DNA from: Candidatus Zambryskiibacteriota bacterium | GTDB lineage: Bacteria; Patescibacteriota; Minisyncoccia; Phycocordibacterales; DATDWN01 | Assembly (NCBI GenBank): GCA_023267045.1 | Contig: JAHFOB010000004.1 | Span: 1-56,342 of the forward strand | Reading direction: 5' to 3' | DNA length: 56,342 bases | In this document: positions 1-56,342 of the stretch, in pieces | How the letters are laid out: each line of letters opens with the position of its first letter | Numbering within the stretch: position 1 is the stretch's first letter | Notes under the pieces: model-generated | Told to the model about the DNA's origin: nothing | What the model saw: the letters and a program-made list of their open reading frames with translations, nothing else | Databases searched by the model: none | Position numbers and translations under genes: made by a program

Positions 1-1637
1 CCATTTTGGAAAAAAGCGATTGCTGTAACATCTTTGCCGTCATTTTTTCTAAATTTCAACTCTAAATGATTCTTTTCTTTGCCAAAAAGTTTTATGGCAT
101 CGATTTTTATATTTTCAAGGAGAAATAGTGGTTTGGGGTTACCAAGTCCAAACGGCGCAAACTTTTCTATCTGGCTGTATGTATTCCAATTTACATCTTC
201 GAGGGAAAGTTTTTTGTCTACCAAAATGTCAAAGGGCACCTTTGACATTTTAGATAACTCCAGAAAAGCTTCATTTAATCTGTCTTCAAGGGTGTGAATA
301 TTTTCCTGGGAAACTGAAAATCCTCCAGCCCCTTTGTGCCCACCGTATTCAACGAAAACATCCCCAGAAATATTATTGGCTTTTTCCATAAGGGCAACAA
401 CGTCCGTATCTCCTCCGGCCCGACAGGAACCTTTTATCACAGAACTTCCGTTACTACCTTCCCTGCCCCAGAAAAAAACTGGCCTTTGGTGTTCATCGCT
501 AAAACTATTTGCAACTAAACCCAAAAGGCTCGGTTTCCATTCTGGATTTCCGAAAACTAGTACGTGCCTCATCCCTTCATCTCTGTCTTTAATTTTCTTT
601 TTTATTTCTTTGACATAACTTGCCACAACTCCTTTGCGCTCATCATTTTTGTTATTCAAATGCTGTGCCAAAACTCCGGCTTCTACTTCATCAACCGTCG
701 ACATCAAAGTAAATGCATCTTTTGGAATACCCATGCGCGATGCAGCGTTAATACGCGGTGTGATCATAAAACTAATATCATCTTCTGTTGCCGTCGACTT
801 GTTTATATTTAGAAGTGAAAACAATTTAAGCAGTCCCACTCGTGGACTTTTTTGGAGGACTTTCATTCCATAATATGACAGGACACGATTTTCGCCTAAA
901 AGTGGAACCATGTCGGAAAGTGTTGCTAAACCAACCATGTCTAGTAACCATTTTTCCCAACCTAAAGGAGGAATGACCAAACCCCAATGACCAATGTCCA
1001 ATTCAGAACGAATTTTTAAAATAAGAGCTTGAATAACTTTGAAAATAACTCCTGAGCCACAGAGCATTTTTTCTGGATACTCATCGCCTTTTTGTTTTGG
1101 ATTTATAATGGCAAATGCTTTGGGTAATTTCTTTCCTGGGATGTGATGGTCGGTAATTATTACGTCAATTTTATTTTTATTTGCAAAAGCAACTTCTTCT
1201 ACATCTGTAATACCACAATCAATAGTGATAATCAGTTTCACACCTTGGTCAACCAAACTTTGTATCGCATCGACATTGAGACCAAAACCTTCTTCGTTTC
1301 GCAGTGGAATATAATTTACAAAATTTTTATACCCAATTTTCTGAAAAAAATCATGCAGTGCCACCGCCCCAGGAATTCCATCGGCATCATAGTCACTAAA
1401 AATTCCAATCTTCTCATCTTTCTGTATTGCTCTCACGATTCTCTTAACCACCTTGTCCATATCTTTCAGTAAAAAAGGGTCATGCAATTTTTCATATTCT
1501 GGATTTAAGAAAAGATTTGCTAACTCAAGGTCTTTTATCCCACGAGAATATAATAGAGATCGAACCAGAGGATCATAGACTTTCAAAGCTTCGCCTACAT
1601 CGACCGGAATAGGATTTCGGAGTGCATATTTTTTCAT
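1..1637 (-). CDS. recJ: Single-stranded-DNA-specific exonuclease RecJ, N-terminal ~545 codons; the ORF continues past the left window edge
   Basis: Absent from the ORF track because it is open at the window edge. Own translation from the ATG (rc of 1635-1637) gives MKKYALRNPIPVDVGEALKVYDPLV... The DHH-family motifs FSDYDADGIPG, TIDCGIT, ITDHHIPG and GGHKGAGGFS occur in the expected order. Confidence 0.85.
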   Translation of the reverse strand, partial: MKKYALRNPIPVDVGEALKVYDPLVRSLLYSRGIKDLELANLFLNPEYEKLHDPFLLKDMDKVVKRIVRAIQKDEKIGIFSDYDADGIPGAVALHDFFQKIGYKNFVNYIPLRNEEGFGLNVDAIQSLVDQGVKLIITIDCGITDVEEVAFANKNKIDVIITDHHIPGKKLPKAFAIINPKQKGDEYPEKMLCGSGVIFKVIQALILKIRSELDIGHWGLVIPPLGWEKWLLDMVGLATLSDMVPLLGENRVLSYYGMKVLQKSPRVGLLKLFSLLNINKSTATEDDISFMITPRINAASRMGIPKDAFTLMSTVDEVEAGVLAQHLNNKNDERKGVVASYVKEIKKKIKDRDEGMRHVLVFGNPEWKPSLLGLVANSFSDEHQRPVFFWGREGSNGSSVIKGSCRAGGDTDVVALMEKANNISGDVFVEYGGHKGAGGFSVSQENIHTLEDRLNEAFLELSKMSKVPFDILVDKKLSLEDVNWNTYSQIEKFAPFGLGNPKPLFLLENIKIDAIKLFGKEKNHLELKFRKNDGKDVTAIAFFQN

Positions 1638-1697
1638 TAAAATAGTGTAACACGAATGATACTTTATACATTATACTTTATACGTTATACTGCCATT

Positions 1698-2084
1698 ATG
1701 GAGAACTGTATTTTTTGCAAAATAGTTAAAGGAGAAATCCCATCTTACAAAGTTTATGAAGATGAAAACTTTATGGCGTTTCTCGATATAAATCCAGAGT
1801 CTCCCGGTCATGTTCAAGTTATTCCCAAAAAACACTACCGCTACGTCTGGGACGTGCCAAATGCTGGAGAACTTTTTGAAGTCACAAAAAAGATAGCAAA
1901 AGCCCAACAGAAAGCATTTAATACGGATTGGATACTTTCAAAAATAATCGGTGACGAAGTCCCTCACGCTCACATCTGGGTTTACCCAGGAATCAAAGAC
2001 GGTGACACTGCTTCGCTAAAGCTACGCAGTGCCAGCAAAAAAGATTTTGAATGTAATGCTCAAAAAATAAGAAATAATTTGTAA
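1698..2084 (+). CDS. HIT-family (histidine triad) protein
   Basis: Track ORF 1656-2084; the likely start is ATG 1698 (MENCIFCKIVKGEIPSYKVYEDENFMAFLDINP...). A C-terminal histidine motif PHAHIWVYP is present. Confidence 0.8.
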   Translation: MENCIFCKIVKGEIPSYKVYEDENFMAFLDINPESPGHVQVIPKKHYRYVWDVPNAGELFEVTKKIAKAQQKAFNTDWILSKIIGDEVPHAHIWVYPGIKDGDTASLKLRSASKKDFECNAQKIRNNL

Positions 2085-2087
2085 AAT

Positions 2088-2255
2088 AAAACCCCCCCCC
2101 TCACAAGTTTTTGAAGACCGTCCACTCCGCCAGCGCTACGTTCACTTAATTCTCGACCCAAATCCGTCAAGAGCCCCTCGACAAGCTCGGGGTCATTGAC
2201 GGAACCGGCTTTGGGTCTGCGAGGTCTCCAAAAACTTGCGACTCAACGGGATTTT
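2088..2255. repeat. Long imperfect hairpin element, family 1a, copy A (AAAA...C9...GGGATTTT)
   Basis: It exactly fills the gap between the HIT stop (2082-2084) and the pgk stop (2254-2256). Its reverse complement matches 21384-21553, with the first 64 nt identical. Arm pairs include caagtttttgaagacc/ggtctccaaaaacttg and ccaaatccgtcaa/ttgacgg..tttgg. Confidence 0.85.
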
Positions 2256-3399
2256 ATTTTTCTAACGCCTGTATACCTGGCAATGTTTCATTGACAAGAT
2301 AATCCATCATCGCGCCACCACCGGTAGAAATAAAGCTGAATTTGTGATTAAGGTTTAGTTTATTTATTGAAGCGATTGTGTCTCCCCCGCCGACAATACT
2401 TTCTGCGCCGTTTTTTGTAGTTTGTTCTGCAATGATTTCAGCAAGCTGTTCAGTCTTGTCCTGAAAACCAATTTCGTAGTTTCCAAGTGGTCCATTCCAA
2501 ACAATTGTTTTTGCATCTTTCAAAATATCTTTTAGTTCATCGATGGTTTTAGGACCAGCATCTGCTATGTAGTCATCTTTTGAAACTTCGTCTAATGTTT
2601 TAAATTCTGTCTTACCATTTTCTTTTTTGACTGTTACATCAACAAAAGTTTTGAGCTTTGGATTTTCTAATATATCTTTTGAAATCTCCCCTTCTGAAAT
2701 AAGTGATACTCCAACTTCAAAACCTCGAGCTTTGAAAATATCGTTGGCCAAAGCACCAGCAACAAACACGACATCTGCCTTATCCAAATATTTTTTGATA
2801 AGTGGAAGTTTGGTTTGAAATTTCGATCCACCCAAAATAAAAACGAAAGGGTGAACTGGTTTGAATGCTCTGGAAAGATGTTCTATCTCCTGTCGCAAAA
2901 GTAAGCCACCATAATGCGGAATAAATTCTGGCACCCCGACAATCGAGGCGTGTTTTCTGTGCGAGACACTGAAAGCATCGTTTACATATATATCAGCCAT
3001 ACCAGATAGCTGTTTTGCAAAGACCGGATCATTTTCTTTTTCTCCAGGATTTATACGAAGATTTTCAAAAAGCAAAACCCCTTTATTCTGAAGTTTTAAA
3101 ACTTTTTCTACTGCCTCTGACGTAAAGTATGTTGAACAAAAATCTAACGGAAAATATCCCTTGAGATAATCGAAAACGGGAAGAAGTGTGGTTGTCTCCC
3201 CATTATTATCTTCAATATGAGCAACGATAATAGTTTGCGCTCCCTTGTGACGCAAAAAATCAACCGTCTCGACTATTCTCTCTAGTCTGTATGTATCACC
3301 TACTTCCCCGTCTACAATAGGAACATTCAAATCAAGACGAAGCAGAACTCGTTTACCTTCCAAATCTTGTTTATCTAATTCGTCTAAGTAGTGAACCAT
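2254..3399 (-). CDS. pgk: Phosphoglycerate kinase
   Basis: 381-aa ORF with typical PGK blocks: RLDLNVP, AHIEDNNGE.., FLLENLRINPGEKEND-like, STGGGAMMDYL. Confidence 0.95.
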   Translation of the reverse strand: MVHYLDELDKQDLEGKRVLLRLDLNVPIVDGEVGDTYRLERIVETVDFLRHKGAQTIIVAHIEDNNGETTTLLPVFDYLKGYFPLDFCSTYFTSEAVEKVLKLQNKGVLLFENLRINPGEKENDPVFAKQLSGMADIYVNDAFSVSHRKHASIVGVPEFIPHYGGLLLRQEIEHLSRAFKPVHPFVFILGGSKFQTKLPLIKKYLDKADVVFVAGALANDIFKARGFEVGVSLISEGEISKDILENPKLKTFVDVTVKKENGKTEFKTLDEVSKDDYIADAGPKTIDELKDILKDAKTIVWNGPLGNYEIGFQDKTEQLAEIIAEQTTKNGAESIVGGGDTIASINKLNLNHKFSFISTGGGAMMDYLVNETLPGIQALEK

Positions 3400-3405
3400 A
3401 CTTTT

Positions 3406-3434
3406 ATTGTAAGTGATTTGACATTGATAATCAA
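3406..3434 (-). promoter_or_regulatory. Putative promoter TTGATT-17 nt-TACAAT ending 6 nt before the pgk ATG (possible leaderless mRNA)
   Basis: The minus strand reads ttgattatcaatgtcaaatcacttacaataaaagtATG. No Shine-Dalgarno sequence lies between the -10 box and the ATG. Confidence 0.4.
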
Positions 3435-3460
3435 TTTGCTATCATGTTTGTATCACCACG

Positions 3461-3500
3461 AAAAGTCCCCTTGTAGGCTCGTCCTACAAGGGTCCTTTTT
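3461..3500 (-). terminator. Hairpin terminator downstream of the NYN gene
   Basis: cccttgtagg(3468-3477)/cctacaaggg(3483-3492) form a 10-bp stem, flanked by an A-run and a T-run. Confidence 0.6.
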
Positions 3501-3975
3501 ATTTTAAACCTATCTTAAGCTTCAAATCATTCATAAAGGCAATATTTTTCTTTGCAAATTTCTTAAGAAGTGCCGAATATTTATTTCTATTTGGAACTAA
3601 TACTGTTTGAAGTTTATGTTGCTCAAACAAATACTGTACTAAACAATAAAAATCACCGTCGCCAGTTACTATTATAGCTTTATCAAAATTTTGGAATTGT
3701 ATCATTGTATGCAAAACCATTTCTGCATCAACATTTCCTTTAACAGTTCCATCTTTGTAGGTCAATACAGGTTTAAATATACAAATGAATCCTGCTTTTT
3801 GTAATTTTATATAGACTCCATTATTTCCTTCAATATATCCTATAAAAAGGTAGGCTGTACTAACTCCATAATGTTCTTTCAAATAAACTCTAAATCTCTC
3901 CCAATCAACACCCCAACCTTGAGATTTTATTGATAAATAAACATTTTGGCTATCTATAAAAGCAAAATTATTCAT
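3499..3975 (-). CDS. NYN-domain (LabA-like) protein, paralog 1
   Basis: 158 aa with N-terminal FIDSQNVY and the TGDGDF motif (IIVTGDGDFYCLV). The start codon is 2 nt after the tpiA stop. Confidence 0.8.
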   Translation of the reverse strand: MNNFAFIDSQNVYLSIKSQGWGVDWERFRVYLKEHYGVSTAYLFIGYIEGNNGVYIKLQKAGFICIFKPVLTYKDGTVKGNVDAEMVLHTMIQFQNFDKAIIVTGDGDFYCLVQYLFEQHKLQTVLVPNRNKYSALLKKFAKKNIAFMNDLKLKIGLK

Positions 3976-3977
3976 TT

Positions 3978-4736
3978 TTATATTGCGTCAATAGTTTTTA
4001 TTATTTCTACAAAATCTTTACTGTATAAACTCTGTCGTCCGATGAGGAGCCCCGAAACATTGCCATCACGAACCAGCATGTCAGCGTTTACTCTATCAAC
4101 CGATCCACCGTACAAAACTCTGACGCCATCAGCCATGATTCCATACAAATCTTTCAAAATTTTTTTTATGTAAATAGACATCTCATACAAATCTCTCGGG
4201 CTCATAGCTTCTTTGGCACCAATAGTCCAGATCGGTTCATATGCAATGACTACTCGATCTATTGATTTTTTGTTTACATCTTTCAAAGCAGAAACTAGTT
4301 GGTGTCGTATAAAATGAAAATAATCACCGTTTCCATCTCTCTGACTTTCACCAACACAGATGATCGCATTCATACCACCAGAAACCACTGCTTTAACTTT
4401 TTTATTAACCATTTCATCTGTCTCACCCATTTTCCGCCTTTCTGAATGTCCAACAATGACGTAACTCACACCAAACTGGTAGAGCTGACTCCAACTAACC
4501 TCGCCCGTAAAAGACCCGAGAGTTTCAGCGTTTGCATTCTGGGCACCAAGAAAAATAGAATTACCAGGAATATGTGAAAGTGCAGACAAATAAACAAAAG
4601 GCGGACAAAGAACAACATTAGTTCTTTGAATTCCACGAATTGATCTTTTTATGCCCGTTGCTAGTTTCTTTGCCTCCTCAAGTGAAACCGGATTCATCTT
4701 CCAATTTCCGACAATAAGTTTTTTCTGTTTTTTCAT
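3978..4736 (-). CDS. tpiA: Triosephosphate isomerase
   Basis: Motifs GNWKMN, VGHSERR and YEPIWTIG. The track start (4778, GTG) lies inside an upstream terminator hairpin, so ATG 4736 (MKKQKKLIVGNWKMN) is preferred. Confidence 0.9.
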   Translation of the reverse strand: MKKQKKLIVGNWKMNPVSLEEAKKLATGIKRSIRGIQRTNVVLCPPFVYLSALSHIPGNSIFLGAQNANAETLGSFTGEVSWSQLYQFGVSYVIVGHSERRKMGETDEMVNKKVKAVVSGGMNAIICVGESQRDGNGDYFHFIRHQLVSALKDVNKKSIDRVVIAYEPIWTIGAKEAMSPRDLYEMSIYIKKILKDLYGIMADGVRVLYGGSVDRVNADMLVRDGNVSGLLIGRQSLYSKDFVEIIKTIDAI

Positions 4737-4763
4737 CTCCTTATTGTATCCGGTTTTGTGTAT

Positions 4764-4970
4764 AAAAAAAAGCTGCACCGAGTTGATGCAGCTTTGCCAG
4801 TCCCTAGGGACCGGCCGAGCGAGCTTGCAAAGCTCTGCGTCCCATGCAACCCCCCCTGTAAGAAAGGGACGGTATAAGGAGAGCGGTTTCCAGTGATCGC
4901 GCTGGCGCTAACTCAAGGTCGCGTCGAGCGGCGTCTTTTTCCTGGCACCATTTCCCTCCCCCGTCTAGTT
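4764..4970 (-). ncRNA. Candidate GC-rich structured sRNA (R1), family unknown
   Basis: A minus-strand TTGACA (4998-5003) is followed by a weak -10 box (GATAGT/ATAGTC) about 16-17 nt downstream. About 190 nt of visibly GC-rich sequence has no ORF. It ends in the hairpin gctgca-N9-tgcagc (4772-4792) plus a T8 run. Confidence 0.35.
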
Positions 4971-5214
4971 ACTAGACTATCATACTCTATATTAATCTGT
5001 CAAGCTCTTTTATCAAAATCATCAAAAAACCTTACAGGTTCTGTACACCTTTCGCTTTCTGATTACAGAACGCTCAAGGTCTTGCATTTGGGTCCCTTAT
5101 CCCAAATTCACCTCAAAATAAGGGTTTTTTGAATCCGTATTGGGATGGCGTAAGCCATACCTGGCTCAGAGGATTTTTGGCGAAGGTCGCGTATAAAATT
5201 TGGAAATGTAAAAT

Positions 5215-5239
5215 CCCCTTGAAGACCGTCTTCAAGGGG
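5215..5239. terminator. Palindromic hairpin CCCCTTGAAGACCGTCTTCAAGGGG (repeat; second copy at 10847-10871)
   Basis: A perfect 11-bp stem flanked by aaat/attt. The 25-mer is identical at 10847-10871. Confidence 0.7.
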
Positions 5240-5429
5240 ATTTCCACGGTTGTAGAACGAATTAAATTGCCTCAGATGCTAGGCGCGGAAAAGTTTGCGA
5301 GCGAGCCTAGAACTGCTGAAACTGGATGCAGTTCTAGGCGGAAAGGTGAATGGGCGAGGAGCCGTACAACTCGTACGGTGACGAGAACATTTGCCTTTCC
5401 AACAACGAAATGCGCCAGTTTCAGCAGTT

Positions 5430-6896
5430 CTATTGTGTTTCGTCCCAGGAGACGATAGAGTACTGGTCAGAAGTCAACGGAAAACTCGGTGGCGGAGCAT
5501 AAAGCAAATTGGCATCGTAATTTATAATTCTAGTCTGATAACCACTATTATCTGAATAACCGAAACCGTAACGCTGATTTGAAACTATTATGCCAAAAAG
5601 AGTAATCGTCTGTCTTTGGTGATAAGGATTACACTGTGGTTCATAATAAAGTCGCCCGACACGACCATTTTGAGCAATCAGAGCAGCATCTATAGTTATA
5701 TCATTAAGTGAATCCATGCCAACATTAAAATTATTTTGAGCAATAAGACCAATAACATCCTGACCATCAAAATATGTATATTTAAGATTACTATTTACCG
5801 TAATGGAAGTTCTTGTCGATGGATTGTCCGGGAAACGACCAGAAGCAATAGTTACGCGAGCTGTAGATATTTGACCATCCACCCACACATTATCTTCGAC
5901 AAAAATCAAACCATTTGCTGGCAAAGGAAAATTCCCTTGCGATGTTTCATTTTTTATACTCCATGATCCCCAACCGTCTTGGTTCAAATCATTTGTACAA
6001 TTTTTTGGCACAGCTTCTAGTTGAGTGACTTTATACAAATCATATGTGTCGTTTGTTTTTAGAACAATATGATAGCCTTGAGCAGATGATGCCGAAAGAT
6101 ATTTTCCTCCGGACTGTGCATCACTTTTTATTTGAGATAAGTTTGAAGTAAAACCGGTAAAATCAACAGCTGGAACAGGAAACTGTCTGCCTGCTTGAAA
6201 AACATCATTTCTGTTAGGCACTGGATTCGGTGGAGCTTCGGCTATTCTGAAACTATCATCGGTTATACCACTGTTTGGCGGAGGAGGTCTGACATGCGTA
6301 TGAACACCAAACTCTTCATTGCCAGAATGATCGGGATCATCATACTTGTCTTTTGCACTGGTAACTACATTGTGAGCAATACCGTCAAAACGCACACCGC
6401 CGTTGGCATGTATTGGACCGAAAATTTCTGTTCCCTCTCCGAAACGCATAGCATCGTTTGCCACGACAGCAAATCTAGCCAGTGATGGAATAGCTAGTTG
6501 AGCGGAAATGACTCTTTTGACACTAGAGTCTGACAAAACTTTTCCTGTTGATTTAATTTTAACTAATGTCGAACCGGTCGGAGGAGGAGTGATCTCAAGA
6601 GTAAAAGTGCCAAGCATTGTCCCGTCTTTGTCATAAAAAGAGTGAACAAAAGGACCAGTCGATGTTCCTGTTCCATCTCTATAATCCGTGTGATCGTGAG
6701 CCAAATGCCACCTATAGTAGTCAATGCCCGCCTCGGAGATTTGTAGGGCTTGCTCACGATAAACTCCAATGCGTGAAGCTTTTATATTAGTTCCAGCCCA
6801 AGAAATAAGGGCACCTATTATAACAATAGAAATAACTGCGAAAACAAGGGTTTGTATTAACATACTGCCAGAATTTTTTCCAAATTTTTTGATCAT
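5430..6896 (-). CDS. Pilus-associated membrane-anchored protein (PilX-N-like N-terminus), function unassigned
   Basis: 488 aa with an N-terminal hydrophobic helix (SMLIQTLVFAVISIVIIGALISW). It is the last gene of the pilin-like gene run. Confidence 0.5.
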   Translation of the reverse strand: MIKKFGKNSGSMLIQTLVFAVISIVIIGALISWAGTNIKASRIGVYREQALQISEAGIDYYRWHLAHDHTDYRDGTGTSTGPFVHSFYDKDGTMLGTFTLEITPPPTGSTLVKIKSTGKVLSDSSVKRVISAQLAIPSLARFAVVANDAMRFGEGTEIFGPIHANGGVRFDGIAHNVVTSAKDKYDDPDHSGNEEFGVHTHVRPPPPNSGITDDSFRIAEAPPNPVPNRNDVFQAGRQFPVPAVDFTGFTSNLSQIKSDAQSGGKYLSASSAQGYHIVLKTNDTYDLYKVTQLEAVPKNCTNDLNQDGWGSWSIKNETSQGNFPLPANGLIFVEDNVWVDGQISTARVTIASGRFPDNPSTRTSITVNSNLKYTYFDGQDVIGLIAQNNFNVGMDSLNDITIDAALIAQNGRVGRLYYEPQCNPYHQRQTITLFGIIVSNQRYGFGYSDNSGYQTRIINYDANLLYAPPPSFPLTSDQYSIVSWDETQ

Positions 6897-6902
6897 ATAC
6901 TT

Positions 6903-7526
6903 TTAGAGATTGCCTTTTAAATTTCTTATACTTACTTGAGATGTAACTATAATCGGAGCTGGAGATTTATTTGGGTCTTTATCAATTATAACTGTGATTT
7001 TAACTAAACGCACTGTAGAAATATCGATAGGGTCAGAAAGTGGAGCTCCTGTACCAGAATAAGTTTCTGGAAAATACTGAAAAAGAGGTTGGGTTGAACT
7101 AGAAACAAAAGAGTTTATGACTGTGGTCAATTTTTCATTAGCGTCATTATATGTAAGAGGACTTCCGCTAGGAGCTACTACACCTTGTTTTACAGTACTA
7201 CCACTGACAAAATATCTGATTTTGTCTTTTGTCCCATTGTTGTCTATGTCACTGTAAAAAGTAATGCTTGTCGAACTTGCTATAGCAATCGGATATGCTC
7301 CTAGGGCTGATTGAGTCGCCTCTCTAATTTCAGTAACCATTAGTTTGACAACATGACGAGCGTCAATTTGGGCGTTGAGACTTCCCTGTAAAGAAAAACC
7401 TAAAGAAAAAATATCTTTTTGAAAGGTGCTGATGGTTACGGTCAAAAGAGCCAGTATAGAAACACTTATCAGAAGCTCAACTAGAGTGAAACCAGAATTT
7501 AATTTTTTAGAAAAATTATTTTTCAT
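6903..7526 (-). CDS. Prepilin-type N-terminal cleavage/methylation domain protein (minor pilin-like)
   Basis: MKNNFSKKLNSGFTLVELLISVSILALL carries the class III signal G/FTLVE. The track start at 7592 lies inside a hairpin repeat, so ATG 7526 is preferred. Confidence 0.75.
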   Translation of the reverse strand: MKNNFSKKLNSGFTLVELLISVSILALLTVTISTFQKDIFSLGFSLQGSLNAQIDARHVVKLMVTEIREATQSALGAYPIAIASSTSITFYSDIDNNGTKDKIRYFVSGSTVKQGVVAPSGSPLTYNDANEKLTTVINSFVSSSTQPLFQYFPETYSGTGAPLSDPIDISTVRLVKITVIIDKDPNKSPAPIIVTSQVSIRNLKGNL

Positions 7527-7642
7527 CCCGTTAGAAACAGATCGCAATCTGAAAGTTTTTTGATTATTATTTTTTAAAGATACTTTTAACATTTCCTATT
7601 CATTATACTAAAATTCAGAGTGATTGCGGTTTCTAACGGGAT
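7525..7642. repeat. Hairpin with ATCCCGTTAGAAAC...GTTTCTAACGGGAT arms that embeds the start codon of the pilin-like gene
   Basis: The left arm is 7525-7555 and the right arm is 7611-7642. The same arm motif occurs at 43572-43680. Confidence 0.7.
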
Positions 7643-7660
7643 TCATTTTATCTTTTTATT

Positions 7661-9469
7661 TTAACTCGGAACAAATATTATTTCTTGTGATGTCCAGCTT
7701 GAATTTATAGGCACAGTTACATCTTGAGAAATATAACCAGTTTTTGTTAAATGCATAGTGTAAGTGTCTGAAGAAAGTCCAGTGAAAAAAACTTGTCCTG
7801 GCGGAGTACATAAAGAAGTAAATGTGAAAGAAACGTCTGAAATATTTGGTGTAGAAGTTGATAGAGCGGTATCGAGAAATATTTTATAGCGTATATATTG
7901 TTTACCGTTGTTACTTGCTGATATGTTTTTATTTGAAACAGTATAGTATGTACTAGCTGTGCCATCCGGACCAGTAAAATTCCATGTTACTGTATCGTTG
8001 TTTGTGGCTATTTGTAGACGAACGTTTGGAGAACCTGTTTGCACTGGCTGGTCAACAGGATTCCAGTTTATTTGTTGAAAATTGACTTGTGAACCAATAT
8101 CAAAAGTCGATGATGTTAGTGTGCCACTTGGAACGTAATCTCCAAATATTGATTTTAGTACAACATCACCGACAGGATTTTGGTTTTCAATATTTCCATC
8201 AGAGGAAAGATATTTGGTAGGGTCAGTTGATGTCGCTTGTCCCCCCCCACCAGACCAGTCTGTCTGACCGAGAAAACCTTGACCAGTGATTTTTGTAGAA
8301 TCAAACCCAGTAGTGCCGACCAACTCTACTGAAACTCCAGAAAGAGGAAGACTGGTGACACTATCTTTAACAGTAATCAAAAGAGTTTTGGGATTTTTTG
8401 CCGTAACTATAAGTAAGACATTTTGACCGCTATTTGGCGTTAGAGAAACTGGTGAAATCGGACTTATACCAACTAAATCATATGCAGTGTCTATGTTTGC
8501 GAAAGTATATGAATCCCATTCGAGATTTGATAAAGAAAGAGCGCCGTTTGAATCAGTTATTTTGTTTTGGCTGTATTTATAAACACTTGGTAAAGTGCCG
8601 ATAAGTTTTGCACCAGTCAAAGAAAAATCTATACCAGGAACCGGAGCACAAGTATCTGAAGAAGATGTGACAGAAAATGAGCTAAGTTTGTCAATAATAA
8701 AACTAGTTTGTGTGACTTGTTGCAAAACAACCGTGGCGTGTGGTTTTGTCGGATTTGGATTGTTAATGGTCGCAGTATAAGTTTTGTCTGTTGAGTATCC
8801 TGCTTTTGTTACGGTGATTTCATAAGCGTTCACTCCCGGTGGAGCATCAACTATTTGTAAAACTCCGCTATTGTTCGTAACGTCATCTATAGTAATGGCA
8901 GGATTTACTGCGTGATTTTCCACATGAACGTTAGCTTCAGTAACGGGATTGCCGTTTGCATCAAAAACTCGAATAAAAAGCGCCCCGTTAGTCGAAGCTG
9001 TCTCTAGGTTTTTCGGAGAAACGCGCGTGGTGACGATCATCGGTTTGAAATTTTTGCACGTTGCACAAGTCACATCAATCTCAACTACTTTTGAATCTGC
9101 TGGCGAAAGATCGTTTGGTGTTCCGCCCAAAGTTCCGTCAAAAGGGTCGTCATAATTTCTGACCGTTGTAGTCACGGCATATGAGGTGCTGTTTCTTACC
9201 AAGTTTTGTATGTGAGTTAGCTTTCCGTTCGGTATTCCCCCAGAAATACCAACGTCAGAGTACGGCATATTTCTGACGATTTCTAACTGTTCGTTTACGA
9301 GACTTATAGCTTCTATTTTTGCTCGACTAGTTGAAACGACGTTGAAAATACTGATGTAAGCTCCGTAAACAGAAACAACAAGTACAGTCAGAACTGCGAC
9401 CGAGACGACAACCTCAACAAGAGAGAAACCATCAGAGAATTTTTTTTTGCTAAAAGTATTATAGTGCAT
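7661..9469 (-). CDS. Large pilin-like protein with a prepilin-type N-terminus
   Basis: 602 aa; the N-terminus KKKFSDGFSLVEVVVSVAVLTVLVV contains G/FSLVE. The long Thr/Ser/Asn-rich body suggests a beta-rich fold. It overlaps the pilC stop by 11 nt. Confidence 0.75.
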   Translation of the reverse strand: MHYNTFSKKKFSDGFSLVEVVVSVAVLTVLVVSVYGAYISIFNVVSTSRAKIEAISLVNEQLEIVRNMPYSDVGISGGIPNGKLTHIQNLVRNSTSYAVTTTVRNYDDPFDGTLGGTPNDLSPADSKVVEIDVTCATCKNFKPMIVTTRVSPKNLETASTNGALFIRVFDANGNPVTEANVHVENHAVNPAITIDDVTNNSGVLQIVDAPPGVNAYEITVTKAGYSTDKTYTATINNPNPTKPHATVVLQQVTQTSFIIDKLSSFSVTSSSDTCAPVPGIDFSLTGAKLIGTLPSVYKYSQNKITDSNGALSLSNLEWDSYTFANIDTAYDLVGISPISPVSLTPNSGQNVLLIVTAKNPKTLLITVKDSVTSLPLSGVSVELVGTTGFDSTKITGQGFLGQTDWSGGGGQATSTDPTKYLSSDGNIENQNPVGDVVLKSIFGDYVPSGTLTSSTFDIGSQVNFQQINWNPVDQPVQTGSPNVRLQIATNNDTVTWNFTGPDGTASTYYTVSNKNISASNNGKQYIRYKIFLDTALSTSTPNISDVSFTFTSLCTPPGQVFFTGLSSDTYTMHLTKTGYISQDVTVPINSSWTSQEIIFVPS

Positions 9470-10673
9470 CGGCGAGTGAATATGTTGGACCTAACATTGA
9501 AATTGCGAAAAATCCTACACCCACACCGATAAAAATCATAAGCAGTGGTTCTATTATAGATGACATATCTTTGGTTTTCTGGTCGACCTCATCTTCATAA
9601 AAAGTCGAAACAGAAAGTAACATCTCGCCTATTTTGCCTGTTTCTTCACCAACTGAAACCATTTCACCAACAAAAAGCGGATAGAGTGTTGAGTTGTTTG
9701 TAAACACAGCCGATATCGGATCACCTTTTTGTATTGTGGCCTGAACTTCTTCCAAGACATCTTTATAATACGAATTTTGTAGAACATCTCTAGTCACGCC
9801 AATAGCCACAACAATATCAACTCCGGAAGAAAGAAGGGATGAGAGTGTTCGAGCTGTCCGAGCAGAGTTAATTTGTTTTACGATTTCACTTATGATTGGC
9901 ATATGCAAAAGAGAAAAGTCGGCTATTCTTTTACCCCGAGGTGTTCGGAAAAAAACTGTAGTTAGAAAAACGCCAATAATTGTTCCCAGAATAACAAAAA
10001 CGAAATATGATTTTAGAAAATCACTAACAGCAATAATAATCCGAGTAGATAATGGTAGTTTCACCCCAAGTCCAACGAAAGTAGCAGTCAGTGTCGGCAC
10101 CATATAGACCATCATCAAAACTCCAATAGCAATCATCAAACAAAATATAACTGTTGGATACATCAAAGCCCCGCGAATTTTCTTAGTCAGCTGATAGGAT
10201 TTTTCCATCTGTTCACCGACGTTTTGTAAGGCTAGTGATAGATTACCCGACTCTTCACCCGCTCTGACCATTGAGACGAAAAGTGTTGAGAAAACTCGTG
10301 GATAGGCTTTCATCGAATCACTAAATGTATTTCCTTTACTTAGCGATTCATTTAATCCGGCCAAAACTTTTTTCAAAGGCCCGCTTGATTGGCGCTCCAT
10401 GATAGAAAGCCCTCGAGTAACAGGTAACCCTGCATCAATCATTTTAGAAAGATTTTTTGCAAAAGTGATTTTGTCGTGAGCTTTAATGCCATTAAGAAAA
10501 GGCAACATTGCTTCAATAGAAAATTTTCTTTTAGTCCCAACTTCATCTGCCGAAATAACAGTTGAGCCGTCTTGTTTCAAGATGTGGTACAAAGCAAACT
10601 TGTCTTTGGCATCCATTGTGCCCTGTTTGACGTTACCGTCTTTATCTAAAGTTTTGTAATGAAATAGTGACAT
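9459..10673 (-). CDS. pilC: Type IV pilus platform protein PilC (GspF/T2SS-F family)
   Basis: 404 aa with two repeated T2SS-F-like halves and three hydrophobic segments. It lies in a pilus gene context. Confidence 0.9.
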   Translation of the reverse strand: MSLFHYKTLDKDGNVKQGTMDAKDKFALYHILKQDGSTVISADEVGTKRKFSIEAMLPFLNGIKAHDKITFAKNLSKMIDAGLPVTRGLSIMERQSSGPLKKVLAGLNESLSKGNTFSDSMKAYPRVFSTLFVSMVRAGEESGNLSLALQNVGEQMEKSYQLTKKIRGALMYPTVIFCLMIAIGVLMMVYMVPTLTATFVGLGVKLPLSTRIIIAVSDFLKSYFVFVILGTIIGVFLTTVFFRTPRGKRIADFSLLHMPIISEIVKQINSARTARTLSSLLSSGVDIVVAIGVTRDVLQNSYYKDVLEEVQATIQKGDPISAVFTNNSTLYPLFVGEMVSVGEETGKIGEMLLSVSTFYEDEVDQKTKDMSSIIEPLLMIFIGVGVGFFAISMLGPTYSLADAL

Positions 10674-10846
10674 ACGAATTATACAAATGTAATCAAATAT
10701 ACGAATTGATCAGATTGAATTTGTATTTATTTGTAAATTCGATCTCATTCGTATTATTCGTAATTATTATAGCAAAATTTCTCCGTCTAAGAATAAAATG
10801 TGTGTATAAAGAATTTGTCATAACAAAAAATGTCCCCTTGAAGTGT

Positions 10847-10871
10847 CCCCTTGAAGACCGTCTTCAAGGGG
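10847..10871 (-). terminator. Terminator hairpin of the GC-rich gene (same 25-mer as 5215-5239)
   Basis: The minus strand reads ccccttgaagacggtcttcaagggg followed by ...acatttttt. Confidence 0.7.
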
Positions 10872-10973
10872 GTTGAGGACATAGTAAAATCCCGTGGTGA
10901 TAAATCACCACGAGATGTGTCGGAAGAGTCCAAGTGTCCAAGAGATAAAGTTCTATTCCAAGGACACAGAGCC

Positions 10974-11606
10974 TTAGTTCTTGATGCGAACGACGAGGAA
11001 CCGAAAGTGACCGAGCCAGACGTCATCAAACCGGTACAGATACAAGCCCCGCCCGGAAAAGTACCCGCCGAGGATCGGAACATGACGCTCCCAAAGCAGA
11101 AAGCAGGATGAACCGAGAGCGACGATGGGAAACTGCCTCTGAAGCTCGGGGTTTTTGGCTCCGAAAGCCAGAAGCTCCCATATCGTCGCTGGTCGGAATC
11201 CTTGCTTCTTCATGTTCGCCAGAGCAGAGTCTGAAGAGATGCTCCCGAAGTGCAGAAGCTCGGCTTCCACTGCTTGAGTGGCCTGCTGAACTCCAGCAAA
11301 CAGAGTAGGCTTCAGGAATTTCTTCTCGGTGATGTTATCAGACACACAGTCGTACTTACCGAGCGCGATCGTCTCCGACAAGCTCATGGTGTAATCCACG
11401 ATGAATCGGAAGACCATCGTGACGAGACCGAGAAGCTTGCGGAACTCTTCCCTTGTCGGGATCGTCCCGTGAACGATTGCCTCGGCGATGTCCGCGAGAA
11501 TGCCCTTGCCGAGGAGGTCGTTCTGAACCTGTTCCGAGCTGAGACCTTTTTCATCAAGAGTCTCAATCACTCGAACGAACTGACGCGGGGTAACAGAGGT
11601 GCTCAT
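10974..11606 (-). CDS. GC-rich hypothetical protein, distant paralog of the DGR target protein
   Basis: 210 aa with SD aaggag upstream. G/C-ending codons contrast with the neighbouring genes. The C-terminal PILGG...DDVWLGHFRFLVVR resembles the target's PFLLGA..DDGQWL...GFAFVVSQ. The promoter is identical to that of the DGR target gene. Confidence 0.6.
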   Translation of the reverse strand: MSTSVTPRQFVRVIETLDEKGLSSEQVQNDLLGKGILADIAEAIVHGTIPTREEFRKLLGLVTMVFRFIVDYTMSLSETIALGKYDCVSDNITEKKFLKPTLFAGVQQATQAVEAELLHFGSISSDSALANMKKQGFRPATIWELLAFGAKNPELQRQFPIVALGSSCFLLWERHVPILGGYFSGRGLYLYRFDDVWLGHFRFLVVRIKN

Positions 11607-11691
11607 GGCATTCTCCTTTTCCGTTCTGCATTTGCAGGCGGATTTGGTGCGACAGAATTGTCGCTAACCAGTCAAAGAACCTTACCACGGC

Positions 11692-11721
11692 ATTATACCA
11701 CCTATGATAGGTAGCTGTCAA
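11692..11721 (-). promoter_or_regulatory. Consensus sigma70 promoter TTGACA-18 nt-TATAAT
   Basis: The rc reads gcTTGACAgctacctatcataggtggTATAAT. The 32-nt block 11692-11723 is identical to 20099-20130. Confidence 0.7.
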
Positions 11722-11821
11722 GCATTTTGTAAATCTCAAAATATGCCTAAAAATAAAGAGTTTTGGAACTATTTTTATTTATCTATACTAGATTTATGAA
11801 TATTCTGCTAAAATGTAGTTT

Positions 11822-12307
11822 ATGTATAAAGTTAACATATATGTGGATGGGAATAACTTATATCGCAGTGCCAAAGAATTAGGATTTGAAATTGATTATA
11901 AAAAATTCCGTGGTTGGTTAAGACAGAAATACAAAACAACTAATGTATATTTATTTATAGGATTAGTACCAGAGAGAGTAAAGTTTTACCAGTATCTACA
12001 AGAATCTGGTTTTATTTTAATATTCAAACAAACTGTTTCAGTAAGTGGAACTATAAAAGGAAATTGCGATGCTGAACTTGTTTTGAAAACTACTTCTGAT
12101 TTTTATACTAAAGCTTTTGACAGATGTATTTTGATAACTGGAGATGGTGATTTCGGATGTTTAGTAGAATTTTTGGAAAATAATTCAGCTTTGAACTGTG
12201 TTTTGGCCCCAGATGAAAATAAGTGTTCAATATTATTAAAAAACAAAAATATTGAGATTACATTTATGAATGAACACTATCATAAATTCTCAAAAAGATT
12301 AGCTTAA
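11822..12307 (+). CDS. NYN-domain protein, paralog 2
   Basis: 161 aa with IYVDGNNLY and ILITGDGDFGCLV. It is collinear with the 3499-3975 product. Confidence 0.8.
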   Translation: MYKVNIYVDGNNLYRSAKELGFEIDYKKFRGWLRQKYKTTNVYLFIGLVPERVKFYQYLQESGFILIFKQTVSVSGTIKGNCDAELVLKTTSDFYTKAFDRCILITGDGDFGCLVEFLENNSALNCVLAPDENKCSILLKNKNIEITFMNEHYHKFSKRLA

Positions 12308-12405
12308 AAAGAAAAAGCCCCCGATGCATACGTATATGCATAAGGGTCTTTTTCATAGTGATATATAGAGTATATACTGTCTGGTTGTAAAGTCAATGCC
12401 TAAAT

Positions 12406-14160
12406 CTACTCTGATATAACTCGGAGGACTTCTTCGACTGTGGTGACTCCTTGAACCGCCTTGAAAATCCCATCCTCAAACATAGTCATCATCCCCTCCG
12501 CTTCGGCAATCTTCTGTATCGAGTCAGTTGTGCCGGACTTTAAAATATCTTCTTTTATTGCTTGTGAAACTTTTAGTATCTCATGAATTCCAGCTCGGCC
12601 AGAAAAACCATCATCAGGTTTCACATTTTTTTTCAGCCTATAAAACGGAACTTTTTCCCAAGTATCGCCTTTGCCGACTATTTTCTCTTCTTTTAATATC
12701 TCGAGAACCTTATCTAGATTTATTGATTTACCTAAAGTGGCGATTTCAGGCTTGGTCATAAAATATTTTTCTTTTTGTTCAGAAAGTCGACGAACCAAAC
12801 GCTGTCCAATAATAATATTGACAGTCGAGACAATAAGAAATGGTTCTACTTTCATATCAATAAGCCGAGGTATTGCTCCTGCAGCCGAGTTTGTGTGGAG
12901 AGTCGAAAGAACAACGTGACCTGTGAGCGATGCGTTAATAGCTAGCGAAGCTGTTTCATTGTCTCGAATCTCACCAACCATAATAATATCTGGATCTTGT
13001 CGAACAAGAGTTCGCAATCCGTTTGCAAAAGAAAAACCTATTTCTGGACGAACCTGTGTTTGGTTTATTCGTTTCATCTGGTACTCGATAGGGTCTTCAA
13101 TCGTTGAAATGTTTACATCTGCTGTATTCAAAATATCGAGAATAGTGTAGAGAGTTGTGGTTTTTCCAGAGCCTGTTGGACCAGTGGTCAGTATCATCCC
13201 AGTTGTAGACTTTACTGCCTTGTGAATTTTCTCCAACCCTTCTCCGTGAAAACCCAAGTGCTCCAGAGTAAACCCAGAAACATTTTCTCGCAAAAGTCTC
13301 ATAACGATTTTCTCACCGTAATATGTCGGCAGTGTAGAAACACGGAAAGAAACTTTCTCGCCATCGGAGTCGATTTTGAAACGACCGTCTTGCGGAAGAC
13401 GCTTTTCGTCAAGTTTCAAACTTGAAAGGACTTTTATTCGAGCAGCGATACTTGCTGCTGTGTTTCTTGGTAGAACCATTGCATCATGGAGAATTCCGTC
13501 TATTCGGTAACGAACGAGAAGCTGGCCGTCCTGCGGTTCAATGTGAATATCAGAAGCATTTTGAAGTATTGCGTGTTTTAAAAGTGTGTCTACAATACGA
13601 ATCATTGGTACATCCTCTGCCAGTTTTTTCAAATCTTGTTCGCCTAGTTCTGATGCAGAACTTTCGTTTGGAAGATTTTTTATTGCTCCAATATCTTGTT
13701 GAATGAGATCACCAAACTCTGCTTTCAAACTTTTTTGATACTGCAAGATAGCGCTTTTCATCGAATCGGCGTCAGTAAGACGAGGCAATATTTTCAAACC
13801 GACTTTTTTCTTTATGAAATCAATAGCGGTCAGATCCTCGGTGTCGAGCATAGCAACTTCGAGTGCTGTGTCTGACTTTTTGAAGGCAACAATGTTGTGA
13901 TTTCGTGCAATCGGCTCTGGGATAAGAGAAAGAACGTCAAATGGAAGTTTCTCACCTTTCAAATCAACAAAGGGAATGCCGAGGATGTATGCCTGCATCC
14001 GACGAAGATCGTCTTCTGTTAGTTTGCCTTTGTTGACTAGGATTTTGCCAACATTTCCACCTGTCTCGCTAGACTCTTTTTCAGCAACATCCAAATCCGC
14101 TCGAGAGACAAGACCCGAGTCTAAAATGAAATTTTTTAATTGAGATTCTTCAATGTGCAT
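12406..14160 (-). CDS. pilB: Type IV pilus assembly ATPase PilB (GspE family)
   Basis: 584 aa with Walker A GPTGSGKTTT, the GspE blocks RQDPDIIMVGEIRD and TGHVVLSTLHTN, and an N-terminal GSPII_E-like domain. Confidence 0.92.
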   Translation of the reverse strand: MHIEESQLKNFILDSGLVSRADLDVAEKESSETGGNVGKILVNKGKLTEDDLRRMQAYILGIPFVDLKGEKLPFDVLSLIPEPIARNHNIVAFKKSDTALEVAMLDTEDLTAIDFIKKKVGLKILPRLTDADSMKSAILQYQKSLKAEFGDLIQQDIGAIKNLPNESSASELGEQDLKKLAEDVPMIRIVDTLLKHAILQNASDIHIEPQDGQLLVRYRIDGILHDAMVLPRNTAASIAARIKVLSSLKLDEKRLPQDGRFKIDSDGEKVSFRVSTLPTYYGEKIVMRLLRENVSGFTLEHLGFHGEGLEKIHKAVKSTTGMILTTGPTGSGKTTTLYTILDILNTADVNISTIEDPIEYQMKRINQTQVRPEIGFSFANGLRTLVRQDPDIIMVGEIRDNETASLAINASLTGHVVLSTLHTNSAAGAIPRLIDMKVEPFLIVSTVNIIIGQRLVRRLSEQKEKYFMTKPEIATLGKSINLDKVLEILKEEKIVGKGDTWEKVPFYRLKKNVKPDDGFSGRAGIHEILKVSQAIKEDILKSGTTDSIQKIAEAEGMMTMFEDGIFKAVQGVTTVEEVLRVISE

Positions 14161-14412
14161 GGGTAGAAAATTTTTAATTTTTAATTTCCAATTTTTAAAT
14201 AATTTTCAATGATCTAATTTTTAAAAAGGAAACTTAATTAGTCTTAATTATAGCAAAATAAAAAATATCTGGCACAAATTGTGTGTACAAAAGCAGAAGT
14301 TGACAAACAGATTCCCTCTGTGATACTATAGAGACATTGAAGTTCGGCGTCAGCCGGGCTAATTTTTTACCCAGAATGGTAAAATAAGAAAAAGTTAACA
14401 TTTAGAAACTAG

Positions 14413-14537
14413 GACTTTCACAATTTGAGACAAGGTCGCGTATAAATTTTAAAAATAATTCGAGCCTTAGTTGGTGCTAAGGTGAGAAGAATTTTTAAAA
14501 TTTAGACGATGAGATTGTCCAAATTTGGAAGTCCGTA
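14413..14537. repeat. ~125-nt imperfect hairpin upstream of nusA
   Basis: The arms are ggactttcacaatttgagacaaggtcgcgtataaatttt... and ...aaaatttagacgatgagattgtccaaatttggaagtcc, with an apical ccttag/ctaagg stem. The motif aaggtcgcgtataaa recurs at 5184-5198. Confidence 0.7.
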
Positions 14538-14550
14538 ACACACAATAATT

Positions 14551-15702
14551 ATGATAGATCTAAAAGTAGTGAGCTCTGTATTAGCTCAACTAGAGGAAGA
14601 GCGTGGCATACCTCGAGAGAAAATTCTTGAGGCTATTGAGCTTGCCCTAGCTACTGCCTATAAAAAAGAGTATGGAAAGAAAGGACAGATTGTTCGAGCA
14701 AAATTTGATATGAATACTGGAAAATCTGAAATGTTCCAAGTAAAAATCGTCGTTGATGAAAGCACAGTTTTCATGGATGAGGATGAATTGTTAGAAAACG
14801 AAAGTGAACCTATCGTAGAAGGAGTTCCGGAAAAAGAACTATATAACTCTGAAAAACATATTTTGCTCTCCGATGCTCGTCGTATAAAAAAAGATGTAAA
14901 GCTCGGTGAAGAAATGATATTTCCCCTTGAAGGTCAGGAGGACTACAGTCGTATTGCCGCTCAAACAGCAAAACAGGTTATCATGCAGAAAATTCGTGAA
15001 GCAGAAAAAGTTTCTATCATGGCTCAATATGGACAAAGAGAGGGTGAAATAGTTACTGGAACTGTCCAAAGAATGGAGCGAGGAAATATTTTTGTTGATC
15101 TGGGAAGAGCCCCCGGCATACTGCCATACGAAGAACAAATTCCTGGAGAGAGATTTGGCCAAGGTGAGAGACTTCGATCATATCTATACAGAGTAGAGGA
15201 ATCAGGAAAAGGTGTCTTCCTACGACTTTCTCGTTCACATCCAAAGTTTTTGGAAAAACTTTTTGAAGTTGAAACGCCAGAAATTGCAAACGGAACTGTT
15301 GTCGTAAAAGCCGTTGCTCGTGAAGCCGGTAGCCGAACAAAAATCGCTGTCGCCTCAAAGGACTCTCACATCGACCCAGTTGGTTCAATGGTGGGTCAAC
15401 GTGGAGTGCGAGTTTCTACTGTTATGTCAGAATTGGGTGGAGAAAAAATAGATATTATTGAATGGTCTGAAAATCCAAAGAAGTTTATTGAGGATGCTCT
15501 CTCTCCTGCTAAAACAATCGAAGTTACAATAAATGAAGCGGAAAAACAAGCCACTGTCTTGGTTTCTGAAGATCAACAGTCACTTGCTATAGGAAAAGGT
15601 GGTCAAAACGTGCGACTTGCTGCAAAACTAACTGGTTGGAAAATAGATATTCAGTCTACAAATCCTAGAAAAGAAATTGCAGAAGAAACTCCTACTGAAT
15701 AA
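14551..15702 (+). CDS. nusA: Transcription termination/antitermination factor NusA
   Basis: 383 aa with an N-terminal NusA domain, S1 and two KH regions (GxxGxxV, IGKGGQNVRLA). Confidence 0.95.
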   Translation: MIDLKVVSSVLAQLEEERGIPREKILEAIELALATAYKKEYGKKGQIVRAKFDMNTGKSEMFQVKIVVDESTVFMDEDELLENESEPIVEGVPEKELYNSEKHILLSDARRIKKDVKLGEEMIFPLEGQEDYSRIAAQTAKQVIMQKIREAEKVSIMAQYGQREGEIVTGTVQRMERGNIFVDLGRAPGILPYEEQIPGERFGQGERLRSYLYRVEESGKGVFLRLSRSHPKFLEKLFEVETPEIANGTVVVKAVAREAGSRTKIAVASKDSHIDPVGSMVGQRGVRVSTVMSELGGEKIDIIEWSENPKKFIEDALSPAKTIEVTINEAEKQATVLVSEDQQSLAIGKGGQNVRLAAKLTGWKIDIQSTNPRKEIAEETPTE

Positions 15703-15823
15703 AACTTCTTTCTCCTCATATCTTTTTTGGAAACAGAATAAATTCTTGCTAGAATTTTTCTTCGCGCTCGTCTCTACACGGACTCCGCGATGTTCCAAAA
15801 AAGTCATGAGTCAACGAAGTTTT
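15701..15823. repeat. Long hairpin element, family 1b, copy F
   Basis: It starts at the nusA stop. The outer arms are aaacttctttctcctcatatctttttt / aaaaaagtcatgagtcaacgaagttt. The conserved core gaataaattcttgctagaatttttcttcgcgctcgtctctacacggactccgcgat is shared with 21247-21369 and 41957-42081. Confidence 0.8.
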
Positions 15824-15861
15824 ATAGATGTGCTATAGTTATAAAAAATAATAATCACAAT

Positions 15862-16377
15862 ATGAACTTAATAAAAGAAATCTCACCAGGAACAGCCGAA
15901 GAAATGAACGTCATTGTTGAAATAAACAAAGGCTCAAAAAACAAATACGAAATAGATAAAGAAACCGGACTTATCGCTCTGGATAGAGTAATGTACACTT
16001 CCCAAGACTATCCATACGATTATGGCTTTGTCCCCCAAACACTTTGGGACGACGGCGATCCGCTAGACGTCATCATACTAACAACTACTCCTCTCTTCCC
16101 TGGACTTTTAGTCAAGGTTCGCCCTGTTGCAATGATGGACATGGTGGATGACGGTGAAAGTGATGTCAAAATAATTGCCGTTCCAGTCAAAGACCCTCGC
16201 TGGGATGACGTTAAAGACTTGGTGGATGTAAATAAACACACCATAAAGGAAATGGAACATTTCTACAAAACATACAAAAACCTACAGAATAAAGAAGTAG
16301 TTGTTAAAGGTTTTTCTGGAAAAGACGAAGCAATGAAAGCCTTTAATAAGGCCATAGAATCCTACAAGAAAAAATAA
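15862..16377 (+). CDS. ppa: Inorganic pyrophosphatase
   Basis: MNLIKEISPGTAEEMNVIVEINKGSKNKYEIDKETG..., plus DGDPLDV. The track start at 15790 lies inside the hairpin repeat. Confidence 0.92.
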   Translation: MNLIKEISPGTAEEMNVIVEINKGSKNKYEIDKETGLIALDRVMYTSQDYPYDYGFVPQTLWDDGDPLDVIILTTTPLFPGLLVKVRPVAMMDMVDDGESDVKIIAVPVKDPRWDDVKDLVDVNKHTIKEMEHFYKTYKNLQNKEVVVKGFSGKDEAMKAFNKAIESYKKK

Positions 16378-16495
16378 AACTCTCTTAACATTTTCTCTGG
16401 TAAATAAAGACACCATCGAAAATCCTTGTCTAGTTGCTGGACAAGGATTTTCTAGTATATAATGCCAGTATTACTATAATAAAAACTAAAGCAAG

Positions 16496-17170
16496 ATGAA
16501 GAAAATAATATTGAATATCCTTGTGGCGACTATGGTGCTTGGTCCTGTAGCTGTAGCCTATGCTGAAACAGAAGGTGGTGTCGGTGAAGGAAAAAGAGAA
16601 GCTTCAACCACCAAACCTTTGCCTGGATTGATCCAAGCTAGGATGGATGCTCAAGAACAAATAAAAAATCTAAAACAAGAGACTAAAGATGAAGTGGAAA
16701 ATCTCCGAGATAAAGTAGCCAGCACAACAGCAGAAATAAGAGATAGACTGAAAGAGGAAGTGAAGAATAGAGCAGAAAATAGATTTACAAAAATGTTGTC
16801 ACGATATCAGGCAACAATAGACAGAGAAGAAGCTATCATGACACGAATAAACTCTCGAATAGCTAAAATAACATCAAACGGCGGAAACACCACAGAAGCT
16901 GAAGGACTAGTACTTAAAGCAAAATCAGAACTTGATCTAGCCAGCACTTCACTTGCTTCACTTAAAACACTTGTGGGCACGGAAACTGCTCTAGAGATAT
17001 CCTCTACTACAGCAAAAACGACTAGAACCGCTCTAGAAAATATGAAAAAAGCTGGAGCTGAAATAGACAAGCATTTGCGTACAGCTCATCAAGCTCTACA
17101 GAAAACTATAGGCAGTTTAAGGGGGGTTTCTCAACTACACAATGCCACATCTACAAAAGAAAATAATTAA
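16496..17170 (+). CDS. Secreted coiled-coil hypothetical protein
   Basis: Signal-peptide-like N-terminus MKKIILNILVATMVLGPVAVAYA followed by a charged helical repeat-like body. Confidence 0.6.
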   Translation: MKKIILNILVATMVLGPVAVAYAETEGGVGEGKREASTTKPLPGLIQARMDAQEQIKNLKQETKDEVENLRDKVASTTAEIRDRLKEEVKNRAENRFTKMLSRYQATIDREEAIMTRINSRIAKITSNGGNTTEAEGLVLKAKSELDLASTSLASLKTLVGTETALEISSTTAKTTRTALENMKKAGAEIDKHLRTAHQALQKTIGSLRGVSQLHNATSTKENN

Positions 17171-17180
17171 ATAAAAAAAT

Positions 17181-17459
17181 ATGGAACAAAATAAATCATC
17201 TATAGGTTCTATCATCGGAACAATAATCATAATTTCAATTATTATTCTTGGTGGTTTGTATTTCTGGGGTAAAAGAGTTGAGGAATCTAAAATAAAACAG
17301 GATTTAGTAAACAGTAGCACTTCTACAACAACTGGAGACAATGAAGCGGCGTCGATAAGAAGCACAAGCCAATCTGATGATCTAGATTCTATTAACGCAG
17401 ATCTAAATGCAACAAATCTAGACAACCTCGGAGCGGAGATGAATACAACCACACCTTAA
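17181..17459 (+). CDS. Small N-terminally anchored membrane protein
   Basis: 92 aa with one TM segment (IGSIIGTIIIISIIILGGLYFW) and a Ser/Thr/Asp-rich tail. Confidence 0.55.
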   Translation: MEQNKSSIGSIIGTIIIISIIILGGLYFWGKRVEESKIKQDLVNSSTSTTTGDNEAASIRSTSQSDDLDSINADLNATNLDNLGAEMNTTTP

Positions 17460-18438
17460 TAGAATTTCTTAATTCATACGTATCCCCATGACTCAATAAT
17501 CCAAGACATGATTGGATTGTTTCTCTCGTTGGACTACCCCGTAACCCCTTCAGCATCCCCCTCTTCGCCACCGTCCGTAATACTCTATGATGCGGAAAGT
17601 GTACCCACCCAAGAAAATCTACACCAGAAGAGAGAGTTCTGATGTGGATTTTATTTGGATGAAGTGTCAGATTTAATCTCTCTTTCAGATTTACTACAAT
17701 ATACTGTAGTAAATTATGTAACTCATGTTTGTTGTGTGAGAAGAAGACAAAATCATCTGCGTAACGGATGTAGTACTTTTGATGTAGTCTGTGTTTAACA
17801 TATTGATCAAACTGGTTCATGTAGATGTTCACTAGGAGTTGTGATGTCAGGTTGCCCAGAGGCAGGCCTTTCTTAATATACGATATATCGTATATTAGTG
17901 GAGATGAGGAAAAACTTGAGATGACTTGGTTCAATAGCCAGAGTGTGTCTTTGTCTAGTATGTGATATGTCAATATTTCTAGAAGTATTTTGTGGTCAAT
18001 AGAAGCAAAGAATTTCCTCACGTCACATTTTAGTATCCAACACTGTCGTGTGTTGTTCTTACTTACTTTCCTTCCAAAATCTTTGAATCTGTTGAGAGCT
18101 CTGTGAGTTCCCTTCCACTTTCTACATGAATACGAGTCGTGAATGAATTGAGTGTCGAAATATGGATAGAGTATCCTGTAGATAGCGTGATGGAGTAGTC
18201 TGTCTCTGACAGTAGCTTTATGGATGTTTCGTGGTTTAGGGTCGGAGATGTTGAAAGCTGTGTAGCCTCCGTGGGAGTAGGTTTTGGAAGTGAGGTCATT
18301 TTGAAGTGAAATGATATTATCCATCAAATTCATTTGAAATTCTTGTACATCTTTTTTATTTTTCTTTCCTTTTAGAAATTCTTTCCAAGCAAGAAGTAAA
18401 TTGTCGGTAGAAATGATAGTATTGTATGAAATATCCAT
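17392..18438 (-). CDS. DGR-type reverse transcriptase
   Basis: RT motifs include GLPLGNLTSQLLVNIYMN (the DGR-typical xGNLTSQ) and IRYADDFVFF. The likely start is ATG 18438 (MDISYNTIIS...). The 3' end overlaps the convergent ORF 17181-17459 by 68 nt. Confidence 0.9.
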   Translation of the reverse strand: MDISYNTIISTDNLLLAWKEFLKGKKNKKDVQEFQMNLMDNIISLQNDLTSKTYSHGGYTAFNISDPKPRNIHKATVRDRLLHHAIYRILYPYFDTQFIHDSYSCRKWKGTHRALNRFKDFGRKVSKNNTRQCWILKCDVRKFFASIDHKILLEILTYHILDKDTLWLLNQVISSFSSSPLIYDISYIKKGLPLGNLTSQLLVNIYMNQFDQYVKHRLHQKYYIRYADDFVFFSHNKHELHNLLQYIVVNLKERLNLTLHPNKIHIRTLSSGVDFLGWVHFPHHRVLRTVAKRGMLKGLRGSPTRETIQSCLGLLSHGDTYELRNSIKVWLYSSPLRGCLDLLHLDLR

Positions 18439-18496
18439 ATTAGTTAATATTAAAACACACAAATGACACCCTTGATGCCCCCCCCCCGCAAAACTG

Positions 18497-18859
18497 TTGC
18501 CTGTTTTGGAAATAATTAAATCAGCATATATTACATGGCAAAGTTATATAAACATAGCCCCAAAAACTTCACGCTATACGCTGGTAGAAACGATAGATAA
18601 ATACTTTATACAAACAATAGAGAGTATTTTGATCGCAAGTTTTTTGGAGAAACAAGAAAAACAACCTTTTGTTAAGAAAGCTATTATTTCCTTAGACACA
18701 TTAAAATTTCTTTTGTATATATTATGGGAGATAAAAGCATTAGAGAATAAAAAATATATAATCTTGTCAGAAGCACTGGCAAAAGCAGGACAACAACTCG
18801 GTGGTTGGCATGGACAGATCCAAAAAAATCAACAGAAACAAAACCCGCCTAAGTTTTGA
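18497..18859 (+). CDS. avd: Four-helix-bundle protein (23S rRNA IVS / Avd-like accessory variability determinant)
   Basis: 120 aa with the pattern ...PKTSRYTLVETIDKYF...LKFLLYILWEIKAL...AGQQLGGWHGQIQK typical of the Avd/S23-IVS family. It has a TTG start and lies on the strand opposite RT, TR and the target. Confidence 0.7.
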   Translation: MPVLEIIKSAYITWQSYINIAPKTSRYTLVETIDKYFIQTIESILIASFLEKQEKQPFVKKAIISLDTLKFLLYILWEIKALENKKYIILSEALAKAGQQLGGWHGQIQKNQQKQNPPKF

Positions 18860-18889
18860 TTACAAAATTTTGGCGGGAAATGAAGTGAT

Positions 18890-19017
18890 TTGCGAAACGA
18901 CAAACGCGAAACCGTTGTCTCTGTTCCACCTGTTGTCGAGATTGCCCCAGTACGTGTTCAGCCACTGACCGTCATCGTTACGGCTAGCACCGAGCAAGTT
19001 CGGATTGCCATCGGAAT
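18890..19017 (-). other. DGR template repeat (TR)
   Basis: 128 nt aligning without gaps to 19382-19509. It is rich in AAY codons in the minus sense (NSDGNPNLLGASRNDDGQWLNTYWGNLDNRWNRDNGFAFVVSQ). Confidence 0.88.
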
Positions 19018-19301
19018 TTGTATAAAGTGTTTTCCATACCACCACTCCTTAAATATTTTTTAGAGTTGAATTTTATTTCGCATCATAATGCGCTAACACA
19101 ATATACCAAGTATCTCCATTTTTTGACCCTTCGACGGACTCAGGGTCATCCTGAATTTTGTTGAAGGATGAAGTGTCTACGTAGATCCTCCGTACAAAAC
19201 CATGATCTTGCACGCTCTCAATCTACGGATACTGGATTCGGCAGAAAGAAACCGTGATCTCTTTCATACTCACCTACTACCGTAATTTATTATATGTAAA
19301 A

Positions 19302-19328
19302 CCGCCCACGATATCCAATCGTGGGCGG
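19302..19328 (-). other. GC-rich hairpin downstream of VR (terminator and/or DGR target-recognition hairpin)
   Basis: ccgcccacgat-atcca-atcgtgggcgg has an 11-bp stem and is followed by TTTT on the minus strand. Confidence 0.65.
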
Positions 19329-19369
19329 GGAAAAGGTCAAAGGATCGAAAAGATCACAGTGACTCAAAT

Positions 19370-19990
19370 CTAAGCGCTAACTTGCGAAACGACAAATGCG
19401 AAACCGTCGTCCCTGAACCACCCGAAGTCGAGACCGCCCCAGTCCGTGAACAGCCACTGACCGTCATCGTCACGGCTAGCACCGAGCAAGAACGGATAGC
19501 CATCGGAATCTTTGATCGGTTCGTGCATGGCAATGACCCACCACAGACCCATCGATTCGATCTCCTTGTCCGTGAACTTCTCACGGATGAGGCAGGCAAC
19601 TTCAGCGTTCGGCTTCGAGAGCTTGCGCTTGTTGGCCTCGGCGCGGATCTTCGAGGTGATGCGATTCTCGTCAGAGAAAAGCTCTCCTTTGAGGACCGCC
19701 ATCTCGTAAGTCACGCCGTTGGTCAGCTTGAAATCCGACGAACGGAGTACCGACTTGGCGTAACTGCTCAAACGGAATCCGAGCTTTTCCAGACGTCCGA
19801 TCCAGTCCTCGCCGGTCGTGCCGTCGCTCGTGATGGAAAAGTAGATCACTCCGTTCTTTTCGTGCCATGAGCGAGCAGGTTCGAAAACGATAGGCTCATT
19901 GCGCAGAAAGCGTCTTGCGCCATCCACACCACCGAGTTTGTCGAAAACCGCTTCAACGCTAACGTCTTCGACGTAGAGGTTGTACTTCAT
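19370..19990 (-). CDS. DGR target protein (GC-rich, no signal peptide seen), VR at the C-terminus
   Basis: The likely start is ATG 19990 (MKYNLYVEDVSV...), preceded by ggaagg. The C-terminal 42 codons form the VR. Confidence 0.85.
   Translation of the reverse strand: MKYNLYVEDVSVEAVFDKLGGVDGARRFLRNEPIVFEPARSWHEKNGVIYFSITSDGTTGEDWIGRLEKLGFRLSSYAKSVLRSSDFKLTNGVTYEMAVLKGELFSDENRITSKIRAEANKRKLSKPNAEVACLIREKFTDKEIESMGLWWVIAMHEPIKDSDGYPFLLGASRDDDGQWLFTDWGGLDFGWFRDDGFAFVVSQVSA
19382..19509 (-). other. DGR variable repeat (VR)
   Basis: There are 17 mismatches to the TR, and 15 of them fall at TR adenines (coding sense). Confidence 0.88.
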
Positions 19991-20098
19991 GTTCTTATCC
20001 TTCCGACCGCTGGTCGGCATTTTTCTTCTACCCGTTGAGCAGAAGGCCACGGAATGTGGCTATGTTTCGCAAGTAGTTACAAAGAGCCTTACTCGACA

Positions 20099-20128
20099 AT
20101 TATACCACCTATGATAGGTAGCTGTCAA
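20099..20128 (-). promoter_or_regulatory. Consensus sigma70 promoter of the DGR target gene
   Basis: The 32-nt block is identical to 11692-11723 (TTGACA-18-TATAAT). Confidence 0.7.
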
Positions 20129-20180
20129 GCTAATTTGTGAACTTGTTAAAATAGAGCCAATAATATAGACTTTATGAATT

Positions 20181-21248
20181 GTGAAAAAACACTATAAAGA
20201 CATCAAGCTCAATTCCCTTCCAGAGAGAGAATTAGAGATTATTGGAAGTATTACTGCTGAGAAAATGGCCGTGATGCGAGAGAAAGCTCTGGCTAAAATA
20301 AAAGCCGAATTTGAAGCTCCAGGTTTTCGTAAAGGCAACGCACCCGATTCTATTATTATTCAAAAAGTCGGCGAGATGAGACTGTTAGAGGAAGCAGCCG
20401 AGATGGCGCTCTCTGAAGAATATCCAAATATTTTAGATGAACATAAAATAGATGCAATCGGTAGACCAGAAATAAACGTCACAAAAATAGGTGTCGGAAG
20501 TGACATGGAATTTAAAATAAAAACGGCTCTGTATCCAGAAGTAAAACTTGCTGATTATAAAAAGATTGCCAAAAAAGAAAATAACAAAGAGAAAAAAGTT
20601 GAAAATGTAACCGAAAAAGAAGTGGACGATGTTATAAAAAATATTCAAGAAAACATTGCTCACCAAAAAGTGCACTCTGAGTCCGGAGCGCCTGACCACA
20701 TGCACAACCACAGAAAAATTACGGATGAGGATCTACCAGAGGTTAACGATGAATTTGCAAAAATGATAGGCGGGTTCAAAGACGTTGCCGACATGCGACA
20801 AAAAGTAAAAGAAAATATTAGCGCAGAGAAAGATCTGAAGGAAAAAGATTTGGGGAGAACAAAAATCCTTGAAGCTATCATGGAAACTTCTACAATAGAT
20901 TTACCGAAAATTCTTGTTGATGGAGAAACAGAGAAAATGTTAGCACAGTTCAAAGACGATATAAGTAGAAGTGGTATAGCATTTCCAGACTATTTGAAAC
21001 AGATAAAGAAAAGTGAAGATGATCTGAAAGTCGATTGGAAAGATACTGCGACAAAGAGAGCAAAATCACAGATTATTTTAAACACAATCGCAAAAGATGA
21101 GGGAATAGTTGCAAAAGAAGATGAAGTAAAAAAAGAAATGGAAAATATTTTATCTCAACATAAAGACGCAGATCGTTTCCGTGTCAGAATGTATGTGGAG
21201 ACTTTTTTAACTAACGAGTTAGTTTTTCAGTTTTTGGAGTCACAATAA
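20181..21248 (+). CDS. tig: Trigger factor (short form)
   Basis: N-terminal ribosome-binding signature APGFRKGNAP. It lies in a tig-clpP neighbourhood and has a GTG start. Confidence 0.85.
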   Translation: MKKHYKDIKLNSLPERELEIIGSITAEKMAVMREKALAKIKAEFEAPGFRKGNAPDSIIIQKVGEMRLLEEAAEMALSEEYPNILDEHKIDAIGRPEINVTKIGVGSDMEFKIKTALYPEVKLADYKKIAKKENNKEKKVENVTEKEVDDVIKNIQENIAHQKVHSESGAPDHMHNHRKITDEDLPEVNDEFAKMIGGFKDVADMRQKVKENISAEKDLKEKDLGRTKILEAIMETSTIDLPKILVDGETEKMLAQFKDDISRSGIAFPDYLKQIKKSEDDLKVDWKDTATKRAKSQIILNTIAKDEGIVAKEDEVKKEMENILSQHKDADRFRVRMYVETFLTNELVFQFLESQ

Positions 21249-21369
21249 AATCTCTCACTCGTCACAACTTTTTCCAGTAACAGAATAATTTTCTGCTGAA
21301 AATTTTCTTTCTGCTCATGCTTCACGCATTCCGCAGATACTAGAAAAAGTTGTGACTCGACGAGATTTT
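21247..21369. repeat. Long hairpin element, family 1b, copy G
   Basis: The arms are aaaatctctcactcgtcacaactttttc / gaaaaagttgtgactcgacgagatttt. The core is homologous to copies F and E. Confidence 0.8.
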
Positions 21370-21383
21370 GTTAGTGCTAATAT

Positions 21384-21553
21384 AAAATCCCGTTGAGTCG
21401 CAAGTTTTTGGAGACCTCGCAGACCCAAAGCCGGTTCCGTCAATGACTCTGAGTGAAACGAAGAGCTCTTGACGGATTTGGGTCGAGAACAAAGTGAACG
21501 TAGCGCAGGCGGAGTGAACGGTCTTCAAAAACTTGCGAGGAGAAAGGGATTTT
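21384..21553. repeat. Long hairpin element, family 1a, copy B (inverted relative to copy A)
   Basis: It matches the rc of 2088-2255 except for the apical ~18 nt and a few arm positions. It ends at the rsmE stop codon. Confidence 0.85.
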
Positions 21554-22253
21554 ATATTAATAGTAAACTAGAAACTGCTATTGCTGCTGTTTCAGCACGG
21601 AGAACATTGGGACCAAGAGAAACGCTGGAAATATTTTTGGAAGAAAATTTTTGGATTTCTATATCACTCCAACCACCTTCTGGACCGACAAAAACCACTA
21701 ATTCTTTTGGTTTTTTGTCGTTAAAAGTTTTCTCTAGTGTTTCCCCTTCAAAATTCAAACAAATAACATTATCTGGTAATAGATCGCTTTCCAAAAGATC
21801 GTCGAGTGGAGTAATCTGATGAATAACTGGCACATCTCCCCTGCCAGACTGCTCCGAAGCTTCTGTAGCAATTTTTTCTAACCGTTCCATATTTAGATTT
21901 TTCTTTTCGCTTCTTTCACACAAAACTGGAATGATGTGAGAAACACCAATTTCGACTGCTTTTTGTACGGCAAGTTCGAAATTATCTTTTTTTATAAGAG
22001 CAAGGCAAAGCCAGAGATTTATTTTTGGTTTCATTCTTTCGTTCATTTTTTCTATTACACTGACCGTCGCACCAAGGTTTCGCAAAGATGTAATCATCAC
22101 AAGAAAATCATGTCCGTTGCCATCAAATAAAATAACTTGACTGCCGACGTTATAACGAAAAACACTTCGCCACTGATGTATCAGTTCTCGATCGGTGACA
22201 TCAAAGGTCTTGCCAGAAATAGGGGTTGTTATATAAAACCTGTGTAATCTCAT
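21552..22253 (-). CDS. rsmE: 16S rRNA (uracil1498-N3)-methyltransferase RsmE
   Basis: MRLHRFYI... start, with GPEGGWS near the C-terminus. Confidence 0.85.
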   Translation of the reverse strand: MRLHRFYITTPISGKTFDVTDRELIHQWRSVFRYNVGSQVILFDGNGHDFLVMITSLRNLGATVSVIEKMNERMKPKINLWLCLALIKKDNFELAVQKAVEIGVSHIIPVLCERSEKKNLNMERLEKIATEASEQSGRGDVPVIHQITPLDDLLESDLLPDNVICLNFEGETLEKTFNDKKPKELVVFVGPEGGWSDIEIQKFSSKNISSVSLGPNVLRAETAAIAVSSLLLI

Positions 22254-22305
22254 GGCAAAAATATACCACATTTTACAAAAATAGACTTTCTGTTATACTC
22301 TCCGT

Positions 22306-22878
22306 ATGTTAATACCAACAGTTATTGAGAAGTCGCAATTCGGTGAGAGAGCATACGATATTTTCTCACGTCTTTTGCGTGATAATATTGTTTTTCTTGA
22401 TGGTCCAATAGACGACCATACTGCAAACCTAGTTATTGCACAACTTTTATTTCTTGAATCAGAAAACCCAAAAAAGGATATTTCTTTTTACATAAACTCC
22501 CCCGGTGGAGTGATTACAGCGGGCATGGCAATCATAGACACTATGAATTATATAAAAAATGATGTTTCTACTGTTGTTGTCGGACTTGCAGCATCTATGG
22601 GAGCAGTTATTCTTTCTGCGGGAGCAAAAGGTAAAAGATTTGCCTTACCAAACGCTGAAATTATGATTCACCAACCACTCGGTGGAGCAGAAGGTCAGGC
22701 ATCTGATATCGAAATCTCAGCAAAACACATATTGAAAAACCGCGAAAACTTGAATAAACTACTGGCTAAAAATACAGGTAAGTCAGTTGCCCAAATAGAA
22801 AAAGATGCTGATAGAAACTATTTTATGTCCGCTCCTGAAGCAAAAGCTTATGGTATCGTAGACAAGGTTTTGTCGTAG
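22306..22878 (+). CDS. clpP: ATP-dependent Clp protease proteolytic subunit
   Basis: 190 aa with [20 protein letters not shown] (active Ser) and IHQPLGG. Confidence 0.95.
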
Positions 22879-22883
22879 TTTGA

Positions 22884-22955
22884 CCCTGTAGTGAATTTTG
22901 GCATTGTGCTTCGCACAGCAAGGTAATCCTTGCAATGCCAAAATCTACTACGGGG
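22884..22955. repeat. Family 2 palindromic element (long form)
   Basis: ccctgtagtgaattttggcattg...caatgccaaaatctactacgggg. It belongs to the same family as 38409-38477 and 51608-51676, in inverted orientation. Confidence 0.8.
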
Positions 22956-23189
22956 TTTTGACTTATTTCCCCCTTTCTTATATAGTGTCAATATTACTTA
23001 TTTAATATAAATTAATAGTAATTTTTGTTTTTCTTGCCCGATCTTCCTGAATATTGACCGAAATACTGCAAAACAGACTAAAAATATGATCTTCTCACAA
23101 AATACCTATACGAATACATCCAGTAGATTCTACGTTTAGAAATTGCTTGTCAAAAAGCAAGAAACAAAAATGACTGTTACACGCACAAC

Positions 23190-24719
23190 ATGTCATTAAA
23201 AATAGTCGCGCTGTTACTTTCCGTCGCTTCGCTCATATCACTCGGACTCGGTTATTATTTACGCCTCATCATATCTCTCGGTAAAAAGGGATCTATGGAG
23301 CTGGATTTGAAACGAATGATGCTTGAAGCTCAGAGCAAAGGAAAAGCCATAACAGACGAAGCAGAGAATAAAGCTGAAGAAATCCTCAAAGTAGCTCGAA
23401 CAGAAATAAAGCAAAAAGAGGAGGATAATAAAAAAATGGAAGATCGCCTCGTCAAAAAAGACGAGCTGTTGGATGGTAGACAAAAAGATATTGATAAAGA
23501 AGTTGAGGAAATAAAAAAAAGAATAGAAGAAATAAAAGCTATACGAGAAAAAGCAGATAATATTGAATCACAAAAAAGAGAAGAGCTACAAAAAATAGGC
23601 AAACTGACACCGGAGGAAGCTAGAAAGGAGATCATGGACTCGGTCGAGAAAGAAGCTGAGGAAGACATTTTGGCTCGAATGAAAAAACTGGAGCAAGTTG
23701 GAGCAGAAAAACTGGAGGAAAAAGCCAAAGGAATTTTGGCCACATCTATACAGAGACTTTCTAATTCTGTGACATCGGACATGCTGACAACCCATGTCAC
23801 TATTCCAAACGATGAACTCAAAGGAAAAATAATCGGCAAGGAGGGACGAAATATAAAAGCCTTTGAGAGAGCAACTGGTGTTGAAGTCATAGTCGATGAC
23901 ACACCTGGCTCTATTACTATTTCTTCGTTTGACCCTGTTCGCCGACAAATAGCTAAAACTGCACTAGAAAAACTTATTGCCGATGGTCGTATTCAACCAG
24001 CAAAAATCGAAGAAATGGTCAAAGTATCTGAACAAGAAATAGCTAAAACTATAAAAGAAGAAGGTGAAAAAGCAGTCTACGAAACTGGTGTGTTAGGACT
24101 TGACCCACGAGTGGTTTCTATTTTGGGCAGACTTCACTTCCGTACCAGCTATGGCCAGAATGTATTGGCCCACTCAATAGAGATGACGCATATAGCTGGA
24201 ATGCTTGCTGAGGAGATCGGAGCAAATGTGGCTGTGGCAAAAGCTGGAGCACTTGTTCACGACATTGGAAAAGCCCTTGACCACGAAGTTGTCGGAACTC
24301 ACGTTGAGATTGGACGTAGAATTTTGCAAAAATTTGGCACAGATGAAGCCATAATCAAAGCAATGCAAGCTCATCACGAAGAATATCCATACGAAACAGT
24401 CGAGTCTATGATTGTTCAGTCTGCAGACGCAATCTCTGGCGGTCGCCCAGGAGCAAGACGAGACAGCGTTGAGAACTATTTGAAACGACTAAAGGATTTG
24501 GAGGCAGTAGCTATCTCTTTCAAAGGTGTTGAAAAAGCCTATGCTCTACAAGCTGGACGTGAAATACGAATATTTGTAACACCGACAGACGTAACTGACC
24601 TGGAAGCAACAAAAATGGCTCGAGATATTGCCTTGCGGATAGAAAAAGAACTAAAATATCCTGGAGAAATTAAAGTGACAGTCATTCGCGAGTCAAGAAC
24701 GATTGAATTTGCCCGTTAA
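23190..24719 (+). CDS. rny: Ribonuclease Y
   Basis: 509 aa with an N-terminal TM segment, a coiled coil, KH (GKIIGKEGRNI) and an HD domain (HSIEM..., VHDIGKA). Confidence 0.92.
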   Translation: MSLKIVALLLSVASLISLGLGYYLRLIISLGKKGSMELDLKRMMLEAQSKGKAITDEAENKAEEILKVARTEIKQKEEDNKKMEDRLVKKDELLDGRQKDIDKEVEEIKKRIEEIKAIREKADNIESQKREELQKIGKLTPEEARKEIMDSVEKEAEEDILARMKKLEQVGAEKLEEKAKGILATSIQRLSNSVTSDMLTTHVTIPNDELKGKIIGKEGRNIKAFERATGVEVIVDDTPGSITISSFDPVRRQIAKTALEKLIADGRIQPAKIEEMVKVSEQEIAKTIKEEGEKAVYETGVLGLDPRVVSILGRLHFRTSYGQNVLAHSIEMTHIAGMLAEEIGANVAVAKAGALVHDIGKALDHEVVGTHVEIGRRILQKFGTDEAIIKAMQAHHEEYPYETVESMIVQSADAISGGRPGARRDSVENYLKRLKDLEAVAISFKGVEKAYALQAGREIRIFVTPTDVTDLEATKMARDIALRIEKELKYPGEIKVTVIRESRTIEFAR

Positions 24720-24722
24720 ACC

Positions 24723-24832
24723 AATAAAATCACCTTATCTGCGTTGTTGTCGTTCAATTTTTCTCGTTCACTGTATTTTTATACCGCTCACTCGAAAAAT
24801 CTCCGACGCCTAGCATCTAAGGCGATTTTATT
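24723..24832. repeat. Long imperfect hairpin downstream of rny (family 1-like, copy H)
   Basis: The arms are aataaaatcaccttatctgcgttgttgtcg / cgacgcctagcatctaaggcgattttatt. Confidence 0.6.
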
Positions 24833-24977
24833 GTTTTAAACATTTTGTGTAAAATCACCAATTTACAACACATTTTTCATTATCTGAATAGATGTTGCGT
24901 TAAAAAAGCCTTGTTATATACTTCTTTCATAGTAGGTAGTGTAGTCAAGTTCAGTTAATATTAACAACATCAATATT

Positions 24978-25250
24978 ATGAATAAAGCAAGCATAGTAGA
25001 CGCCGTCCACGAAAAACTCTCTGGCACAAAAGTCCAAGCTGAAGAAGTTGTAGACCTTGTCATAAGCTCAATCGTCGATACTTTGAAAAAAGGTGGGGAG
25101 GTTTCAATAGCAGGTCTCGGCATCTTCTCAACAAAGACTCGAGCAGCGAGACAAGCTCGAAATCCACGAACAGGAGCAACTATCTCCGTTCCATCGATGA
25201 AAGTACCAAAGTTTCGCGCGGCTAAGGCATTGAAGGAGGCTGTGAGATAA
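24978..25250 (+). CDS. hup: DNA-binding protein HU
   Basis: 90 aa with MNKASIVDAV... and RNPRTGATISVPSMKVPKFRA. Confidence 0.92.
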   Translation: MNKASIVDAVHEKLSGTKVQAEEVVDLVISSIVDTLKKGGEVSIAGLGIFSTKTRAARQARNPRTGATISVPSMKVPKFRAAKALKEAVR

Positions 25251-25328
25251 TCTTTTTCTCTAGAGGAAAGCACAAAACGTCCTGAGCTTGTCGAAGGACG
25301 TTTTTTGTTTGTAGAAATTTTCGATAGG

Positions 25329-25508
25329 AAAAAGGCACCGAGTTGGTGCCTGTTGGTGAGGACGATGCGAGTGAGCAAAAGTCTTATGGGGCAAACTAGC
25401 CCACACATGGCCTTTTTAGTGGCAAGTTGATGTCGGATTTGCAACTTCCGACGCAAACGCCTACTGTGCTATGGCCGTGAAGATATCTCCCACCCACTGC
25501 ACCGTCCT
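25329..25508 (-). ncRNA. Candidate GC-rich structured sRNA (R2), family unknown
   Basis: Minus-strand promoter TTGACA(25538-25543)-17-TAGGAT(25515-25520). The 5' aggacggtgcagtg can pair with the 3' cactcgcatcgtcct. The terminator is ggcacc-gagtt-ggtgcc (25334-25350) plus a T-run. The terminator core gcaccgagttgRtgc is shared with R1. Confidence 0.35.
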
Positions 25509-25700
25509 AACTAAATCCTATACCTACTGATTTTTATTGTCAAATTTATAGGTGTGGGATAGTGAATGACGTTAGAACCTATTTGGAAGCAAATCCTAGT
25601 CCTTTTTACATACCAAGTTTATATTTAACGGAAGCGAAAATCAAATAAAATTTGACACAGTAATATTACCGTGATATTGTCCTTCTAGGAAGGAGACGAC

Positions 25701-25964
25701 GTGGCAAACTCAGATATGGTGGTTTCAGTTCGTATCCCCGAAAAAGACCTTCGTGAACTTCAGCTCCTAGCAAGAGTTCACGATGAGTCTGTCGGCTCTC
25801 TCATCCGAGCAGGGGTCAAGAGGTATGTCTTTGAGCTCATCAACGCTCCTGGATTTCGTGAAAAAGCGACCGAAATGCAACGGAGATACAACGACACCCT
25901 CAAGGAACTCTTCAACACCGACGACCCCACTCGTGCACCAACTCGCAAGAAGAAACGCAAGTAA
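25701..25964 (+). CDS. GC-rich small protein, ribbon-helix-helix (CopG-like) candidate
   Basis: GTG start after aggaaggag. The N-terminal beta-strand-like VVSVRIPEKDLRELQLLA and the basic tail TRKKKRK support the call. It has its own TTGACA-17-TATTGT promoter (from 25654) and a downstream hairpin. Confidence 0.5.
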   Translation: MANSDMVVSVRIPEKDLRELQLLARVHDESVGSLIRAGVKRYVFELINAPGFREKATEMQRRYNDTLKELFNTDDPTRAPTRKKKRK

Positions 25965-26047
25965 CACCCGTCACCGAACGACAGAACCTGTCGGCATCGG
26001 TCGGCGGGTTTTCTGTTTTTATTTACATTTCCCCACACTTCAACTCA

Positions 26048-26557
26048 CTATTGTTCATCATTTGTATTATGTAAAATTTCATCCACCACTTCATTAACTG
26101 GTCTAGTAGCATTAATGATTATTGCTCCTTTTTCTTCAGCATTTTTATATGCTTTAGCATTCCATTCTAACTGCATAGCTAGCTCATCTGGATGTTTACC
26201 AAAATCATTATTTGTTCGGTTTGCAAGTCTATGTTTCAAAGTTTCGTCGTCAATATGAAGTATAAATGTTTTTTTAAAGTATTCAGCAAAGTGTTCAAGA
26301 TTCATTGTTCCACCGCAAAAAAATGTTGGATTATCACTTTTTTTATTTAACTCTAGTAGAGTTTTTTCTTTATCCCATATCCAATTTTTTGCAAAATCCT
26401 TTCTTTCTGTTTTTTCGTCAGGTTCTCCAGTCTTTGGATTGCCGAAATAAGCAAGTTCTTCATCTGCATCAATTGTTTGATAACCTCTTCTTTTCAGTTC
26501 TTTGCAAATAGTTGTTTTACCTGAACCTGACACTCCATCAATATGATAATTATTCAT
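26048..26557 (-). CDS. P-loop NTPase / kinase-like protein
   Basis: Walker A GVSGSGKTT at the N-terminus; 169 aa. Confidence 0.7.
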   Translation of the reverse strand: MNNYHIDGVSGSGKTTICKELKRRGYQTIDADEELAYFGNPKTGEPDEKTERKDFAKNWIWDKEKTLLELNKKSDNPTFFCGGTMNLEHFAEYFKKTFILHIDDETLKHRLANRTNNDFGKHPDELAMQLEWNAKAYKNAEEKGAIIINATRPVNEVVDEILHNTNDEQ

Positions 26558-26561
26558 AATT

Positions 26562-27152
26562 TTATTTTTGGAGTAAAAAATGCAAGTAGTTTTTACTTTT
26601 TACTTGATGTTTTTCAAAATAAATCTTATTAAGATTAAATTCTTTCGCAATATTTTCAACTTCTTCTTTGTTGTAATAAGTAAATAACCTAGGAAAATCT
26701 TCTCCCATACTTTTTCTATCTTCTTCTCCTTCTCCATCAATCAAACCAAGACCAAAAATACCTCCATCCACTAAAACTCTGTTTATTTCCTCAAATGCTT
26801 TTTTAATTTCAGATTTATGAATGTGAAGGAGTGAGGTATATGCCCAAACTCCATTAAAAGTTTTATCTTCAAAAGGAAGACTAAGAAAATTTCCTAAGAC
26901 TGAATTGAAACCTCTTGATTTACTGATTTTAATCATAGATTCCGAGGCATCAAGGCAAGTGATTTCTAAACCAGCATCAGTAAAAATCTTTGCATCTCGT
27001 CCTGAACCACTTCCTATATCTAAAACTTTCCCTTTAACTAATTTAATAAAATCTTGAGGAAAGGTGGACGGAAATCTCTGCCAAAAGTCATCTGTTTCAG
27101 CAGTATATTCATCAGCTTTCTCATTATAAGTTTTTACTGTTTTTTCATCCAT
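26562..27152 (-). CDS. Class I SAM-dependent methyltransferase
   Basis: Motif I VLDIGSGSGRD. The likely start is ATG 27152 (MDEKTVKTYNEKADEY). Confidence 0.8.
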   Translation of the reverse strand: MDEKTVKTYNEKADEYTAETDDFWQRFPSTFPQDFIKLVKGKVLDIGSGSGRDAKIFTDAGLEITCLDASESMIKISKSRGFNSVLGNFLSLPFEDKTFNGVWAYTSLLHIHKSEIKKAFEEINRVLVDGGIFGLGLIDGEGEEDRKSMGEDFPRLFTYYNKEEVENIAKEFNLNKIYFEKHQVKSKNYLHFLLQK

Positions 27153-27382
27153 ATTTTTTTGAGTTGAGGAATTGAAAGTGTTGAAAGTATATAACCAGCT
27201 GTTGGAACTATAGCCTTGAGTAGAAAACTTGGTTCGTTTATATTCCACAACCAGATACTAGCCACAATATAAGTAACAAGTGAAATGAAAAGCTTACGAG
27301 TAAAACTTACTTCCCAAGCTTTATCTAATTCTACTCTTTTGTTTTTTTCGTTTATTTGATTGAGCTGTTCTTGAATTTCCAT
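27134..27382 (-). CDS. Small membrane protein (2 TM), hypothetical
   Basis: 82 aa with two hydrophobic segments. It overlaps the methyltransferase start by 19 nt. Confidence 0.45.
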   Translation of the reverse strand: MEIQEQLNQINEKNKRVELDKAWEVSFTRKLFISLVTYIVASIWLWNINEPSFLLKAIVPTAGYILSTLSIPQLKKIWMKKQ

Positions 27383-27458
27383 TTGTTTAATATTATCAAA
27401 AACAGAAAGTCCTGACGATGAGCCAGAACCTCTGCTTGAGGTGAGACAATCCGTCAGG

Positions 27459-27617
27459 ACTATTTTGCGAACTTGAGAACAACGAAGGCGACGGCAAACA
27501 TTGTTGCACCGCCACCCCAGACTTGTGGACCAGTTGGTGCGCCGTGAAAGAGTGACAGAAGAACCACCGATACTGCTGTCACTCCCAGAGCGAGCCCCAG
27601 AGCCTTTCCAGTTTTCA
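27459..27617 (-). CDS. GC-rich 52-aa membrane peptide (below the ORF-track cutoff)
   Basis: Own translation: MKTGKALGLALGVTAVSVVLLSLFHGAPTGPQVWGGGATMFAVAFVVLKFAK. SD aaagggg lies 6 nt upstream. A long hairpin (27410-27460) follows the stop. Confidence 0.4.
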
Positions 27618-27694
27618 TTGTTAACCCCTTTCTTGAGGTTCTACTGCCTATGCAGAAGACTACAATAATTGTTTATAAAAGTAAAATATTTTTG

Positions 27695-27765
27695 TGCGGG
27701 ATGCCGGAATCGGACCGGCGCGTGCTGCTTGGAAGGCAACCGTTCTACCACTAAACCAATCCCGC
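27695..27765 (-). tRNA. tRNA-Gly (anticodon UCC)
   Basis: Hand-folded cloverleaf: acceptor GCGGGAT/ATCCCGC, anticodon loop CTTCCAA, T-arm GCCGG-TCCGATT-CCGGC. Confidence 0.9.
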
Positions 27766-27840
27766 AATACAAGCCATGTTATCAGAAAAAATGACCTGGA
27801 GCAATTAATATTTTAGACTTTGTGATGATATAATCGTGGC

Positions 27841-28944
27841 ATGTGGCTCAAAACCATTTTCTCTTTCATAGTGGCACATTTATTTTTATTTGGTACAACA
27901 AGTCCAAAAGTTTCTACAATACCAGTATCGACTTCAAGCACACCAATCGTCTCCGCGATTGCTACAACAAGCACAAAAATAGCAACGTCCACTCCATTAA
28001 AAACAAAAATAGTTGCTAAAATTGCAGTAAAACCTGTCTCAAAAACTATAGAAACAAATCAATCAACATCGACACCAAACACATATGTAGAACCCACTTA
28101 TGATTTTGAACTGATAAACACGTTCGCTAGAAAAGCCATCGTCAATATTCTCTGTACTGCAAAAGGCGGTGAACTCTCCCCTATTTCAGGTACTGGAATA
28201 ATCATAAATCCAAACGGTCTCATCCTAACAAACGCGCACATCGCGGAGTATTTTCTTTTGCGTGATTTTCGACAAAAAGATTTCCTAGAATGTGTTATTC
28301 GTACAGGCAGTCCAGCTTATCCAAAATATAATGCTGAAATAGTTTATATTTCCCCAACTTGGGTAGAAGACAATAAATCTCTATTGAAAGAAGCTGTGCA
28401 GAAAGGTACGGGAGAAAATGATTTTGCTTTTTTGAGAATCGTGAGCGCTATAAACGGATCAGACCTGCCTCAGACTTTTTCTTACATTCCGATGAATGTC
28501 AGTGAAATCATAAACAAAAATGAACCTGTATTGCTCGCTTCTTATGCCGCTGGATTTCTGGGTGGACTTTCAATTTTACAAAACTTAAGCATCGCTACGG
28601 CTGTAACAAATGTTCAGGATTACTTCACATTTAAGCAAAGTACTATTGATTTGCTATCTGTGGGCGGAACAATTGTCTCTCAAAAAGGTTCATCCGGTGG
28701 TGCAGTGGTAGATAGCGGAGCGACAGTTATTGGCATGATTTCAACAAGTTCTGACGGAAACACAACGAGCAACAGAGAATTAAATGCTATTACTTCGGCA
28801 TATATAAACAGAAGTTTGCAAAACGAACTTGGCATGACACTCTTGGAATTTGAAAATCAGGATATTGCCAAATTTGCAAAAAAATTTCAGGAAATAAATG
28901 TACCGAACCTGACAAAACTTATCACTGACGAACTAAGCAAATAA
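27841..28944 (+). CDS. Secreted trypsin-like serine protease
   Basis: His (LTNAHIAEY), Asp (NDFAFLRI) and Ser (QKGSSGGAVVD) triad contexts, plus an N-terminal hydrophobic anchor. Confidence 0.8.
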   Translation: MWLKTIFSFIVAHLFLFGTTSPKVSTIPVSTSSTPIVSAIATTSTKIATSTPLKTKIVAKIAVKPVSKTIETNQSTSTPNTYVEPTYDFELINTFARKAIVNILCTAKGGELSPISGTGIIINPNGLILTNAHIAEYFLLRDFRQKDFLECVIRTGSPAYPKYNAEIVYISPTWVEDNKSLLKEAVQKGTGENDFAFLRIVSAINGSDLPQTFSYIPMNVSEIINKNEPVLLASYAAGFLGGLSILQNLSIATAVTNVQDYFTFKQSTIDLLSVGGTIVSQKGSSGGAVVDSGATVIGMISTSSDGNTTSNRELNAITSAYINRSLQNELGMTLLEFENQDIAKFAKKFQEINVPNLTKLITDELSK

Positions 28945-28974
28945 TATTTTACTACAATATACTGTAGTAAAATA

Positions 28975-29280
28975 TTATTTAGAATTCTCAGCAGAGACTT
29001 GGATTAACATTTGAAAATTGTCATCAGAAACCGCTTTATTTGGTTTTTCAAAACCACACTTCACGCATTTGTGAGTAATAATATATTCCTCGCCTTTTTT
29101 CTTTACACCAATCGGTTCCATCATTCCCCCACAGGTATTTAGTCTATCGCCTGGTGAAATATCAACATGCTTTGACCACAAACATTCTGGACAATGGTTC
29201 GTATACCCATTCCCAACCACAATAAAACCGCACCTCTCACACTTAAAGTTCTCGACATTTTTTATAAATTTACTAGACAT
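28975..29280 (-). CDS. RNHCP-domain zinc-ribbon protein
   Basis: FKCERCGF...GYTNHCPECLWSKHVD. Confidence 0.75.
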   Translation of the reverse strand: MSSKFIKNVENFKCERCGFIVVGNGYTNHCPECLWSKHVDISPGDRLNTCGGMMEPIGVKKKGEEYIITHKCVKCGFEKPNKAVSDDNFQMLIQVSAENSK

Positions 29281-29292
29281 AACACTTTCTTG

Positions 29293-29323
29293 CCCCGTAG
29301 TGAGCTATGCTCTACTACCAGGG
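29293..29323. repeat. Family 2 palindromic element (31-nt short form)
   Basis: ccccgtagtgagctatgctctactaccaggg. Confidence 0.8.
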
Positions 29324-29363
29324 TTACAGACAAAATTTTCTGTTGTTTTAGTGAAAGGCATAT

Positions 29364-29996
29364 TTAAAATTCTTTTTCATCACCTTCTAGCATTACAACA
29401 AACTCAATACCTTGTGGGGACAACAATTTCAAAGGAAGATTATGTGCTGTACCAAATCGTGTTCCATCATGTACAGGAAAAGCTTTTTTTGGTTTAAGTA
29501 ACAAAGCATAATCGATTGCTTCACTTATTTTCATCCAAGGTCCAGAAACTGGAAGTGCTAAAATTTCTACACTTCTCTGAGGATCAGTGAAACTATCACC
29601 CGGATACCACAATTTACCATCTATAAAAAATCCTGTATTTGAAGAAACCGGAATAGAACTGTGCATCATGGCGTGTTTTTCGCCTATTCCCACTATTGAA
29701 ACCCCACCAAGCGAAACTGTGTCTTGATTATTAATAACTGTATGTTTTATATCTTCGTCATTCAAAAGTTCTCCGACAGATGTATTTGTAAATATTTCTA
29801 CTTTAGGATTGTTTTTTAAAATAGTTTTAAGTGACTCTATATGAAAATGATCCTGATGCTCGTGAGTAAAAAGAATATAATTTAGGCCTGTAAGCTTACT
29901 GTGTTCCTCTACTGTGTAACTGCCAGGATCAGTTAAGATAACTTTGCTACCAACTTCTATCCTCAAACAACAATGCCCAAGTTTTTTTATTTTCAT
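29364..29996 (-). CDS. MBL-fold metallo-hydrolase
   Basis: THEHQDH motif; 210 aa. Confidence 0.85.
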   Translation of the reverse strand: MKIKKLGHCCLRIEVGSKVILTDPGSYTVEEHSKLTGLNYILFTHEHQDHFHIESLKTILKNNPKVEIFTNTSVGELLNDEDIKHTVINNQDTVSLGGVSIVGIGEKHAMMHSSIPVSSNTGFFIDGKLWYPGDSFTDPQRSVEILALPVSGPWMKISEAIDYALLLKPKKAFPVHDGTRFGTAHNLPLKLLSPQGIEFVVMLEGDEKEF

Positions 29997-29998
29997 AA

Positions 29999-30502
29999 TT
30001 AATATTTGTTAGAAATTTCCAATATTTTTTCTAAAACAATAGGAACTTTTGTTACACCGTCAGATTTATTGAAATGACCTTTACCTTTTTGAATAATAAC
30101 TTCTGCTCCAAGTTTTTTCTCAAAAACATCTGCGTTTGAAATATCAACTACTTCATCATTGTCAGATAAAATTACCACAAATTTTGCTTTTGTTTTAATT
30201 TTATCAAAATTAATTGGAGTTTCCTCCCAAGGTTTTGCGATTATTTCTTCCTCTTTTGTTTCTAAATATCGCAAAATAGTCTGGCATCCAATACTGTGAC
30301 CAACTAAATATGTTTGCTCATCTAAAGTTCCTATCTGTCTCGACAAATATGACACCCACTCTTCAAGGATTGGGGTCTCGGTATTTGGCATATCTGGAAC
30401 ATACACATCAAATCCTTTATTTTTTAATTCTTTTTTAAGCCATGGAAACCAATCCTCGTTTGAATTAGCGCCCCATCCATGAATAATATAAACTTTTTTC
30501 AT
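29999..30502 (-). CDS. Alpha/beta hydrolase (YdeN/RBBP9-like serine hydrolase)
   Basis: Nucleophile elbow GHSIG; 167 aa. Confidence 0.75.
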   Translation of the reverse strand: MKKVYIIHGWGANSNEDWFPWLKKELKNKGFDVYVPDMPNTETPILEEWVSYLSRQIGTLDEQTYLVGHSIGCQTILRYLETKEEEIIAKPWEETPINFDKIKTKAKFVVILSDNDEVVDISNADVFEKKLGAEVIIQKGKGHFNKSDGVTKVPIVLEKILEISNKY

Positions 30503-30633
30503 AAATTTATTTATTAAAATTTGTCGGGGTCACTGTCCTGGGAAACCCACGGTTTTCCCAATCCTTCCTCCACGGGAAACTCCCGTTTCCCGACCCCTTC
30601 CCACTCGGCACCTCGAAAAGACCTGCGGTCTTG

Positions 30634-30704
30634 TCGGGGTGCCGAGGATCGAACTCGGGCCTCATGATCCCAAATCATGAATACTACCGCTATACTACAC
30701 CCCG
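30634..30704 (-). tRNA. tRNA-Pro (anticodon UGG)
   Basis: Acceptor CGGGGTG/CACCCCG, anticodon stem CATGA/TCATG with loop TTTGGGA, T-arm CCGAG-TTCGATC-CTCGG. Confidence 0.9.
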
Positions 30705-30913
30705 TATATATTTTTCAAATAATTACCTATTTTCTGTATGCTTATTACGTTCTATACTCCTCCTTACAGGAGCTGTACACCTTTTCTGTTTTTTATTTCA
30801 CTACATTCATAAAAAACCATCAAAGGTCTTGCGAAGTGATAACATCACTTCTCACCCCGAAATAACAAAATAACTCTAACACAAAAAGATTAAAAACGAA
30901 ATTATAAATTTTC

Positions 30914-31459
30914 TTATAGGACAATATCCTCTAGTAGAAAAACTCTCGATAGTCTTTTATTCATATCAATATAAACAGTTGCAAGGTCAAATTGCCAATC
31001 AATGTCATCGGAAATGTCTTTTTCCAGTAAATACGACTGAACTGCACGACCTAGCCTCTTTAACTTCCAAGGATGCATATTATCTTCCGCTCTGTATGAG
31101 TCATTATTCTGGCGCATTTCTTTGTTGGAAGGCAAAATATTCTCGTCACCGTACTCTTGTACGCCTCCTCGCTTATTTTCCCTTCCGCCTCGAACTGCAT
31201 CCAGAATCATGCCTCCTATCCCCCTAGATGTTTCACGAATAACACTATCACTCAAATCCCTTGAAACACTTTTTACTTCCACAAAATGAATCATTTTGCC
31301 TTTCTTAGCCACAATATCTATCTCTCCCCACTTTCGTAAATAGTTTCTATCTATCACCTTGTATCCGTTTTTCTCTAGATACTGGCAAACAGCATCCTCC
31401 CCTATTTGGCCAATTTTTTGCTTTTCTGTAGGTTCTTTTGAAAATTTCTTACCAAACAT
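30914..31459 (-). CDS. yraN: YraN-family (UPF0102) endonuclease with an internal insertion
   Basis: GEDAVCQYLEKNGYKVIDRNY..GEIDIVAKK...HFVEVKS, and a C-terminal FDLATVY. Confidence 0.8.
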   Translation of the reverse strand: MFGKKFSKEPTEKQKIGQIGEDAVCQYLEKNGYKVIDRNYLRKWGEIDIVAKKGKMIHFVEVKSVSRDLSDSVIRETSRGIGGMILDAVRGGRENKRGGVQEYGDENILPSNKEMRQNNDSYRAEDNMHPWKLKRLGRAVQSYLLEKDISDDIDWQFDLATVYIDMNKRLSRVFLLEDIVL

Positions 31460-31761
31460 GTTCAGATTATACCACCAAGTTTGACTTTGTTACATGTGTA
31501 ACCCTTTATCAAGTTGTAAATGTTACACATGTAACCTATTTATTCATTTCACGTGAAACGTTTTAGACTTTCCATCAAAAACAGACATCCGAGAGACATG
31601 TCTCATTATAAAAAGTCATAATATAAGCCATATTTTTAATACAGACAGAATAAAGTCTCTAAACTTGACGAAAGTCAAAGACCTGTCCTTAATACACATG
31701 TCCACTGACTTATCCACAGTTTTATATTTTATACTACTTTACTCTTGTTATTATTATAATA

Positions 31762-32436
31762 ATGATAATACCCGAGTTAAGACAAAAGGCTTTAGATCTA
31801 AGAAGAAAAGGACATAGTTATAATGTTATCTCAAGAGAGACTGGCATTTCAAAGGGAACCCTTTCCTATATTTACAACAGAGTTAACCTACCTGAAGAAA
31901 TTCTATTAAACAATAAGAAAAGAAACAGGGAAGAATCTGGAAAAAGAATAATGATTGTAAATGCTGTAAGAAAAGCTGTACTAGAAAATAAATACCATCA
32001 AATTGAGCATGAAGCTGAAAAAACCTTTCAAATTTATAAAAATGATACTATTTTTATTGCATCTTTAATGCTTTATTTGGGTGAAGGAGACAAATCAGAT
32101 ATAGGACACAGCTTAAGAATATCCAATACTGATCCGTATGTTCTAAAGATTTTTATAGAGTTTGTAAAAAAATATTGTCATATTCCAAGGGAAAACATTA
32201 AATTTTGGATGTTGGGTTACAAAGATCTTGATATAGATAAATGTATCTCTTGGTGGAAAAAAGAGTTAGATCTGAAAGAAACCAATATGTATAAAACACA
32301 AATAATCACAGGTAAACATAAATCAAAAAGATTGCTTTATGGGGTAGGAAATATTACAATACTAGGCGGAAAAACAATAAAAGTTGGGGTTTTAAGGTGG
32401 ATCAAGCTAATGTGTGAATACTTAACGCGACCATAA
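31762..32436 (+). CDS. HTH protein with a possible single-motif LAGLIDADG-like endonuclease core
   Basis: N-terminal HTH (GHSYNVISRETGISKGTLSYI). The segment LMLYLGEGDKSD...ISNTDPYVLKIFIEFV resembles a LAGLIDADG core. The stop lies 10 nt inside tRNA-Gly(GCC). Confidence 0.4.
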   Translation: MIIPELRQKALDLRRKGHSYNVISRETGISKGTLSYIYNRVNLPEEILLNNKKRNREESGKRIMIVNAVRKAVLENKYHQIEHEAEKTFQIYKNDTIFIASLMLYLGEGDKSDIGHSLRISNTDPYVLKIFIEFVKKYCHIPRENIKFWMLGYKDLDIDKCISWWKKELDLKETNMYKTQIITGKHKSKRLLYGVGNITILGGKTIKVGVLRWIKLMCEYLTRP

Positions 32437-32497
32437 TTTAGTGGTAAAATACGTCTTTGCCAAAGACGAAATTCGGGTTCGATTCCCGATGGTCGCA
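32427..32497 (+). tRNA. tRNA-Gly (anticodon GCC)
   Basis: Acceptor GCGACCA/TGGTCGC, D-arm ATTT/AAAT, anticodon stem CGTCT/AGACG with loop TTGCCAA, T-arm TCGGG-TTCGATT-CCCGA. Confidence 0.9.
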
Positions 32498-32522
32498 CAA
32501 AATTGTGTTATAATCTCTTTAT

Positions 32523-32594
32523 GCTCCCGTAGCTTAATGGATAAAGTAGCGATCTTCGGAATCGCTGATGTGGGTTCGATTCCTGCCGGGAGCA
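32523..32594 (+). tRNA. tRNA-Arg (anticodon UCG)
   Basis: Acceptor GCTCCCG/CGGGAGC, anticodon stem GCGAT/ATCGC with loop CTTCGGA. A TATAAT box sits 8 nt upstream. Confidence 0.85.
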
Positions 32595-32603
32595 CATAAT
32601 GAA

Positions 32604-34112
32604 ATGAAATCTTTCTCTATACCAAAAGAGGTGATTGACGTCACAGAAAAGCTGGAAAAAGCAGGCTTTGAGGCTTTTGTCGTGGGCGGATGTGTTAGAG
32701 ATTTGATACTCGGTAGGGAACCAAGAGATTGGGACGTTACAACAAACGCTACACCAGACGAGATTATAGCCTTATTTACAAAGACTTTTTACGAAAACAC
32801 CTTTGGAACAGTTGGGGTAGTCGTAGGCGATGAAGCCGGAGATCCTGAGACAGTAGTCGAAGGAGATAGGGAGTTGCCTAAAAGTTTGAAAATAATAGAA
32901 GTTACTCCATATAGACTAGAAGGGGACTATTCAGACAATAGACATCCAGATAGTGTCAGTTTTAGCCAAAAAATAGAAGATGATCTGAAAAGGCGTGACT
33001 TTACTGTGAACTCTTTGGCATATTCTATATCAAAAAAAGAGGTGATTGACCTTTATGAAGGCCAAAAAAATCTAAAGGACAAAATCATTCGCACAGTAGA
33101 GGATCCGGTCAAACGTTTCACTGAAGATGGTCTGCGAATGTTGCGCGCAATCAGGTTTTCTGCTGAACTTGGCTTTGAAATTGAACCACTGACAGAAAAA
33201 GCTATATCTGACAACTCTGATCTTTTGAAAAACATCTCTCTAGAGCGTATTCGTGATGAGTTTAGCAAGATGATTATGTCTCCAAACCCTATGAAGGCCT
33301 TACTTTCTCTAAGAAAACTAGGTCTGCTCTCGTATGTCATACCTGAACTTGAAAAAACTGTTGGTGTAGAGCAGGGGGGAGCTCACTCATACGATGTCTG
33401 GGAGCATTTACTTCGTTCTGTCCAAGGTGCAGCTGACAAAAATTACCCCCTTGAGCTCCGTTTAAGCGCTCTATTTCATGATATTTCTAAACCAGAGTCC
33501 CGAAGAAAGGGGATGGGAAACAAAGAGTGGTCTTTCTATGGCCATGAAGTTATTGGTGCACGTGTAACCAAGAAAATATTAGAAAATCTTAAATATTCAA
33601 ATAAAGTAATAGAAAAAGTAGTCAAAATGATTCGTTGGCACATGTTCTTTTCTGACACCGAGCAAATTACGCTCTCAGCGGTCCGTAGAATGATCGTAAA
33701 TGTCGGACAAGAGAATATATGGGATCTCATGAATCTACGCATCTGCGACCGTATAGGGACTGGTAGACCTAAAGAAGACCCGTATCGTCTCCGCAAATAT
33801 CATTCAATGATAGAAGAGGCACTTCGCGACCCAGTTTCTGTTGGAATGTTAAAAATTGATGGTAAAAAAATAATGGAAGTTACTGAAATACAGCCTGGAC
33901 CAAAGATTGGTTTCACATTACACGCACTCTTAGAAGAAGTTTTGGATGATCCGAGAAAAAATACCCCTGAATATCTTGAAAATAAGGCTAAGGAGCTGGT
34001 TAATCTGCCAGAAAATGAATTGAAAGCACTCGGAGAGAGTGGAAAACAAACTAAGGAGGAGGTGGATGAAGAAGAAATCAAAAAAATACGCTCAAGCCAT
34101 TGGGTAAAATAG
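32604..34112 (+). CDS. cca: CCA-adding enzyme / poly(A) polymerase-family tRNA nucleotidyltransferase with an HD domain
   Basis: GGCVRDLILGREPRDWDV, RRDFTVN and an HD region (LFHDISKP). The track start at 32568 lies inside tRNA-Arg, so ATG 32604 is preferred. Confidence 0.85.
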   Translation: MKSFSIPKEVIDVTEKLEKAGFEAFVVGGCVRDLILGREPRDWDVTTNATPDEIIALFTKTFYENTFGTVGVVVGDEAGDPETVVEGDRELPKSLKIIEVTPYRLEGDYSDNRHPDSVSFSQKIEDDLKRRDFTVNSLAYSISKKEVIDLYEGQKNLKDKIIRTVEDPVKRFTEDGLRMLRAIRFSAELGFEIEPLTEKAISDNSDLLKNISLERIRDEFSKMIMSPNPMKALLSLRKLGLLSYVIPELEKTVGVEQGGAHSYDVWEHLLRSVQGAADKNYPLELRLSALFHDISKPESRRKGMGNKEWSFYGHEVIGARVTKKILENLKYSNKVIEKVVKMIRWHMFFSDTEQITLSAVRRMIVNVGQENIWDLMNLRICDRIGTGRPKEDPYRLRKYHSMIEEALRDPVSVGMLKIDGKKIMEVTEIQPGPKIGFTLHALLEEVLDDPRKNTPEYLENKAKELVNLPENELKALGESGKQTKEEVDEEEIKKIRSSHWVK

Positions 34113-34526
34113 GAACTTACACTTCGCCTTACCTCAGTGTTCTCAATTTTTGATCCACAGATTACTGTGGCAAAAATTGGAATAAAAAAACAGCCCGGAC
34201 ATAGCTATCTTACGACGGCGAGTCAACGGACTGTTGGGGAGAAGAACATCCCAGCAAGGGATAGAGCGGGCATGCAATATCCTAAAACACAAATAAATAG
34301 TAGATAAGTGGTGATATTTTGATCGCCCACAATATCCTAACCAAAATGTCTTCTAAGAGGAGGGCCGGCCGACCCTCATAAGTACAGGCCTCAAAGAACA
34401 ATTTGCAAATTTCTTACCCAACACGGGGTTTATCGTATCGGACATTCTAATTGCGTCTGAAATTATTCTATGTCTTTTATAAAATTATGTAAAGGACATT
34501 TATTACAAAACTGTGGATAAGTGACA

Positions 34527-35327
34527 CTATAAGTCAATATCTAGAGTAATAGGGCAGTGATCAGAACCGTAAACTCCAGGCATAATTTTTGCTGATTTTA
34601 CTTTTTCTTTTAGTTTTTTGCTTACAAAAATATAATCTATTCTCCATCCAATGTTTCTGTCTCGTGCTGCAGCGAAATGGCTCCACCATGTGTAGTGACC
34701 ATTACCTTTTGTAAATAATCTGAATGTATCGATAAAACCTGCGTCGATATATTTTTGTAAACCTTCTCGTTCTTCCGTAGTAAAACCTTTTTTACCTACA
34801 TTTTCCTTTGGTCGAGCAAGATCGTCTGGGGTATGAGCGACATTTAGATCTCCACCAAAAATAACAGGCTTTGTTTTCTCTAGATCTTTCATGTATTCCA
34901 AAAAAGCCGGGTCCCAGTTCTTGTGACGAAGGGGAATGCGAGTTAAATCATCTTTTGCGTTGGGAGTGTAGACAGAGACTACATAGAACGTCTCGAATTC
35001 AAGAGCAATAATACGGCCTTCGGTCAGGGGATCGCCATATTTGTCGGCAAATTTGTATTTTTTGCAAATCTTGTCAGGAAAACCGAGTAAAACTTTTTCC
35101 GGTTTATGTTTGGTAAAAATAGCCACTCCACTGTAACCAGCTTTTTCTGCTGAATTCCAGTATTCCTCATAGTCAGGCAAATCAACCTCACTTTGATCTT
35201 GCTTCGCCTTCGTCTCCTGCAAAAAGAGAATATCTGGCTTGTATTTATCCACAAAAGGCACAAAAAGCCCTTTTTTGTGAACTGCACGGATACCGTTTAC
35301 ATTCCAAGACATAATTTTCATATTCAA
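34527..35327 (-). CDS. xth: Exodeoxyribonuclease III
   Basis: SWNVNGIRA, LQETK and SDHCPI. The true start may be one of the ATGs at 35321 or 35312. Confidence 0.92.
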   Translation of the reverse strand: MNMKIMSWNVNGIRAVHKKGLFVPFVDKYKPDILFLQETKAKQDQSEVDLPDYEEYWNSAEKAGYSGVAIFTKHKPEKVLLGFPDKICKKYKFADKYGDPLTEGRIIALEFETFYVVSVYTPNAKDDLTRIPLRHKNWDPAFLEYMKDLEKTKPVIFGGDLNVAHTPDDLARPKENVGKKGFTTEEREGLQKYIDAGFIDTFRLFTKGNGHYTWWSHFAAARDRNIGWRIDYIFVSKKLKEKVKSAKIMPGVYGSDHCPITLDIDL

Positions 35328-35338
35328 AGTGTAACAGT

Positions 35339-36259
35339 TTAATTTTTATTGTGAAATCGCTTATGGATATCGCGGAGGTGTTTGTCAGTCACATGTGTAT
35401 AAATCTGCGTTGTGATTATGCTTGAGTGACCGAGCAGAGCTTGAACGGAACGAATATCAGCACCGTTTGAAAGTAAATCTGTAGCAAAAAGATGTCGCAT
35501 TGTGTGCGGAGTAACTTTTTTTGAAATGCCAGCTTTAACAGCATATTGTTTTACTATTCTTTCGATAGTTCTTTTTGTTAGATGACCGACTTCTTCTTTT
35601 TTGACTTCGTTTCCTGTGTGAACAAATAGAGCATCACTCATATCTTTGCGGGCAGATAAATAATTTCTTAAATGTTTTTTTGCTTCTTCAGAAAGAAAAA
35701 CTACGCGAACTTTGCCTCCTTTTCCTCGAATAGAAAATTCGTCAGATCTCAAATCTAAATCTCGAGTCAGAGAACAAAGCTCGGAGACACGAAGACCAGT
35801 TGAAAACAAAAGTTCTAGAATTGCTCTATCACGAAGAGATTTCAAGTCGGTGCCTTTGGGAGACTCCAGTAATCTTTTTAATTCAGTTTGAGTTATAAGA
35901 TCGAGAGATCTTTCATTTACTTTGGCTAACTCTATTCTTTCAGCTGGTAAAGTTTTTATTTCTTGTCGGGCAAGATATTTCAGAAAAGCTCGCAAAGCTA
36001 TCAAATAATAGTTCTGTGTTTTTTTTGAAAGTGTTTCACTTTTGTCTGTTTTATTGTTTCCTGTAAGTTTGCGGTTGAGCCAAAGTCGAAACTGACGAAT
36101 GGTCTCGGCATTAACATCAGATGGATTGTCTTGTTTTAAAAATTCTAAAAAAACAGAAAGATAGTGGTCATAGTTTTCAACAGTTTTGAGAGAGCGACCA
36201 CGTTCTATTTCAATATATTCTAGAAATTGAGTTTTGAGTTCCTTAAGTGACACCATCAA
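35339..36259 (-). CDS. Tyrosine site-specific recombinase, XerC/XerD-like
   Basis: An N-terminal SAM-like core-binding domain, plus the catalytic contexts RVSEL, HTMRHLFAT, LLGHSSIITTQIYTHV. Confidence 0.88.
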   Translation of the reverse strand: MMVSLKELKTQFLEYIEIERGRSLKTVENYDHYLSVFLEFLKQDNPSDVNAETIRQFRLWLNRKLTGNNKTDKSETLSKKTQNYYLIALRAFLKYLARQEIKTLPAERIELAKVNERSLDLITQTELKRLLESPKGTDLKSLRDRAILELLFSTGLRVSELCSLTRDLDLRSDEFSIRGKGGKVRVVFLSEEAKKHLRNYLSARKDMSDALFVHTGNEVKKEEVGHLTKRTIERIVKQYAVKAGISKKVTPHTMRHLFATDLLSNGADIRSVQALLGHSSIITTQIYTHVTDKHLRDIHKRFHNKN

Positions 36260-36349
36260 AAAATTATATCATTTTTTGAATAATATTGTGCGACATTAAG
36301 ATTTTACAAAAAGGTCGCTTCCCCGAAGAAATGGGAAGCGACCTTGGCT

Positions 36350-36472
36350 TCAGCGTAGGCGGTTCTGGTTCTCTCGACGCTTTTGTCGTAAAGCGAAGGA
36401 GAGCTCCAAACCAGCCTTAACCCCCAAAAGAACCACAACGAACTGGAAGAAAACTAGAAACTGTTCCTGCAT
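36350..36472 (-). CDS. GC-rich 40-aa membrane peptide candidate
   Basis: Own translation: MQEQFLVFFQFVVVLLGVKAGLELSFALRQKRRENQNRLR. SD gagaggt lies upstream. The terminator is aaggtcgcttccc...gggaagcgacctt (36311-36345). Confidence 0.35.
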   Translation of the reverse strand: MQEQFLVFFQFVVVLLGVKAGLELSFALRQKRRENQNRLR

Positions 36473-36561
36473 GGTTACCTCTCTTCTAGTGTTATATCAT
36501 AGAAAATTACTTGTGGAAATAATTCAGGCCACCTATCGAATTGCAATAGGTGGCCTGAGAG

Positions 36562-36786
36562 CTACGACGCGCGGCGACGAAGAGCTTCGTCCATGTACTC
36601 CTCGGCCTCTTTCTTCTGACCGAGTTGCCAGAGATAGCCGGCGTGACTGAGAATCGCGCTGTCCGTCTCCGGACGCGACCAATAATCCCGACGACTTGTA
36701 CCCTGCCAGACCAATCGAGCGCCATTGGCCCAGGAGCTCTGAACAACAACTGTCCCGACCCCACGAACTTGTGAAAACTGTGGCAT
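36562..36786 (-). CDS. GC-rich 74-aa hypothetical protein
   Basis: GGAGGT lies 5 nt before ATG 36786 (MPQFSQVRGVG...YLWQLGQKKEAEEYMDEALRRRAS). A hairpin terminator aggccacctat...ataggtggcct follows. Two other overlapping frames in the track are taken as GC artefacts. Confidence 0.45.
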   Translation of the reverse strand: MPQFSQVRGVGTVVVQSSWANGARLVWQGTSRRDYWSRPETDSAILSHAGYLWQLGQKKEAEEYMDEALRRRAS

Positions 36787-36803
36787 AGCCACCTCCGATG
36801 TAT

Positions 36804-36832
36804 ATGATACCATATGTAAGATTAGCTGTCAA
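36804..36832 (-). promoter_or_regulatory. Promoter TTGACA-17-TATCAT
   Basis: The rc reads cTTGACAgctaatcttacatatggTATCAT. The -35-proximal part (ttgacagcta) matches the promoters at 11.7 kb and 20.1 kb. Confidence 0.6.
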
Positions 36833-36965
36833 GTGCTTTTCTAGCTAAAATAGGCTTTAAAAAAATGCCTAAAAAGGCTTGCAAAGTAAAGGGTTTTGTG
36901 ATATCCTGATAAGAATCATAACGAATGAGATCGGATATACGAATAAATTCTTAAAATTATAAACA

Positions 36966-37232
36966 ATGCTTACGAAGACAAAGAAATCAAAAATAATGAA
37001 AGATGTCCAGACACATGAGAAGGACACTGGTTCTCCTGAAGTTCAGATCGCTATTTTGACTAAGAGAATAGACGAGCTAGCCTCACATTTGAAGAAAAAT
37101 GCAAAAGATAACCATTCAAGACGCGGGCTTTTGCAAATGGTTGCCACAAGAAAGACTCACATGAAGTATTTGGAAAAGAAAAGTCCAAGACGTTTTAATG
37201 CTCTCAACAAGAAACTTGGTTTGAAGAAATAA
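36966..37232 (+). CDS. rpsO: 30S ribosomal protein S15
   Basis: 88 aa with TGSPEVQIAILTKRI..L..HLK.N.KD.HSRRGLL. Confidence 0.95.
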   Translation: MLTKTKKSKIMKDVQTHEKDTGSPEVQIAILTKRIDELASHLKKNAKDNHSRRGLLQMVATRKTHMKYLEKKSPRRFNALNKKLGLKK

Positions 37233-37239
37233 GAACCAC

Positions 37240-37441
37240 AAAATCTCGTTGAGTCATATTTTCGCAAAATCTCTTTCTCCCTGTATCTCTCGAAGAGACC
37301 GTTCACTCCGCCAGCGCTTCGTTTACTTAATTCTCGACCTTGATTTGTCAATTTAACCCTTCACTTCGTTCAGGATCAATTGACAAAACCATGCTCAAGG
37401 TCTGCGAGGTCTCTTCTCGAGACACAGCTCGACGAGATTTT
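37240..37441. repeat. Long hairpin element, family 1a, copy C (with an extra partial left arm)
   Basis: It shares gaccgttcactccgccagcgcttcgtttacttaattctcgacc and tctgcgaggtctc with copy A. The outer ends are aaaatctc...gagatttt. Confidence 0.8.
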
Positions 37442-37537
37442 GCTACATTATCTTTTTACTTTATCATTTAGTATAATTAGAAAAGGTAGATTTTTTATAA
37501 ATTGAATTTCTTAATATTTAAATAATTTTTATATAAT

Positions 37538-38095
37538 ATGAGTGTAATTAAACACAAAAATCAAAGGGTTGGGATCTTTATTGATACCCAAAACTTGTAT
37601 CATTGCGCCAAAAATATTTATGGCGCAAAAGTAAATTTCGGCCAAGTAGTCAAAGATGGTTTGGCGGGAAGATCGCTCACCAGAGCTGTGGCCTATGTCA
37701 CTACAACAGAATCAGGGGAGGAAAAAAACTTCTTTGAAGCTCTGGGAAAAATGGGAATCGAGACTAAAACTAAAAACCTCCAAATTTTCTCTGGAGGTGC
37801 AAAAAAGGCAAATTGGGATATAGATTTGGCGATTGATGCTATTAAACTTGCTCCGAAACTCGACGCTGTAATATTGGTCACAGGAGATGGAGACTTTGTA
37901 TCACTTGTTGAATATTTGCAAAATGTGGGGTGCCAAGTTGAAGTGATTTGTTTTGGTAAAGCAACATCAGCAAAACTAATAGAAGCCAGCGACGACTTTA
38001 TTGATCTAGATGAAAACCCACGAAAATATTTACTCGGCTTTAGGGGAGAGGGAAATCGTCGTGGACCAAGACCTGCCCAGAAAGAAGAGGAGTAA
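37538..38095 (+). CDS. NYN-domain / LabA-like protein, paralog 3
   Basis: VGIFIDTQNLY and ILVTGDGDFVSLV; 185 aa. Confidence 0.8.
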   Translation: MSVIKHKNQRVGIFIDTQNLYHCAKNIYGAKVNFGQVVKDGLAGRSLTRAVAYVTTTESGEEKNFFEALGKMGIETKTKNLQIFSGGAKKANWDIDLAIDAIKLAPKLDAVILVTGDGDFVSLVEYLQNVGCQVEVICFGKATSAKLIEASDDFIDLDENPRKYLLGFRGEGNRRGPRPAQKEEE

Positions 38096-38163
38096 AAATT
38101 TACAAAAACCGCCAAGAGGCGGTTTTTGCTTGACTCTAAAAATGTTGGGTATAAAATAATAAG

Positions 38164-38376
38164 GTCCTGTCGGAAGCAATGCGAGTCGATAGCTTACCAG
38201 GCGGTAAGCGTCGAAAACAGAACACCTGAAAGGGCAGTGGGGGAACTTCCGCGTGCTGATCACCCACCCCCACTGTCCCGATCGGGTTAGTTCTTTAGAA
38301 AATTCTGGTGATTCCATTACAATTCGCTCTGCGAGCGAACAACCGATTCTCATTTTTTGGGAATTCGGTTTTTTAT
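38164..38376 (+). ncRNA. Candidate GC-rich structured RNA (R3), strand uncertain, family unknown
   Basis: Plus-strand TTGACT(38130-38135)-16-TAAAAT. Hairpins: tcgatagcttacc/ggtaagcgtcga, gggcagtggggg/cccccactgtccc and ttcgctc/gagcgaa. The terminator hairpin aaccgattc...gaattcggtt is followed by TTTTT (38341-38375). Confidence 0.3.
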
Positions 38377-38408
38377 TTAGCAAAACTTTGTTACAATTAG
38401 TCTAAATG

Positions 38409-38537
38409 CCCCGTAGTAGAAGTTGGCATTGCAAAGTGTACTTTGCTAGAAAACCAAATGCCAACTTCACTACAGGGCTTAGCCCTGTAGTGAGCTAGGC
38501 TCTACTACCACGGGCTATCCCGTAGTGAAAATGACAT
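38409..38537. repeat. Composite of family 2 palindromes: 69-nt long form, nested 32-nt short form, then the arm atcccgtagtgaaaatgacat
   Basis: 38409-38477 matches 51608-51676 with only 3 substitutions. 38483-38514 is a short form absent from the 51.6-kb copy. Confidence 0.85.
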
Positions 38538-38620
38538 TTGAAATAAAATTATGTATATAAATATAAAATGGTCGATATTAGTGATGAATAATAAAGAAAA
38601 AATGGCCAGCTCTTTGAGCT

Positions 38621-39505
38621 ATGTCATTTTCTACTAACGGAATGCCCCCTGAACAAAAAGATCCTAGAATTCCTATAAAATCTCTTCGAACATACCAGGG
38701 AGATGTGGAAGAAGCGCTACACAAAAACAATCTTGGCACTACAAATATATTTGTTGCTGAACAAAAAAGAAAAGAGAAAGAACCTGTTGATCTAAAACAG
38801 CAAGAAGTAAAAACTGAAAATAGAAATAAATTTTTTGTGACTATCGGTATTTCTCTATTTATACTTGGGATAATCGCCGTTGGTGGTGTTTACTATTTAA
38901 AAAATAAAGAACAGGTTGTGGTTATCCAGAAAACCAAAGCCCTGATTAGTTTTTCGCAAGAAAAGGATTTTGTGATTGAAAATTCTACCCGAGCAAAACT
39001 TTCATCTGAAATATTGTCGGAAAATAAATCTTTCAAATTGCCACCGAATTCTGTTCTGTATATAAACACCACAACAGCAAAAGGCGATAAAGCTGATGTC
39101 TCGAGTGTTCTCACCACACTTGCACCAGCTATGCCGGCTTCACTTGAGCGAGCTTTTGAAGGCGAGTACATGATAGGAGTGTATTCTTTTGATAAAAACT
39201 CACCGTTTATTATTCTTTCTACAAAAGATTTTGGCAGTAGTTGGAGTGGAATGCTCAAATGGGAAAAAGATATTGTTAGTGATTTAGGAAAAATATTTGA
39301 AGTTCCAGAAGACAGCTCAACTGTAAGCGGAGTCTGGGCTGATAAAGCTTTGAAAAATAAGGATTTGCGAATTTTGAAAGATAGTAACAAGAACACGGTT
39401 CTATTGTATTCGTTTATAGATAAAAACACTTTGGTCATAACAAGAAATGAGGCTATTTTCAGTGCTGTTTTGGGTAAATATGTAATAAGTCAGCAGGAAA
39501 GATAA
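38621..39505 (+). CDS. Membrane-anchored hypothetical protein
   Basis: 294 aa with one TM segment (FFVTIGISLFILGIIAVGGVYYL). The start is ambiguous between ATG 38621 and ATG 38642, because the first 21 nt form a hairpin arm. Confidence 0.6.
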   Translation: MSFSTNGMPPEQKDPRIPIKSLRTYQGDVEEALHKNNLGTTNIFVAEQKRKEKEPVDLKQQEVKTENRNKFFVTIGISLFILGIIAVGGVYYLKNKEQVVVIQKTKALISFSQEKDFVIENSTRAKLSSEILSENKSFKLPPNSVLYINTTTAKGDKADVSSVLTTLAPAMPASLERAFEGEYMIGVYSFDKNSPFIILSTKDFGSSWSGMLKWEKDIVSDLGKIFEVPEDSSTVSGVWADKALKNKDLRILKDSNKNTVLLYSFIDKNTLVITRNEAIFSAVLGKYVISQQER

Positions 39506-39507
39506 AC

Positions 39508-39572
39508 CCGCACACTAACTCTGTTATGGCGCTAAAGCGCGTGATGAAATCAATAACAGAGTTAGTGTGCGG
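39508..39572. terminator. Perfect 20-bp-stem hairpin
   Basis: ccgcacactaactctgttat pairs with ataacagagttagtgtgcgg. The loop contains the mini-hairpin gcgctaaagcgc. Confidence 0.7.
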
Positions 39573-39612
39573 ATAAATTTGCCTAAATAAGACAGTTTGC
39601 TACAATGCAGGA

Positions 39613-39975
39613 ATGACAGTAGACACCAAAAAATTTGAGAAAATCCTGAAGGGGGAGATGACTAAACTCGAGAGTGAACTGACTACGGTTGGCCGAAAAA
39701 ACCCTGACCAAACATCTGACTGGGAAGCGACGGAGGGAAATGTGGTCACAGACACTGCAGAAGAAGGTGATGTGGCAGAGGGAATCGAAGAATATGAAAA
39801 AAACAGCGCTGTTTTAGGACAACTTGAAGCTAGACTAAATGAAGTTAAGTCGGCACTACAAAAAATAGAAAAAGGAAATTATGGTGTTTGTGAAATCGGT
39901 GGAGAAAAAATAGAAGAGGATAGACTAGAAGCCAACCCGGCAGCGAAAACTTGCAAGAAACACATGAACTCCTAA
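39613..39975 (+). CDS. DksA/TraR-like protein with a degenerate zinc finger
   Basis: A coiled-coil N-terminus. The C-terminal GVCEIGGEKIEEDRLEANPAAKTCKKH lacks two of the four Cys residues. Confidence 0.65.
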   Translation: MTVDTKKFEKILKGEMTKLESELTTVGRKNPDQTSDWEATEGNVVTDTAEEGDVAEGIEEYEKNSAVLGQLEARLNEVKSALQKIEKGNYGVCEIGGEKIEEDRLEANPAAKTCKKHMNS

Positions 39976-39979
39976 AAAT

Positions 39980-41557
39980 ATGGCGGTTTCAAAAATATAT
40001 TCTGCACAGGCGACACTACTTAACGCTCAAATAATAGATATTGAGGTGGATCTCTCTAAAGGGCTCCACTCTTTTTCTATCGTAGGTCTAGCGGACAAAT
40101 CGGTTGATGAATCAAAAGATAGAGTGAGCGCGGCCATAAAAAATTCTGGTTGGAAATCGCCGAAAAATAAAAATCAGAAAGTGGTAGTCTCTCTCGCCCC
40201 AGCAGATGTCAAAAAAGAAGGACCATTGTTTGATTTACCAATAGCACTGGCTTATCTCATCGCTTCAGAAAATATTAAAGCTGAAACAGAAAAAAGATTA
40301 TTTATTGGAGAATTGTCACTCGACGGAAAACTCCGACCTATAAAAGGAGCCCTGCCTATCACTCAAAAAGCTAAAAAGGAAGGTTTTAGGGAAATATTTT
40401 TACCAAAGGAAAATGCAGGGGAGGCTTCTGTAATTTCTGGCATCAAGATTTATGGTGCTGAAAATTTGCTAGAAGTTGTGAACCATATAAACACAAAAGA
40501 GCTGAGTGGGGAAGAAAAAGAAAGTGGTGGGTTGGAGAAGAAAGAAATTCCTGTTTATATTAACAAAAAGAAAAAAATTAAAAATCGAGAAGTTGAAATC
40601 GATTTTGCTGATATAAAAGGTCAGGAATCGGCAAAAAGGGGGTTGGAAATCGCCGCTGCTGGTGGACACAACATAATCATGTACGGACCACCAGGAACTG
40701 GAAAAACTATGCTGGCCAGAGCGTTTACACATCTACTCCCAGGACTTTCTTTTGACGATATGCTTGAAGTTACTTCTATTTATTCTATTGGGGGAATGCT
40801 TGGCACAGGACTTATTGAACATCCACCATTTCGCTCACCACATCACACAGCATCATACGTTTCACTGGTTGGTGGTGGAGCAAATTTAAAACCTGGGGAA
40901 ATTACTCTGGCTCACAAAGGTGTTTTATTTTTGGATGAATTTCCAGAGTTTGATAAAAAAGTTTTAGAGAGTTTGAGACAGCCACTGGAAGACAGGGAAG
41001 TGACAGTCTCACGAGCAAAAGGTTCTGTAAAATATCCAGCTCATTTTATTTTGGTTGCCACAATGAATCCGTGTCCGTGTGGAAATTATGGAGTGAAAGG
41101 TAAAGACTGTGTTTGTTCTGCACAAGCAATAGAAAGATATAAAAGAAAATTGTCTGGACCGATTGTTGATCGCATAGACTTGTGGGTAGAAGTTTCAAAA
41201 GTTGAACATGAGAAACTAACTGACGCTCGTGAAATGCATGAAGGGACGACCAAAATGAAACCTCGTGTGGAAAACGCTCGAAAAATACAAGAAAAAAGAT
41301 ATGCAAAAGCAAAACTGAAAATAAAAACGAATGCAGAGTTGACAGCAAAAGATTTAGTCAAACAAATAAAACTTTCGGACAAAGTCAAAGAAACTTTGAA
41401 TCGCTCGGCAAAACAGCTCGACCTTTCGGCACGTTCATATCACCGAATCATCAAACTAGCACGAACAATTGCCGATATGGAAGGAAGTGAGGATATTTCC
41501 GAAAACCATATTTTAGAAGCACTGCAATACAGACCTAAGAAGTACCAGTCACTGTAA
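39980..41557 (+). CDS. YifB/ComM-family Mg-chelatase-like AAA+ ATPase
   Basis: A Lon-like N-terminal domain, Walker A GPPGTGKTM, VLFLDEFPEF and a C-terminal ChlI region. Confidence 0.9.
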   Translation: MAVSKIYSAQATLLNAQIIDIEVDLSKGLHSFSIVGLADKSVDESKDRVSAAIKNSGWKSPKNKNQKVVVSLAPADVKKEGPLFDLPIALAYLIASENIKAETEKRLFIGELSLDGKLRPIKGALPITQKAKKEGFREIFLPKENAGEASVISGIKIYGAENLLEVVNHINTKELSGEEKESGGLEKKEIPVYINKKKKIKNREVEIDFADIKGQESAKRGLEIAAAGGHNIIMYGPPGTGKTMLARAFTHLLPGLSFDDMLEVTSIYSIGGMLGTGLIEHPPFRSPHHTASYVSLVGGGANLKPGEITLAHKGVLFLDEFPEFDKKVLESLRQPLEDREVTVSRAKGSVKYPAHFILVATMNPCPCGNYGVKGKDCVCSAQAIERYKRKLSGPIVDRIDLWVEVSKVEHEKLTDAREMHEGTTKMKPRVENARKIQEKRYAKAKLKIKTNAELTAKDLVKQIKLSDKVKETLNRSAKQLDLSARSYHRIIKLARTIADMEGSEDISENHILEALQYRPKKYQSL

Positions 41558-41729
41558 AAAATCTCTTTCTCACCACAACCTTTTCAGAGACACAAACTTT
41601 TCCAGCCAAAAGTTTGTTCTAGTCCTCGGTCGCAACTTGTCAATCTAACTCGCTTTGCTCGTCGTTTGACAAGTCCATGCTTGCGACCTGCGGGTGCTCT
41701 GAAAAGGTTTTGGTTCGATGAGATTTTTT
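41556..41729. repeat. Long hairpin element, family 1a-like, copy D
   Basis: The outer arms are aaaaaatctctttctcaccacaaccttttcagag / ctctgaaaaggttttggttcgatgagatttttt. The inner ttgtcaat...ttgacaag..ccatgct..ctgcg is homologous to copy C. Confidence 0.8.
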
Positions 41730-41736
41730 ACAAAAT

Positions 41737-41895
41737 CTATTTTGCTCTAATATAAATAGCCAATTCGTAAAAAATTACTACCACCCCAAAACCAAAAAGT
41801 AAATTTCCAAAGACACCTCCTGACGTGATACCGTCATTAACTGCAATCAAAGCTAATAATGTTGTAACCAAAATATCTGAATGTTTATTTTTCAT
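41737..41895 (-). CDS. 52-aa membrane peptide candidate (below the track cutoff)
   Basis: Own translation: MKNKHSDILVTTLLALIAVNDGITSGGVFGNLLFGFGVVVIFYELAIYIRAK. Confidence 0.35.
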   Translation of the reverse strand: MKNKHSDILVTTLLALIAVNDGITSGGVFGNLLFGFGVVVIFYELAIYIRAK

Positions 41896-41956
41896 ACTTT
41901 AATTGTATCATCTTTGGAAGATTTGCAATATAGACTGAAGAAGTGCCAGAGTTTTT

Positions 41957-42081
41957 AAAAAATCTCTTTCTCACCAATACTTTTCTGTCGCCGGAATAAT
42001 TTCGTGCTCGAAATTTTCCTCGCACTCGCCTCTACACGGGCTCCGTGATGCGCCATAAAAGTATTGGTTCGACGAGATTTT
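41957..42081. repeat. Long hairpin element, family 1b, copy E
   Basis: The arms are aaaaatctctttctcaccaatacttttc / aaaagtattggttcgacgagatttt. The core is ggaataatttcgtgctcgaaattttcctcgcactcgcctctacacgggctccgtgatgcg. Confidence 0.8.
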
Positions 42082-42229
42082 GTAAAAGAAAAGCTGTTTG
42101 AAACTAGCTCAGAGGATTTTTGTCTGAGTTTGAGGCGCGAATGAGTATCGTGACCAAGGTGTAGTAAACCTACTCCGCGGGAACGAACGGAATGAGCAAC
42201 GAAAAAATCGGACAAAAAGACCGCAAATA

Positions 42230-43231
42230 CTAGAATGGGTTGCGTGCTCCGCGGATTTCAAAATGGAGGTGTATGCCAGTATGCCCCGTAACCTGTCCGC
42301 TATTACCCATTTTTCCTATAACTTGGCCTTGTGTAACGTGATCACCAACATTTACAAGAGTTGCGCTCAAGTGGCCATACAAAGTCTGTGTACCATTTCC
42401 GTGTCTTAATACGATATAGTCACCATAACCACCATTCCAACCAGAATCTTTTGAAATAATGACATCACCATCAGCTGAAGCTAGAATATTTGCTCCGTAG
42501 CTTGAGGCTAAATCCACACCGTTATGACCATGAATACCCTGGGTTTTTATACCACCGATAATTGGTCGCATATAGTAACCTTCATAAACCGGATATGATG
42601 GCGCTGGTCTACCTACACCAGATGAAGTTCCGCTTGTAGCTGCTGCTTCACCGTCAGGAATAATAATAACGTCACCAATAGATAATTTAGAATCTTTTGT
42701 CAGGTTGTTGTATTGCAAAATTTCGTTTAAGTCACCTTTGTGGAGCTTAGCGATACTTTGGAGAGTATCTCCAGATTTAACGATATGTTGAATGCCAGAA
42801 ATAGGCAGAATGACCAAGGTTTGGCCAATAGAAAGTGTGTCATTTTTCAAGTCATTGCCCCAACGAATAGTATTTACTGAAACGCCAAACATTTTGGCGA
42901 TAGCTGGCAGAGTATCGCCCTTGTGAACAACATACAAACTGATTTGGTCATCATCTGCAGTTTTAACTTCTGGCGTGCCGGTAATAACGGAAATAGAAGT
43001 ACCGCCAATTATAGAAATGTTGTCTTTAGTTGATGATGAATTTGGATCGGGGGAAATAGTAGCTTGTAACAAAGGCATATTTTGAGAGTTTGTGTCAGGA
43101 AGGGTGTCTTCTTCTGCTGAAACACTCCCACCAGAAAACAGACTTGCTATATATGAAAAAACGCTCGCTTCGGCCTGAAAAGGGAAGAGTATTGTGATGA
43201 GGAGAATAGGGCTTAGAACCAAATTCACCAT
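42230..43231 (-). CDS. LysM-domain M23-family peptidoglycan metalloendopeptidase
   Basis: Two LysM repeats (YVVHKGDTLPAIAKMFGVSV..., HIVKSGDTLQSIAKLH...) and M23 motifs HNGVDLA and HLHFEI. Start options are ATG 43231 and GTG 43261. Confidence 0.88.
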   Translation of the reverse strand: MVNLVLSPILLITILFPFQAEASVFSYIASLFSGGSVSAEEDTLPDTNSQNMPLLQATISPDPNSSSTKDNISIIGGTSISVITGTPEVKTADDDQISLYVVHKGDTLPAIAKMFGVSVNTIRWGNDLKNDTLSIGQTLVILPISGIQHIVKSGDTLQSIAKLHKGDLNEILQYNNLTKDSKLSIGDVIIIPDGEAAATSGTSSGVGRPAPSYPVYEGYYMRPIIGGIKTQGIHGHNGVDLASSYGANILASADGDVIISKDSGWNGGYGDYIVLRHGNGTQTLYGHLSATLVNVGDHVTQGQVIGKMGNSGQVTGHTGIHLHFEIRGARNPF

Positions 43232-43571
43232 TATGTTCACCGCATTAACGCCAGATCCCACCTTTCGAAATTTCGCTATAAGCGCTCGAATTGTGCTTTT
43301 AAGACCTGATTTTGATTGCGGATCCTGTAGTAAACCTAAAATAAGCTAAAATTAAAATACATTCTGACTATCTGCAATAAAATATGGCTCTGTACAGCCA
43401 TATTTTATATATTCATTTCAGTACCATTACATTATATAGTCTTACATTTTTGGGTCAATAGAAGTTACACACAGACCATAGCATAGTTATAAAGTCCATA
43501 AAGTTTATAAAGTTATAAAGTTTTGACTTTTTTAAGTCAGAAATTATTTTAATGTTATACTTTCACAGTGA

Positions 43572-43680
43572 ATCCCGTTAGAAATAACGGAAACTAGTAC
43601 GTATGAAAATAGAATTATTACAAAATAATCGCTCTAGGGTCTTCGGAATCAAAACTGAAGTTTCCTATTTCTAACGGGAT
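43572..43680. repeat. Hairpin atcccgttagaaataacggaaact...agtttcctatttctaacgggat that embeds the pcrA start codon
   Basis: The right arm ends in cgggATg (ATG at 43679). The terminal motif is the same as at 7525-7642. Confidence 0.7.
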
Positions 43681-45670
43681 GAATTATCTAGAAAACCTGA
43701 ACGAAAACCAGAAAAAAGCTGTTTTAACTACTGAAGGACCCGTTTTGATCGTAGCTGGTGCTGGAGCTGGCAAAACCAAGACTATAACTCACAGAATTTT
43801 ACATCTAATACTGAACGGGATCTCACCGGAGAGAATTTTGGCTATAACTTTTACAAACAAAGCAGCTAAAGAAATGCGGGATAGGGTTTTACAATTGCTC
43901 AGATTCGAATATGGAGAGCGCTCGCCCCGTAGCGAGCTCCGCTCTGCTACCGGGGTGCCATTTGTCAGCACATTTCACTCACTAGGAGTACAAATTCTGA
44001 AAGAAAATGCCGAATTGTTAAAACTGCCACGACATTTCAATATTTTTGATACAGCCGACTCAAAAAAAGCTCTGAAAGAAGCAATGCTCCACCTCGGCAT
44101 AGACCCGAAAGAAAATTTGGATAAGGTCAGGCATATTATTTCTAACGAAAAAGGTAGAGGAGTGACTGTATCTGAATATCTAGAAAGGGGGGCTTTTGAC
44201 TTTACATCAGAACTTGTAAAAAAAACGTGGGCAAAATACGAAGAGATATTGAATAAAGAAAAAGCTTTGGATTTTGATGATTTACTATTAAAAACTTTGA
44301 AACTCCTACAAAAATATCCTGATATTTTGGAGAAATACCAAGAAAGATTTTTATACATACACGTAGACGAATACCAAGACACAAACAAAGTCCAGAATTA
44401 TATTGTTGACCTTTTAGCTAGGAAATATAGAAATCTGTGTGTTGTTGGAGATACAGATCAAAATATTTATAGTTGGCGAGGAGCAGAAATAAAAAACATG
44501 TTGCATTTCGAAAAAACCTACCCGGAAGTCCAGACTTTTTTTCTCGAACAGAACTATCGTTCGACAAAAAACATCTTGGCCGTTGCAAATGAAATAATCG
44601 AAAAAAATAATTTTCGCATTCCGAAAAAACTTTTTACAGAAAAAGAAGCTGGAGAAAAAATTGGCCTGTTTGAAGGAAGAAGTGAAGTAGATGAAGCACA
44701 TTTTATCGCTTTAAAATCAAAGGAGTTGATAGATGGTGGGGAAAAAGCAGAGGAGATAGCCGTTCTATACAGAGCCAATTTTCAGTCACGCGTATTGGAG
44801 GAAGCTTTTTTGGCCTACGGTGTTCCATACCAAATGCTAGGCACAAAGTTTTTTGAAAGAAAAGAAATCAAAGATGTTTTGAGTTTTATAAAAGCATCGC
44901 TCAATCCAGAAAGTCTGAGTGACTTGACTCGAATTATAAATATTCCTGCTAGAGGTATCGGAAAAACTACTTTACAAAAAATTATTTCTGGAAAAGAATC
45001 TGAATTGCCAGAAAGTATGAAAATAAAAATAAATAATTTCCGAAATATACTTAATGATTTCAAAAATGTCTTGACCAGCCAAAAACCAAGTGATGCTTTG
45101 AAATATATTATAAAAACTTCTGGAATGGAAAATATGTACAACACTGGATTGGAAGAAGATACTGATAGACTAGAAAACGTCATGGAACTTGTGACCCTTG
45201 CCACAGGATACGATATATACCCAGCAGAAGACCCCGAAGTAGAGCAAGCTCACTACGGGGCAAGCGGAATTGAAAAATTTTTGACTGACTCGGCCTTGGC
45301 TACGGACCAAGACGCTCTAGATCAACCAAAAAATGGTGTGAAACTGATGACTGTCCACTCATCAAAAGGTCTTGAATTCGACTACGTTTTCGTCTCTGGT
45401 ATGGAAGCTGATCTTTTTCCCCATACAAAAATGAATCGTGTAAAAAAATCTGGTGAAGAGGCTGAAGAGGAGAGACGACTTTTTTATGTTGCGGTCACTC
45501 GAGCCGGTAAAAAACTTTTCTTGACCTATGCCAGAGTACGGACTATATTTGGGACAATGGAAGTAAATTCTCCATCAGAGTTTCTAGACGATATCCCTGC
45601 AAAATACACAGAGCAAGAATCTTTTGTTGGAGAAACGCCAAGAAAAGCCATATTCAGTATAGATTTCTAA
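43679..45670 (+). CDS. pcrA: ATP-dependent DNA helicase PcrA/UvrD
   Basis: 663 aa with motifs AGAGAGKTKT, TFTNKAAKEM, VDEYQDTN, GDTDQNIYSWRGA, QNYRS, MTVHSSKGLEF and YVAVTRA. Confidence 0.92.
   Translation: MNYLENLNENQKKAVLTTEGPVLIVAGAGAGKTKTITHRILHLILNGISPERILAITFTNKAAKEMRDRVLQLLRFEYGERSPRSELRSATGVPFVSTFHSLGVQILKENAELLKLPRHFNIFDTADSKKALKEAMLHLGIDPKENLDKVRHIISNEKGRGVTVSEYLERGAFDFTSELVKKTWAKYEEILNKEKALDFDDLLLKTLKLLQKYPDILEKYQERFLYIHVDEYQDTNKVQNYIVDLLARKYRNLCVVGDTDQNIYSWRGAEIKNMLHFEKTYPEVQTFFLEQNYRSTKNILAVANEIIEKNNFRIPKKLFTEKEAGEKIGLFEGRSEVDEAHFIALKSKELIDGGEKAEEIAVLYRANFQSRVLEEAFLAYGVPYQMLGTKFFERKEIKDVLSFIKASLNPESLSDLTRIINIPARGIGKTTLQKIISGKESELPESMKIKINNFRNILNDFKNVLTSQKPSDALKYIIKTSGMENMYNTGLEEDTDRLENVMELVTLATGYDIYPAEDPEVEQAHYGASGIEKFLTDSALATDQDALDQPKNGVKLMTVHSSKGLEFDYVFVSGMEADLFPHTKMNRVKKSGEEAEEERRLFYVAVTRAGKKLFLTYARVRTIFGTMEVNSPSEFLDDIPAKYTEQESFVGETPRKAIFSIDF
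43925..43955. repeat. Family 2 short palindrome located in-frame inside pcrA (copy 1)
   Basis: ccccgtagcgagctccgctctgctaccgggg encodes PRSELRSATG between helicase motifs Ia and Ib. Confidence 0.75.
45232..45260. repeat. Family 2 short palindrome located in-frame inside pcrA (copy 2, inverted)
   Basis: ccccgaagtagagcaagctcactacgggg encodes PEVEQAHYG. Confidence 0.75.
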
Positions 45671-45672
45671 AA

Positions 45673-46455
45673 ATGCAAACAAAAAAATCACTTGGACAAC
45701 ATTTTTTAAATTCTCCGCAGACACTACAAAGTATTGTTGTTTCTGGGAAAATCCAAAAAGAAAATGTTGTTTTAGAAATAGGACCAGGTGAAGGAGTTTT
45801 AACTGAAGTCTTACTTAAAACAGGAGCTCGGATAATTTCTATAGAAAAAGATGATCGTTTGATACCATATTTACAAAAAAAATTTGAAAAGGAAATTGAG
45901 AAAAAACAACTTAATTTAATTCATGCAGATATTTTAAAGATTGGATTGGCAGATATTACAAATGGAAAATACAAAGTTGTAGCCAATATCCCATACTATA
46001 TAACAGGACAGATTTTGAGAATGTTTTTGGAAAGTGATAACCAACCAGAGTCTATGACCCTGCTTGTACAAAAAGAAGTAGCTGATCGGATCGCGGCAAA
46101 AGACGGAAAGGAAAGTTTGCTTTCTCTGTCTATCAAAGTTTTTGGCAATCCGAAATATATAAAAACTGTCGGTCGAAATGCTTTCAAACCGCAACCAAAC
46201 GTAGACTCAGCAATTTTAAATATAGAAAACATTTCTAAGAAAAAACTTTCTGGCTTGTCAGAAAAAACTTTTTTTGAAATTCTACATCTAGGATTTGCTC
46301 ATAAACGCAAACAGCTTTTGCCAAATCTATCGGCAAAATACGACAAAATTATACTTATTAAAGCTTTTGAAAAATGTCATCTAAACCCTAAATGTAGAGC
46401 GGAAGATATCTCTATCGAGACATGGATAAAACTCTGTACTATAATAGCCAAATGA
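45673..46455 (+). CDS. rsmA: 16S rRNA (adenine1518/1519-N6)-dimethyltransferase RsmA/KsgA
   Basis: KSLGQHFL, EIGPGEGVLT and NIPYYIT. Confidence 0.92.
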   Translation: MQTKKSLGQHFLNSPQTLQSIVVSGKIQKENVVLEIGPGEGVLTEVLLKTGARIISIEKDDRLIPYLQKKFEKEIEKKQLNLIHADILKIGLADITNGKYKVVANIPYYITGQILRMFLESDNQPESMTLLVQKEVADRIAAKDGKESLLSLSIKVFGNPKYIKTVGRNAFKPQPNVDSAILNIENISKKKLSGLSEKTFFEILHLGFAHKRKQLLPNLSAKYDKIILIKAFEKCHLNPKCRAEDISIETWIKLCTIIAK

Positions 46456-48104
46456 TAGAAAAGGTATTGGGCTATGTTAGAAAAACTCCTATTACCATAA
46501 CGGGGTGGGGGTTGAGTTTCATTGGAATACTTTTTATACGTTTCTTTTTTGAATCAATATCAAGCCCGACATCATCTGGCATAATTCCATCTGACCCATA
46601 CACTTTGATCCATTATGGGTTATTTTTCCTTCTACTTACACTTGTTAGCTCTTTGATTGTCGGATATTTTACAAAAGATTATGCGGAGGCACCAAAAATT
46701 CTTTTGTTTGGACTTCCATTACTTTGGCTTGCTCCATTTATCGATATTATCTTGAGCCATGGCAGAGGATACAAGATGCTCTATCTTTTTGATACTGGAA
46801 ATAAACTGATTTTTGATTTTCTGACATTTTTTGGTAGAAGTCTAACTTATGGCGCTACATACGGTATGAGAATAGGAATTGGCATAGCTATTTTGGGTCT
46901 TGGTTACTATATCTGGCTCCAAAGTAAAAATGTATTGCGTGGTATTCTCGGAGTATTGTCTTTATATTTAATAATATTTATTATCGGCAGTTTACCAGGA
47001 GTATTTTATACATTGGCACATTTGAACAACTCTGTTAGTACACAACCAGAAGTTGTAAACTATTTTGAAAAAATAATTACACAGTCAACAATTGCTCATA
47101 ATACACTGCATGATGGAATTGCCTCGGTATCTCGAGCACGATTTATAGAATTGGGTTTTGATAAACTGCTTTCACAGATACTTTTTATCATCTCTTGTAT
47201 TTTCGGAACACTACTTTTTTGGAAAATCGACCAAAAAAGATTTCTCGCTGTCGTAGGAAACTGCAGGAGAGAACGTTTGACCTTTTATACTATCTCTCTT
47301 CTTTGCGGAATGGCTTTTGCGTATATAAACAATCTTGGGGATTCATTTGTTTTCATAGATTTGTTTGGAGTTTTGTGTTTGGTCATTGCCTGGGCAGGAC
47401 TGTGGATGCACGCCGTGCATACAAACGACATTATTGATATTGAGATAGATAAAATATCTAACAAAAATAGACCTTTGGTAAAAAAAGAATTGGATGAAAA
47501 AAATATGACTGACATAGGAAACCTGTGGCTTGCCATAGCCCTTCTCGGAGCGTGGTCAGCAGGATTTTACCCATTTTTTATGGCCCTTGTTTATGTTGCT
47601 GCTTCTTACATATATTCATCTCCACCACTTCGTCTAAGACAAATGCCACTCGTGCCTTCATTTATCATAGCTACAGCATGTCTTTCGACAATTTTGGCTG
47701 GGTTCTTTTTTATATCTGTAAATAAAAATATTCAAACATTTCCTGTCTTTCTGGCCTTGGGTATTGTCATTATGGTCACACTTGCGATAAATTTCAAAGA
47801 TATAAAAGATATAGAAGGGGATAAAGCAAACGGAATAGTTACTCTACCGATATTGTTTGGAGAAAATGGTGTGAAAATTGTCGGACTTTGTTTTGCTTTG
47901 AGTATTTTATTTGTTCCTTTTTTCCTTTCTTTTTATATTTTGTATATTATTTCCATTCCGTGTGCTTTTATTGGTTATAGATTGGTTACAAAAAAACCTT
48001 ATAAAGAAAAACCTATTTTTATTCTGCGTTTTGTTTTTCTAGCAGGAATTGCTTTGTTTTATTTGATAATATACTACTTGGCTCATATTTATAATCTAGT
48101 TTAA
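46452..48104 (+). CDS. Polytopic membrane protein with a C-terminal UbiA-type prenyltransferase domain
   Basis: NDIIDIEIDKISNKNRPL (NDxxDxxxD) and a second Asp-rich motif KDIKDIEGDK. There is a likely ATGA overlap start at 46452. Confidence 0.75.
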   Translation: MIEKVLGYVRKTPITITGWGLSFIGILFIRFFFESISSPTSSGIIPSDPYTLIHYGLFFLLLTLVSSLIVGYFTKDYAEAPKILLFGLPLLWLAPFIDIILSHGRGYKMLYLFDTGNKLIFDFLTFFGRSLTYGATYGMRIGIGIAILGLGYYIWLQSKNVLRGILGVLSLYLIIFIIGSLPGVFYTLAHLNNSVSTQPEVVNYFEKIITQSTIAHNTLHDGIASVSRARFIELGFDKLLSQILFIISCIFGTLLFWKIDQKRFLAVVGNCRRERLTFYTISLLCGMAFAYINNLGDSFVFIDLFGVLCLVIAWAGLWMHAVHTNDIIDIEIDKISNKNRPLVKKELDEKNMTDIGNLWLAIALLGAWSAGFYPFFMALVYVAASYIYSSPPLRLRQMPLVPSFIIATACLSTILAGFFFISVNKNIQTFPVFLALGIVIMVTLAINFKDIKDIEGDKANGIVTLPILFGENGVKIVGLCFALSILFVPFFLSFYILYIISIPCAFIGYRLVTKKPYKEKPIFILRFVFLAGIALFYLIIYYLAHIYNLV

Positions 48105-48136
48105 CCCTAGGTTTGTGTTCGTGTTACAATAAAGCT

Positions 48137-48967
48137 ATGCCGAGTCGTAAAATTTTCTCTATTTTGATAATTTGTATTGCCATTGTTACTTCAACATGGC
48201 TACTTTTAGGAAAATCATCTGGGACAACCGGTGCAGAAAATGCAAACTCTAACACTCTTTCGGTCAGGTCATACTCAACTACAACAAACGATGATTGGAA
48301 AAAAATGATTGCAAGCGTCAACACAACAACTGAAATTGCACCAAACTTGATAGATAGTGGCCAAGACACTCCTGATGATACAACTCTAACATCGCAACTA
48401 TCTATAGACCTTATGTCTAGATATTTACTTATGAAAAAGGGTGGGGCGACTATTTCAACAGACGATGCAACAAATATTGCTAAAAGTGTCATGTCCTCTC
48501 CACAATATAGTCAAATAAGTGCGGCAGTATATGTGGAATCAAATTTACACACAACAAACGCTAACGATACAAAGACATTAACGAGATACAGGGATGGAAT
48601 TAACCTGGTACTAAAAAATAGATCCGCCCAAGTTGACCAAAATTCGTTTGTCTCTTTAAGCAAATCAATAAAATCAGGTGATTTTAGCCAAATGTCACAA
48701 CTAAACCCTCTTATTGAAGCGTCAAAAGGATTAATTTCAGACCTTCTTTCTATAACTGTACCGAAAGATGCACTGAAAGTTCACTTAGACCTTCTAAACG
48801 CGACCAGTAATGTTTTAGAAAGTATAAAAGGAATGCAAGAAACTTTTGTAGACCCTGTAAAAGGCTATATTGCTTTAAATCAATACACTAAAAACATGGC
48901 TGATTTTCAAACAGCACTTGGAAACATGAACTTATATTTCACTCAAAGATTGGGTTCCAGTCAGTAG
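48137..48967 (+). CDS. Membrane-anchored hypothetical protein
   Basis: MPSRKIFSILIICIAIVTSTWLL anchor; no recognisable motifs. Confidence 0.55.
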   Translation: MPSRKIFSILIICIAIVTSTWLLLGKSSGTTGAENANSNTLSVRSYSTTTNDDWKKMIASVNTTTEIAPNLIDSGQDTPDDTTLTSQLSIDLMSRYLLMKKGGATISTDDATNIAKSVMSSPQYSQISAAVYVESNLHTTNANDTKTLTRYRDGINLVLKNRSAQVDQNSFVSLSKSIKSGDFSQMSQLNPLIEASKGLISDLLSITVPKDALKVHLDLLNATSNVLESIKGMQETFVDPVKGYIALNQYTKNMADFQTALGNMNLYFTQRLGSSQ

Positions 48968-49041
48968 GCATTTAGACAAATACTTTTCAACAGAAATATT
49001 AGTATTTGAAAGGTTTAATAGTATATAATTACTATACCTTT

Positions 49042-51603
49042 ATGTCTTTTTTAAGCCGAATAAACCGCACTAAAAAACTATTCGTAGGAAGTATGATTTT
49101 TCTGTCTGTTTTTCTGATTTTCCCAAATAAAACCCACGCGCAATACGTAGATATAGCTAACAATATAAAAGAATACGTTGCAGACCCATTTGCATATCAA
49201 GTTGCAAATCAACTTTTAAAAAAAATGACGGCTTCAACTATAAAATGGATCAATGGTGGTTTTAAGGGTAAACCTGCCTACGTCCAGGACCCAAGCCAGT
49301 TTTTTCTAGACACTGCAGATGACGCAGCTTCTTTGGTGTTATCTAACACTAGCCTAAATCGTCTTTGTGCTCCATTTAACCCACAGGTTAGGTTAGCCTT
49401 AGTTAAAAACTACATAAATCAAGACCAGAATTTCTGTACATTAAGCAAAGTGAAAGATAATTATGATCAATTCACCCAAGATTTTTCTCAAGGTGGTTGG
49501 GACGGTTGGTTTGAGATAACTCAAAATAGCAGCAACAATCCATACGGAGCGTATTTAAACATCCAATCTGAAATAAATAAAACGATTGATTCTCAAACAA
49601 AAAAATACAGCGATCAATTGCTTCAAGGTAATGGAGTCTTGTCATTTGAAACATGCAAACCAGGCACCCAAATCACCCAAGCAGAAGTTGACCAGGGTTA
49701 TGTGGTGGACACGCCAGGTCATCGTCTTTATATCACTAACCAAAAAGCAGGTGATTGTTTTATCCAGAATAAACAGACTTCAACTCCTGGAAGTGTCATA
49801 GAATCCCAACTAAATGAAGTTCTTGGTAGTGCAAACGGAAAATTGAAAGTCGCTGATGAAGTAAATGAAATTATAGGAGCAGCTCTTAGTGAAGCAGCTA
49901 CCCTTGCTCTAGGTAAAGCCGGTGGTCTATTTGGAGGAAGTAAAAAAACAAGCGGAAGCCAAACATTGGCAGACAAGTTGGCTACAGAACCTCAAGACCC
50001 ATTACCAAATTCAAGTGCGGGAAATGTTGGGTCTGTAACAGGTAGTATGACTTGTGTACAACAACCAGATAAAACTGACAATAATGGAAATACAATTCAC
50101 GGGCAAATGTCTTGTGTTATCAACACAGGAAAAGCTGACCTGTGCCCAGTCTCACCAAACGCTCGTGGCAATGACCCTGGAGCACCAAACTCTGTCGATG
50201 TAACAAAAGTAGTTTGGAATCAAGCCAATCTATCAACATGGATAGGGCCAGGACTTGTTGCAGGCGTTGGGGCTAATTTAAATAATGTTGGTGCTGATCA
50301 AAATCTCATACACTTCGACTATACAACTCCAAACTGGCCTGCTTTTGATATTGGGAACGGTCCATCAAATCCTGCTTTAGCTAGTACATGGGTTTTTGTC
50401 TGGAGAAAAGATACTGCTACAACCATTGCAATAAATGATGATGTAAGAAGTAAACTTATAGACTTAGAAAATGCTCTTTCTGTTGATGTTGCAAGTCGCC
50501 CGGGTTTTCTAAGTTCAACTTCATTAAGAACTTGGTTCCTCAGCCCTAACATCTGGCCACAAGTTGGAGATAATGATGGGGGATTACTTGGTTCTAACTC
50601 TGTCAAACCAAAAACAGATAGGTATCAAAATATTCTTAATGCTGTCTCAGACGCGGAGGATTTTGTTAAATTTTATACAATAGATGACCCAAATCAAGAC
50701 CCGAAACCATGGAATTTTATTTCTGGTGAAATTGCAAATTTAGAGACAGAAACAGATAAAACCACGACTTTGTTTAATGATATTAGAAACAATAATGGTC
50801 ACACAAACCAAACTGTAAAAGCTATAGATTTCGCAAAAATGGAAGGCTATGCAAAAACAACTATCCCTGCAATTGATGCTTTGCTAGCCAAAATCGATCT
50901 TCTATTAAACCCTCCACCTGCTGGAACAGGAAAGTGGAATGCCTATCCATTTAGTTATCTATTCCAAAACAGACCGAACGACGTTAGTACTGGAGATATT
51001 TTCTGTTCACCTCCTGATTTCAAACCAACTGCTGGTGAAACTTATGGATTTATGATTTCAACCCCAGCAGGAAGCCAAGCTGTTATAGATGACCAACAAA
51101 ACTTGAAAGAAAAAAGTAATATTATTCAGTATGTTTGGCCTGATGGAATAAAAAAGCCAGCACCTGGGACTCCAACACTACCTGATATTACTATCCCCCC
51201 AGATTTTGGAACTGGGGGTGGTGGCACGTACGCAACGTGTGCAGATACACCTACAGCTTTGGCATGTTCCGCATCAAACCAGACTGCTTTAGTTGACAGA
51301 GTTATAAATTATGTTCGATCGGCAGGTATTTATAACTTTATACCAAAAACAGCAGACTGGTGTGGAAAATATGAGATTGTTCGACGTGTAGCCTGTACGC
51401 TAGGGACTGGGGTACTTGTTTCCTACCATAGCAGTAGTTGCAACGGTATAGATGGCAGATATATTGCTTTTTCAGATAATTCTGAACTGAAAGTTCTTAA
51501 TGACAATGGGTCAACATGGGATCCTGGACCCCCTGGGACGGAGTACCCTGGAGTACGTTACCAAGCGCCAGATTGCCCTAATGATCCACCAGGAAGTTAT
51601 TGA
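49042..51603 (+). CDS. Large secreted hypothetical protein (T4SS-like cluster)
   Basis: Signal peptide MSFLSRINRTKKLFVGSMIFLSVFLIFPNKTHAQ; 853 aa from ATG 49042; Cys- and Pro-rich C-terminal part. Confidence 0.6.
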   Translation: MSFLSRINRTKKLFVGSMIFLSVFLIFPNKTHAQYVDIANNIKEYVADPFAYQVANQLLKKMTASTIKWINGGFKGKPAYVQDPSQFFLDTADDAASLVLSNTSLNRLCAPFNPQVRLALVKNYINQDQNFCTLSKVKDNYDQFTQDFSQGGWDGWFEITQNSSNNPYGAYLNIQSEINKTIDSQTKKYSDQLLQGNGVLSFETCKPGTQITQAEVDQGYVVDTPGHRLYITNQKAGDCFIQNKQTSTPGSVIESQLNEVLGSANGKLKVADEVNEIIGAALSEAATLALGKAGGLFGGSKKTSGSQTLADKLATEPQDPLPNSSAGNVGSVTGSMTCVQQPDKTDNNGNTIHGQMSCVINTGKADLCPVSPNARGNDPGAPNSVDVTKVVWNQANLSTWIGPGLVAGVGANLNNVGADQNLIHFDYTTPNWPAFDIGNGPSNPALASTWVFVWRKDTATTIAINDDVRSKLIDLENALSVDVASRPGFLSSTSLRTWFLSPNIWPQVGDNDGGLLGSNSVKPKTDRYQNILNAVSDAEDFVKFYTIDDPNQDPKPWNFISGEIANLETETDKTTTLFNDIRNNNGHTNQTVKAIDFAKMEGYAKTTIPAIDALLAKIDLLLNPPPAGTGKWNAYPFSYLFQNRPNDVSTGDIFCSPPDFKPTAGETYGFMISTPAGSQAVIDDQQNLKEKSNIIQYVWPDGIKKPAPGTPTLPDITIPPDFGTGGGGTYATCADTPTALACSASNQTALVDRVINYVRSAGIYNFIPKTADWCGKYEIVRRVACTLGTGVLVSYHSSSCNGIDGRYIAFSDNSELKVLNDNGSTWDPGPPGTEYPGVRYQAPDCPNDPPGSY

Positions 51604-51607
51604 AATG

Positions 51608-51699
51608 CCCCGTAGTAGAAGTTGGCATTGCAAAGAGTACTTTGCAAGAAAACAAAATGCCAACTTCACTACAGGGCTATCCCGTAGTGAAAATGACAT
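51608..51699. repeat. Family 2 long palindrome plus the arm atcccgtagtgaaaatgacat (paralogous to 38409-38537)
   Basis: It starts 4 nt after the stop codon at 51601-51603. Confidence 0.85.
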
Positions 51700-51802
51700 G
51701 AAGAAATACAAAAAATAAAAAATGAATGAGTCAGTAACAAAAAAACATAGTGGTGATAAAAAATATTCCGTTCTACGAACTATGTCATTTTCTACTATCG
51801 GG

Positions 51803-53905
51803 ATGAAAAAGTTTTTACCCTACATTTTAATGTTTGTAATAGCAGTCGGGTTTTTTAATCCATCATTAGCTGGTGCAGCTTCAGCATACGAAAACTGTGT
51901 AGCTGAAAATAGAGTGCTTGCGGAAACTGCAAGTGATGGCACTGTATACCAAGACTGTAGCCGTTTGCCCGGAGCACCGTCAGATGCATATAAACCAACA
52001 AGTTTAGGGTCGGCAATTTTTGGTGGAAGTGGAGCCGATTGTGGGTTATCTCCCACAACATGGGCTACGTGTTTCTCGCATCTTTTTGTCTGGATCTCCT
52101 ACTTGATTTTAGGACTCGTATCTCTAGTACTTTGGATGGCAGGCGTTCTACTGGATTATGTTTTGAAATACACCATACTCGGAATGTCAGAAAATATAAA
52201 AAATCTAGCTGGAATAAACATTGCATGGAAAACAATAAAAGACTTGATGAACATATTGTTTATATTCCTTTTAGTATACGAAGGAATACTGCTCATAATA
52301 GGCCAAAGTGATGTCGGTAAAATCAGAAAGTTTATTACAGGAATTGTGTTAGCTGCTCTTCTCATAAACTTCAGTTTATTTTTTACAAAAGTTTTGATAG
52401 ATGCTTCAAATATAGTAACTATAGGATTTTATAATTCTATCATTGCTCAATCTTCGGAAGTCGTTAATCCATCAGCAAATTACAACAGCACAACTGGTAA
52501 TATTGACCAAGCTATAAGTACTGGAACGATAAGCGGGCTTTCAGTACCTTTCATGAAAGCTCTTGGAGTTTCTAGTTTCTTTTCAAAAGAAAGTATTAGC
52601 CAGATGAGTTCAAACTCTGGTGGTGATACAAACCTTATAATAATAGGCCTTGCAGGATCAATTCTATTTCTCATTGTCTCTTTTGTTTTTTTTGCAGTTT
52701 CTATGATGTTTATAATAAGATACATCGCTCTTATTGTGCTTCTAATGCTGTCGCCAATCGCATATATGGGGATGGCTCTGCCTTTCATGCAAAAATATGC
52801 TAAGGAATGGTGGGAATCTCTCCAAGGACAGTTACTCTTTGCCCCAGTGTATATGCTCATGACTTGGGTTGTATTAACTTTAATGTTTAGCGGTGGTTTT
52901 ATAACTCAAGCTGGACCAGACGGTTGGTCAAAACTGCTTGTAGGGAGTAATGGAGCCGGAAGCCAAGGTTCAATTTCTCTTTTATTTAATTTTGTTGTAA
53001 TTATTGGGCTCATAATAACAACTCTGGTTATATCAAAAAATATAGCCAAAAAAGGCTCTGACCTCATATCAAGTGCTACAAAAAATCTCACGGCATTTGC
53101 AGGCGGAAAAATTGTCGGTGGAGCTGCAAAAATTGGTAGAAGTACTGTTGGAGCAGCGGGCCAGGCTGTTGCTAACAATCAGTGGCTTCGAGAAAGAGCC
53201 CCTGATAGTAGACTGGCACGTACAGCACTTTCTCTTGGATCAAAAACGGGATCAGCAAGCTTTGATGCTAGAGCAACCAGTAGTTTTGGAGCATTAACAG
53301 ATAAAACAGGTGTAAAAGTTGGTAAAGCTGGAGGAAAAGGTGGGTATCAGAAAGATAGAGAGGATAAAATAAATAAAAGAATGGAATTCTTCGAGAAAAA
53401 TGTTATGGCAGATACCATAACCGGTAACAATGTTGAGAATGAAATGACTAATAGAAGGTGGAATAGTCTTGCAGATTACAATTACTTACAAAATACTGTT
53501 GGATTGAGTGGTGCACAAATTGCGTCTATTAATGCTACTGGTACAAGTAAAAATCAGATTGAAGCACTCGGTATAAACGCACGCCAAGCTGAACTTATGA
53601 GACGAAGAGTACAAACAGATCTCAACCGCGCTTCAGAACAAGAGAACTTAAACAGAAAAGATAGGTATCTACATAATCTTAGTCAAACACATTGGTATAC
53701 ACCTAATTTGTATAGTGGAGTTTCTGAAGATGCTGAAGCGGCGAAAAGGATGAGGGATAATAAAAAAGCTAAAAAAGGAGGCAAGGATAAGATCCTAGCA
53801 GATCTTGCGGCAGTGTTAAAAGAAGAGGAACCTGAGACGACCCCACCAACAGGAGGAGCACCGACAACTCCAACACCTCCCGCAGCAGGAGGAACAACAC
53901 CATGA
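51803..53905 (+). CDS. Polytopic membrane protein, VirB6/TrbL-like by architecture and context
   Basis: A signal or anchor MKKFLPYILMFVIAVGFFNPSLAGA, at least 6 hydrophobic segments and a hydrophilic C-terminal tail ending in PTTPTPPAAGGTTP. The stop overlaps the next ATG (ATGA). Confidence 0.5.
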   Translation: MKKFLPYILMFVIAVGFFNPSLAGAASAYENCVAENRVLAETASDGTVYQDCSRLPGAPSDAYKPTSLGSAIFGGSGADCGLSPTTWATCFSHLFVWISYLILGLVSLVLWMAGVLLDYVLKYTILGMSENIKNLAGINIAWKTIKDLMNILFIFLLVYEGILLIIGQSDVGKIRKFITGIVLAALLINFSLFFTKVLIDASNIVTIGFYNSIIAQSSEVVNPSANYNSTTGNIDQAISTGTISGLSVPFMKALGVSSFFSKESISQMSSNSGGDTNLIIIGLAGSILFLIVSFVFFAVSMMFIIRYIALIVLLMLSPIAYMGMALPFMQKYAKEWWESLQGQLLFAPVYMLMTWVVLTLMFSGGFITQAGPDGWSKLLVGSNGAGSQGSISLLFNFVVIIGLIITTLVISKNIAKKGSDLISSATKNLTAFAGGKIVGGAAKIGRSTVGAAGQAVANNQWLRERAPDSRLARTALSLGSKTGSASFDARATSSFGALTDKTGVKVGKAGGKGGYQKDREDKINKRMEFFEKNVMADTITGNNVENEMTNRRWNSLADYNYLQNTVGLSGAQIASINATGTSKNQIEALGINARQAELMRRRVQTDLNRASEQENLNRKDRYLHNLSQTHWYTPNLYSGVSEDAEAAKRMRDNKKAKKGGKDKILADLAAVLKEEEPETTPPTGGAPTTPTPPAAGGTTP

Positions 53906-55023
53906 TTACAGAAACAGAAAAAATAATCAAAGAAAGAGTCAATAAATTACCATCTGGAGTGTTAATTGCTATTAAGAGTATTTCTTTGGAAGAAAAAATG
54001 AAAGTCGTAGCAAAAAATAATAATTTAAATGAAGAACAGGAAGAATTATTCGCAACAGAAACTACCCTTGTAATATTAGGAATTGAATCGCCAGAAAAAT
54101 ACCCTGATAACCTAGCAGATAATGTTGGCTTAGATGATAAAACAGTTGTAAAAATCGCCAAAGAAGTTGATGAACAAATTCTTACACCAATACTGGAAAT
54201 GGTTGAGAAAAATAAAAAAATAATTTCTCAAAAGCCAAATTCTGAAAAATCTTACGGAAATACACAAAATATCTCCACAGGAGTTAAAGAAAGAGTTATT
54301 GAAATTGCAGTAAAATATGGACTAGATAAAAACCAAGAAAATGCTTTGGTTACGCTTGCCCTATCTGTAATTTCAAACCCAGAAGAAAAAGGTCTACTGC
54401 AGAATAATATATCTCAAACTCTAAAAATATCTGGCTTGATGGCGGAACAAATAGTAAGTGACTTAGAAAAAAGAGTTTTCAGTCAACAGGTAAAATTAGA
54501 AAAAATTCCCGACAAAAAACCAACAGAAAATAAACCTGTTGAAACAAAAATTCCTGAAGTGAAACCCACAAACTTGCCTATGGTTGAGAAAAATGAGGTA
54601 GCACATGATGTAAAAAAAGATAGTAGCGAGGGATCAGTAGCTAGTAGCAAGGAAAATACTACAGAACCAGATATGTCAAAGAGACACTTTGACATTGAAC
54701 AAACACCGCCTCCTGTGCCAAAACCTGTTATGCCAGCTCCAGTATACAAACCTGATATTCCAGAGCCAGTACAAAGACCTTTTTCTGTGCCTAGAATAAT
54801 CCCAGTAGTAGAGCAAAGCTCACTACGGGACACGGTTACAATGCCAAAAGAAGAAGAAATGACCAAACCCCAAAGCCCAATGACCAATGAGGATGCGAAA
54901 CCTGTTCAGAATATGATGAATGATAAAATGACAAAAGTAACAACGGGTATGTCAGAAAAACCCAAACCGGACGAACCACCAAAGAAATACAGTGCTGATC
55001 CATATAGAGAACCGTTGGAGTAA
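53902..55023 (+). CDS. Hypothetical protein with a Pro/Lys-rich C-terminal half (T4SS-like cluster)
   Basis: 373 aa, translationally coupled to the upstream gene. Confidence 0.55.
   Translation: MITETEKIIKERVNKLPSGVLIAIKSISLEEKMKVVAKNNNLNEEQEELFATETTLVILGIESPEKYPDNLADNVGLDDKTVVKIAKEVDEQILTPILEMVEKNKKIISQKPNSEKSYGNTQNISTGVKERVIEIAVKYGLDKNQENALVTLALSVISNPEEKGLLQNNISQTLKISGLMAEQIVSDLEKRVFSQQVKLEKIPDKKPTENKPVETKIPEVKPTNLPMVEKNEVAHDVKKDSSEGSVASSKENTTEPDMSKRHFDIEQTPPPVPKPVMPAPVYKPDIPEPVQRPFSVPRIIPVVEQSSLRDTVTMPKEEEMTKPQSPMTNEDAKPVQNMMNDKMTKVTTGMSEKPKPDEPPKKYSADPYREPLE
54801..54829. repeat. Family 2 short palindrome located in-frame inside the 373-aa ORF
   Basis: cccagtagtagagcaaagctcactacggg encodes PVVEQSSLR. 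Confidence 0.7.
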
Positions 55024-55128
55024 ACCGCGATACGAATATACGAAACATGCGAATAAAACGAATAAATTCAAAACATAGCATCCATTCGTATCATTCGAAT
55101 AATTCGTAGATTAGTATCGATAACATTT

Positions 55129-55563
55129 ATGAGATACCAAGTTCCACAATTTATAGAAATAGAAGATAAAATAATTGGTTCACTTACCATAAAGCAGTTT
55201 GTCTACGTCGTCGGTGGAATTGGTATGTCTTTTATTATTTATACTTATATAACTTTTTATATCGCTCTTATACTTATCGCTATAATTATTCCTCTTTCAC
55301 TGGCTCTAGCGTTCTACAAAGTAAATAACAAACCGTTTATAGATTTTATGGAATCAGCTTTTATGTACTACACAAAACAAAATCTATATATTTGGAAAAA
55401 AGAGAATAAAGTAGCAAGTAGCAAGGAACAAGTAGCTAAGGAACCAAATCAAGTCTATGTACCGAGACTGTCAGATAGCAAACTAAAAGAGCTTTCATGG
55501 TCACTTGATATAAACGAAAATCTCAATCCTCTGACGGGAAGCGACGGAAAAACGACGAAATAG
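55129..55563 (+). CDS. PrgI-family (VirB3-like) T4SS membrane protein
   Basis: MRYQVPQFIEIEDKIIGSLTIKQFVYVVGG followed by two TM segments; typical PrgI/TcpE-like N-terminus. Confidence 0.65.
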   Translation: MRYQVPQFIEIEDKIIGSLTIKQFVYVVGGIGMSFIIYTYITFYIALILIAIIIPLSLALAFYKVNNKPFIDFMESAFMYYTKQNLYIWKKENKVASSKEQVAKEPNQVYVPRLSDSKLKELSWSLDINENLNPLTGSDGKTTK

Positions 55564-55662
55564 TTCATAAAGTTATAAGGTTTATAAAGTTTGTAAAGTG
55601 TATTATAATAAGGTCATACTGAATTTACTTTATGAACTTTAAAACTTTAAGAACTTTATAAC
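55564..55662. repeat. Hairpin built from ATAAAGTT-type word repeats (family 3)
   Basis: The left arm is ttcataaagttataaggtttataaagtttgtaaagtg and the right arm is tactttatgaactttaaaactttaagaactttataac. Confidence 0.75.
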
Positions 55663-55669
55663 TAATTCA

Positions 55670-56311
55670 ATGGCTGTATCTTCAAAAGCAACACAAGAAT
55701 TTGTTCCTATAAAAGAAGTACGCGACGGCGTAGTTATGTTGAAAGATGGCTCAATGCGAGGAGTTATTCTGTCATCTTCTCTAAACTTTTCTCTAAAATC
55801 AGATGACGAGCGCAACGCCATCATTTTACAATTTCAGGATTTTCTAAACTCTTTGGATTTCTCTGTTCAGATTTCGATTCAATCAAGAAGGCTGGATATA
55901 CGGCCATACATAGCCCTTTTAGAGGATAGATACAAAGAACAGACAAATGACTTGATGAAAATCCAGACTCGTGAATATATAGAGTTTATAAAGAAATTTA
56001 CAGAAACGACAAACATAATGACAAAAAGTTTCTTTGTCATTGTCCCGTACGACCCAGCAATAATAAATGTTAAAAGTGGAGTAGCTTCAGGACTTTTCAA
56101 AAGACAATCAGAAAGTCAGAAAAATATAAACAAACAAGCAAGTTTTGAGGAAAATCGAACACAGTTGGAACAAAGAGTTTCTGTTGTTGAACAAGGTCTA
56201 TCACGATGTGGCATACGAGTGATACGGTTGGGAACAGAAGAAGTGATAGAGCTCTTCTACAAAATATTTAATCCTGGGGATACGGAAAAGCCGATACAGA
56301 TGAGTCAGTAG
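55670..56311 (+). CDS. VirB4/TrsE-type T4SS ATPase, N-terminal domain only (stand-alone 213-aa ORF)
   Basis: TQEFVPIKEVRDGVVMLKDGSMRGVILSSSLNFSLKSDDERNAIILQFQDFLNSLDFSVQI matches the N-terminal pattern I recall for Gram-positive/CPR VirB4-like proteins. No Walker A motif occurs before the TAG at 56309. Confidence 0.55.
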   Translation: MAVSSKATQEFVPIKEVRDGVVMLKDGSMRGVILSSSLNFSLKSDDERNAIILQFQDFLNSLDFSVQISIQSRRLDIRPYIALLEDRYKEQTNDLMKIQTREYIEFIKKFTETTNIMTKSFFVIVPYDPAIINVKSGVASGLFKRQSESQKNINKQASFEENRTQLEQRVSVVEQGLSRCGIRVIRLGTEEVIELFYKIFNPGDTEKPIQMSQ

Positions 56312-56342
56312 TTTGTAAAGTTCATAAAGTTTTTAAAGTTAT

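Follow-up and report, generated by a model that had tools for sequence, protein, structure and literature searches.

Within the window, that is, the whole 56,342-nt stretch of DNA that was analysed, a HIT-family gene (1656-2084, plus strand; Pfam HIT) and pgk (2254-3399, minus strand; Pfam PGK) converge on a gap occupied by a 168-nt element (2088-2255, plus strand), hereafter copy A. Reading the sequence directly confirmed the original prediction that this element fills the gap: the TAA stop codon of the HIT gene (2082-2084) lies 3 nt before its left end, and the TAA stop codon of pgk (2254-2256) overlaps its last two T. Copy A belongs to the long form (class I) of the family described below and was scored by the covariance model with 128 bits. 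It starts with a degenerate left motif, AAAACCCCCCCCCTC (2088-2102), followed by the 5' arm of helix P2 (2103-2119), the P3 region (2120-2151), the 5' arm of P4 (2152-2170), the apex (2171-2195), the 3' arm of P4 with an ACCGGC bulge and a CTGCGAG junction (2196-2223), the 3' arm of P2 (2224-2240) and the right motif, ACTCAACGGGATTTT (2241-2255). Its G+C content is 54% (38% for the window), and compared with shuffled sequences it folded with a z of -5.6.

A near-identical, inverted copy, copy B (z = -8.8), had been predicted at 21384-21553, and indeed, the reverse complement of copy A aligned to it with 153 of 170 positions identical (90%). The predicted run of 64 identical nucleotides was also found; in the element's own orientation, it makes up the 3' 64 nt, and all differences between the two copies are in the 5' half and the apex. 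Outside the apex, they amount to a C9 tract in place of TCCCTTTCTCC, as described before, and four point changes. The apices, in contrast to the earlier claim, differ only in part: the changes affect about 9 of 24 positions and include two paired ones (CCCC/GGGG versus CTCT/AGAG), and the type of apical hairpin is the same.

The prediction named two copies, but there are more: a covariance model, for which 25 long copies were used, found seven in the window, four long and three short, when run with filters off. The end motif AAAATCYCGTYGAGTC occurs nine times in the window (2.1 expected by chance), and all seven copies have AAAATCTC followed by TTTCTC at the left end and TCGAC followed by GAGATTTT at the right end. 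The short copy F (123 nt, 15701-15823, plus strand) has its left end within the nusA stop codon and precedes the ppa promoter. Copy D, of the same short form (class II; 123 nt, 21247-21369, plus strand; 66 bits), starts in the tig stop codon and stands tail to tail with the long copy B (170 nt, minus strand; 156 bits), whose left end overlaps the rsmE stop codon; 14 nt lie between the two. The long copy C (176 nt, 37266-37441, plus strand; 145 bits) begins 34 nt past the rpsO stop codon, and its left end is abutted by an inverted solo right-end fragment (AAAATCTCGTTGAGTC..., 37240-37265, minus strand). The long copy E1 (170 nt, 41558-41727, plus strand; 165 bits) directly follows the comM stop codon, and the short copy E2 (123 nt, 41959-42081, plus strand; 67 bits) directly follows the stop codon of a second, 46-nt comM 3' tail (41913-41958, plus strand), a remnant that encodes ..LQYRLKKCQSF and a stop and shares 78% identity with the real tail (41512-41557). 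The upstream genes are therefore HIT (A), nusA (F), tig (D), rsmE (B), rpsO (C), comM (E1) and the comM-tail remnant (E2). About 2% of the 56-kb stretch is taken up by one elaborately folded repeat family, despite the tiny, streamlined genomes of Patescibacteria.

The duplication at comM includes the last 46 nt of the gene and the first 26 nt of the element (41512-41583), which recur 401 nt downstream (41913-41984) with 78% identity; the interval between the two tails holds E1 and a small minus-strand ORF. The second tail looks like the displaced original tail of the gene, and the arrangement of E1 and E2 is compatible with homology-facilitated illegitimate recombination.

Several other features were seen in the window. 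A diversity-generating retroelement occupies 17392-20130. Its reverse transcriptase is encoded on the minus strand (17392-18462) and a bAvd-like protein on the plus strand (18497-18859); a pair of 128-nt repeats with 87% identity (18890-19017 and 19382-19509) overlaps a GC-rich target gene (19370-20050). A repeated block with a perfect TTGACA-18-TATAAT promoter on the minus strand is found at 11673-11723 and 20080-20130; the two copies lie upstream of 10974-11606 and of the retroelement target gene. Between the xerC-like gene and rpsO, a stretch of about 500 nt (36300-36850, minus strand) is free of ORFs, GC rich and strongly structured (z = -4.5), includes a promoter (TTGACA-17-TATCAT) as well as a perfect terminator (GGTCGCTTCCC...GGGAAGCGACCTTTTT), gave no Rfam or tmRNA match and is a candidate for an unknown non-coding RNA. 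Three paralogues of NYN-domain proteins (predicted RNases) are encoded at 3499-3975, 11822-12307 and 37538-38095, the last directly downstream of copy C. Inverted repeats of about 50 to 100 nt with 79 to 89% identity connect 5260-5418 with 31109-31209 and 24786-24832. A second, unrelated family of hairpin repeats carries a GTAG tag (CCCCGTAGTAG...CTACTACNGGGG), comes in long and short forms and looks like classical REPs; its members are at 38404-38479, 51603-51678 and 22917-22955 and, as short forms, at 29292-29323, 38482-38513, 43924-43955 and 54797-54832, some of them inside coding sequence (pcrA and a gene of a T4SS cluster).

Distribution and fold of the family

The census of the family covered the window, one pattern scan of species genomes and one metagenome scan. 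When 185,579 species genomes were scanned for the end motifs, 44 loci were obtained. About 35 of these are real, all in Patescibacteria MAGs labelled Zambryskibacteria, Paceibacterota, Parcubacteria, Minisyncoccia and, in some cases, "Saccharibacteria"; the remaining 9 are chance matches in which no hairpin is formed. In the window and the scan loci together, the model found 53 copies, including a 158-nt form and variants of 209 to 212 nt that share only the end module. These counts bore out the suspected multi-copy nature of the element, and the opposite picture, in which these copies alone exist and lie within a segmental duplication, was looked for and not found. A search of Rfam 15 with the whole window returned only four tRNAs at the gathering threshold, and copies A, E1/E2 and C gave no credible match at E ≤ 10. 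The full-text literature searched, with subscription journals outside its coverage, held no description of the family. Copy A is a member of a large, apparently undescribed family of non-coding, hairpin-forming interspersed repeats of Paceibacteria-type Patescibacteria.

The copies have a plan in common: 5'-AAAATCTC, TTTCTC, helix P2, an interior, the other arm of P2, (Y)TCRAC and GAGATTTT-3'. The ends pair to a closing helix of 8 bp (AAAATCTC/GAGATTTT), and next to it an asymmetric internal loop, with TTTCTC opposite YTCRAC, is kept. A reading of this loop as a kink-turn, made by eye, was dropped because the GA/AG register did not fit. The long second helix, P2, differs from subfamily to subfamily and encloses one of at least three alternative interiors. 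In the long form, this interior is a three-way junction with a hairpin that has a C(A/T/G)GC loop and with a helix, GTCAA...TTGAC, in which there is an ACCATGC bulge and whose apex can be exchanged; at least three apex types recur.

The original prediction had called for a covariance check over all copies. In a model-based alignment of 29 long copies, 42 of 60 pairs had changes on both sides (in 333 cells). Of the cells, 90.7% were paired compared to 72.8% in column shuffles, none of 500 shuffles reached the observed value, and sliding the partners by 1 to 3 columns lowered pairing to 33 to 51%. These data demonstrate that the fold is maintained by compensatory change. Covariation is mostly in P2, P3 and the lower P4 helix. 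Sequence conservation is seen at the closing helix and the internal loop, in the C(A/T/G)GC loop, at the CCTCGG/CTGCGG junction, in GTCAA/TTGAC and in the ACCATGC bulge. Modules, both apex and interior, are swapped among copies: as in A and B, the same backbone carries a different apex at locus L001 than at L006 and L027, and the idea of a variable apical module thus held.

Strand preference and position at gene ends

The two strands of the element do not fold equally well. The strand 5'-AAAATCTCGTCGAG...GAGAAAGAGATTTT-3', the complement of the plan given above, is the more stable one in 51 of 53 copies, by a mean of 10 kcal/mol (Wilcoxon p = 3e-10); it has 163 G-U pairs (79 on the other strand), and its advantage is seen in all three modules. 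This better-folding strand is usually the one opposite to the mRNA of the abutting gene. When only consensus pairs were considered, the asymmetry was clear in helix P2 alone (A.C 34 versus G.U 10), and one conserved U.G in P4 opposes the bias. The evidence for single-strand-specific selection on this "bottom" strand is therefore moderate. Transcription-coupled mutation as the source of the asymmetry was rejected, since the asymmetry tracks the orientation of the element and not the direction of the neighbouring gene.

In 29 of 53 copies, among them all seven in the window, the left end is -1 to +13 nt away from a stop codon on the same strand, and nine copies share two bases with a TAA. Gene contexts were assigned in the element's orientation with ORFs of at least 100 aa. 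Between tandem genes, 15 copies are in sense and 15 in antisense orientation; 11 copies are between convergent genes and 4 (of 46 classifiable) between divergent genes, with at least one of the latter, copy C, being an artefact of the size cut-off. The family thus shuns promoter-only regions and hugs gene ends. Overall, sense and antisense orientations relative to genes occur at about 31:15, or roughly 2:1; a rule that the element always has the orientation of its gene is true of all seven window copies and fails family-wide, as the tandem genes show.

Looking for target-site duplications, as the original prediction proposed, gave a negative result for the 53 copies: the longest direct repeats in the flanks had a mean length of 4.5 nt versus 4.7 nt in the control, and a repeat of at least 7 nt was found in one copy (6% in the control). 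That single case, a 9-nt repeat at L015, is within the control expectation. The palindrome itself extends by at least 3 bp into the flanks in 16 of 53 copies, compared to 5% in controls. Directly past the right end, a motif, G(T/C)T(T/A)(A/G)GTGGT(A/G)ATTTTTATA, recurs in the flanks of L002, L010, L028, L034 and L040 (3063-3182) and thus in several genomes. A promoter common to these loci or an additional module may be behind it.

The element had also been likened to a grossly extended bidirectional terminator. Its position and layout alone speak for this: at the tig/rsmE junction, where the window has D and B without unique spacer, relatives have canonical bidirectional terminators with A-tract, GC-hairpin and T-tract of the AAAAAAGAGGCC..GGCCTCTTTTTT type (e.g., AAAAAAGAGGCCTAAGGCCTCTTTTTT). 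The helix beside the T-run, however, is weak and A/U-rich (AAAATCTC/GAGATTTT) and only four T follow, in place of the G+C-rich stem with a directly adjoining run of T/U by which intrinsic terminators are defined. A consensus terminator scan of positions 1-20000 gave 32 sites, none of them at A or F, and canonical terminators are used elsewhere in the genome of the window. In three metatranscriptomes of the same groundwater samples, no contig matched window positions 20000-39999. Judging from the A4-hairpin-T4 layout, a role as terminator or insulator is plausible.

Empty sites and exchange between copies

Copies occur at sites that are empty in related genomes. The synteny recJ-HIT-pgk was found at 80 metagenome loci, and in these 292 kb, the model had one match, at a place other than the HIT-pgk junction. 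In the closest relatives, 4 to 27 nt lie between the HIT and pgk stop codons in place of copy A, and in other lineages, unrelated hairpins occupy the junction. Likewise, the gap between nusA and ppa, where the window has copy F, measures 39 to 42 nt in L125 and L128, which retain the order nusA-ppa-...-tig-...-rsmE-clpP-rny; the window flank after F aligns with the sequence directly past the nusA stop codon in these two loci. In place of the retroelement, their ppa-tig stretch has only two small genes.

Copies can also be far more alike between genomes than the genes that flank them. L001 and L006 are orthologous loci behind a gene for an M3 peptidase whose protein is 90%, DNA 84% and third codon positions 65% identical, while the arms of the element are identical at 149 of 150 positions and the apex is exchanged as a block; L027, a second locus in the same MAG, has an element with 99% identity. 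Among short and 158-nt copies, identity is 85 to 94% between different MAGs and unrelated loci, where the flanks are at the random level. Together, the empty orthologous sites and an element identity far above that of the flanks at L001 and L006 support the recent copying or conversion that the original prediction had proposed.

Not all copies are recent. The nearest relative is in the same genome for only 7 of 28 long copies, and subfamilies are common to different MAGs at 75 to 82% identity. Since most copies are old and diverged, there is no signature of a burst. Copy C and the copy at L026 were considered as orthologous copies behind rpsO, but this was rejected because the upstream proteins are unrelated. 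In the source metagenomes, the elements are covered 3 to 8 times as deeply as their flanks, contigs break off in them and other flanks are seen; neither a clean case of filled/empty polymorphism nor a trustworthy joint was found in these contigs, the sole joint that spans F having a side of only 20 nt.

Rearrangements next to the element were observed at two further places. Behind gyrA (proteins 96% identical), two genomes differ in the arrangement of the elements: L023 (4804-5016) and L005 (4398-4738) have two element types in common, but their order and their orientation to the gene are reversed. Like the raised depth over the elements, this difference speaks for duplicative spread. A simple inversion of the doublet may be involved; the outer stems differ, however, and L023 ends too early for a full comparison. 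In L006, a 1047-nt segment (2414-3460) with one ORF of 302 aa (no Pfam match) is absent from the orthologous L001; it exactly fills the space from the right end of the element to alaS, and a second right-end-like GATGAGATTTT closes it. The family breaks assemblies and marks changes in gene order and should be masked or modelled in the annotation of CPR genomes.

Proposed mode of spread and comparison with known systems

Genes that could move the element were sought among the 45 ORFs of the window by Pfam, and no transposase, RAYT or GIY-YIG gene was found. The ORFs do include a gene for an XerC/D-like recombinase (35339-36259), the three NYN-domain genes, RNase Y and the retroelement reverse transcriptase. 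A coding form with the ends of the family was not present in the window or in 128 loci, and pairs of left and right ends gave no extended, long form in the window and 44 loci.

We consider it probable that this is a structured, duplicative, non-coding repeat family in terminator positions which, like REP, ERIC or BOX elements, is mobile or driven by conversion. The element would spread by copying or gene conversion via a folded single-stranded intermediate, with the conserved end module as the recognition site of a putative enzyme supplied in trans. Recent copying or conversion between copies, with a switch point at the apex, would then explain why A and B are nearly identical and share a clean 64-nt half. 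Copies may persist at gene ends because the unit of A4, long hairpin and T4 could replace the bidirectional intrinsic terminators of relatives. The conserved unpaired motifs of the interior, which are more than a selfish hairpin needs, count against a mobile repeat. If the element is mobile, it is a gene-less one, and its conserved end module would be a handle for finding a new enzyme acting on single-stranded DNA. A more specific version of this reading is put forward tentatively, as it is on the whole doubtful: the element might be a terminator-mimicking mobile module, strand specific and folded as a single strand, with fixed ends and an interchangeable interior and apex, that homes to A/T-rich junctions after stop codons across Paceibacteria and replaces bidirectional terminators there. 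It would be moved or converted, even between genomes, by a putative enzyme that reads the asymmetric internal loop, and its ends would be preferred breakpoints for the insertion of small gene segments.

The conserved unpaired nucleotides, together with the strong covariation, would be expected if the element were a dedicated cis-acting structured RNA that is not mobile, i.e., a 3'-UTR, terminator, insulator, processing or protein-binding platform that selection keeps at gene ends and that gains new copies by rare duplication. Such an RNA would also suit the left ends beside same-strand stop codons (29/53 copies, 7/7 in the window), the occupation of junctions that have canonical terminators in relatives, the age and divergence of most copies and, circumstantially, the genes for RNase Y and three NYN-domain nucleases nearby. 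However, the orientation to flanking genes is variable (15 versus 15 copies between tandem genes, about 31:15 overall), the better-folding strand is usually not that of the abutting gene's mRNA, the distribution is patchy with empty orthologous sites, element identity of 99% stands beside 65% at third codon positions, and no Rfam family matches, which makes this explanation unlikely. If it were true, the family would be a widespread gene-end module in organisms where termination and RNA processing are essentially unstudied. The absence of target duplications and the strand-specific folding, as in single-strand transposition, would fit a non-autonomous derivative of a small autonomous element elsewhere in the genome, encoding an Ssn-like GIY-YIG nuclease or an HUH enzyme of the IS200/IS605-RAYT type, and Ssn nucleases with hairpin repeats have been described (PMC11893778). 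Since neither a coding form with these ends (window and 128 loci) nor a gene for such a nuclease or transposase (window) was found, we regard this origin as quite unlikely.

Bottom-strand folding, a variable centre, extrahelical bases that are conserved and a left end at the stop codon are also features of an attC-like folded single-strand recombination site, at which a tyrosine recombinase would insert, swap or invert gene-end segments or small cassettes. The one-ORF segment of 1047 nt placed exactly between the right end and alaS in L006 with its closing GATGAGATTTT, the duplication of the comM tail with the element at E1/E2, the doublet that two close genomes arrange differently behind gyrA and the XerC/D-like recombinase gene at 35339-36259 would all be in line with such a site. 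Yet the elements are flanked by core housekeeping genes whose synteny is conserved, an integron integrase, attI and the GTTRRRY core are missing, and the cassette-like cases are anecdotal and equally well explained by homology-facilitated illegitimate recombination, so that recombination of this kind is very unlikely. An ordinary, oversized bidirectional terminator, similar to 21384-21553 by local segmental duplication or by chance, would account for the AAAA...TTTT ends and the long stem in a convergent gap. It was refuted by the copy census, in which dozens of copies between unrelated flanks in other genomes add to the seven of the window, and is hardly credible in view of the conserved non-helical motifs and the silence of the consensus terminator scan.

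Compared with known systems, the family shares with bidirectional intrinsic terminators the succession of A-tract, hairpin and T-tract and the location at convergent and tandem junctions that have canonical terminators in relatives. Unlike these, it has an A/U-rich stem by the T-tract, then a 6x6 internal loop, only four T and a length of 120 to 176 nt with sequence-conserved loops. Integron attC sites resemble it in the fold of the bottom strand, the variable length and centre, the conserved unpaired bases and the position directly after ORF stop codons, but the family has no IntI, attI, R/L box consensus or GTTRRRY core, the sole tyrosine recombinase of the window is XerC/D-like, and the neighbours are housekeeping genes in conserved synteny rather than cassettes. 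Correia elements (CREE/NEMIS) and other MITEs are likewise small, non-coding inverted-repeat elements; they are co-transcribed with their neighbours and can act as terminators or RNase III sites. They differ from the family by transposase-derived terminal inverted repeats and target-site duplications (TA in Correia), whereas the family lacks duplications and its palindrome runs on into the flanks.

REP sequences are short palindromes (about 20 to 40 nt) with a conserved GT[AG]G or CGTC tetranucleotide on the 5' side, and the gene for the RAYT, a Y1 HUH transposase, is typically flanked by the repeats. Like the REP/BIME/REPIN system of Proteobacteria with its RAYT transposases, the family consists of extragenic multi-copy hairpin repeats at gene 3' ends and between convergent genes, without target duplication, with single-strand specificity and with lineage-specific subfamilies. 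Inverted doublets, frequent among REPs, are matched by the tail-to-tail copies D/B and those at L038, L005 and L033, with seven copies of the family in 56 kb. It differs in being 4 to 8 times longer (123 to 212 nt versus 20 to 40 nt), in its ends, AAAATCTC.../...GAGATTTT, without the GTAG/CGTC tag, in its three-way-junction interior with conserved bulges, in having no RAYT gene among the 45 window ORFs and in its host, Patescibacteria. With ERIC/IRU and the pneumococcal BOX elements, the family has no sequence relation, and it stands apart from them by much stronger covariation, conserved unpaired motifs and a left end that is often on a stop codon. It does share with them the nature of an imperfect palindrome of about 120 to 170 nt in transcribed intergenic DNA, with patchy distribution and no known transposase, and the modular build of BOX (boxA-boxB(n)-boxC) has its counterpart in the shared ends around alternative interiors and apices.

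Follow-up and report, generated by a model that had tools for sequence, protein, structure and literature searches.

REP/BIME elements and REPINs are mobilised by RAYT (Y1/HUH) transposases, and elements of the IS200/IS605 type transpose as single strands. ERIC (also IRU), an imperfect palindrome of ~127 bp found in enterobacteria, is classed as a MITE (PMC3184786). BOX of Streptococcus pneumoniae has the structure boxA-boxB(n)-boxC, and the consensus sequences of BOX, RUP and SPRITE have been described (PMC3049150). The bcr1 repeat of the Bacillus cereus group (~155 bp) is transcribed (PMC3184786). The elements investigated here share the generic features of bacterial MITEs with respect to size and copy number (120-204 nt, below the limit of ~400 bp, no ORF, many dispersed copies), form (inverted terminal arms around a core, giving a long stem-loop) and mobility (presence or absence at orthologous sites) (PMC3184786). 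Three of them, called 1b copies, are located in the window, that is, the whole stretch of 56,342 nucleotides that was analysed, from a contig of a Candidatus Zambryskiibacteriota bacterium. These three sequences belong to a previously undescribed repeat family of CPR bacteria of the Parcubacteria/Minisyncoccia type, whose members are small, structured, interspersed, non-coding and non-autonomous.

A modular repeat family in Parcubacteria

Each of the three 1b copies is ~126 nt long and consists of a ~30-bp outer stem around a core of two hairpins. They lie where a sequence-only reading of the window had placed them and share the core it described: its motif matches these three sites in the window and no other, with one mismatch in the second copy and a chance expectation of ~0.01. 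The ends fit better about 3 nt further to the right than first drawn, and Table 1 gives the revised positions. The mean column identity in the alignment of the three copies is 79%. All three adopt the same fold on either strand, with z between -5.7 and -8.9 for RNA and between -6.9 and -9.3 under DNA parameters. The second copy was found with the same sequence in a second sample; exact-protein look-ups for strain polymorphism recovered DNA of the same strain only, with identical intergenic DNA.

Table 1. Superfamily members in the window, the parts of the first 1b copy and the lone tyrosine recombinase gene
Feature	Position	Strand	Context or structure	Covariance model score (bits)
1b copy, sublineage A	15701-15826	+	starts inside nusA stop codon; ppa promoter region downstream	135
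left arm of sublineage A copy	15701-15732
hairpin 1 of sublineage A copy	15735-15761
hairpin 2 of sublineage A copy	15762-15790
right arm of sublineage A copy	15793-15823
1b copy, sublineage B	21247-21372	+	starts inside stop codon of trigger factor gene (tig)	121.6
1b copy, sublineage C	41957-42084	+	follows a duplicated piece of the comM 3' end (41913-41958)	144
long-type member	2096-2260	-	same arms, hairpin 2 of ~20 bp; between convergent HIT and pgk genes
long-type member	21381-21555	-	back-to-back with the sublineage B copy
solo right-arm fragment	37238-37256	-	directly after rpsO stop codon
long-type member	37264-37446	+	downstream of rpsO
long-type member	41555-41731	+	directly after comM stop codon	48.6
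XerC/D-like recombinase gene	35339-36259

We scanned 185,579 genomes, one per species, with the core pattern GAATAA-N5-TGCT-N5-TTTTC-N14-22-CACG-N3-TCCG. Beyond the window this returned 57 exact matches in 54 loci (L001-L054), all of them in 18 MAGs of Patescibacteria, with a maximum of at least 14 copies in one genome. The host assemblies are labelled as Parcubacteria, Minisyncoccia and Zambryskibacteria, together with TPA bins that are labelled 'Saccharibacteria' and carry genes matching Parcubacteria. The element is also contained in two 'Nitrospira' bins. The locus from one of these (L004) shows ~77-80% DNA identity to a locus from a Parcubacteria bin of the same sample (L014), which suggests that the 'Nitrospira' bins probably contain Parcubacteria contigs.

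A covariance model was built from 57 full copies, as the sequence-only reading had proposed. On the window its strong matches are the three 1b copies only, whereas on 447 kb of sequence (the window plus the loci) it finds 84 copies at E < 1e-6, several of them per 8 kb. About 25 of the 84 fail the core pattern. These copies reveal that the motifs which had seemed invariant are strongly but not absolutely conserved, and they contribute additional compensatory pairs, for example GAATAT...ATTTC. Viral contigs, phage records and plasmids gave no match to the element. The recommended Rfam search matched no family: scanning the whole window with Rfam 15 at gathering scores returned four tRNAs only, and a permissive scan around the first copy gave nothing below E = 2.9. 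Literature searches for such an element in CPR bacteria or Parcubacteria returned no relevant description.

The 1b copies form the short class within a modular superfamily whose members have common arms. The same arms enclose different interiors, which range from a 79-nt form with a plain loop (L010:7451) through the 120-nt 1b form to longer forms of 154-204 nt with hairpin 2 enlarged to ~20 bp. The window contains eight members or fragments of the superfamily (~1.1 kb, or ~1.9% of its bases), regularly dispersed at about one per 7 kb; the long-type member that follows comM and the nearby sublineage C copy have arm boxes in common. The copies exchange modules by recombination, because all four combinations of the multi-substitution boxes of hairpin 1 and hairpin 2 occur in one genome (L001, L030, L040 and L009), and because one copy (L002) is a chimera of two sublineages whose arms no longer pair.

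Covariation and the form under constraint

In the 57-copy alignment, drawn from 18 other genomes and the window, 20 of the 28 consensus pairs show double changes. A standard pair is formed in 91.8% of the cells, against 71.5% after shuffling (500 shuffles, none of which gave as high a value) and 41-55% for slid partners; the corresponding covariation scores are 0.515, 0.156 and 0.126 or less. The argument that covariation reveals a constraint on a folded structure is thus borne out far beyond chance, and it is therefore the folded single-stranded form of the element that is constrained. As a record of shape preservation the family is unusually clean, with dozens of independent compensatory changes.

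The outer arms are long, imperfect and inverted (AAAATCTCTTWCTC...TCGACGAGATTTT), and they enclose a three-way junction with two hairpins. They contain a conserved asymmetric internal loop, CTTTCTC opposite TCGACG, and the element ends in an A-tract/stem/T-tract arrangement (T4). Conservation is concentrated in the loops (TGCT and YTTCAC), the junction residues and a bulged T in hairpin 1, whereas four variable boxes (mid-arm, distal hairpin 1, and the base and tip of hairpin 2) are constrained only to pair. Watson-Crick pairs make up 99.7% of hairpin 1, in which five pairs covary and not a single G.U occurs, and the variants that had been quoted for it from the three window copies (aaattCT/AGaattt, attttC/Gaaaat and aatttCG/CGaaatt) are exact. 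The base of hairpin 2 covaries as well, but for the third copy the register backed by the 57-copy alignment is CAC...GTG and not the CGCA..TGCG that had been proposed.

The outer arms were also said to differ between copies while staying complementary within each. The pairing is real, but its origin is mixed. In most copies the palindrome runs 3-20 nt past the common ends into copy-specific flanking sequence. In the orthologues L010 and L038 a 12-nt arm segment has been swapped on both sides, with a trace of the former arm still visible beyond it; L032 has lost its internal loop, its left arm now matching the complement of its right arm exactly. These three observations imply that part of the complementarity did not arise by stepwise compensatory substitution. 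Intrastrand template switching in a replication hairpin, known as quasipalindrome correction and well established as a mutational mechanism, can produce such arm changes, whereas stepwise compensatory substitution cannot.

The arm mismatches indicate which strand is concerned. Counted on the + strand, distinct A.C events (27) outnumber G.U events (10; p = 0.008, the 37 events being only partly independent). The A.C:G.U ratio is 12:1 where the + version lies in the neighbouring 3' UTR and 18:1 where the - version does. Since the asymmetry does not change with the strand that the 3' UTR contains, it is a property of the element's own bottom strand and not of the neighbouring mRNA. The orientation of the copies relative to genes is also random: in tandem gene contexts 14 are co-oriented and 19 anti-oriented (p = 0.49). 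Together, these two results argue against a fold that is selected in host mRNA and point instead to a DNA hairpin. The arm changes described above, the recombination between copies, the absence of G.U from hairpin 1 and the conserved loop and junction sequences of copies transcribed in either sense point the same way. The sequence-only reading had left the choice between RNA and cruciform DNA open, and of these two a hairpin or cruciform in DNA fits better.

Three pairs of loci, which are probable orthologues, allow the element to be compared with its surroundings, the flanking comparison being based on coding DNA. In L010/L038 the element is ~98% identical over the core and inner arms (two differences in ~95 nt) and 82% identical over 136 nt, with flanks at 76-81%; both core differences belong to one compensatory change from C-G to T-A in hairpin 1. 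In L039/L041 the element is 92% identical and the flanking DNA 78%, and the arms carry uncompensated changes. The values for L004/L014 are 96% and 80%. A purely selfish insert that decays neutrally would not be better conserved than its flanks. The conservation of the core reflects either gene conversion among near-identical copies or a function of the core at the level of the host. Gene conversion agrees with the recombination seen among copies and with how far the conserved tract reaches.

Gain, loss and competing explanations

The copies are always intergenic, most of them only a few bases away from a gene 3' end, and often overlap a stop codon. Their median distance to gene 3' ends is 15 nt, as compared with 37 nt to gene starts (p = 0.04, with crude gene calls), and 10 convergent contexts stand against 8 divergent ones. 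In relatives that lack the element, nusA and ppa are separated by 6-40 nt. The closest relative (84% NusA identity) does have a copy after nusA; however, this copy is of a different sublineage, and its position is shifted downstream by 31 nt. Of 80 nusA relatives, 78 lack a copy within 2.5 kb. Three further pairs of filled and empty sites are L012/L013, L003/L027 and L046/L014.

At some sites the element replaces a plain terminator, and at others it precedes one. Replacement is seen at a site between RNase H and comEC-like genes and at the HIT/pgk site, where the occupant is a plain 34-nt bidirectional terminator in one genome, a long-type member in the window and a 1b copy together with a foreign GC-rich ORF in a third genome. 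In the filled sites L012 and L046 the element belongs to the 3' UTR: the stop codon precedes it, and a normal GC-rich terminator follows. Among 13 same-site pairs between genomes, five are in opposite orientation and at least three are of different type. The same intergenic sites have thus been occupied repeatedly by independent insertions. The family has multiplied and turns over, with copies being gained, lost and re-inserted in either orientation. The contrast that the sequence-only reading drew between a folded structure and a simple repeat therefore does not hold: the elements are an interspersed repeat family prone to gain and loss, of which 1b is one size class.

The flanks and neighbourhoods of the copies were searched for traces of the means of transposition. 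No direct repeat that could represent a target-site duplication was found in 68 flank pairs; the flanks are inverted-complementary, and the empty sites are too diverged for alignment at base level. The flank tables reveal no conserved target motif, only an A-rich left side, a T-rich right side and the copy-specific extension of the palindrome. Neither the window nor ~450 kb of the loci contains an autonomous parent (the same ends around an ORF, up to 3.5 kb), and no transposase or cognate IS was detected in the window or in L001-L054. The recurrent neighbours are housekeeping genes only (UvrA, FBA, LepA, RNase H, SodA and transporters), none of which suggests a mobilising enzyme. The genes of the window are likewise housekeeping genes, with a DGR and the lone XerC/D-like recombinase; no spatial or structural link was found between the element and the neighbouring DGR, NYN genes or TIGR arrays, and GC skew was uninformative as to orientation relative to the direction of replication.

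The explanation that we favor, with moderate confidence, is that of a structured repeat similar to ERIC, BOX and the MITEs that functions in the form of a DNA hairpin; it is probably moved as single-stranded DNA, and its co-transcription is incidental. The constrained form would be a hairpin that the element's own bottom strand adopts as single-stranded DNA, and this hairpin may be used for mobilisation in trans by a putative enzyme in the manner of the HUH/Y1 transposases or of REPINs. Formation of the hairpin during replication would drive template switching, which in turn would keep the arms complementary, and extend them, without selection. Because the elements end in an A-tract, a stem and a T-tract, co-transcribed copies probably form bidirectional terminator-like or RNA-end-protecting hairpins, and this side effect would make insertions tolerable or mildly useful. 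Maintenance of the fold in part by template switching, and use of a DNA hairpin in propagation, are more likely than a cis-acting RNA; a hairpin-recognising mobilising enzyme and a terminator-like side effect are what we infer from these patterns.

A possible but distinctly less probable explanation is that the elements are more than parasitic MITEs, namely a DNA (or RNA) structure with a three-way junction that is conserved in situ across Parcubacteria. Such a structure may be a domesticated signal of the chromosome or of the transcript in these minimal genomes, or it may spread by an undescribed process that depends on the hairpin, creates no duplication and renews and lengthens the arms by template switching.

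Also unlikely, to a slightly greater degree, is a cis-acting RNA selected by the host, in which a hairpin at the end of an mRNA terminates transcription bidirectionally or protects or processes the 3' end, with recombination accounting for the spread. The proximity of the copies to gene 3' ends, the tracts at their termini and the in situ conservation of the core in orthologous pairs would agree with such a role, as would the ordinary bidirectional terminators found in relatives at the HIT/pgk and RNase H/comEC-like sites and the lack of any other convincing terminator for nusA and tig in the window. With regard to intrinsic terminators, the stem measures at least 30 bp and is AT-rich, with A-tract/stem/T4 ends, and a consensus scan makes no call. 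However, orientation bias is absent, yet the loop and junction sequences are conserved though the element is transcribed in either sense. In mRNAs that contain the + version, the arms show A.C mismatches (12) and hardly any G.U (1). The normal terminators downstream of the element in L012 and L046, the lack of a terminator-like enrichment between convergent genes, and the window insertion between nusA and ppa, which are so closely spaced in relatives, also count against this explanation.

REP/BIME elements bind gyrase and IHF, and the copies could similarly be host DNA sites, that is, cruciforms or lagging-strand hairpins bound by a host protein (a topoisomerase, nucleoid protein, primase/primosome or recombinase) and kept for a chromosome function. 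We regard this as improbable. Recognition of the DNA itself would account for conserved loops in copies that lie in either orientation; both strands fold stably as DNA in the same way, orthologous copies retain the core in situ, and the copies in the window are regularly dispersed. Against this stand the rapid turnover with independent re-insertion in either orientation and the many nusA relatives without a nearby copy, so that even members of the group can lack the element; in addition, no candidate binding protein was identified.

It is very unlikely that the copies are independently transcribed small RNAs, guide-like or regulatory, whose specificity resides in the variable stem boxes. A three-way junction with conserved unpaired nucleotides and hypervariable paired boxes, the strand-intrinsic mismatch asymmetry and a promoter-like TTAGTGGTGAWWT motif beside some copies would be in keeping with this idea. 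However, the motif accompanies only ~13 copies and is on the wrong side and strand to drive the wobble-tolerant strand, and there is no consistent promoter. Furthermore, the variable boxes are paired internally and thus unavailable as guides, no effector gene recurs near the copies, and Rfam has no match. Integron attC-like recombination sites following gene cassettes are effectively refuted: the copies are imperfect palindromes of attC-like length directly after stop codons, with conserved bulges and a strand-specific asymmetry, but their ends lack the R''/R' core sites (RYYYAAC / GTTRRRY), they follow housekeeping genes (nusA, tig and comM) in both orientations and without arrays, and there is no IntI gene, the XerC/D-like gene being the sole tyrosine recombinase in the window. 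A three-way junction also brings to mind hammerhead-like ribozymes, an idea that is rejected because their conserved core motifs are absent on inspection and Rfam has no match.

Relation to described repeats

CPR/Patescibacteria genomes are tiny and usually called streamlined. Here ~2% of a 56-kb stretch consists of structured hairpin repeats of one superfamily, common to MAGs from at least 18 assemblies. The family provides a clean natural data set on structural selection versus the mutational maintenance of palindromes, in which the compensatory changes are accompanied by four-gamete evidence for recombination and by the replacement of whole arm segments. The element has a practical use as a marker for assembly breaks and for binning, as the two 'Nitrospira' bins illustrate, and it may point to an enzyme that mobilises or binds hairpin DNA in organisms that are not yet culturable alone.

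Membership by sequence in ERIC, BOX, RUP or SPRITE can be rejected: the host is a member of the Patescibacteria, comparison by eye with consensus fragments of these families reveals no similarity, and the likeness is one of architecture only. In architecture and behavior, nevertheless, the elements are of the same kind as ERIC, BOX, RUP, bcr1 and the bacterial MITEs.

Like ERIC, they have nearly the same length, and the whole element is an imperfect palindrome; they occupy intergenic, co-transcribed positions near gene ends in either orientation, have size variants created by internal insertions and show unusually high conservation between species. Unlike ERIC, with which they share neither sequence nor host phylum, they have a conserved three-way junction core inside variable arms, and the TA flanks and target duplications of ERIC-type copies (PMC3184786) are not seen here. 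The likeness to BOX lies in modularity, in that conserved terminal modules pair while the interior can be exchanged or expanded; both also have a tightly folded RNA or DNA structure, intergenic co-transcribed copies and lone modules, represented here by the solo right arm at 37238-37256. However, the sequences are unrelated, and BOX has target-site duplications and a candidate mobilising IS, ISSpn2 (PMC3049150), neither of which was found for the present family.

SPRITE, the pneumococcal element that resembles a Rho-independent terminator (PMC3049150), also has AAAA...TTTT ends and a stem longer than that of normal terminators; it likewise lies near the 3' ends of CDSs, and a target-site duplication could not be established. 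However, SPRITE is a loosely folded 18-bp duplex with a U-rich tract and is strongly enriched between convergent genes (PMC3049150), whereas the Parcubacteria elements form a tight three-way junction and have no convergent enrichment. In bcr1, too, compensatory changes keep a cruciform-like fold, and genomic locations are not conserved between relatives; bcr1 differs in its flanking 5-bp direct repeats (PMC3184786) and is unrelated in sequence and host.

With REP/REPIN and IS200/IS605 elements the family shares a hairpin as the apparent functional unit, flanks with no visible target duplication, and what may be strand-specific recognition of a folded single strand with bulged bases. Mosaic clusters of different repeat types are another feature in common with REP/REPIN. 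REPs are short, GC-rich sequences marked by a GTAG motif, whereas the elements described here are AT-rich, with a nested three-helix structure of 120 nt, and neither a RAYT nor a TnpA gene is present in the window or in the sequence of the loci. The lack of a visible target-site duplication, together with the strand-intrinsic asymmetry, is compatible with an element derived from REPIN/RAYT or IS200/IS605. What is new here is a sequence family specific to Parcubacteria; the general kind, similar to ERIC, BOX and the MITEs, is already known.

The comM duplication and other elements and genes of the window

The window contains a duplicated tract (41512-41583 and 41913-41984, 78% identity) that consists of the last 46 nt of comM and the initial 26 nt of an element arm, the arms being the outer-stem inverted repeats of the superfamily. 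The two elements that adjoin this duplication have arm boxes in common but differ in their interiors, one being of the long type, with an expanded second hairpin, and the other a copy of the roughly 126-nt repeat 1b; the stretch that separates them contains a 52-codon membrane-like ORF (see the table). Elsewhere in the window, the element at 2096-2260 carries a C10 homopolymer (2096-2105) in place of the polypyrimidine part of the arm, which could make this a slippage-prone tract. The 56 kb also harbor three genes for NYN-domain (PIN-like nuclease) proteins, at 3499-3975, 11822-12307, and 37538-38095, one of which is located directly downstream of the element at 37264-37446.

A diversity-generating retroelement and a promoter-bearing repeat

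A complete diversity-generating retroelement (DGR) occupies positions 17392-20050. Mismatches between its template and variable repeats are nearly confined to template adenines, and a GC-rich hairpin is located a short distance downstream of the variable repeat. Two copies of a 51-nt repeat, which on the minus strand contains a TG-extended promoter that matches TTGACA-N18-TATAAT perfectly, are found upstream of the ORF at 10974-11606 (minus strand) and of the DGR target ORF, respectively; these two ORFs may be paralogues.

Features of the DGR, the 51-nt repeat, and the comM region in the window
Feature	Position	Strand	Remark
DGR reverse transcriptase	17392-18462	-	
DGR Avd	18497-18859	+	
DGR template repeat	18890-19017		
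DGR variable repeat	19382-19509		within 3' end of ORF 19370-20050 (-)
GC-rich hairpin	19302-19328		
51-nt repeat, copy 1	11673-11723		
51-nt repeat, copy 2	20080-20130		
52-codon membrane-like ORF	~41740-41897	-	

Copies of 1b in other genomes

The 1b locus L049 has an insertion (274-1050) beside a 1b copy: an ORF, GC-rich and foreign in appearance, that spans about 180 codons and has a terminator of its own. It lies in the interval that separates pgk from HIT, a position at which the window and locus L010 are without such a gene. The Parcubacteria element also occurs on three contigs (L004, L012, and L019) of JBEBJM01, which is labelled Nitrospira sp. SF2_9. Locus L004 shares about 77-80% DNA identity with L014 from the Parcubacteria bin SF2_12 of the same sample, and the Nitrospira label of these contigs is probably wrong.

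A flank motif and other repeats

The motif TTAGTGGTGAWWT immediately follows the right end of about 13 copies of 1b in several genomes (e.g., L001:7145, L009:6716, L050:1982, and L044:4031, as well as 21373-21386 in the window). It is similar to the TG-extended -10 region that belongs to the window's strongest promoter, and it may be a component of the element itself, a promoter that faces outward, or a target. A second family of hairpin repeats in the window, unrelated to the 1b superfamily, is represented by a 76-nt pair (38404-38479 and 51603-51678) with 96% identity, and a 32-nt palindrome, GCCCCGTAGTGAGC...GCTCTACTACCNGGG, is present three times (29292-29323, 38482-38513, and 43924-43955). 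Loci L009 and L030 contain a further recurring repeat, GCACCCAAGGTCTGGCC...GGCCAGACCTTTGG. In the CAIOTC01 genome (L001, L032, and L040) a repeated hairpin, CTCACCYGGTGTC...CACCGGGTGTGAG, adjoins the 1b copies, an arrangement that forms BIME-like mosaics of mixed repeat types.

Follow-up and report, generated by a model that had tools for sequence, protein, structure and literature searches.

A diversity-generating retroelement of CPR type with a structured RNA upstream of its template repeat and a repeat tract at the start of avd

Diversity-generating retroelements (DGRs) with an inverted avd gene and targets that could not be annotated have been catalogued in CPR bacteria since 2017, Paul et al. 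(2017) reportedly being the primary paper. Architecture B3, i.e., TR-(avd)-RT with avd inverted, is typical of CPR DGRs (Wu et al. 2018 NAR, PMC5758913), and DGR clade 2, which is restricted to Patescibacteria, has been equated with the CPR set B3 (Roux et al. 2021, PMC8144416). In BPP-1 (mtd-avd-TR-brt), avd, TR, and brt form one operon, and a spacer of 140 nt on the 3' side of TR represents the essential RNA, harboring the priming adenosine and Avd-binding stem-loops (Handa et al., bioRxiv 10.1101/2023.10.23.563531).

In this study, we analysed a window of 56,342 nt (contig JAHFOB010000004.1) from a Patescibacteria (Parcubacteria/Paceibacteria-like) genome, which harbors a DGR between trigger factor and the nusA/pyrophosphatase region; the adjoining NusA revealed at most 84% identity to Patescibacteria MAGs (best match). 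Because all defining components are present and TR and VR differ adenine-specifically, far above chance, the element is a genuine and, as the original prediction had it, complete DGR. It is of a type already catalogued in CPR bacteria and ordinary as a DGR, so that it adds little to the CPR DGR catalogue in this respect. As in the CPR set B3 and clade 2, avd is inverted between TR and RT in the chromosome of a CPR genome, the target has no recognizable domain, TM segment, or signal peptide, and the adenine-specific mismatches are concentrated in AAY codons; no difference was seen that would bar membership. Based on sequence and on comparison with related loci from about 160 other species, four putative transcription units were shown (Table 1), namely the target gene, a non-coding TR RNA, avd on the opposite strand, and the RT gene divergent from avd, the latter two being separated by a C10/G10 tract. 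We are highly confident in reading the whole as a chromosomal CPR-type DGR with TR-(avd)-RT layout and four units, for whose mechanism we infer roles of the TR RNA leader and of the tract. The layout was found in about 37 of 80 loci detected via the target and in 56 of 57 detected via the RT, whose clade comprises at least 7,993 publicly available members. Two features are clade-wide and, as far as our search went, without prior description, i.e., a large structured RNA 5' of TR and, where avd begins, a repeat tract prone to slippage. The literature on CPR DGRs covered by this search, to which Paul et al. (2017) did not belong, held no account of a conserved 5' leader RNA, a separate TR unit, or a tract at the 5' end of avd.

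Table 1. Features of the DGR locus, with positions counted from the first nucleotide of the window
Feature	Position	Strand	Characteristics
DGR RT, 348 aa	17392..18438	-	LGNLTSQ and YADD motifs
avd 5' region	18463..18496	+	ATG at 18463, ATG at 18475, C10 tract 18478-18487, Leu1 codon after another 9 nt
avd, 120 aa counted from TTG	18497..18859	+	matches Avd models; inverted relative to TR and RT
TR RNA 3' tail and terminator	18836..18889	-	tail AUCACUUCAUUU, terminator hairpin 18844-18877, U run
Template repeat (TR)	18890..19017	-	31 adenines, 9 AAY codons
Structured 5' leader of TR RNA	19018..19282	-	8 helices; covariation in relatives
TR RNA promoter	19289..19317	-	TGGATA-17-TATAAT; -10 kept as TGnTATAAT in relatives
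Target terminator hairpin	19298..19328	-	11 bp GC, loop UGGAU, then U run
Target gene, 206 aa	19370..19990	-	ATG at 19990, GGAAGGA before ATG
Variable repeat (VR)	19382..19509	-	encodes last ~43 residues of target, up to ...GFAFVVSQ
Target promoter	20099..20128	-	TTGACA-18-TATAAT with TG extension, 12/12 consensus matches

An RT was assigned to the DGRs based on motif 4 [I/L/V]GxxxSQ, a YxDD motif, and a similarity to DGR RTs exceeding that to RTs of group II introns or retrons. Both predicted motifs were found in the RT of the window (LPLGNLTSQLLVNIY and YADD). A PDB search revealed 8ub7_A as its best solved relative (E=2.5e-34), the DGR RT of a Bordetella phage (bRT; 328 aa, with YMDD at 213-216 as in Brt), while retron-type and group II RTs matched at about 1e-19. 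On its motif and on this closer PDB match, the RT appears to belong to the DGR clade. Annotation pointed elsewhere, since the best NCBIfam model was a group II intron RT/maturase (147 bits, below its cut-off of 300) and public records label homologues as 'group II intron' or 'retron-type' RT, in which case the locus would be no DGR but the RT of a group II intron, a retron, or a defence system that happens to neighbour a partial gene duplicate. To this reading, which the mismatch spectrum described below refutes and to which we assign next to no probability, are also opposed the 15 orders of magnitude by which the DGR RT leads in PDB, the presence of Avd, and the absence of intron RNA domains and of any Rfam group II or retron match.

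TR aligned without gaps to the 3' end of the target gene as a single direct repeat of 128 nt with 87% identity, and a scan of the window for further VR-like copies of TR revealed none besides VR. The computed alignment agreed with the 17 differences counted beforehand, 15 of them at TR adenines in the coding (minus) sense, and resolved them into nine A>T, six A>G, one T>G, and one G>A. Changes affected 15 of 31 TR adenines compared with 2 of 97 other bases (Fisher p=2.3e-9). The codon list of the original prediction was exact as well (AAC>TTC four times, AAC>GAC twice, AAT>GGT, AAT>TAT, AGG>GGG, AGA>AGG, TAC>GAC, and GCG>GCA), and nearly all adenine changes fell in AAY codons, all nine of which were recoded. 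The T>G and G>A differences point to some normal drift after the most recent homing event. In 39 related loci, 626 of 681 mismatches were at A (55 at other bases), in about 55 further related loci the TR/VR mismatches were almost entirely at A, and the same cassette with the same adenine pattern recurs in about 90 related loci. This adenine specificity (p=2e-9 in the window) and its recurrence speak against any RT other than that of a DGR. Directly 5' of the repeat, one extra A>G was seen in codon 161 (AAT>GAT). The DGR definition used here includes an IMH at the 3' end of VR distinct from an IMH* at the 3' end of TR; the last c. 27 nt of the two repeats are identical apart from one G/A, divergence sets in right after ...TCGCAA, and no GC-rich IMH core could be delimited at these ends.

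The target family, called unassigned in the original prediction, indeed gave no match in Pfam, NCBIfam, PHROG, or PDB, nor did PADLOC or a profile search against PDB sequences reveal any. AF2 models (pLDDT 70, then 84) compared by Foldseek with PDB and BFVD resulted in no hit below E=0.1, the best being E=0.17. Display of VR on a C-type lectin (or Ig) fold is part of the DGR definition used here, and most of these weak matches were C-type lectin domains, an excess that was non-significant, all with E>=0.1. Neither a signal peptide nor a hydrophobic segment was seen in the protein (maximum KD19 0.47), and its gene displays a GC content of 54-58% and a GC3 of 70% versus 38% for the window. The family is large and unannotated (2,428 clusters at 50% identity), highly conserved, and GC-rich relative to its hosts, and neither signal peptide nor hydrophobic stretch is present. 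It shares an N-terminal module of about 35 residues, which may be a signal for docking or export, and is a candidate for asking what CPR DGRs are for.

Behind the target gene, a hairpin at 19302-19328 had been predicted to be of the kind recognized in DGR homing. Its 11 bp and its start 41 nt past the stop codon held, while its features turned out to be terminator-like. In phage-related DGRs compared with BPP-1, such hairpins have a stem of 7-10 bp and a 4-nt GRNA loop and lie 4-34 bp from VR (PMC3240598); the 11-bp stem, 5-nt UGGAU loop, and distance of 53 nt found here fall outside this BPP-1-type pattern of GC-rich inverted repeats. Such repeats occur in only 34% of DGRs, so that they are no strict requirement (Wu et al. 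2018, PMC5758913). Because a T run follows, the loop has 5 nt and is not GRNA, VR is 53 nt away, and structure but not sequence is kept in relatives, where the T run is always 3' of the hairpin, it is best read as the putative intrinsic terminator of the target gene, though the same hairpin may also act as a DGR target hairpin.

TR is part of a separate predicted RNA gene with an expected minus-strand transcript of ~450 nt (from ~19282 to ~18840), consisting of an extended -10 promoter, a leader of about 235-265 nt, TR, and its own terminator. The latter forms a hairpin of -15.6 kcal/mol (z=-3.4) after a tail of 12 nt, and the tail/terminator region overlaps the stop codon of avd, which converges from the opposite strand. 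The leader was compared with relatives by nhmmer with an alignment profile. Its alignment contained 52 pairs, 40 of them compensatory, with 98% of cells paired compared with 85% in shuffled alignments; 0 of 500 shuffles reached the observed pairing, and slid controls were paired to 34-50%. The result was repeated in an independent set of 32 loci, where 41 of 55 pairs were compensatory. The closing helix of 12 bp ends 1 nt before TR in the window and 2-3 nt before it in most relatives, and the leader of the window carries a 46-nt insertion in a hairpin loop (19125-19170). Among the leader hairpins are two with CAxGG.

Rfam at gathering thresholds gave no match in the window or in 11 relatives. 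RT-associated RNA motifs described before include RT-7 (RF03028) and RT-16 (RF03019) (Weinberg et al. 2017, PMC5737381), which are likewise structured RNAs beside an RT gene. The first hairpin of RT-7 (GAGU-stem-CAaGG loop-stem-AGAGUG) aligned with leader helix 4 in two relatives and RT-16 aligned over its full length with the 3' half of the window leader, but scores were far below threshold (RT-7 16.7-21.2 bits vs 116.8, RT-16 20.6 vs 50; E=0.1-2.2), so that the leader falls short of the gathering threshold of either family; permissive scans of the other relatives revealed no RT-7 or RT-16 match. RNAalifold on leader, TR, and tail indicated no long-range pairing of leader or tail with the TR 3' end that would mark a priming duplex, and no priming site or TR:primer duplex was identified. 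Two complementarities seen by eye, of the tail (UCUUC-A-UUU) with the leader (AAA-A-GAAGA) and of the invariant leader ACUUG with CAAGU at the end of VR, were rejected as too short and inconsistent across lineages.

With BPP-1, the element shares a homologous RT with IGxxxSQ and YxDD motifs at the E-value given above, the presence of Avd, a VR at the 3' end of the target, mutagenized adenines, and a duplex abutting the TR 5' end that is comparable to the 'cPRT stop' duplex. In contrast to BPP-1, only the 12-nt tail and the terminator lie 3' of TR and the conserved structure of about 235-265 nt lies 5' of it, avd is encoded opposite to TR, the TR RNA comes with a separate promoter and terminator, and the hairpin after VR departs from the 7-10 bp, GRNA-loop, 4-34 bp pattern. 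By analogy with the BPP-1 paradigm, RT and Avd would bind the TR RNA and copy TR into cDNA with misincorporation opposite adenines, and the cDNA would replace VR, thereby changing nine AAY codons for Asn and a small number of further codons within the last c. 43 residues of the target. Because 3' of TR there are only about 50 nt, mostly terminator, and a large conserved structure lies 5' of it, the leader probably supplies the scaffold for RT/Avd binding, as the 3' spacer (Sp) does in BPP-1, and its closing helix may be the cDNA stop. To our knowledge, BPP-1 is the only mechanistic DGR model, and it places all essential RNA downstream of TR. The TR of CPR DGRs instead appears to be a stand-alone structured RNA gene with its conserved part upstream of the template, which makes the leader a direct test of how general the BPP-1 model is and a compact, well-defined RNA for reconstitution.

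The small gene beside the RT, originally described as Avd-like with no strand given, matched Avd models (NCBIfam DivGenRetAVD E=3.9e-12, PHROG 'Avd protein of DGR' E=2.3e-11, Pfam bAvd E=1e-6) with scores that are significant yet below curated cut-offs (46.4 < 80 and 29.7 < 40). It is encoded on the plus strand, whereas RT, TR, and target are on the minus strand. The claim that the element is intact applies to the RT, TR, and target parts but not plainly to avd, whose sole canonical in-frame start is TTG, both upstream ATGs being +1 out of frame over the C10 tract. C9 or C12 in place of C10 would give MTPLMPPPAKLLPVLE.... Other C homopolymers of the window are C9 at 2092-2100 and C8 at 8241-8248.

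A repeat tract at the 5' end of avd was found in 91 of 97 related loci, its type differing by lineage at the same site, i.e., C7-14 in 82 loci, GA/AG/CT x11-20 in five, and tetranucleotides x7-11 in four; tri- or hexanucleotide repeats did not occur at this site in any of the 97. Contingency loci with poly-G/C tracts and tetranucleotide repeats are known from Neisseria, Haemophilus, and Campylobacter. Such loci are defined by a hypermutable repeat located in the promoter or the 5' part of the coding sequence, with units not divisible by three. As in these simple sequence repeat loci, homopolymers of 7-14 nt or di- and tetranucleotide repeats lie at the 5' end of an ORF, the unit size is never a multiple of three, and alternative repeat types occupy one site across lineages. 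In contrast to them, the tract described here is known from sequence, its consensus lengths are nearly constant within sampled populations, and the controlled gene would be a component of a targeted mutator, for which we found no such report.

This pattern suggests a slippage switch on Avd. Quite possible as well, though in our view not probable, is a tract that does not switch and either is a constant part of the promoter or 5'-UTR or encodes a poly-proline N-terminus, its lengths being neutral or sequencing noise. The frame of poly-C loci relative to upstream ATGs is near random (0 in 24, 1 in 35, 2 in 22), the RT start codon is only about 14 nt away from the tract (median), a -10-like TAnnAT often comes after the tract, and about 20 near-identical contigs keep one tract length, nearly all in a set having the same consensus (four with G9, eight with G9, six with G10, two with G10). 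Four contigs of the near-identical sets end inside the tract. A fixed element is at odds with the lineage-specific repeat types lacking tri- or hexanucleotide units, which fit selection for mutability and not for one sequence. Furthermore, residue 1 of Avd is Leu encoded by six synonymous codons, so that translation must begin before this codon, either within the tract or reading across it; seven of nine non-mononucleotide loci have an ATG shortly before the repeat that is in frame and opens an ORF spanning it, and in one population a single contig has G6 and six others G10, each length bringing a different upstream ATG in frame.

The tract lies within the avd reading frame or right at its beginning, and Avd output probably depends on tract length or on slippage in transcription or translation. 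The two features can be combined in one tentative reading, for which the chances seem somewhat less than even, namely that the avd repeat is a heritable slipped-strand on/off switch on hypermutation and that the DGR RNA is 'permuted', a 5' domain replacing the 3' spacer as RT/Avd scaffold and possibly as primer donor. The near-universal tract suggests stochastic gating of a costly targeted mutator; if true, two classic mechanisms of bacterial diversity would be connected, with implications for engineered DGR systems.

An element that diversified VR in the past and is now silent or decaying, Avd no longer being made, would explain ATGs out of frame over C10, as well as the T>G and G>A differences if read as post-homing drift. 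Target homologues without a complete cassette fit such decay, too: within 6 kb of 38 out of 80 there is no TR, neither RT nor Avd accompanies 47 of 77, and one such orphan has the same sequence in each of 15 contigs. We nevertheless consider a silent or decaying element improbable, as all parts of the window element are intact (RT motifs, TR promoter, leader, both terminators, and an uninterrupted avd frame of 120 codons with TTG), related cassettes are demonstrably variable in nature, and a phase-variable tract is expected to be out of frame about two thirds of the time, reversibly.

For the window element itself, the RT is present on four contigs, the protein cluster of the target has a single member, and an exact-match scan of JGI metagenomes for the strain or element resulted in no match. 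Variation was visible in relatives, whose 90%-identity clusters have members that differ almost only in VR. In one population represented by four contigs, the three full-length ones (L091, L092, and L093) differ over 6.6 kb by six SNPs only, all in VR. A frameshift in avd was suspected there, as the gene was called in L093 and not in L091 or L092, and was rejected, the three sequences being identical in this region and the discrepancy lying in gene calling. In the shorter fourth contig, L094, 7 nt next to the TR terminator are missing in addition, and one base is substituted.

[quoted passage not shown] In the minus sense, both copies aligned without gaps and with 17 mismatches, of which 15 were located at TR adenines (9 A>T, 6 A>G), the others being one T>G and one G>A. 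Altogether, 15/31 TR adenines were changed vs 2/97 other bases (Fisher p=2.3e-9). The computed alignment thus agreed with the original prediction, which had described a gapless pair with 17 differences, 15 of them at adenines, and named enrichment at TR adenines as the point to be tested; its list of codon changes was matched exactly by a codon-by-codon comparison, in which 9/9 AAY codons of the TR were recoded in the VR. An additional A>G was found immediately 5' of the repeat, and a scan of the whole window disregarding adenine positions resulted in no second VR.

The RT ORF carried both the DGR-type motif and the YADD ascribed to it, and its closest relative among all PDB chains was 8ub7_A (E=2.5e-34). 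This chain is an RT of 328 aa whose YMDD occupies 213-216, where that of Brt, the RT of Bordetella phage BPP-1, has also been placed (PMC3240598). Next in this search were RTs of the retron type and of group II introns (about 1e-19). Public records label RTs of this clade as 'group II intron reverse transcriptase', 'reverse transcriptase/maturase', or 'retron-type RT' (proteins P0156, P0165, P0187, and others), and no name given to the listed clade RTs mentions a DGR. The Avd-like ORF expected beside the RT was matched by NCBIfam DivGenRetAVD (E=3.9e-12), PHROG 'Avd protein of DGR' (E=2.3e-11), and Pfam bAvd (E=1e-6); since all three matches were under the curated cut-offs, we regard this Avd as divergent. 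Its coding strand is the plus strand, that of target, TR, and RT being the minus strand, an inversion that had gone unmentioned.

Coordinates and properties of the features identified in and around the DGR
Feature	Position	Strand	Remarks
Target promoter	20099-20128	-	sigma-70 consensus 12/12, TG extension
11-bp hairpin	19302-19328	-	5-nt loop, then UUUU; scored as intrinsic terminator
TR RNA promoter	19317-19289	-	TGGATA-17-TATAAT; -10 box conserved in relatives as TGnTATAAT
TR leader	19018-19282	-	structured RNA of about 235-265 nt, directly 5' of TR
avd ORF	18497-18859	+	three independent Avd models
C10 tract	18478-18487	+	between avd and RT; avd 5' region 18463-18496
RT ORF	17392-18438	-	348 aa; RVT_1 E=1e-28; carries LPLGNLTSQLLVNIY and YADD

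In architecture B3, 'TR-(avd)-RT', as defined by Wu et al. 2018 (PMC5758913), avd is located on the reverse strand. Roux et al. 2021 (PMC8144416) reported a DGR clade confined to Patescibacteria, in which targets are typically devoid of recognisable domains, transmembrane ones included. The DGR of the window is flanked by the housekeeping genes nusA, pyrophosphatase, tig, rsmE, and clpP, and the NusA of the window revealed at most 84% identity to Patescibacteria/Parcubacteria MAGs; it is therefore a typical chromosomal DGR of the candidate phyla radiation. The element is a real DGR and a member of a known, catalogued kind. The predicted nature of the region was supported, save for the role of a hairpin and the omitted inversion of avd. 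What our analysis adds are two features found clade-wide, an upstream structured TR leader and a repeat tract at avd.

A scan for the target using one genome per species detected it in 178 species, from which 80 loci were fetched. About 37 of these displayed the layout target(+), TR(+), avd(-), RT(+) at near-constant spacing, with the TR starting about 470 nt past the VR start, and mismatches in 39 related TR/VR pairs amounted to 626 at A vs 55 at other bases. In the remaining half, the target gene was found without TR, avd, and RT within 6 kb (38/80 without a TR in reach; e.g., L001, L005, L006, L010). The orphan target P0046 showed no differences among 15 contigs originating from numerous samples, in natural contrast to copies linked to a DGR, which vary in their VR. 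A second scan with the RT alignment as query yielded at least 567 species. Among 57 RT-derived loci with enough upstream sequence, avd was inverted in 56, while a homologue of the window's target was present in only 8. In about 55 RT-derived loci, serving at least 12 target clusters, TR/VR pairs were present whose mismatches fell almost exclusively on adenines. Leader-TR-(avd)-RT is thus a conserved engine with exchangeable targets.

Alignment of the approximately 360 nt from VR to TR across loci revealed, in this order, a terminator, an extended -10 box, and a conserved non-coding stretch of about 235 nt reaching the TR. For this leader, RNAalifold predicted 52 base pairs in 8 helices from 34 species, 40 pairs showing compensatory double changes. 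Paired cells reached 98%, compared with 85% in shuffled data; not one shuffle out of 500 attained any of the five measures, and pairing fell to 34-50% when partners were displaced by 1-3 columns. The architecture reappeared in 32 further RT-derived loci, an independent set with mostly other targets (55 pairs, 41 compensatory), and an nhmmer profile detected the leader in 56/57 RT-derived loci irrespective of target family. Its closing 12-bp helix stops 2-3 nt short of the TR in most relatives and 1 nt short in the window, where the leader also carries a 46-nt insertion within a hairpin loop (19125-19170). On the 3' side, the TR is followed by just a short conserved tail (consensus CUCUCUUCAUUU) and then by a hairpin with UUUUG(U), which together make up a terminator that extends over the stop codon of avd, converging from the other strand. 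By sequence and comparison, the TR is an RNA gene of its own, with a structured leader.

For BPP-1, a 140-nt spacer 3' of the TR has been described as the essential RNA, supplying the priming adenosine, Avd-binding stem-loops, and one strand of a 'stop' duplex (Handa et al., bioRxiv 10.1101/2023.10.23.563531), whereas the large conserved structure is located 5' of the TR here. The leader would play the scaffold role held by that spacer, and its closing helix may serve as cDNA stop; a priming site was not identified by RNAalifold on leader, TR, and tail. Comparison of the leader with Rfam resulted in no family at threshold, the nearest matches, all sub-threshold, being RT-7 (one hairpin) and RT-16, two RT-associated RNA motifs (Weinberg et al. 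2017, PMC5737381). Helix 4 (GAGU-stem-CCACGG loop-stem-AGAGUG) resembled the first RT-7 hairpin below threshold (L004:6766-6819, L012:6779-6834), and RT-16 was weakly aligned, also sub-threshold, to the 3' half of the window's leader (19015-19143). Another leader hairpin displayed a similar loop, (G)UCAAGG(C).

The hairpin downstream of the target gene had been placed about 40 nt past the stop codon and interpreted as occupying the recognition-hairpin site. The structure itself is real, but its T run, loop, and distance lead us to read it as the terminator of the target gene. At the equivalent place, 38 related loci carried hairpins of different sequence, each followed by a T run. The hairpins of phage-related DGRs that have been compared with BPP-1 possess stems of 7-10 bp and 4-nt GRNA loops at 4-34 bp from the VR (PMC3240598), whereas here an 11-bp stem and a 5-nt loop are located 53 nt beyond the VR end and 41 nt beyond the stop codon. 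A second role in homing is possible.

At the 5' end of avd, we surveyed 97 related loci with divergent avd/RT intact (L002-L066, L175-L254) and detected C7-C14 (mode 9-10) in 82, GA/AG/CT repeated 11-20 times in five, the tetranucleotide repeats (TTGG)10-11, (TTGA)7, or (CTGG)10 in four, G6 in two, and no repeat in four; tri- or hexanucleotide repeats occurred in none of the 97. Poly-C (C7-14), GA/CT, or tetranucleotide repeats were thus present in 91/97 related DGRs, and 80 of the 98 G/C runs of at least 8 nt in 1.35 Mb of loci were located at the avd/RT junction. The first conserved Avd residue, which the tract precedes by a median of 9 nt, is a Leu encoded by TTG, TTA, CTG, CTA, CTT, or CTC across loci; it must therefore be internal, with translation beginning upstream, in or through the tract. 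Among the 82 poly-C loci, an upstream in-frame start with the frame open across the tract was present in 33, a canonical start at residue 1 or later in 34, and no start whatsoever in 28, and 7/9 di- or tetranucleotide loci had an ATG in frame just upstream. The DGR had been described as intact; in the window, both upstream ATGs (18463 and 18475) are +1 out of the avd frame, and a TTG at residue 1 is the sole in-frame start.

Slippage at this tract could be genomic, transcriptional, or translational. Its consensus length was constant in almost all near-identical contigs, which counts against a fast switch. The sole exception was the P0191 set (L255-L262), in which one contig had G6 vs G10 in six near-identical ones; G10 puts an ATG-TTG start in frame (127 aa), while with G6 the start in frame is another upstream ATG (129 aa). 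The four contigs L262, L267, L269, and L275, which stem from different assemblies, all terminate inside the G tract. No paper linking DGRs or Avd to phase variation by simple-sequence repeats was found in the literature searched. Slippage-dependent control of Avd is plausible, and we propose it tentatively. Further poly-C tracts of the window, namely C9 (2092-2100) right after the stop of ORF 1656-2084, C7 (4850-4856), and C8 (8241-8248) within ORF 7661-9469 (minus strand), could be additional slippage-prone sites or controls for homopolymer errors.

The target family remains unassigned, as originally stated: the 206-aa protein had no match in Pfam, NCBIfam, PHROGs, PADLOC, or PDB sequences, and it contains no hydrophobic segment. 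Close homologues of the target (60-72% identity, about 205-212 aa) exceed 1,783 in number and belong to Patescibacteria wherever named, and the family comprises 2,428 cluster representatives at 50% identity, with variability restricted to the last approximately 40 residues of its alignment. AlphaFold (88 sequences, pLDDT 84) predicted an alpha/beta N-terminal domain followed by three helices and four VR-bearing strands. Foldseek gave no significant match to this model; its weak matches were mostly C-type lectin domains, which is suggestive only. A perfect promoter such as that of the target is unusual in the AT-rich window. The target gene (19370-19990) has a GC content of 54-58% (GC3 70%) vs 38% (about 30%) in its neighbours, with avd (32%) and RT (38%) being host-like, at or below host GC, and target GC exceeded the flanks in 75/77 loci by a mean of 11 points, orphans without DGR included. 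The gene is compositionally foreign, possibly reflecting horizontal spread or selection on composition. In another genome, the same tig-linked locus harbored a different target family (L264, about 1230-1781), sharing with the window's target (19875-19987) only the first 38 residues at 74% identity (...YVEDVSVEAVF-KLGGVDGARR...), which suggests that targets are mosaics built on a shared N-terminal module, with exchange of the variable part.

Sequences of relatives of the window's element provide evidence consistent with DGR activity in nature. Four contigs from four samples represent one population (L091-L094); among the full-length L091-L093, the sole differences over 6.6 kb were 6 SNPs, all in the VR, and L094 (4.6 kb) also had a 7-nt deletion adjoining the TR terminator/avd stop and one substitution. 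Target protein clusters at 90% identity varied almost only in the VR (e.g., 13/13, 22/23, and 14/15 variable columns), with two clusters lacking VR variation. Searches for variants of the window's own element yielded none, its target protein cluster having a single member and an exact-match scan of JGI metagenomes resulting in no match. In the homologue P0069, the C-terminus (RNDNGQWLNAYYDNPDNRWNRDNGFAFVASQLTSFLSRLF...) was TR-like and free of mutations, and it extended into the TR-specific tail; this is due either to a chimera of TR and VR created in assembly or to a fresh homing event without mutagenesis that ran past the usual boundary.

Follow-up and report, generated by a model that had tools for sequence, protein, structure and literature searches.

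Short repeats of several kinds resemble the elements described below. Bacterial MITEs that are co-transcribed with genes include Correia/NEMIS, ERIC and the RPE of Rickettsia. Work on REPs and REPINs, and on the RAYT transposases, was reportedly carried out by Bertels and Rainey in 2011. The GTAG REPs are imperfect palindromes of 20-40 nt with covarying stems, found in clusters and as inverted dimers 1-5 bp apart; one end of their stem-loop bears a GTAG tag that is left unpaired, and they have copies in replication and repair genes (PMC3733652). For another type of repeat, SRM, the published consensus is HGTCWYN(0-2)YYVSBRH... (Chenal et al. 2025, PMC11893778). The partners of these NTS/SRM repeats, the Ssn nucleases, are single-domain GIY-YIG enzymes of CDD cd10448 that cut single-stranded DNA at the repeat, and their genes have the repeats in their flanks. 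A literature search returned no paper on repeats of the present sort in CPR, and none on hairpin-ended start-codon elements carrying an 84-aa GIY-YIG gene.

The window, i.e. the whole stretch of 56,342 nt of Candidatus Zambryskiibacteriota DNA that was analysed, contains 10 units built on one common foot (about 0.05 in shuffled sequences), which amounts to one unit per ~5.6 kb. Three are long (~70 nt), five are short (~31 nt) and two belong to a larger class, called here the L form (~125 nt; 38517-38643 and 51679-51804), which has the same foot and was missed in the preliminary description of this DNA. When put in a common orientation, the units read 5' CCCY-GTAGTGA...TCTACTAC-(0-3 nt)-GGG 3', and the foot pair can also be spelled CCCYGTAGTGA/TCTACTACNGGG. 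In full, the foot is 5' (G)CCCY-GTAGT-GA ... TC-T-ACTAC-(T)-GGGG(T) 3', its 3' arm having one T bulged out; the GTAG of the foot is base-paired to CTAC within a 14-bp interrupted stem. What had been counted as two mismatches between the arms is actually a single C.A mismatch, which becomes T.G when the opposite strand is read, and a one-base bulge (A or, on that opposite strand, T). Exact foot pairs (GTAGTGA..TCTACTA) were counted and binned by interior length: three had an interior of 5-35 nt (short; 0.02 expected by chance), three an interior of 36-66 nt (long; 0.01 by chance) and two an interior of 90-120 nt (L; 0.00 by chance), the total of 10 including two degenerate copies in pcrA that were gained by allowing mismatches. 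The short form consists of the foot closed by GC-NNN-GC, so the earlier view of it as essentially just the termini was right. In the long form the foot is extended by a covarying arm of 9-12 bp and a covarying inner hairpin, and in the L form by an arm similar to that of the long form and a loop of ~80 nt. No Rfam family matched the window elements or, at E<=0.1, the neighbouring GC-rich islands.

All the positions initially given for the long copies (38409-38477, 51608-51676 and, inverted, 22884-22955) and for the short ones (29293-29323, 38483-38514 and three copies in coding sequences) check out. The solitary long form (22884-22955, + strand, 72 nt) starts 5 nt past the clpP stop codon and has TTTGA on both flanks; it is the only copy noted in the window to be followed by TTTT. 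A solitary short form with the 5' extension CTTG (29289-29324, + strand, hairpin 29293-29323) is antisense to the flanking genes and lies 12 nt 5' of the start codon of an RNHCP-domain gene. That gene (28975-29280; Pfam 1.8e-29) has its 5' untranslated region occupied, in antisense, by the short form. Three of the five short units are within genes: two lie in pcrA, one on the + strand (43925-43955) with a compensatory GTAGC/GCTAC change, the other in the opposite orientation (45232-45260, - strand), and the third is in the ORF 53902-55023 (54801-54829, - strand). The pcrA copies were considered as clean insertions and rejected as such: in comparison with the 76%-identical PcrA of a relative, L177, each site is a hypervariable loop, and there is no clean gap because the L177 loops hold other palindromic or GC-rich sequence. 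In L177 pcrA (14960-15010, 16270-16370), one loop has another palindrome, GGTCTGACCTT...AAGGTCAGACC, and the other a GC-rich insert 17 aa longer. The two pcrA loops look like hot spots for several families of repeats.

The other units are grouped in two composites. At 38.4 kb, the original copy of a start codon (ATG at 38406-38408, + strand), placed behind a conserved TTTGTTACAAT box, is followed by a 69-nt long form (38409-38477, - strand) which is the first unit of the composite, then by a 37-nt short unit (38480-38516, + strand, hairpin 38483-38514) which is absent from the 51.6-kb paralogue, and then by an L form (38517-38643, + strand) with arms AAAATGACAT/ATGTCATTTT and an A/T-rich loop of 83 nt. 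The final AT of the L form is part of a rebuilt ATG (38642-38644, + strand), the true start of the downstream gene, where its homologues start MPPE. At 51.6 kb, an ATG (51605-51607, + strand) lying one base past the upstream TGA stop (51601-51603) precedes a long form (51608-51676, - strand), 96% identical to 38409-38477, and an L form (51679-51804, + strand) ending ...CGGGAT just before a G and containing a spare in-frame ATG (MSFSTIG-M). The rebuilt ATG (51803-51805, + strand) is there that of a polytopic membrane-protein gene (MKKFLPYIL...) with a signal-peptide-like start. Both L forms of the window add MSFST(N/I)G in frame to the downstream genes. The idea of a small peptide encoded by the composite was rejected, since the reading frames differ among copies. 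Folding gave three consecutive hairpins at 38.4 kb (z=-8.0) and two at 51.6 kb (z=-8.2).

Alignment of the two loci reduces their difference to a single clean block of 37 nt (38480-38516), present at 38.4 kb and flanked by GGGCT (38475-38479 and 38512-38516): they are identical up to ...CACTACAGGGCT, and again after the block at ATCCCGTAGTGAAAATGACAT. The block comprises the hairpin, preceded by a 5' extension of 4 nt and followed by a single base, and its limits are the unit boundaries that were derived independently from 120 copies in other genomes. Because of this exact match, an insertion at 38.4 kb is favoured, loss of the block by deletion from the 51.6-kb copy being formally possible. 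The preliminary description spoke of a nested insertion at this place; the extra short unit is real, but it sits between the long form and the L form and is not nested in the long form.

Orthologous loci bear directly on the insertion reading. Three relatives (L171, L172 and L174; labels of this kind denote loci of other genomes and are distinct from the L form), in which the order rpsO-NYN-gene-dksA-like-comM is kept as in the window, read ...TTTGTTACAAT(N7-9)ATG-CCNCC, i.e. they are devoid of the composite 38409-38644. The three empty sites are TTTGTTACAATTAGCAAG-ATG-CCCCCAGAA, TTTGTTACAATTAATCGG-ATG-CCGCCTGAA and TTTGTTATAATATTTTCAA-ATG-CCTCCAGAA, and the occupied site of the window is TTTGTTACAATTAGTCTAA-ATG-(233 nt with three hairpins)-ATG-CCCCCTGAA. 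Relative to the same three loci the window thus has 236 extra bases, closing with the second ATG, and the gap between the NYN gene and the next gene is 546 nt versus 72-170 nt. Since the gene of the relatives starts at the ATG that is duplicated in the window, the whole 38.4-kb composite is a start-codon insertion with ATG on both sides; the 51.6-kb composite likewise lies between two ATGs (51605-51607 and 51803-51805). The clpP-rny gap has no long form in L179, L180 and L181; in L180 that place, immediately 5' of the conserved rny promoter TTGACTTA, is taken by a terminator. Finally, L177 shares 21 kb of synteny with the window and has zero units. Comparison of these orthologous sites shows, at the sequence level, that the units are lineage-specific insertions. 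Insertion had initially been argued from the paralogues; it is now supported by empty sites in relatives, found both for the 38.4-kb composite and for the clpP-rny long form, and by the absence of units from L177.

Some other features of this region may be mentioned. A conserved box, TTTGTTA(C/T)AAT, is present 7-9 nt 5' of the ATG in all orthologues (window, 38385-38408; L171, 2980-3003; L172, 1410-1427; L174, 2980-3003); its position so close to the ATG suggests that the composite was inserted in the context of a leaderless or nearly leaderless transcript. Two GC-rich, hairpin-filled stretches without credible ORFs (38130-38376 and 36470-36830) are found beside rpsO and the NYN gene, and L174 has a GC-rich structured stretch after its NYN gene (2860-2960), in the same position as in the window. 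The assembled contigs of the DNA runs X1 and X2 end at the repeats.

Additional copies beyond the window, which the preliminary description led one to expect, are plentiful. The core of the short unit, GTAGTGAGC-N2-4-GCTCTACTAC, was detected in at least 117 blocks of 8 kb from species-representative genomes, the estimate by chance being ~13. Among the matches listed, nearly all are from Patescibacteria (Kazan, Paceibacterota, Saccharibacteria, Nomura-, Zambryski-, Uhr-, Magasanik-, Wolfe-, Falkow-, Lloyd- and Liptonbacteria) and some from Flavobacteriaceae; the same matches comprise five blocks from Bacteroidota as well as a few MAGs that bear the label Gammaproteobacteria. The consensus of the short unit is (G)C(C/T)TG-CCCC-GTAGTGAGC-TTT-GCTCTACTAC-T-GGGG-T. 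Its outer stem covaries (pair 4 is CG in 77 copies and TA in 29; pair 5 is G.T in 60, GC in 22 and AT in 17) and takes a CCAA/TTGG version in flavobacteria, while the 22-nt core is letter-for-letter constant throughout the superphylum and into Flavobacteriaceae. In seven long forms from five organisms, compensatory double changes affect 10 of the 27 consensus pairs; they fall in the arms and in the inner hairpin adjoining the 3' arm, the foot pairs being invariant. An invariant foot amid covarying pairs suggests that single-stranded DNA in its folded form is read in a sequence-specific way. Two leads were dropped: a search of viral contigs with the generic foot pattern, almost all matches being due to chance, and an apparent association with translation GTPase genes, an artefact of clustering a large family.

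The orientation of the units relative to transcription is mixed. Between co-directional genes 34 units are antisense versus 19 sense, within long ORFs 13 are sense versus 11 antisense, and the best-folding strand is antisense more often than sense. All wobble pairs are G.T on a single defined strand, whatever the direction of transcription. That the wobbles are one-stranded yet the orientation mixed agrees with selection acting on a DNA strand in its folded form and not on mRNA. The DNA-level element proposed at the outset from the inconstant orientation is supported by the mixed orientation, by the intragenic copies and by the confinement of the G.T wobbles to one strand. The consensus has a single T after the stem and no U-tract; many short copies lie ~10 nt 5' of a start codon.

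The best surviving alternative is that the hairpin is a signal used by the host and spread mainly by recombination or gene conversion, not by transposition: for instance as a terminator, as an element that stabilises mRNA or, in the manner of NTS with SsnA, as the recognition site of a chromosomal single-strand nuclease by which DNA uptake or recombination is modulated. A core kept constant from the superphylum to Flavobacteriaceae would suit a host signal, as would the short copies close to start codons, the solitary long form with its TTTT at the position of a clpP terminator, and the flavobacterial hairpin standing beside a stand-alone GIY-YIG gene (see below) in the way that SRM repeats stand beside ssnA (PMC11893778). 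We nevertheless find it unlikely, because the orientation is mixed and the best-folding strand more often antisense, the consensus is without U-tract, copies occur within genes, presence or absence differs among syntenic relatives, and the hairpin departs from the consensus published for SRM, HGTCWY...; moreover, use by the host would be compatible with mobility. The palindromes of the window are, as far as their sequences can tell, very probably one family of mobile DNA hairpins.

The way in which the units are assembled is also recurrent. Inverted (-)(+) dimers with spacers of 2-5 nt were found in the window and at L117, L178, L090, L100, L126, L124 and L151, and pile-ups lie exactly at a start codon, with an ATG retained on both flanks. 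The recurrent composite, i.e. ATG, then a short or long form (-), CT, AT-L(+)-AT and G, is met in other organisms as well. At L117, 5' of rplY, it has a short form where others have a long one, which makes short and long forms interchangeable modules. At L178 (720-1250), 5' of a small membrane-protein gene, the long(-)+L(+) composite is repeated three times in tandem with a period of 179 nt, each repeat closing with ATG; the arms and the inner hairpin of the long form are there compensatorily changed, and the L loop contains TTGACA-16-TATAAT and an in-frame ATG. More long(-)+L copies, terminating in ...GGGATG with other genes behind them, are present in the source metagenome, where the L loops measure 35-80 nt. 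Among 120 copies, flanking direct repeats of at least 5 nt were observed 19 times versus 8.7 expected, with lengths of 5-14 nt; those at the window units vary: the composites have ATG, the inserted short unit GGGCT and the solitary long form TTTGA. No uniform target duplication is apparent among the 120 copies.

This arrangement raises the question of REP/REPIN-type repeats moved by a RAYT (a Y1 HUH tyrosine transposase), with GTAG as the REP tag and the inverted dimers as the mobile form. The GTAG/CTAC of the foot, the 31-nt size of the units, the dimers 2-5 nt apart and the copies in repair genes are all features described for GTAG REPs (PMC3733652), the apparent lack of a fixed target duplication is in keeping with them, and a Y1_Tnp gene is present in the Paceibacterota block L063 (Pfam 9e-11). 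Three facts make RAYT-driven movement quite improbable: GTAG is paired within the stem instead of forming an unpaired terminal tag; the L063 gene, the sole Y1 gene in the at least 117 blocks, has another hairpin, ATGTCAAAGTGTCTCTTTGACA, on either side; and a Y1-like ORF is neither present in the window nor recurrent among the neighbours of the hairpin. In this Paceibacterota MAG the Y1_Tnp gene (~393-1028) is IS200-like/RAYT-like and the ATGTCAAAGTGTCTCTTTGACA hairpins are at 387-410 and 1028-1048; the locus resembles a REPtron-type unit that has a distinct repeat of its own. As to segmental duplication of one locus alone, with no mobility of the element, for which the common layout of the two window composites and the 179-nt tandem of L178 could be quoted, it can be dismissed, since the flanking genes are unrelated, the L loops have strongly diverged with identical arms and feet, and single units are present in eight contexts of the window, with at least 117 blocks from other genomes also having units; locus alignment, wide spread and empty sites all contradict it. 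The preliminary description had named it as a case that would undo its reading.

For a family of mobile hairpins, an enzyme has to be sought. Neither a GIY-YIG nor a Y1-transposase ORF, nor any transposase, is encoded in the window, and the autonomous partner for which the preliminary description advised a search, a transposase gene with the same termini, was found neither there, nor in the at least 117 blocks, nor in a scan of the metagenome. A candidate of another type is provided by Eudoraea, Winogradskyella and Lentiprolixibacter, where an inverted doublet of the exact hairpin is located ~100 nt upstream of a gene for a 92-aa GIY-YIG protein. This flavobacterial protein matches Pfam PF01541 at 4e-14 and is 46% identical to a CPR nuclease; 1zg2 and 1ywl are the PDB relatives, of UPF0213, and NCBIfam has no model matching the GIY-YIG proteins. 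Some GIY-YIG genes or hairpin doublets adjoin tRNA sequence: in Eudoraea (L124, 1530-1660) the doublet comes directly after the CCA end of a tRNA, at L067 a partial tRNA 3' end precedes the doublet, as at an integration site, and in a Patescibacteria MAG (L155, 2720-2810) a tRNA abuts the GIY-YIG gene.

Sister elements that carry the gene between their feet were found at three loci. At L184, an 84-aa GIY-YIG gene lies inside a perfect 11-bp inverted repeat, CCCCGTTAGAT/ATCTAACGGGG; this element sits between a stop and a start codon and has TAAAT on both flanks. L185 has a feet-only mini hairpin of 32 nt and further copies of the foot heaped beside the coding copy. At L104 (5335-5613), a GIY-YIG gene is frameshifted and enclosed by TCCCGTTAGAT...ATCTAATGGGA, with the AbiEi gene on one side, the AbiEii gene on the other and a short form 1 kb away; intact relatives of its product are 84-aa proteins, with 396 matches, mostly on very short contigs. 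The stop codon of the upstream gene is inside the foot of the L104 element, and the AbiEi/AbiEii-like genes are a toxin-antitoxin pair. The feet of the coding copies (CCCCGTTAGAT/ATCTAACGGGG at L184 and L185, TCCCGTTAGAT at L104) are similar, not identical, to that of the window. The 3' foot of the window equals the sister foot plus CT, ATCTA[CT]ACGGGG, and translation of the 3' arm of the L form gives HFLLSG-stop in the reading frame that, for the nuclease, terminates in NYLTG-stop; on account of these two features, descent of the L form from a GIY-YIG coding element is plausible. A coding copy with the exact window feet was found neither in the window, nor in the at least 117 core-bearing blocks, nor among the other L copies of the source metagenome, and the sole match in the metagenome scan for a 270-300-nt copy with L arms is the non-coding tandem of L178. 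None of 270 GIY-YIG proteins has a foot-coded end of the HFLLSG type, and none of the best 150 cluster representatives ends HFLLSG. Among ~105 CPR blocks listed, a GIY-YIG gene is near a short form in four, in non-adjacent positions, a number compatible with chance; at the CPR blocks L149 and L155 the gene is not flanked by the hairpin.

From the above comparisons, the GIY-YIG nuclease is a credible candidate for the enzyme that moves the hairpins, falling just short of an even chance. One defined strand would fold as single-stranded DNA, and its foot would be recognised by a sequence-specific protein, most likely the ~84-aa GIY-YIG nuclease whose gene is in the loop of the CCCCGTTAGAT/ATCTAACGGGG sister elements. 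After cleavage and repair or copying, new units would go beside existing feet or to start-codon-like sites, and the short and long forms would be deletion derivatives that have kept only what the enzyme needs. Taken as a whole, the statement that the palindromes are a mobile hairpin family, that the size classes are versions of one foot and that a GIY-YIG nuclease is the most likely enzyme seems to us somewhat more likely than not. A stricter formulation is more speculative, and we consider it somewhat doubtful: the 31-nt foot-only hairpin would be the minimal substrate of a transposition-like process carried out by the 84-aa nuclease, and, jointly, the enzyme would read one folded DNA strand, units would be placed beside feet to give inverted dimers or at start codons with the ATG restored, the short, long, L and coding forms would make one graded series, and nuclease and hairpin would together have passed from Patescibacteria to Flavobacteriaceae.

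To our knowledge, GIY-YIG nuclease chemistry is absent from the recognised prokaryotic transposases. If such a nuclease does move the hairpins, it would represent a new transposition chemistry as well as a compact tool acting on single-strand DNA. CPR genomes are tiny and tightly packed, yet some of the units lie within the gene of an essential helicase and others precisely at start codons. Three subjects that are usually treated apart meet in this family, namely hairpins of the REP kind, elements of the MITE kind and a small GIY-YIG nuclease. The putative enzyme-substrate pair is testable, the hairpin being beside the nuclease gene in cultured Lentiprolixibacter aurantiacus M415; it is also present in cultured Robiginitalea marina 2V75.

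How does the family compare with known systems? Intrinsic terminators combine a GC-rich hairpin with a U-run and are oriented with transcription; the family lacks this combination. With the REP/REPIN/BIME group it shares a short imperfect palindrome in many dispersed copies (five short units are in the window, and the core is in at least 117 other blocks), a GTAG motif, covarying stems, inverted dimers, copies in replication and repair genes and the apparent lack of a classical target duplication. Unlike REPs, it has its GTAG base-paired in the stem, three size classes (31, ~70 and ~125 nt) and pile-ups exactly on start codons, and it has no linked RAYT, the sole Y1 gene in the at least 117 blocks having other flanking hairpins. 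The likeness to Ssn/NTS/SRM repeats lies in the oriented hairpin of ~30 nt with non-palindromic features, in the many copies, in the strand-specific fold that is implied and in the small single-domain GIY-YIG gene beside the repeats at the three Flavobacteriaceae loci. However, the foot starts CCCYGTAG, with no GTC head, and so falls outside the SRM consensus, and the CPR nuclease gene is inside hairpin-ended start-codon elements instead of being a host gene flanked by repeats.

The designation "MITE-like" used in the preliminary description calls for some refinement: the units are non-autonomous mobile hairpins, but no fixed target duplication is apparent and no transposase with the same ends was found in the window, the at least 117 blocks or the metagenome. 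Like bacterial MITEs, they form hairpins, are intergenic with occasional in-frame genic copies and can bring promoter-like sequences; the differences are that no IS parent with a DDE transposase goes with them, that their target duplication does not appear to be fixed and that their smallest unit, 31 nt, is far below the size of a MITE. The hairpin-ended GIY-YIG elements share with the family a foot of the CCCCGT...ACGGGG type, feet-only mini hairpins beside coding copies (L184, L185) and a location between stop and start codon with the start signal repeated, as met at both window composites. They differ in that the window foot is 2-3 bases longer (GTAGTGA/TCTACTAC versus GTTAGAT/ATCTAAC) and that no coding copy with the window foot was found in the window, the at least 117 blocks or the metagenome. 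To conclude, the feet-only units, the inverted dimers and the pile-ups ally the family, by analogy, more with REP/REPIN/BIME or Ssn-type repeats than with a MITE derived from an IS: in kind, the element is a variant of the hairpin-repeat families and not a classical MITE.

Follow-up and report, generated by a model that had tools for sequence, protein, structure and literature searches.

Two in-frame copies of a short palindromic repeat lie within pcrA in the stretch of Candidatus Zambryskiibacteriota DNA analysed here (56,342 nucleotides, hereafter the window), and at least five insertions of the same repeat family are present in these 56 kb. The 31-nt palindrome at 43925-43955 is very probably the hairpin portion of a non-coding dispersed repeat of about 36 nt, of the REP or RPE (Rickettsia palindromic element) type, whose insertion into protein loops is tolerated. 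The host gene and the copies in the window are as follows:

43679-45670 (+): pcrA, UvrD/PcrA-family helicase, an intact ORF of 663 aa hosting two repeat copies
43925-43955 (+): copy 1, ccccgtagcgagctccgctctgctaccgggg, inside pcrA; covariance-model match 43919-43959, 53.3 bits, E 7e-14
45233-45265 (-): copy 2, degenerate, element strand GCTTGCCCCGTAGTGAGCTTGCTCTACTTCGGG, inside pcrA; covariance-model match 45227-45266 (-), 34 bits, E 5e-8
29293-29323 (+): intergenic copy between ORFs 28975-29280(-) and 29364-29996(-); covariance-model match of 54.9 bits
38466-38531 (+): clustered copy; around the core at 38483-38514 are nested incomplete copies in inverted orientation, TCACTACAGGG...CCCTGTAGTGA...CCCGTAGTGAA
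54801-54831 (-): copy in ORF 53902-55023 (+); exact core at 54805-54826 (-); covariance-model match of 61.1 bits

The original prediction placed the palindrome at 43925-43955 within pcrA, read through as PRSELRSATG, and its sequence, coordinates and frame are all right: the copy starts at an offset that is a multiple of three (43925-43679 = 246) and encodes P83-G92. The relatives that it named at 29293-29323 and 38483-38514 are equally real and share the core GTAGYGAGCTNNGCTCTRCTAC, which has four exact matches in the window versus 0.00 expected in 100 dinucleotide shuffles, a similarity well above the shuffled background. However, pcrA holds two copies and not one, the second being the degenerate fifth copy of the window recovered by the covariance model. 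The resulting density is five copies in 56 kb, or about one per 11 kb. The clustered copy lies within a gap of ~520 nt without long ORF, in an arrangement like that of a REP dimer or BIME, and the DNA fold of 38460-38535 reaches -20 kcal/mol (z = -6.4); pcrA copy 1, folded as single-stranded DNA, gives -12.7 kcal/mol (z = -3.0). The copy at 54801-54831 is translated as IPVVEQSSLRD in the proline-rich low-complexity tail of ORF 53902-55023, for which no Pfam match was found. A search of the whole window with Rfam 15 at gathering thresholds returned four tRNAs only and left the repeat copies unmatched; at permissive thresholds nothing with E<0.05 was found near the copies, the best value for the cluster at 38466-38531 being 0.076, with all matches far under the gathering thresholds.

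The family, of which 122 copies served to build the covariance model, has a unit of ~36 nt, or 12 codons, composed of a CYTG leader and an imperfect hairpin with the consensus CCCC GTAGYGAGC TTT GCTC-T-RCTAC-T-GGGG, including two conserved single-base bulges. Conservation in the sequence logo is confined to positions -8 to +27, and the conserved unpaired flank, C-Y-T-G, is present on one side only. The invariant GTAG pairs with CTAC within the stem in 122/122 copies, and 96% of the stem cells in the alignment are paired. Stem positions covary, as at pair 15-28 (U-A in 88 copies, C-G in 31, other in 3) and pair 7-37 (C-G in 74, U-A in 27), to an extent attained in none of 500 shuffles. Two compensatory stem changes also separate copies located at the same site and in the same frame of TrmD genes that are 61% identical. 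Finally, the G at -5 faces the T at +27, where a wobble pair is possible only in RNA or in single-stranded DNA of one strand. The logo reveals no T-run 3' of the hairpin and no conservation past +27, and an intrinsic terminator was rejected on this basis as well as on the occurrence of copies in both orientations relative to flanking genes.

The host protein is 67-78% identical to Patescibacteria PcrA/UvrD homologues with PF00580/PF13361 among the 119 matches listed, and the nearest PcrA in a search of 5.8 billion proteins is 78% identical. Its best PDB matches are PcrA 1PJR/2PJR, and its AlphaFold model has a mean pLDDT of 81. Given the intact ORF, the gene is presumed to be translated and functional despite the inserts.

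Copy 1 lies between motif Ia and the STFHS block, in a segment that had been thought unusually long and that indeed measures 26 aa versus 13 in solved PcrA/UvrD structures. When the leader gcgctcg, which starts at about 43918, is counted in, the copy explains the surplus of 13 aa (39 nt) over this minimal linker. In the alignment to PcrA 1PJR/3PJR, the insert corresponds to a 13-residue gap that separates the helix of motif Ia from the STFHS-bearing strand. It forms a low-confidence loop in the otherwise confident AlphaFold model, where residues 81-91 (pLDDT<50) are the sole long segment of this kind in that part of the structure. However, the linker is 20 aa, not 13, in the closest orthologues, and among 120 close homologues it ranges from 13 to 52 aa with a mode of 20. 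The 39-nt insertion is thus drawn from distant comparisons, and the ancestral linker length at this site is uncertain.

Copy 2 has the opposite orientation to pcrA and is translated as PEVEQAHYGAS (residues 519-529). At this second site, 90 of the 108 matched orthologues have a 14-aa segment, TxYDxYPxEEGIEK, versus 25 aa in the window PcrA, and the codon-level comparison gives a clean insertion of 33 nt (gaa gac / 33 nt / gga att), located in a coil of the model (residues 510-529) where pLDDT dips at 523-525. Because this clean insertion takes in CYTG, the tag is part of the inserted unit. The comparison shows no target-site duplication. A MITE was rejected accordingly, the whole element being a single hairpin.

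A search of 442 kb covering 80 orthologous pcrA loci found no copy of the family, and the closest homologues (74-78% identity) are without the segment, which supports the view that both pcrA copies are lineage-specific insertions. Recent mobility of the repeat in pcrA may also be inferred, at the resolution of a comparison with orthologues at most 78% identical. The segment could instead be native PcrA sequence resembling the intergenic palindromes by chance or convergence, considering that the site 1 linker is variable in all lineages and that a long linker alone is no proof of insertion. However, such a reading has almost no probability left in the face of the four cores observed where none is expected and the covariance-model E-value of copy 1, which moreover has its leader, both bulges and the position of its loop in common with 122 other copies and is absent from all orthologues examined; the shuffle and ortholog tests rule it out.

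Both pcrA insertion loops vary in length among orthologues and are predicted to be flexible from the alignment and the model. Across lineages the site 1 linker spans 13-66 aa and contains strong hairpins of unrelated sequence in L128, L134, L169, L187 and L125, the palindrome of L134 forming a dispersed family of its own (97 loci), and site 2 of L124 holds a 21-bp perfect palindrome. Site 1 linkers of median length or shorter, modal ones included, show no excess hairpin (mean z about -0.3). The added 11-13 residues would be tolerated passengers rather than functional parts of the helicase, because the inserts are whole codons, their frames are stop-free and hydrophilic, and the receiving loops are variable and flexible. 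These same two loops may be permissive, in that insertions there are spared by purifying selection, which would be why unrelated palindromes recur there in other lineages.

Outside the window, the core GTAGYGAGCTNNGCTCTRCTAC is present in more than 117 loci of public species-representative genomes, nearly all of them Patescibacteria, versus a chance expectation of about 4 loci by our own estimate (596 Gb). The family is dispersed over many Patescibacteria lineages, and the 22-nt core also occurs in some Flavobacteriaceae. The copies are mostly extragenic, with 86 of 126 spanned by short ORFs only and 9 by no ORF, and 21-23 (about 15-18%) lie within ORFs with a minimum length of 110-120 aa. Insert lengths, which the original prediction proposed to examine for multiples of three, measure 33, 36 and 39 nt, all whole codons; the DinB host has a 12-aa gap at the repeat in its alignment. 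The element has four stop-free reading frames out of six, and three of them are used by the 19 copies in long ORFs (PRSEL... in 7, ...SSRAKL... in 6 and ...VVEQSS... in 6), 18 of which have a family-confirmed host (PcrA twice, plus 16 with Pfam matches). The hydrophobic CPVVSFALLLG frame was found in none of these 19 intragenic copies (0.75^19 = 0.004). Most copies are singletons, including both in pcrA, and nested or inverted partial copies are present at 38466-38531 in the window and at loci L006, L007, L030, L048, L073, L095 and L098. Carriage by phages as a spreading route was rejected, with only two matches in IMG/VR.

The orientation of the copies has no bias inside genes (8 same, 11 opposite) and no clear bias with respect to flanking genes when intergenic (18 same, 29 opposite), and this lack of bias argues for a DNA-level element; a strand-specific RNA role was discarded on the intergenic counts. 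The same data bear on the idea that the hairpin is a selected cis-acting DNA element or a structure of the pcrA mRNA, with the peptide as a by-product. Such a hairpin could act as a signal for pausing, processing or stability, or offer a binding site to a conserved host protein. The persistence of the 22-nt core across many Patescibacteria lineages and some Flavobacteriaceae, the compensatory stem substitutions (including the two pairs in TrmD), the strand-restricted wobble of G -5 with T +27 and the recurrence of both PcrA loops as sites of different palindromes would all fit with it. We nevertheless regard it as unlikely: neither genic nor intergenic copies favour one orientation, the host genes are unrelated, all 80 orthologous pcrA loci are without the element, no Rfam family matches it and no T-run follows it. 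Moreover, no hairpin is needed at the PcrA linker positions, because the linkers of most orthologues show no excess folding. Even for a dispersed REP/RPE-like repeat, a near-identical 22-nt core over very divergent lineages is unusual if the repeat is purely selfish, and hints at some constraint; the compensatory changes between the two TrmD genes hint in the same direction.

Fifteen hosts besides PcrA, all in other genomes, have Pfam matches, and include UvrC, DinB, TopA (three times), TrmD (twice), RNase HII, YraN, HsdS and a PD-(D/E)XK nuclease. Uptake signals such as Neisseria DUS and Haemophilus USS also occur inside genes, and are reportedly biased towards genome-maintenance genes. A set of hosts so rich in DNA metabolism (including PcrA itself, twice), together with the conservation of the core across lineages, might suggest that the repeat is a DNA uptake or recombination signal of this kind. 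However, this is very improbable. A density of about one copy per 11 kb in the window and of zero in 442 kb of relatives is far under those of uptake signals, the nested dimers formed by some copies are REP-like, and structure rather than sequence is kept, because the stems change by compensation. In addition, the host-gene bias is an apparent one, read from a raw host list.

Concerning how a REP/RPE-like repeat would be moved, HUH/Y1 enzymes that recognise hairpins in single strands (IS200/IS605 TnpA, RAYT) make use of the features seen here, namely an asymmetric tag, a bulged hairpin and compensatory stem changes, and we propose for this reason that the mover may be an enzyme of this type. 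The Y1_Tnp/RayT family is widespread in Paceibacteria, and five examined genomes have both a RayT homologue and the repeat family. However, another hairpin, TGTCAAAG-N5-CTTTGACA, flanks the gene in 30 Patescibacteria-type RayT loci; the GTAG...CTAC repeat flanks it in none of them, the only family copy being 3 kb from the gene. A RAYT of a family outside this sample might still be the mover. No Y1 transposase was found in the window, where the RayT-type hairpin occurs twice (227-247 and 54674-54694). A phmmer search with approximate sequences of E. coli RayT and IS200 TnpA as queries covered every ORF of 1.3 Mb and gave a single match (L013), flanked by a different hairpin. Paired repeat copies were also considered as possible neighbours of a RAYT gene and rejected, as the copies of L108 surround a sigma-factor gene and those of L078 clpP-tig, and a transposase is absent from L027. 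The repeat hairpin is preceded by CTTG, as is the one located upstream of RayT, and this might indicate a common cleavage site; this is only a lead, because the dispersed RayT-type hairpins of the window are without the CTTG leader.

A more speculative proposal, to which we give a low probability, is that the GTAG...CTAC hairpin is the substrate of a conserved, vertically inherited protein across Patescibacteria, either HUH/RayT-like or another hairpin-binding protein, in a long-term association of REPIN-RAYT type in minimal genomes. If true, this would explain the near-invariance of the 22-nt core across very divergent lineages, the stems kept paired by compensation even in coding sequence (TrmD), and the 12-codon unit with hydrophilic frames living inside essential genes, while the apparent excess of DNA-metabolism hosts would follow from the sites of action of the enzyme or of single-stranded DNA.

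Rickettsia palindromic elements are said to be inserted in frame in conserved genes, and it was to these that the insert had been likened. The present repeat resembles them by its palindromes in frame in conserved genes of a reduced-genome bacterium (the intact 663-aa ORF and 15 further hosts), by its fold-compatible peptides and insertion sites, and by the coexistence of genic and intergenic copies. However, RPE-1 is 100-150 bp long, and the CYTG unit of ~36 nt, compared by description only, has neither this size nor the CGTC tag of RPE-4/-6. REP-RAYT and REPIN systems have reportedly been described in several studies since 2010. With them the repeat shares a short tag next to an imperfect hairpin whose bulges are conserved, and the presence of RayT homologues in the same clade; some of its copies also form nested inverted dimers. 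Unlike in these systems, where RAYT genes are flanked by the same repeat, Paceibacteria RayT genes are accompanied by their own hairpin and the GTAG...CTAC family has no enzyme linked to it.

The closest precedent is in fact provided by short intragenic REPs, RPE-4/-6 included, rather than by RPE-1, and the analogy with Rickettsia stands for in-frame palindrome insertion. A catalogue of intragenic REPs in eight phyla, Patescibacteria not among them, distinguishes GTAG-tagged and CGTC-tagged superfamilies, places RPE-4/-6 with the CGTC tag, and discusses REP-RAYT and REPIN systems (Di Nocera, De Gregorio and Rocco, 2013, BMC Genomics 14:522, PMC3733652). Our repeat agrees with the general features of this class, being a short (20-40 bp) stem-loop with many dispersed copies and a one-sided unpaired tag, with subfamilies defined by complementary stem changes and G-T pairs, with some inverted dimers or clusters, and with mainly intergenic copies and a minority in frame in known genes, notably of replication and repair. 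It differs from the GTAG-tagged superfamily, whose terminal GTAG is unpaired, in that GTAG is here base-paired to CTAC and the unpaired tag is CYTG, and from the species- or genus-specific REPs of that survey in that one 22-nt core is common to very divergent lineages. REPs inside UvrD/Rep helicase, UvrABC and DNA polymerase genes were already reported there (PMC3733652), which makes the phenomenon less novel than had been supposed. What holds of the claim that it was undescribed in CPR is that we found no description of the phenomenon in CPR, either by searching the literature for the sequence itself or for REP, RAYT and REPIN with CPR names. The repeat is thus a new REP/RPE-like family in a new phylum, for a phenomenon known from Rickettsia and proteobacterial REPs.

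CPR/Patescibacteria are ultra-small bacteria with densely coding genomes of about 1 Mb that are thought to be streamlined. We confirmed at least three dispersed hairpin repeat families, two of them represented in the window, and other palindromes present in two copies are candidates. These results indicate that selfish or semi-domesticated DNA persists in streamlined CPR genomes, some of it inside essential genes (pcrA, topA, uvrC, dinB, trmD), and adds to protein length variation. Such repeats explain why CPR proteins have 'extra loops' restricted to single lineages, which might otherwise be mistaken for functional innovations, and mark permissive sites for engineered tags in these proteins. 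Finally, the recurrence of repair and replication hosts echoes an unexplained pattern of proteobacterial REPs and offers an independent phylum for testing it.

The palindrome predicted at 43925-43955 (ccccgtagcgagctccgctctgctaccgggg) lies, as claimed, in frame (offset 246) inside pcrA, where it encodes P83-RSELRSAT-G92 in a loop that we call site 1; a second copy occupies another loop of the same protein (site 2).

43679-45670, + strand: pcrA ORF, 663 aa
45227-45266, - strand: pcrA copy 2, covariance-model match (34 bits, E 5e-8)

The ORF codes for a PcrA/UvrD helicase with 67-78% identity to 119 Patescibacteria homologs carrying UvrD Pfam domains (among the matches listed), and its closest solved structures are those of Geobacillus PcrA (1PJR/2PJR/3PJR). 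Opposite the site 1 insert, HMMER alignments leave a gap of 13 residues in the solved PcrA and of 9 residues in UvrD1. The linker between motif Ia and STFHS, which the original prediction had taken to be unusually long, is 26 aa in the window, against a range of 13 to 52 aa and a mode of 20 in 120 homologs. None of these 120 shares the PRSELRSATG segment, and neither the covariance model nor a fuzzy pattern found a family copy in 80 orthologous pcrA loci of other species (442 kb). In the AlphaFold model (61 homologs, mean pLDDT 81.4), residues 81-91 fall below pLDDT 50 and are flanked by a confident helix (60-78) and strand (95-98). Comparison with orthologs and structural mapping therefore both bear out the insertion that had been proposed.

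Run without filters on the window, the covariance model of the family recovered the four known copies plus a fifth, pcrA copy 2, which reads gcttgCCCCGTAGTGAGCTTGCTCTACTTCGGGG on its own strand. At site 2, the 14-aa motif TxYDxYPxEEGIEK is present in 90 of 108 motif-matched homologs, whereas the window has TGYDIYPAED-PEVEQAHYGAS-GIEK. The codons are gaa gac, 33 nt, gga att in the window and gaa gac, ggt att in L118, a pcrA locus from another genome; this comparison reveals no target duplication and assigns the leader GCTTG to the inserted piece. The insert is located within a predicted coil (510-529) with a pLDDT dip at 523-525. Site 2 is the cleaner insertion case, and pcrA holds two copies, each of them a lineage-specific insertion.

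The two loops appear to be permissive sites that have received several palindrome families. Unrelated strong hairpins occupy site 1 in other lineages, among them cccataggcctagcctatggg (L128), aggtctgaccttgg...ccaaaggtcagacct (L134) and gtgcgcccgagcgaagctcgggcgcac (L169). The one in L134 belongs to a dispersed family of its own, found at 97 loci across Patescibacteria, several of them in the L134 genome. Larger site 1 inserts of 43 aa (L187) and 66 aa (L125) fold at -69 and -54 kcal/mol, and site 2 of L124 contains a perfect palindrome with a 21 bp stem; all three have the look of different, longer hairpin elements that are translated in frame. Folding is stronger in linkers above median length than in the shorter ones (mean z -1.1 versus -0.3 at site 1 and -2.5 versus -0.3 at site 2). 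Close PcrA homologs such as P0066, P0073 and P0094 (1011-1057 aa) are ~350-400 aa longer and carry PF14890 in precomputed annotation, which we take to be an intein splicing domain; this suggests that PcrA of relatives is interrupted by inteins.

Both intergenic relatives named in the original prediction exist, and the repeat is a dispersed, structured unit of ~36 nt. Its core pattern, GTAGYGAGCTNNGCTCTRCTAC, has 4 matches in the window and 0 in 100 dinucleotide shuffles, the fourth being intragenic:

54805-54826, - strand: fourth core match, inside ORF 53902-55023, reading IPVVEQSSLRD

Across species-representative genomes, more than 117 loci carry the core among the matches listed, for a chance expectation that we estimate at ~4 matches in 596 Gb. 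Nearly all of those listed belong to Patescibacteria (Paceibacteria, Nomura-, Zambryski-, Taylor-, Uhr-, Magasanik- and Falkowbacteria, Kazan, WWE3, and MAGs labelled Saccharibacteria); a few are from Flavobacteriaceae, where the hairpin is arranged in arrays. In an alignment of 125 copies, conservation is limited to positions -8 to +27 around the core, which defines the unit as C-Y-T-G CCCC GTAGYGAGC TTT GCTC-T-RCTAC-T-GGGG T. In the set of 122 distinct copies, pairing holds in 96% of stem cells. The core pair left free by the search pattern is U-A in 88, C-G in 31 (the subfamily of PcrA copy 1) and unpaired in 3, and the outer stem also covaries (C-G 74, U-A 27). None of 500 shuffles reached the observed covariation, and shifting the partner columns abolishes pairing. 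As ssDNA, the window copies fold with z of -3.0 to -5.2, and the cluster at 38460-38535 with -6.4. No Rfam family matches the repeat.

This cluster lies in ~520 nt without a convincing ORF (38096-38620), bounded by a terminator-like hairpin (38103-38128) and a gene starting at 38621; Rfam at permissive thresholds gave no family match there. In the Kazan bacterium METE01 (L010, L078, L096, L108), the hairpin is embedded in a longer repeat that is also conserved, tcattctggcttgccgcg-hairpin-tccagaatctt, with outer arms that are likewise complementary, and in L108 a sigma-70-family gene lies between two inverted copies. Perfect stems of at least 8 bp number 26 in the window versus 3-9 in shuffles. 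Its other perfect palindromes, of which CCCCTTGAAGACCGTCTTCAAGGGG and TTTACTACAATATACTGTAGTAAA have two copies each, are at 5211-5243 and 10847-10871, 17689-17714 and 28939-28980, 3468-3492, and 19302-19328. They point to several additional repeat families in the genome.

Insertion in frame within genes is not peculiar to pcrA but a general feature of the family, with 21-23 of 126 copies well within ORFs of at least 110-120 aa. Pfam-confirmed hosts are UvrC, DinB, RNase HII, TopA (three species, three different sites), TrmD (two species, same site), YraN/UPF0102, a class I aminoacyl-tRNA synthetase, YchF, SecD/F, HsdS, a PD-(D/E)XK nuclease, a glycosyltransferase and a DUF4012 protein. In a raw tally of 20 copies, DNA-metabolism genes seem over-represented among the hosts (11 counting HsdS, YraN and the PD-(D/E)XK nuclease; 9 without HsdS and YraN). 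The two TrmD proteins are 61% identical, and two compensatory changes in the stem distinguish their copies; these copies may be orthologous with pairing kept by selection, or may be independent insertions at a hot spot. The synthetase host (L060 5174-7996, - strand, 941 aa) also has a histidine-phosphatase domain (PF00300) at residues 264-429; this domain is N-terminal to the best-scoring catalytic stretch (462-604, Pfam coordinates) and may sit between the two matched stretches of the catalytic domain.

The inserts keep frame and are located in variable, low-confidence loops. A solved DinB has a gap of exactly 12 aa opposite the insert of the DinB host; together with the two pcrA sites, the three measured inserts are thus 33, 36 and 39 nt. 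Of the element's six frames, four are stop-free, and there is filtering against the hydrophobic one at the peptide level: the 19 copies inside long ORFs (the host family is confirmed for 18) use PRSELRSTTG (7), PSSRAKLTTG (6) and PVVEQSSLRG (6), and never CPVVSFALLLG (0.75^19 = 0.004). The element shows no orientation bias, whether inside genes (8 same, 11 opposite) or in the gaps of co-directional gene pairs (18 same, 29 opposite).

Concerning mobilisation, an HUH/Y1 enzyme would recognise the element as a single-stranded hairpin, the form in which it would move. In Paceibacteria/Nomurabacteria, a Y1 transposase family similar to RayT is both numerous and strongly conserved (5791 homologs with E<1e-5; the best 120 are 70-92% identical; named RayT by JGI), and occurs together with the GTAG...CTAC family in at least 5 genomes. 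However, none of the RAYT genes at 30 loci is flanked by the present family as in a REPtron; on either side they have another hairpin, TGTCAAAG-N5-CTTTGACA, which has two exact copies in the window:

227-247 and 54674-54694: RayT-type hairpin, (a)TGTCAAAG-N5-CTTTGACA(t)

The second reads DMSKRHFDI inside ORF 53902-55023, which thereby holds two different palindrome families. No Y1/RayT gene lies within the window. The 208-aa RayT-like transposase (L198-L226; L013 388-1047) has a covarying hairpin of its own at both ends, an arrangement that looks like a genuine REPtron in CPR, and in L013 a second RayT paralog seems to adjoin the first.

A literature search for REP/RPE-like repeats in CPR found no description. 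The GTAG...CTAC family behaves like the intragenic REPs of Di Nocera et al. (2013; PMC3733652), who equated Rickettsia RPE-4/-6 with CGTC REPs and suggested flexible linkers as the location of such inserts, although its single, conserved core sequence is shared more widely, across divergent lineages. It also differs from the GTAG superfamily, as its GTAG is base-paired, whereas that of the superfamily is a free tag. The inserts in PcrA and the other hosts would be tolerated passengers.
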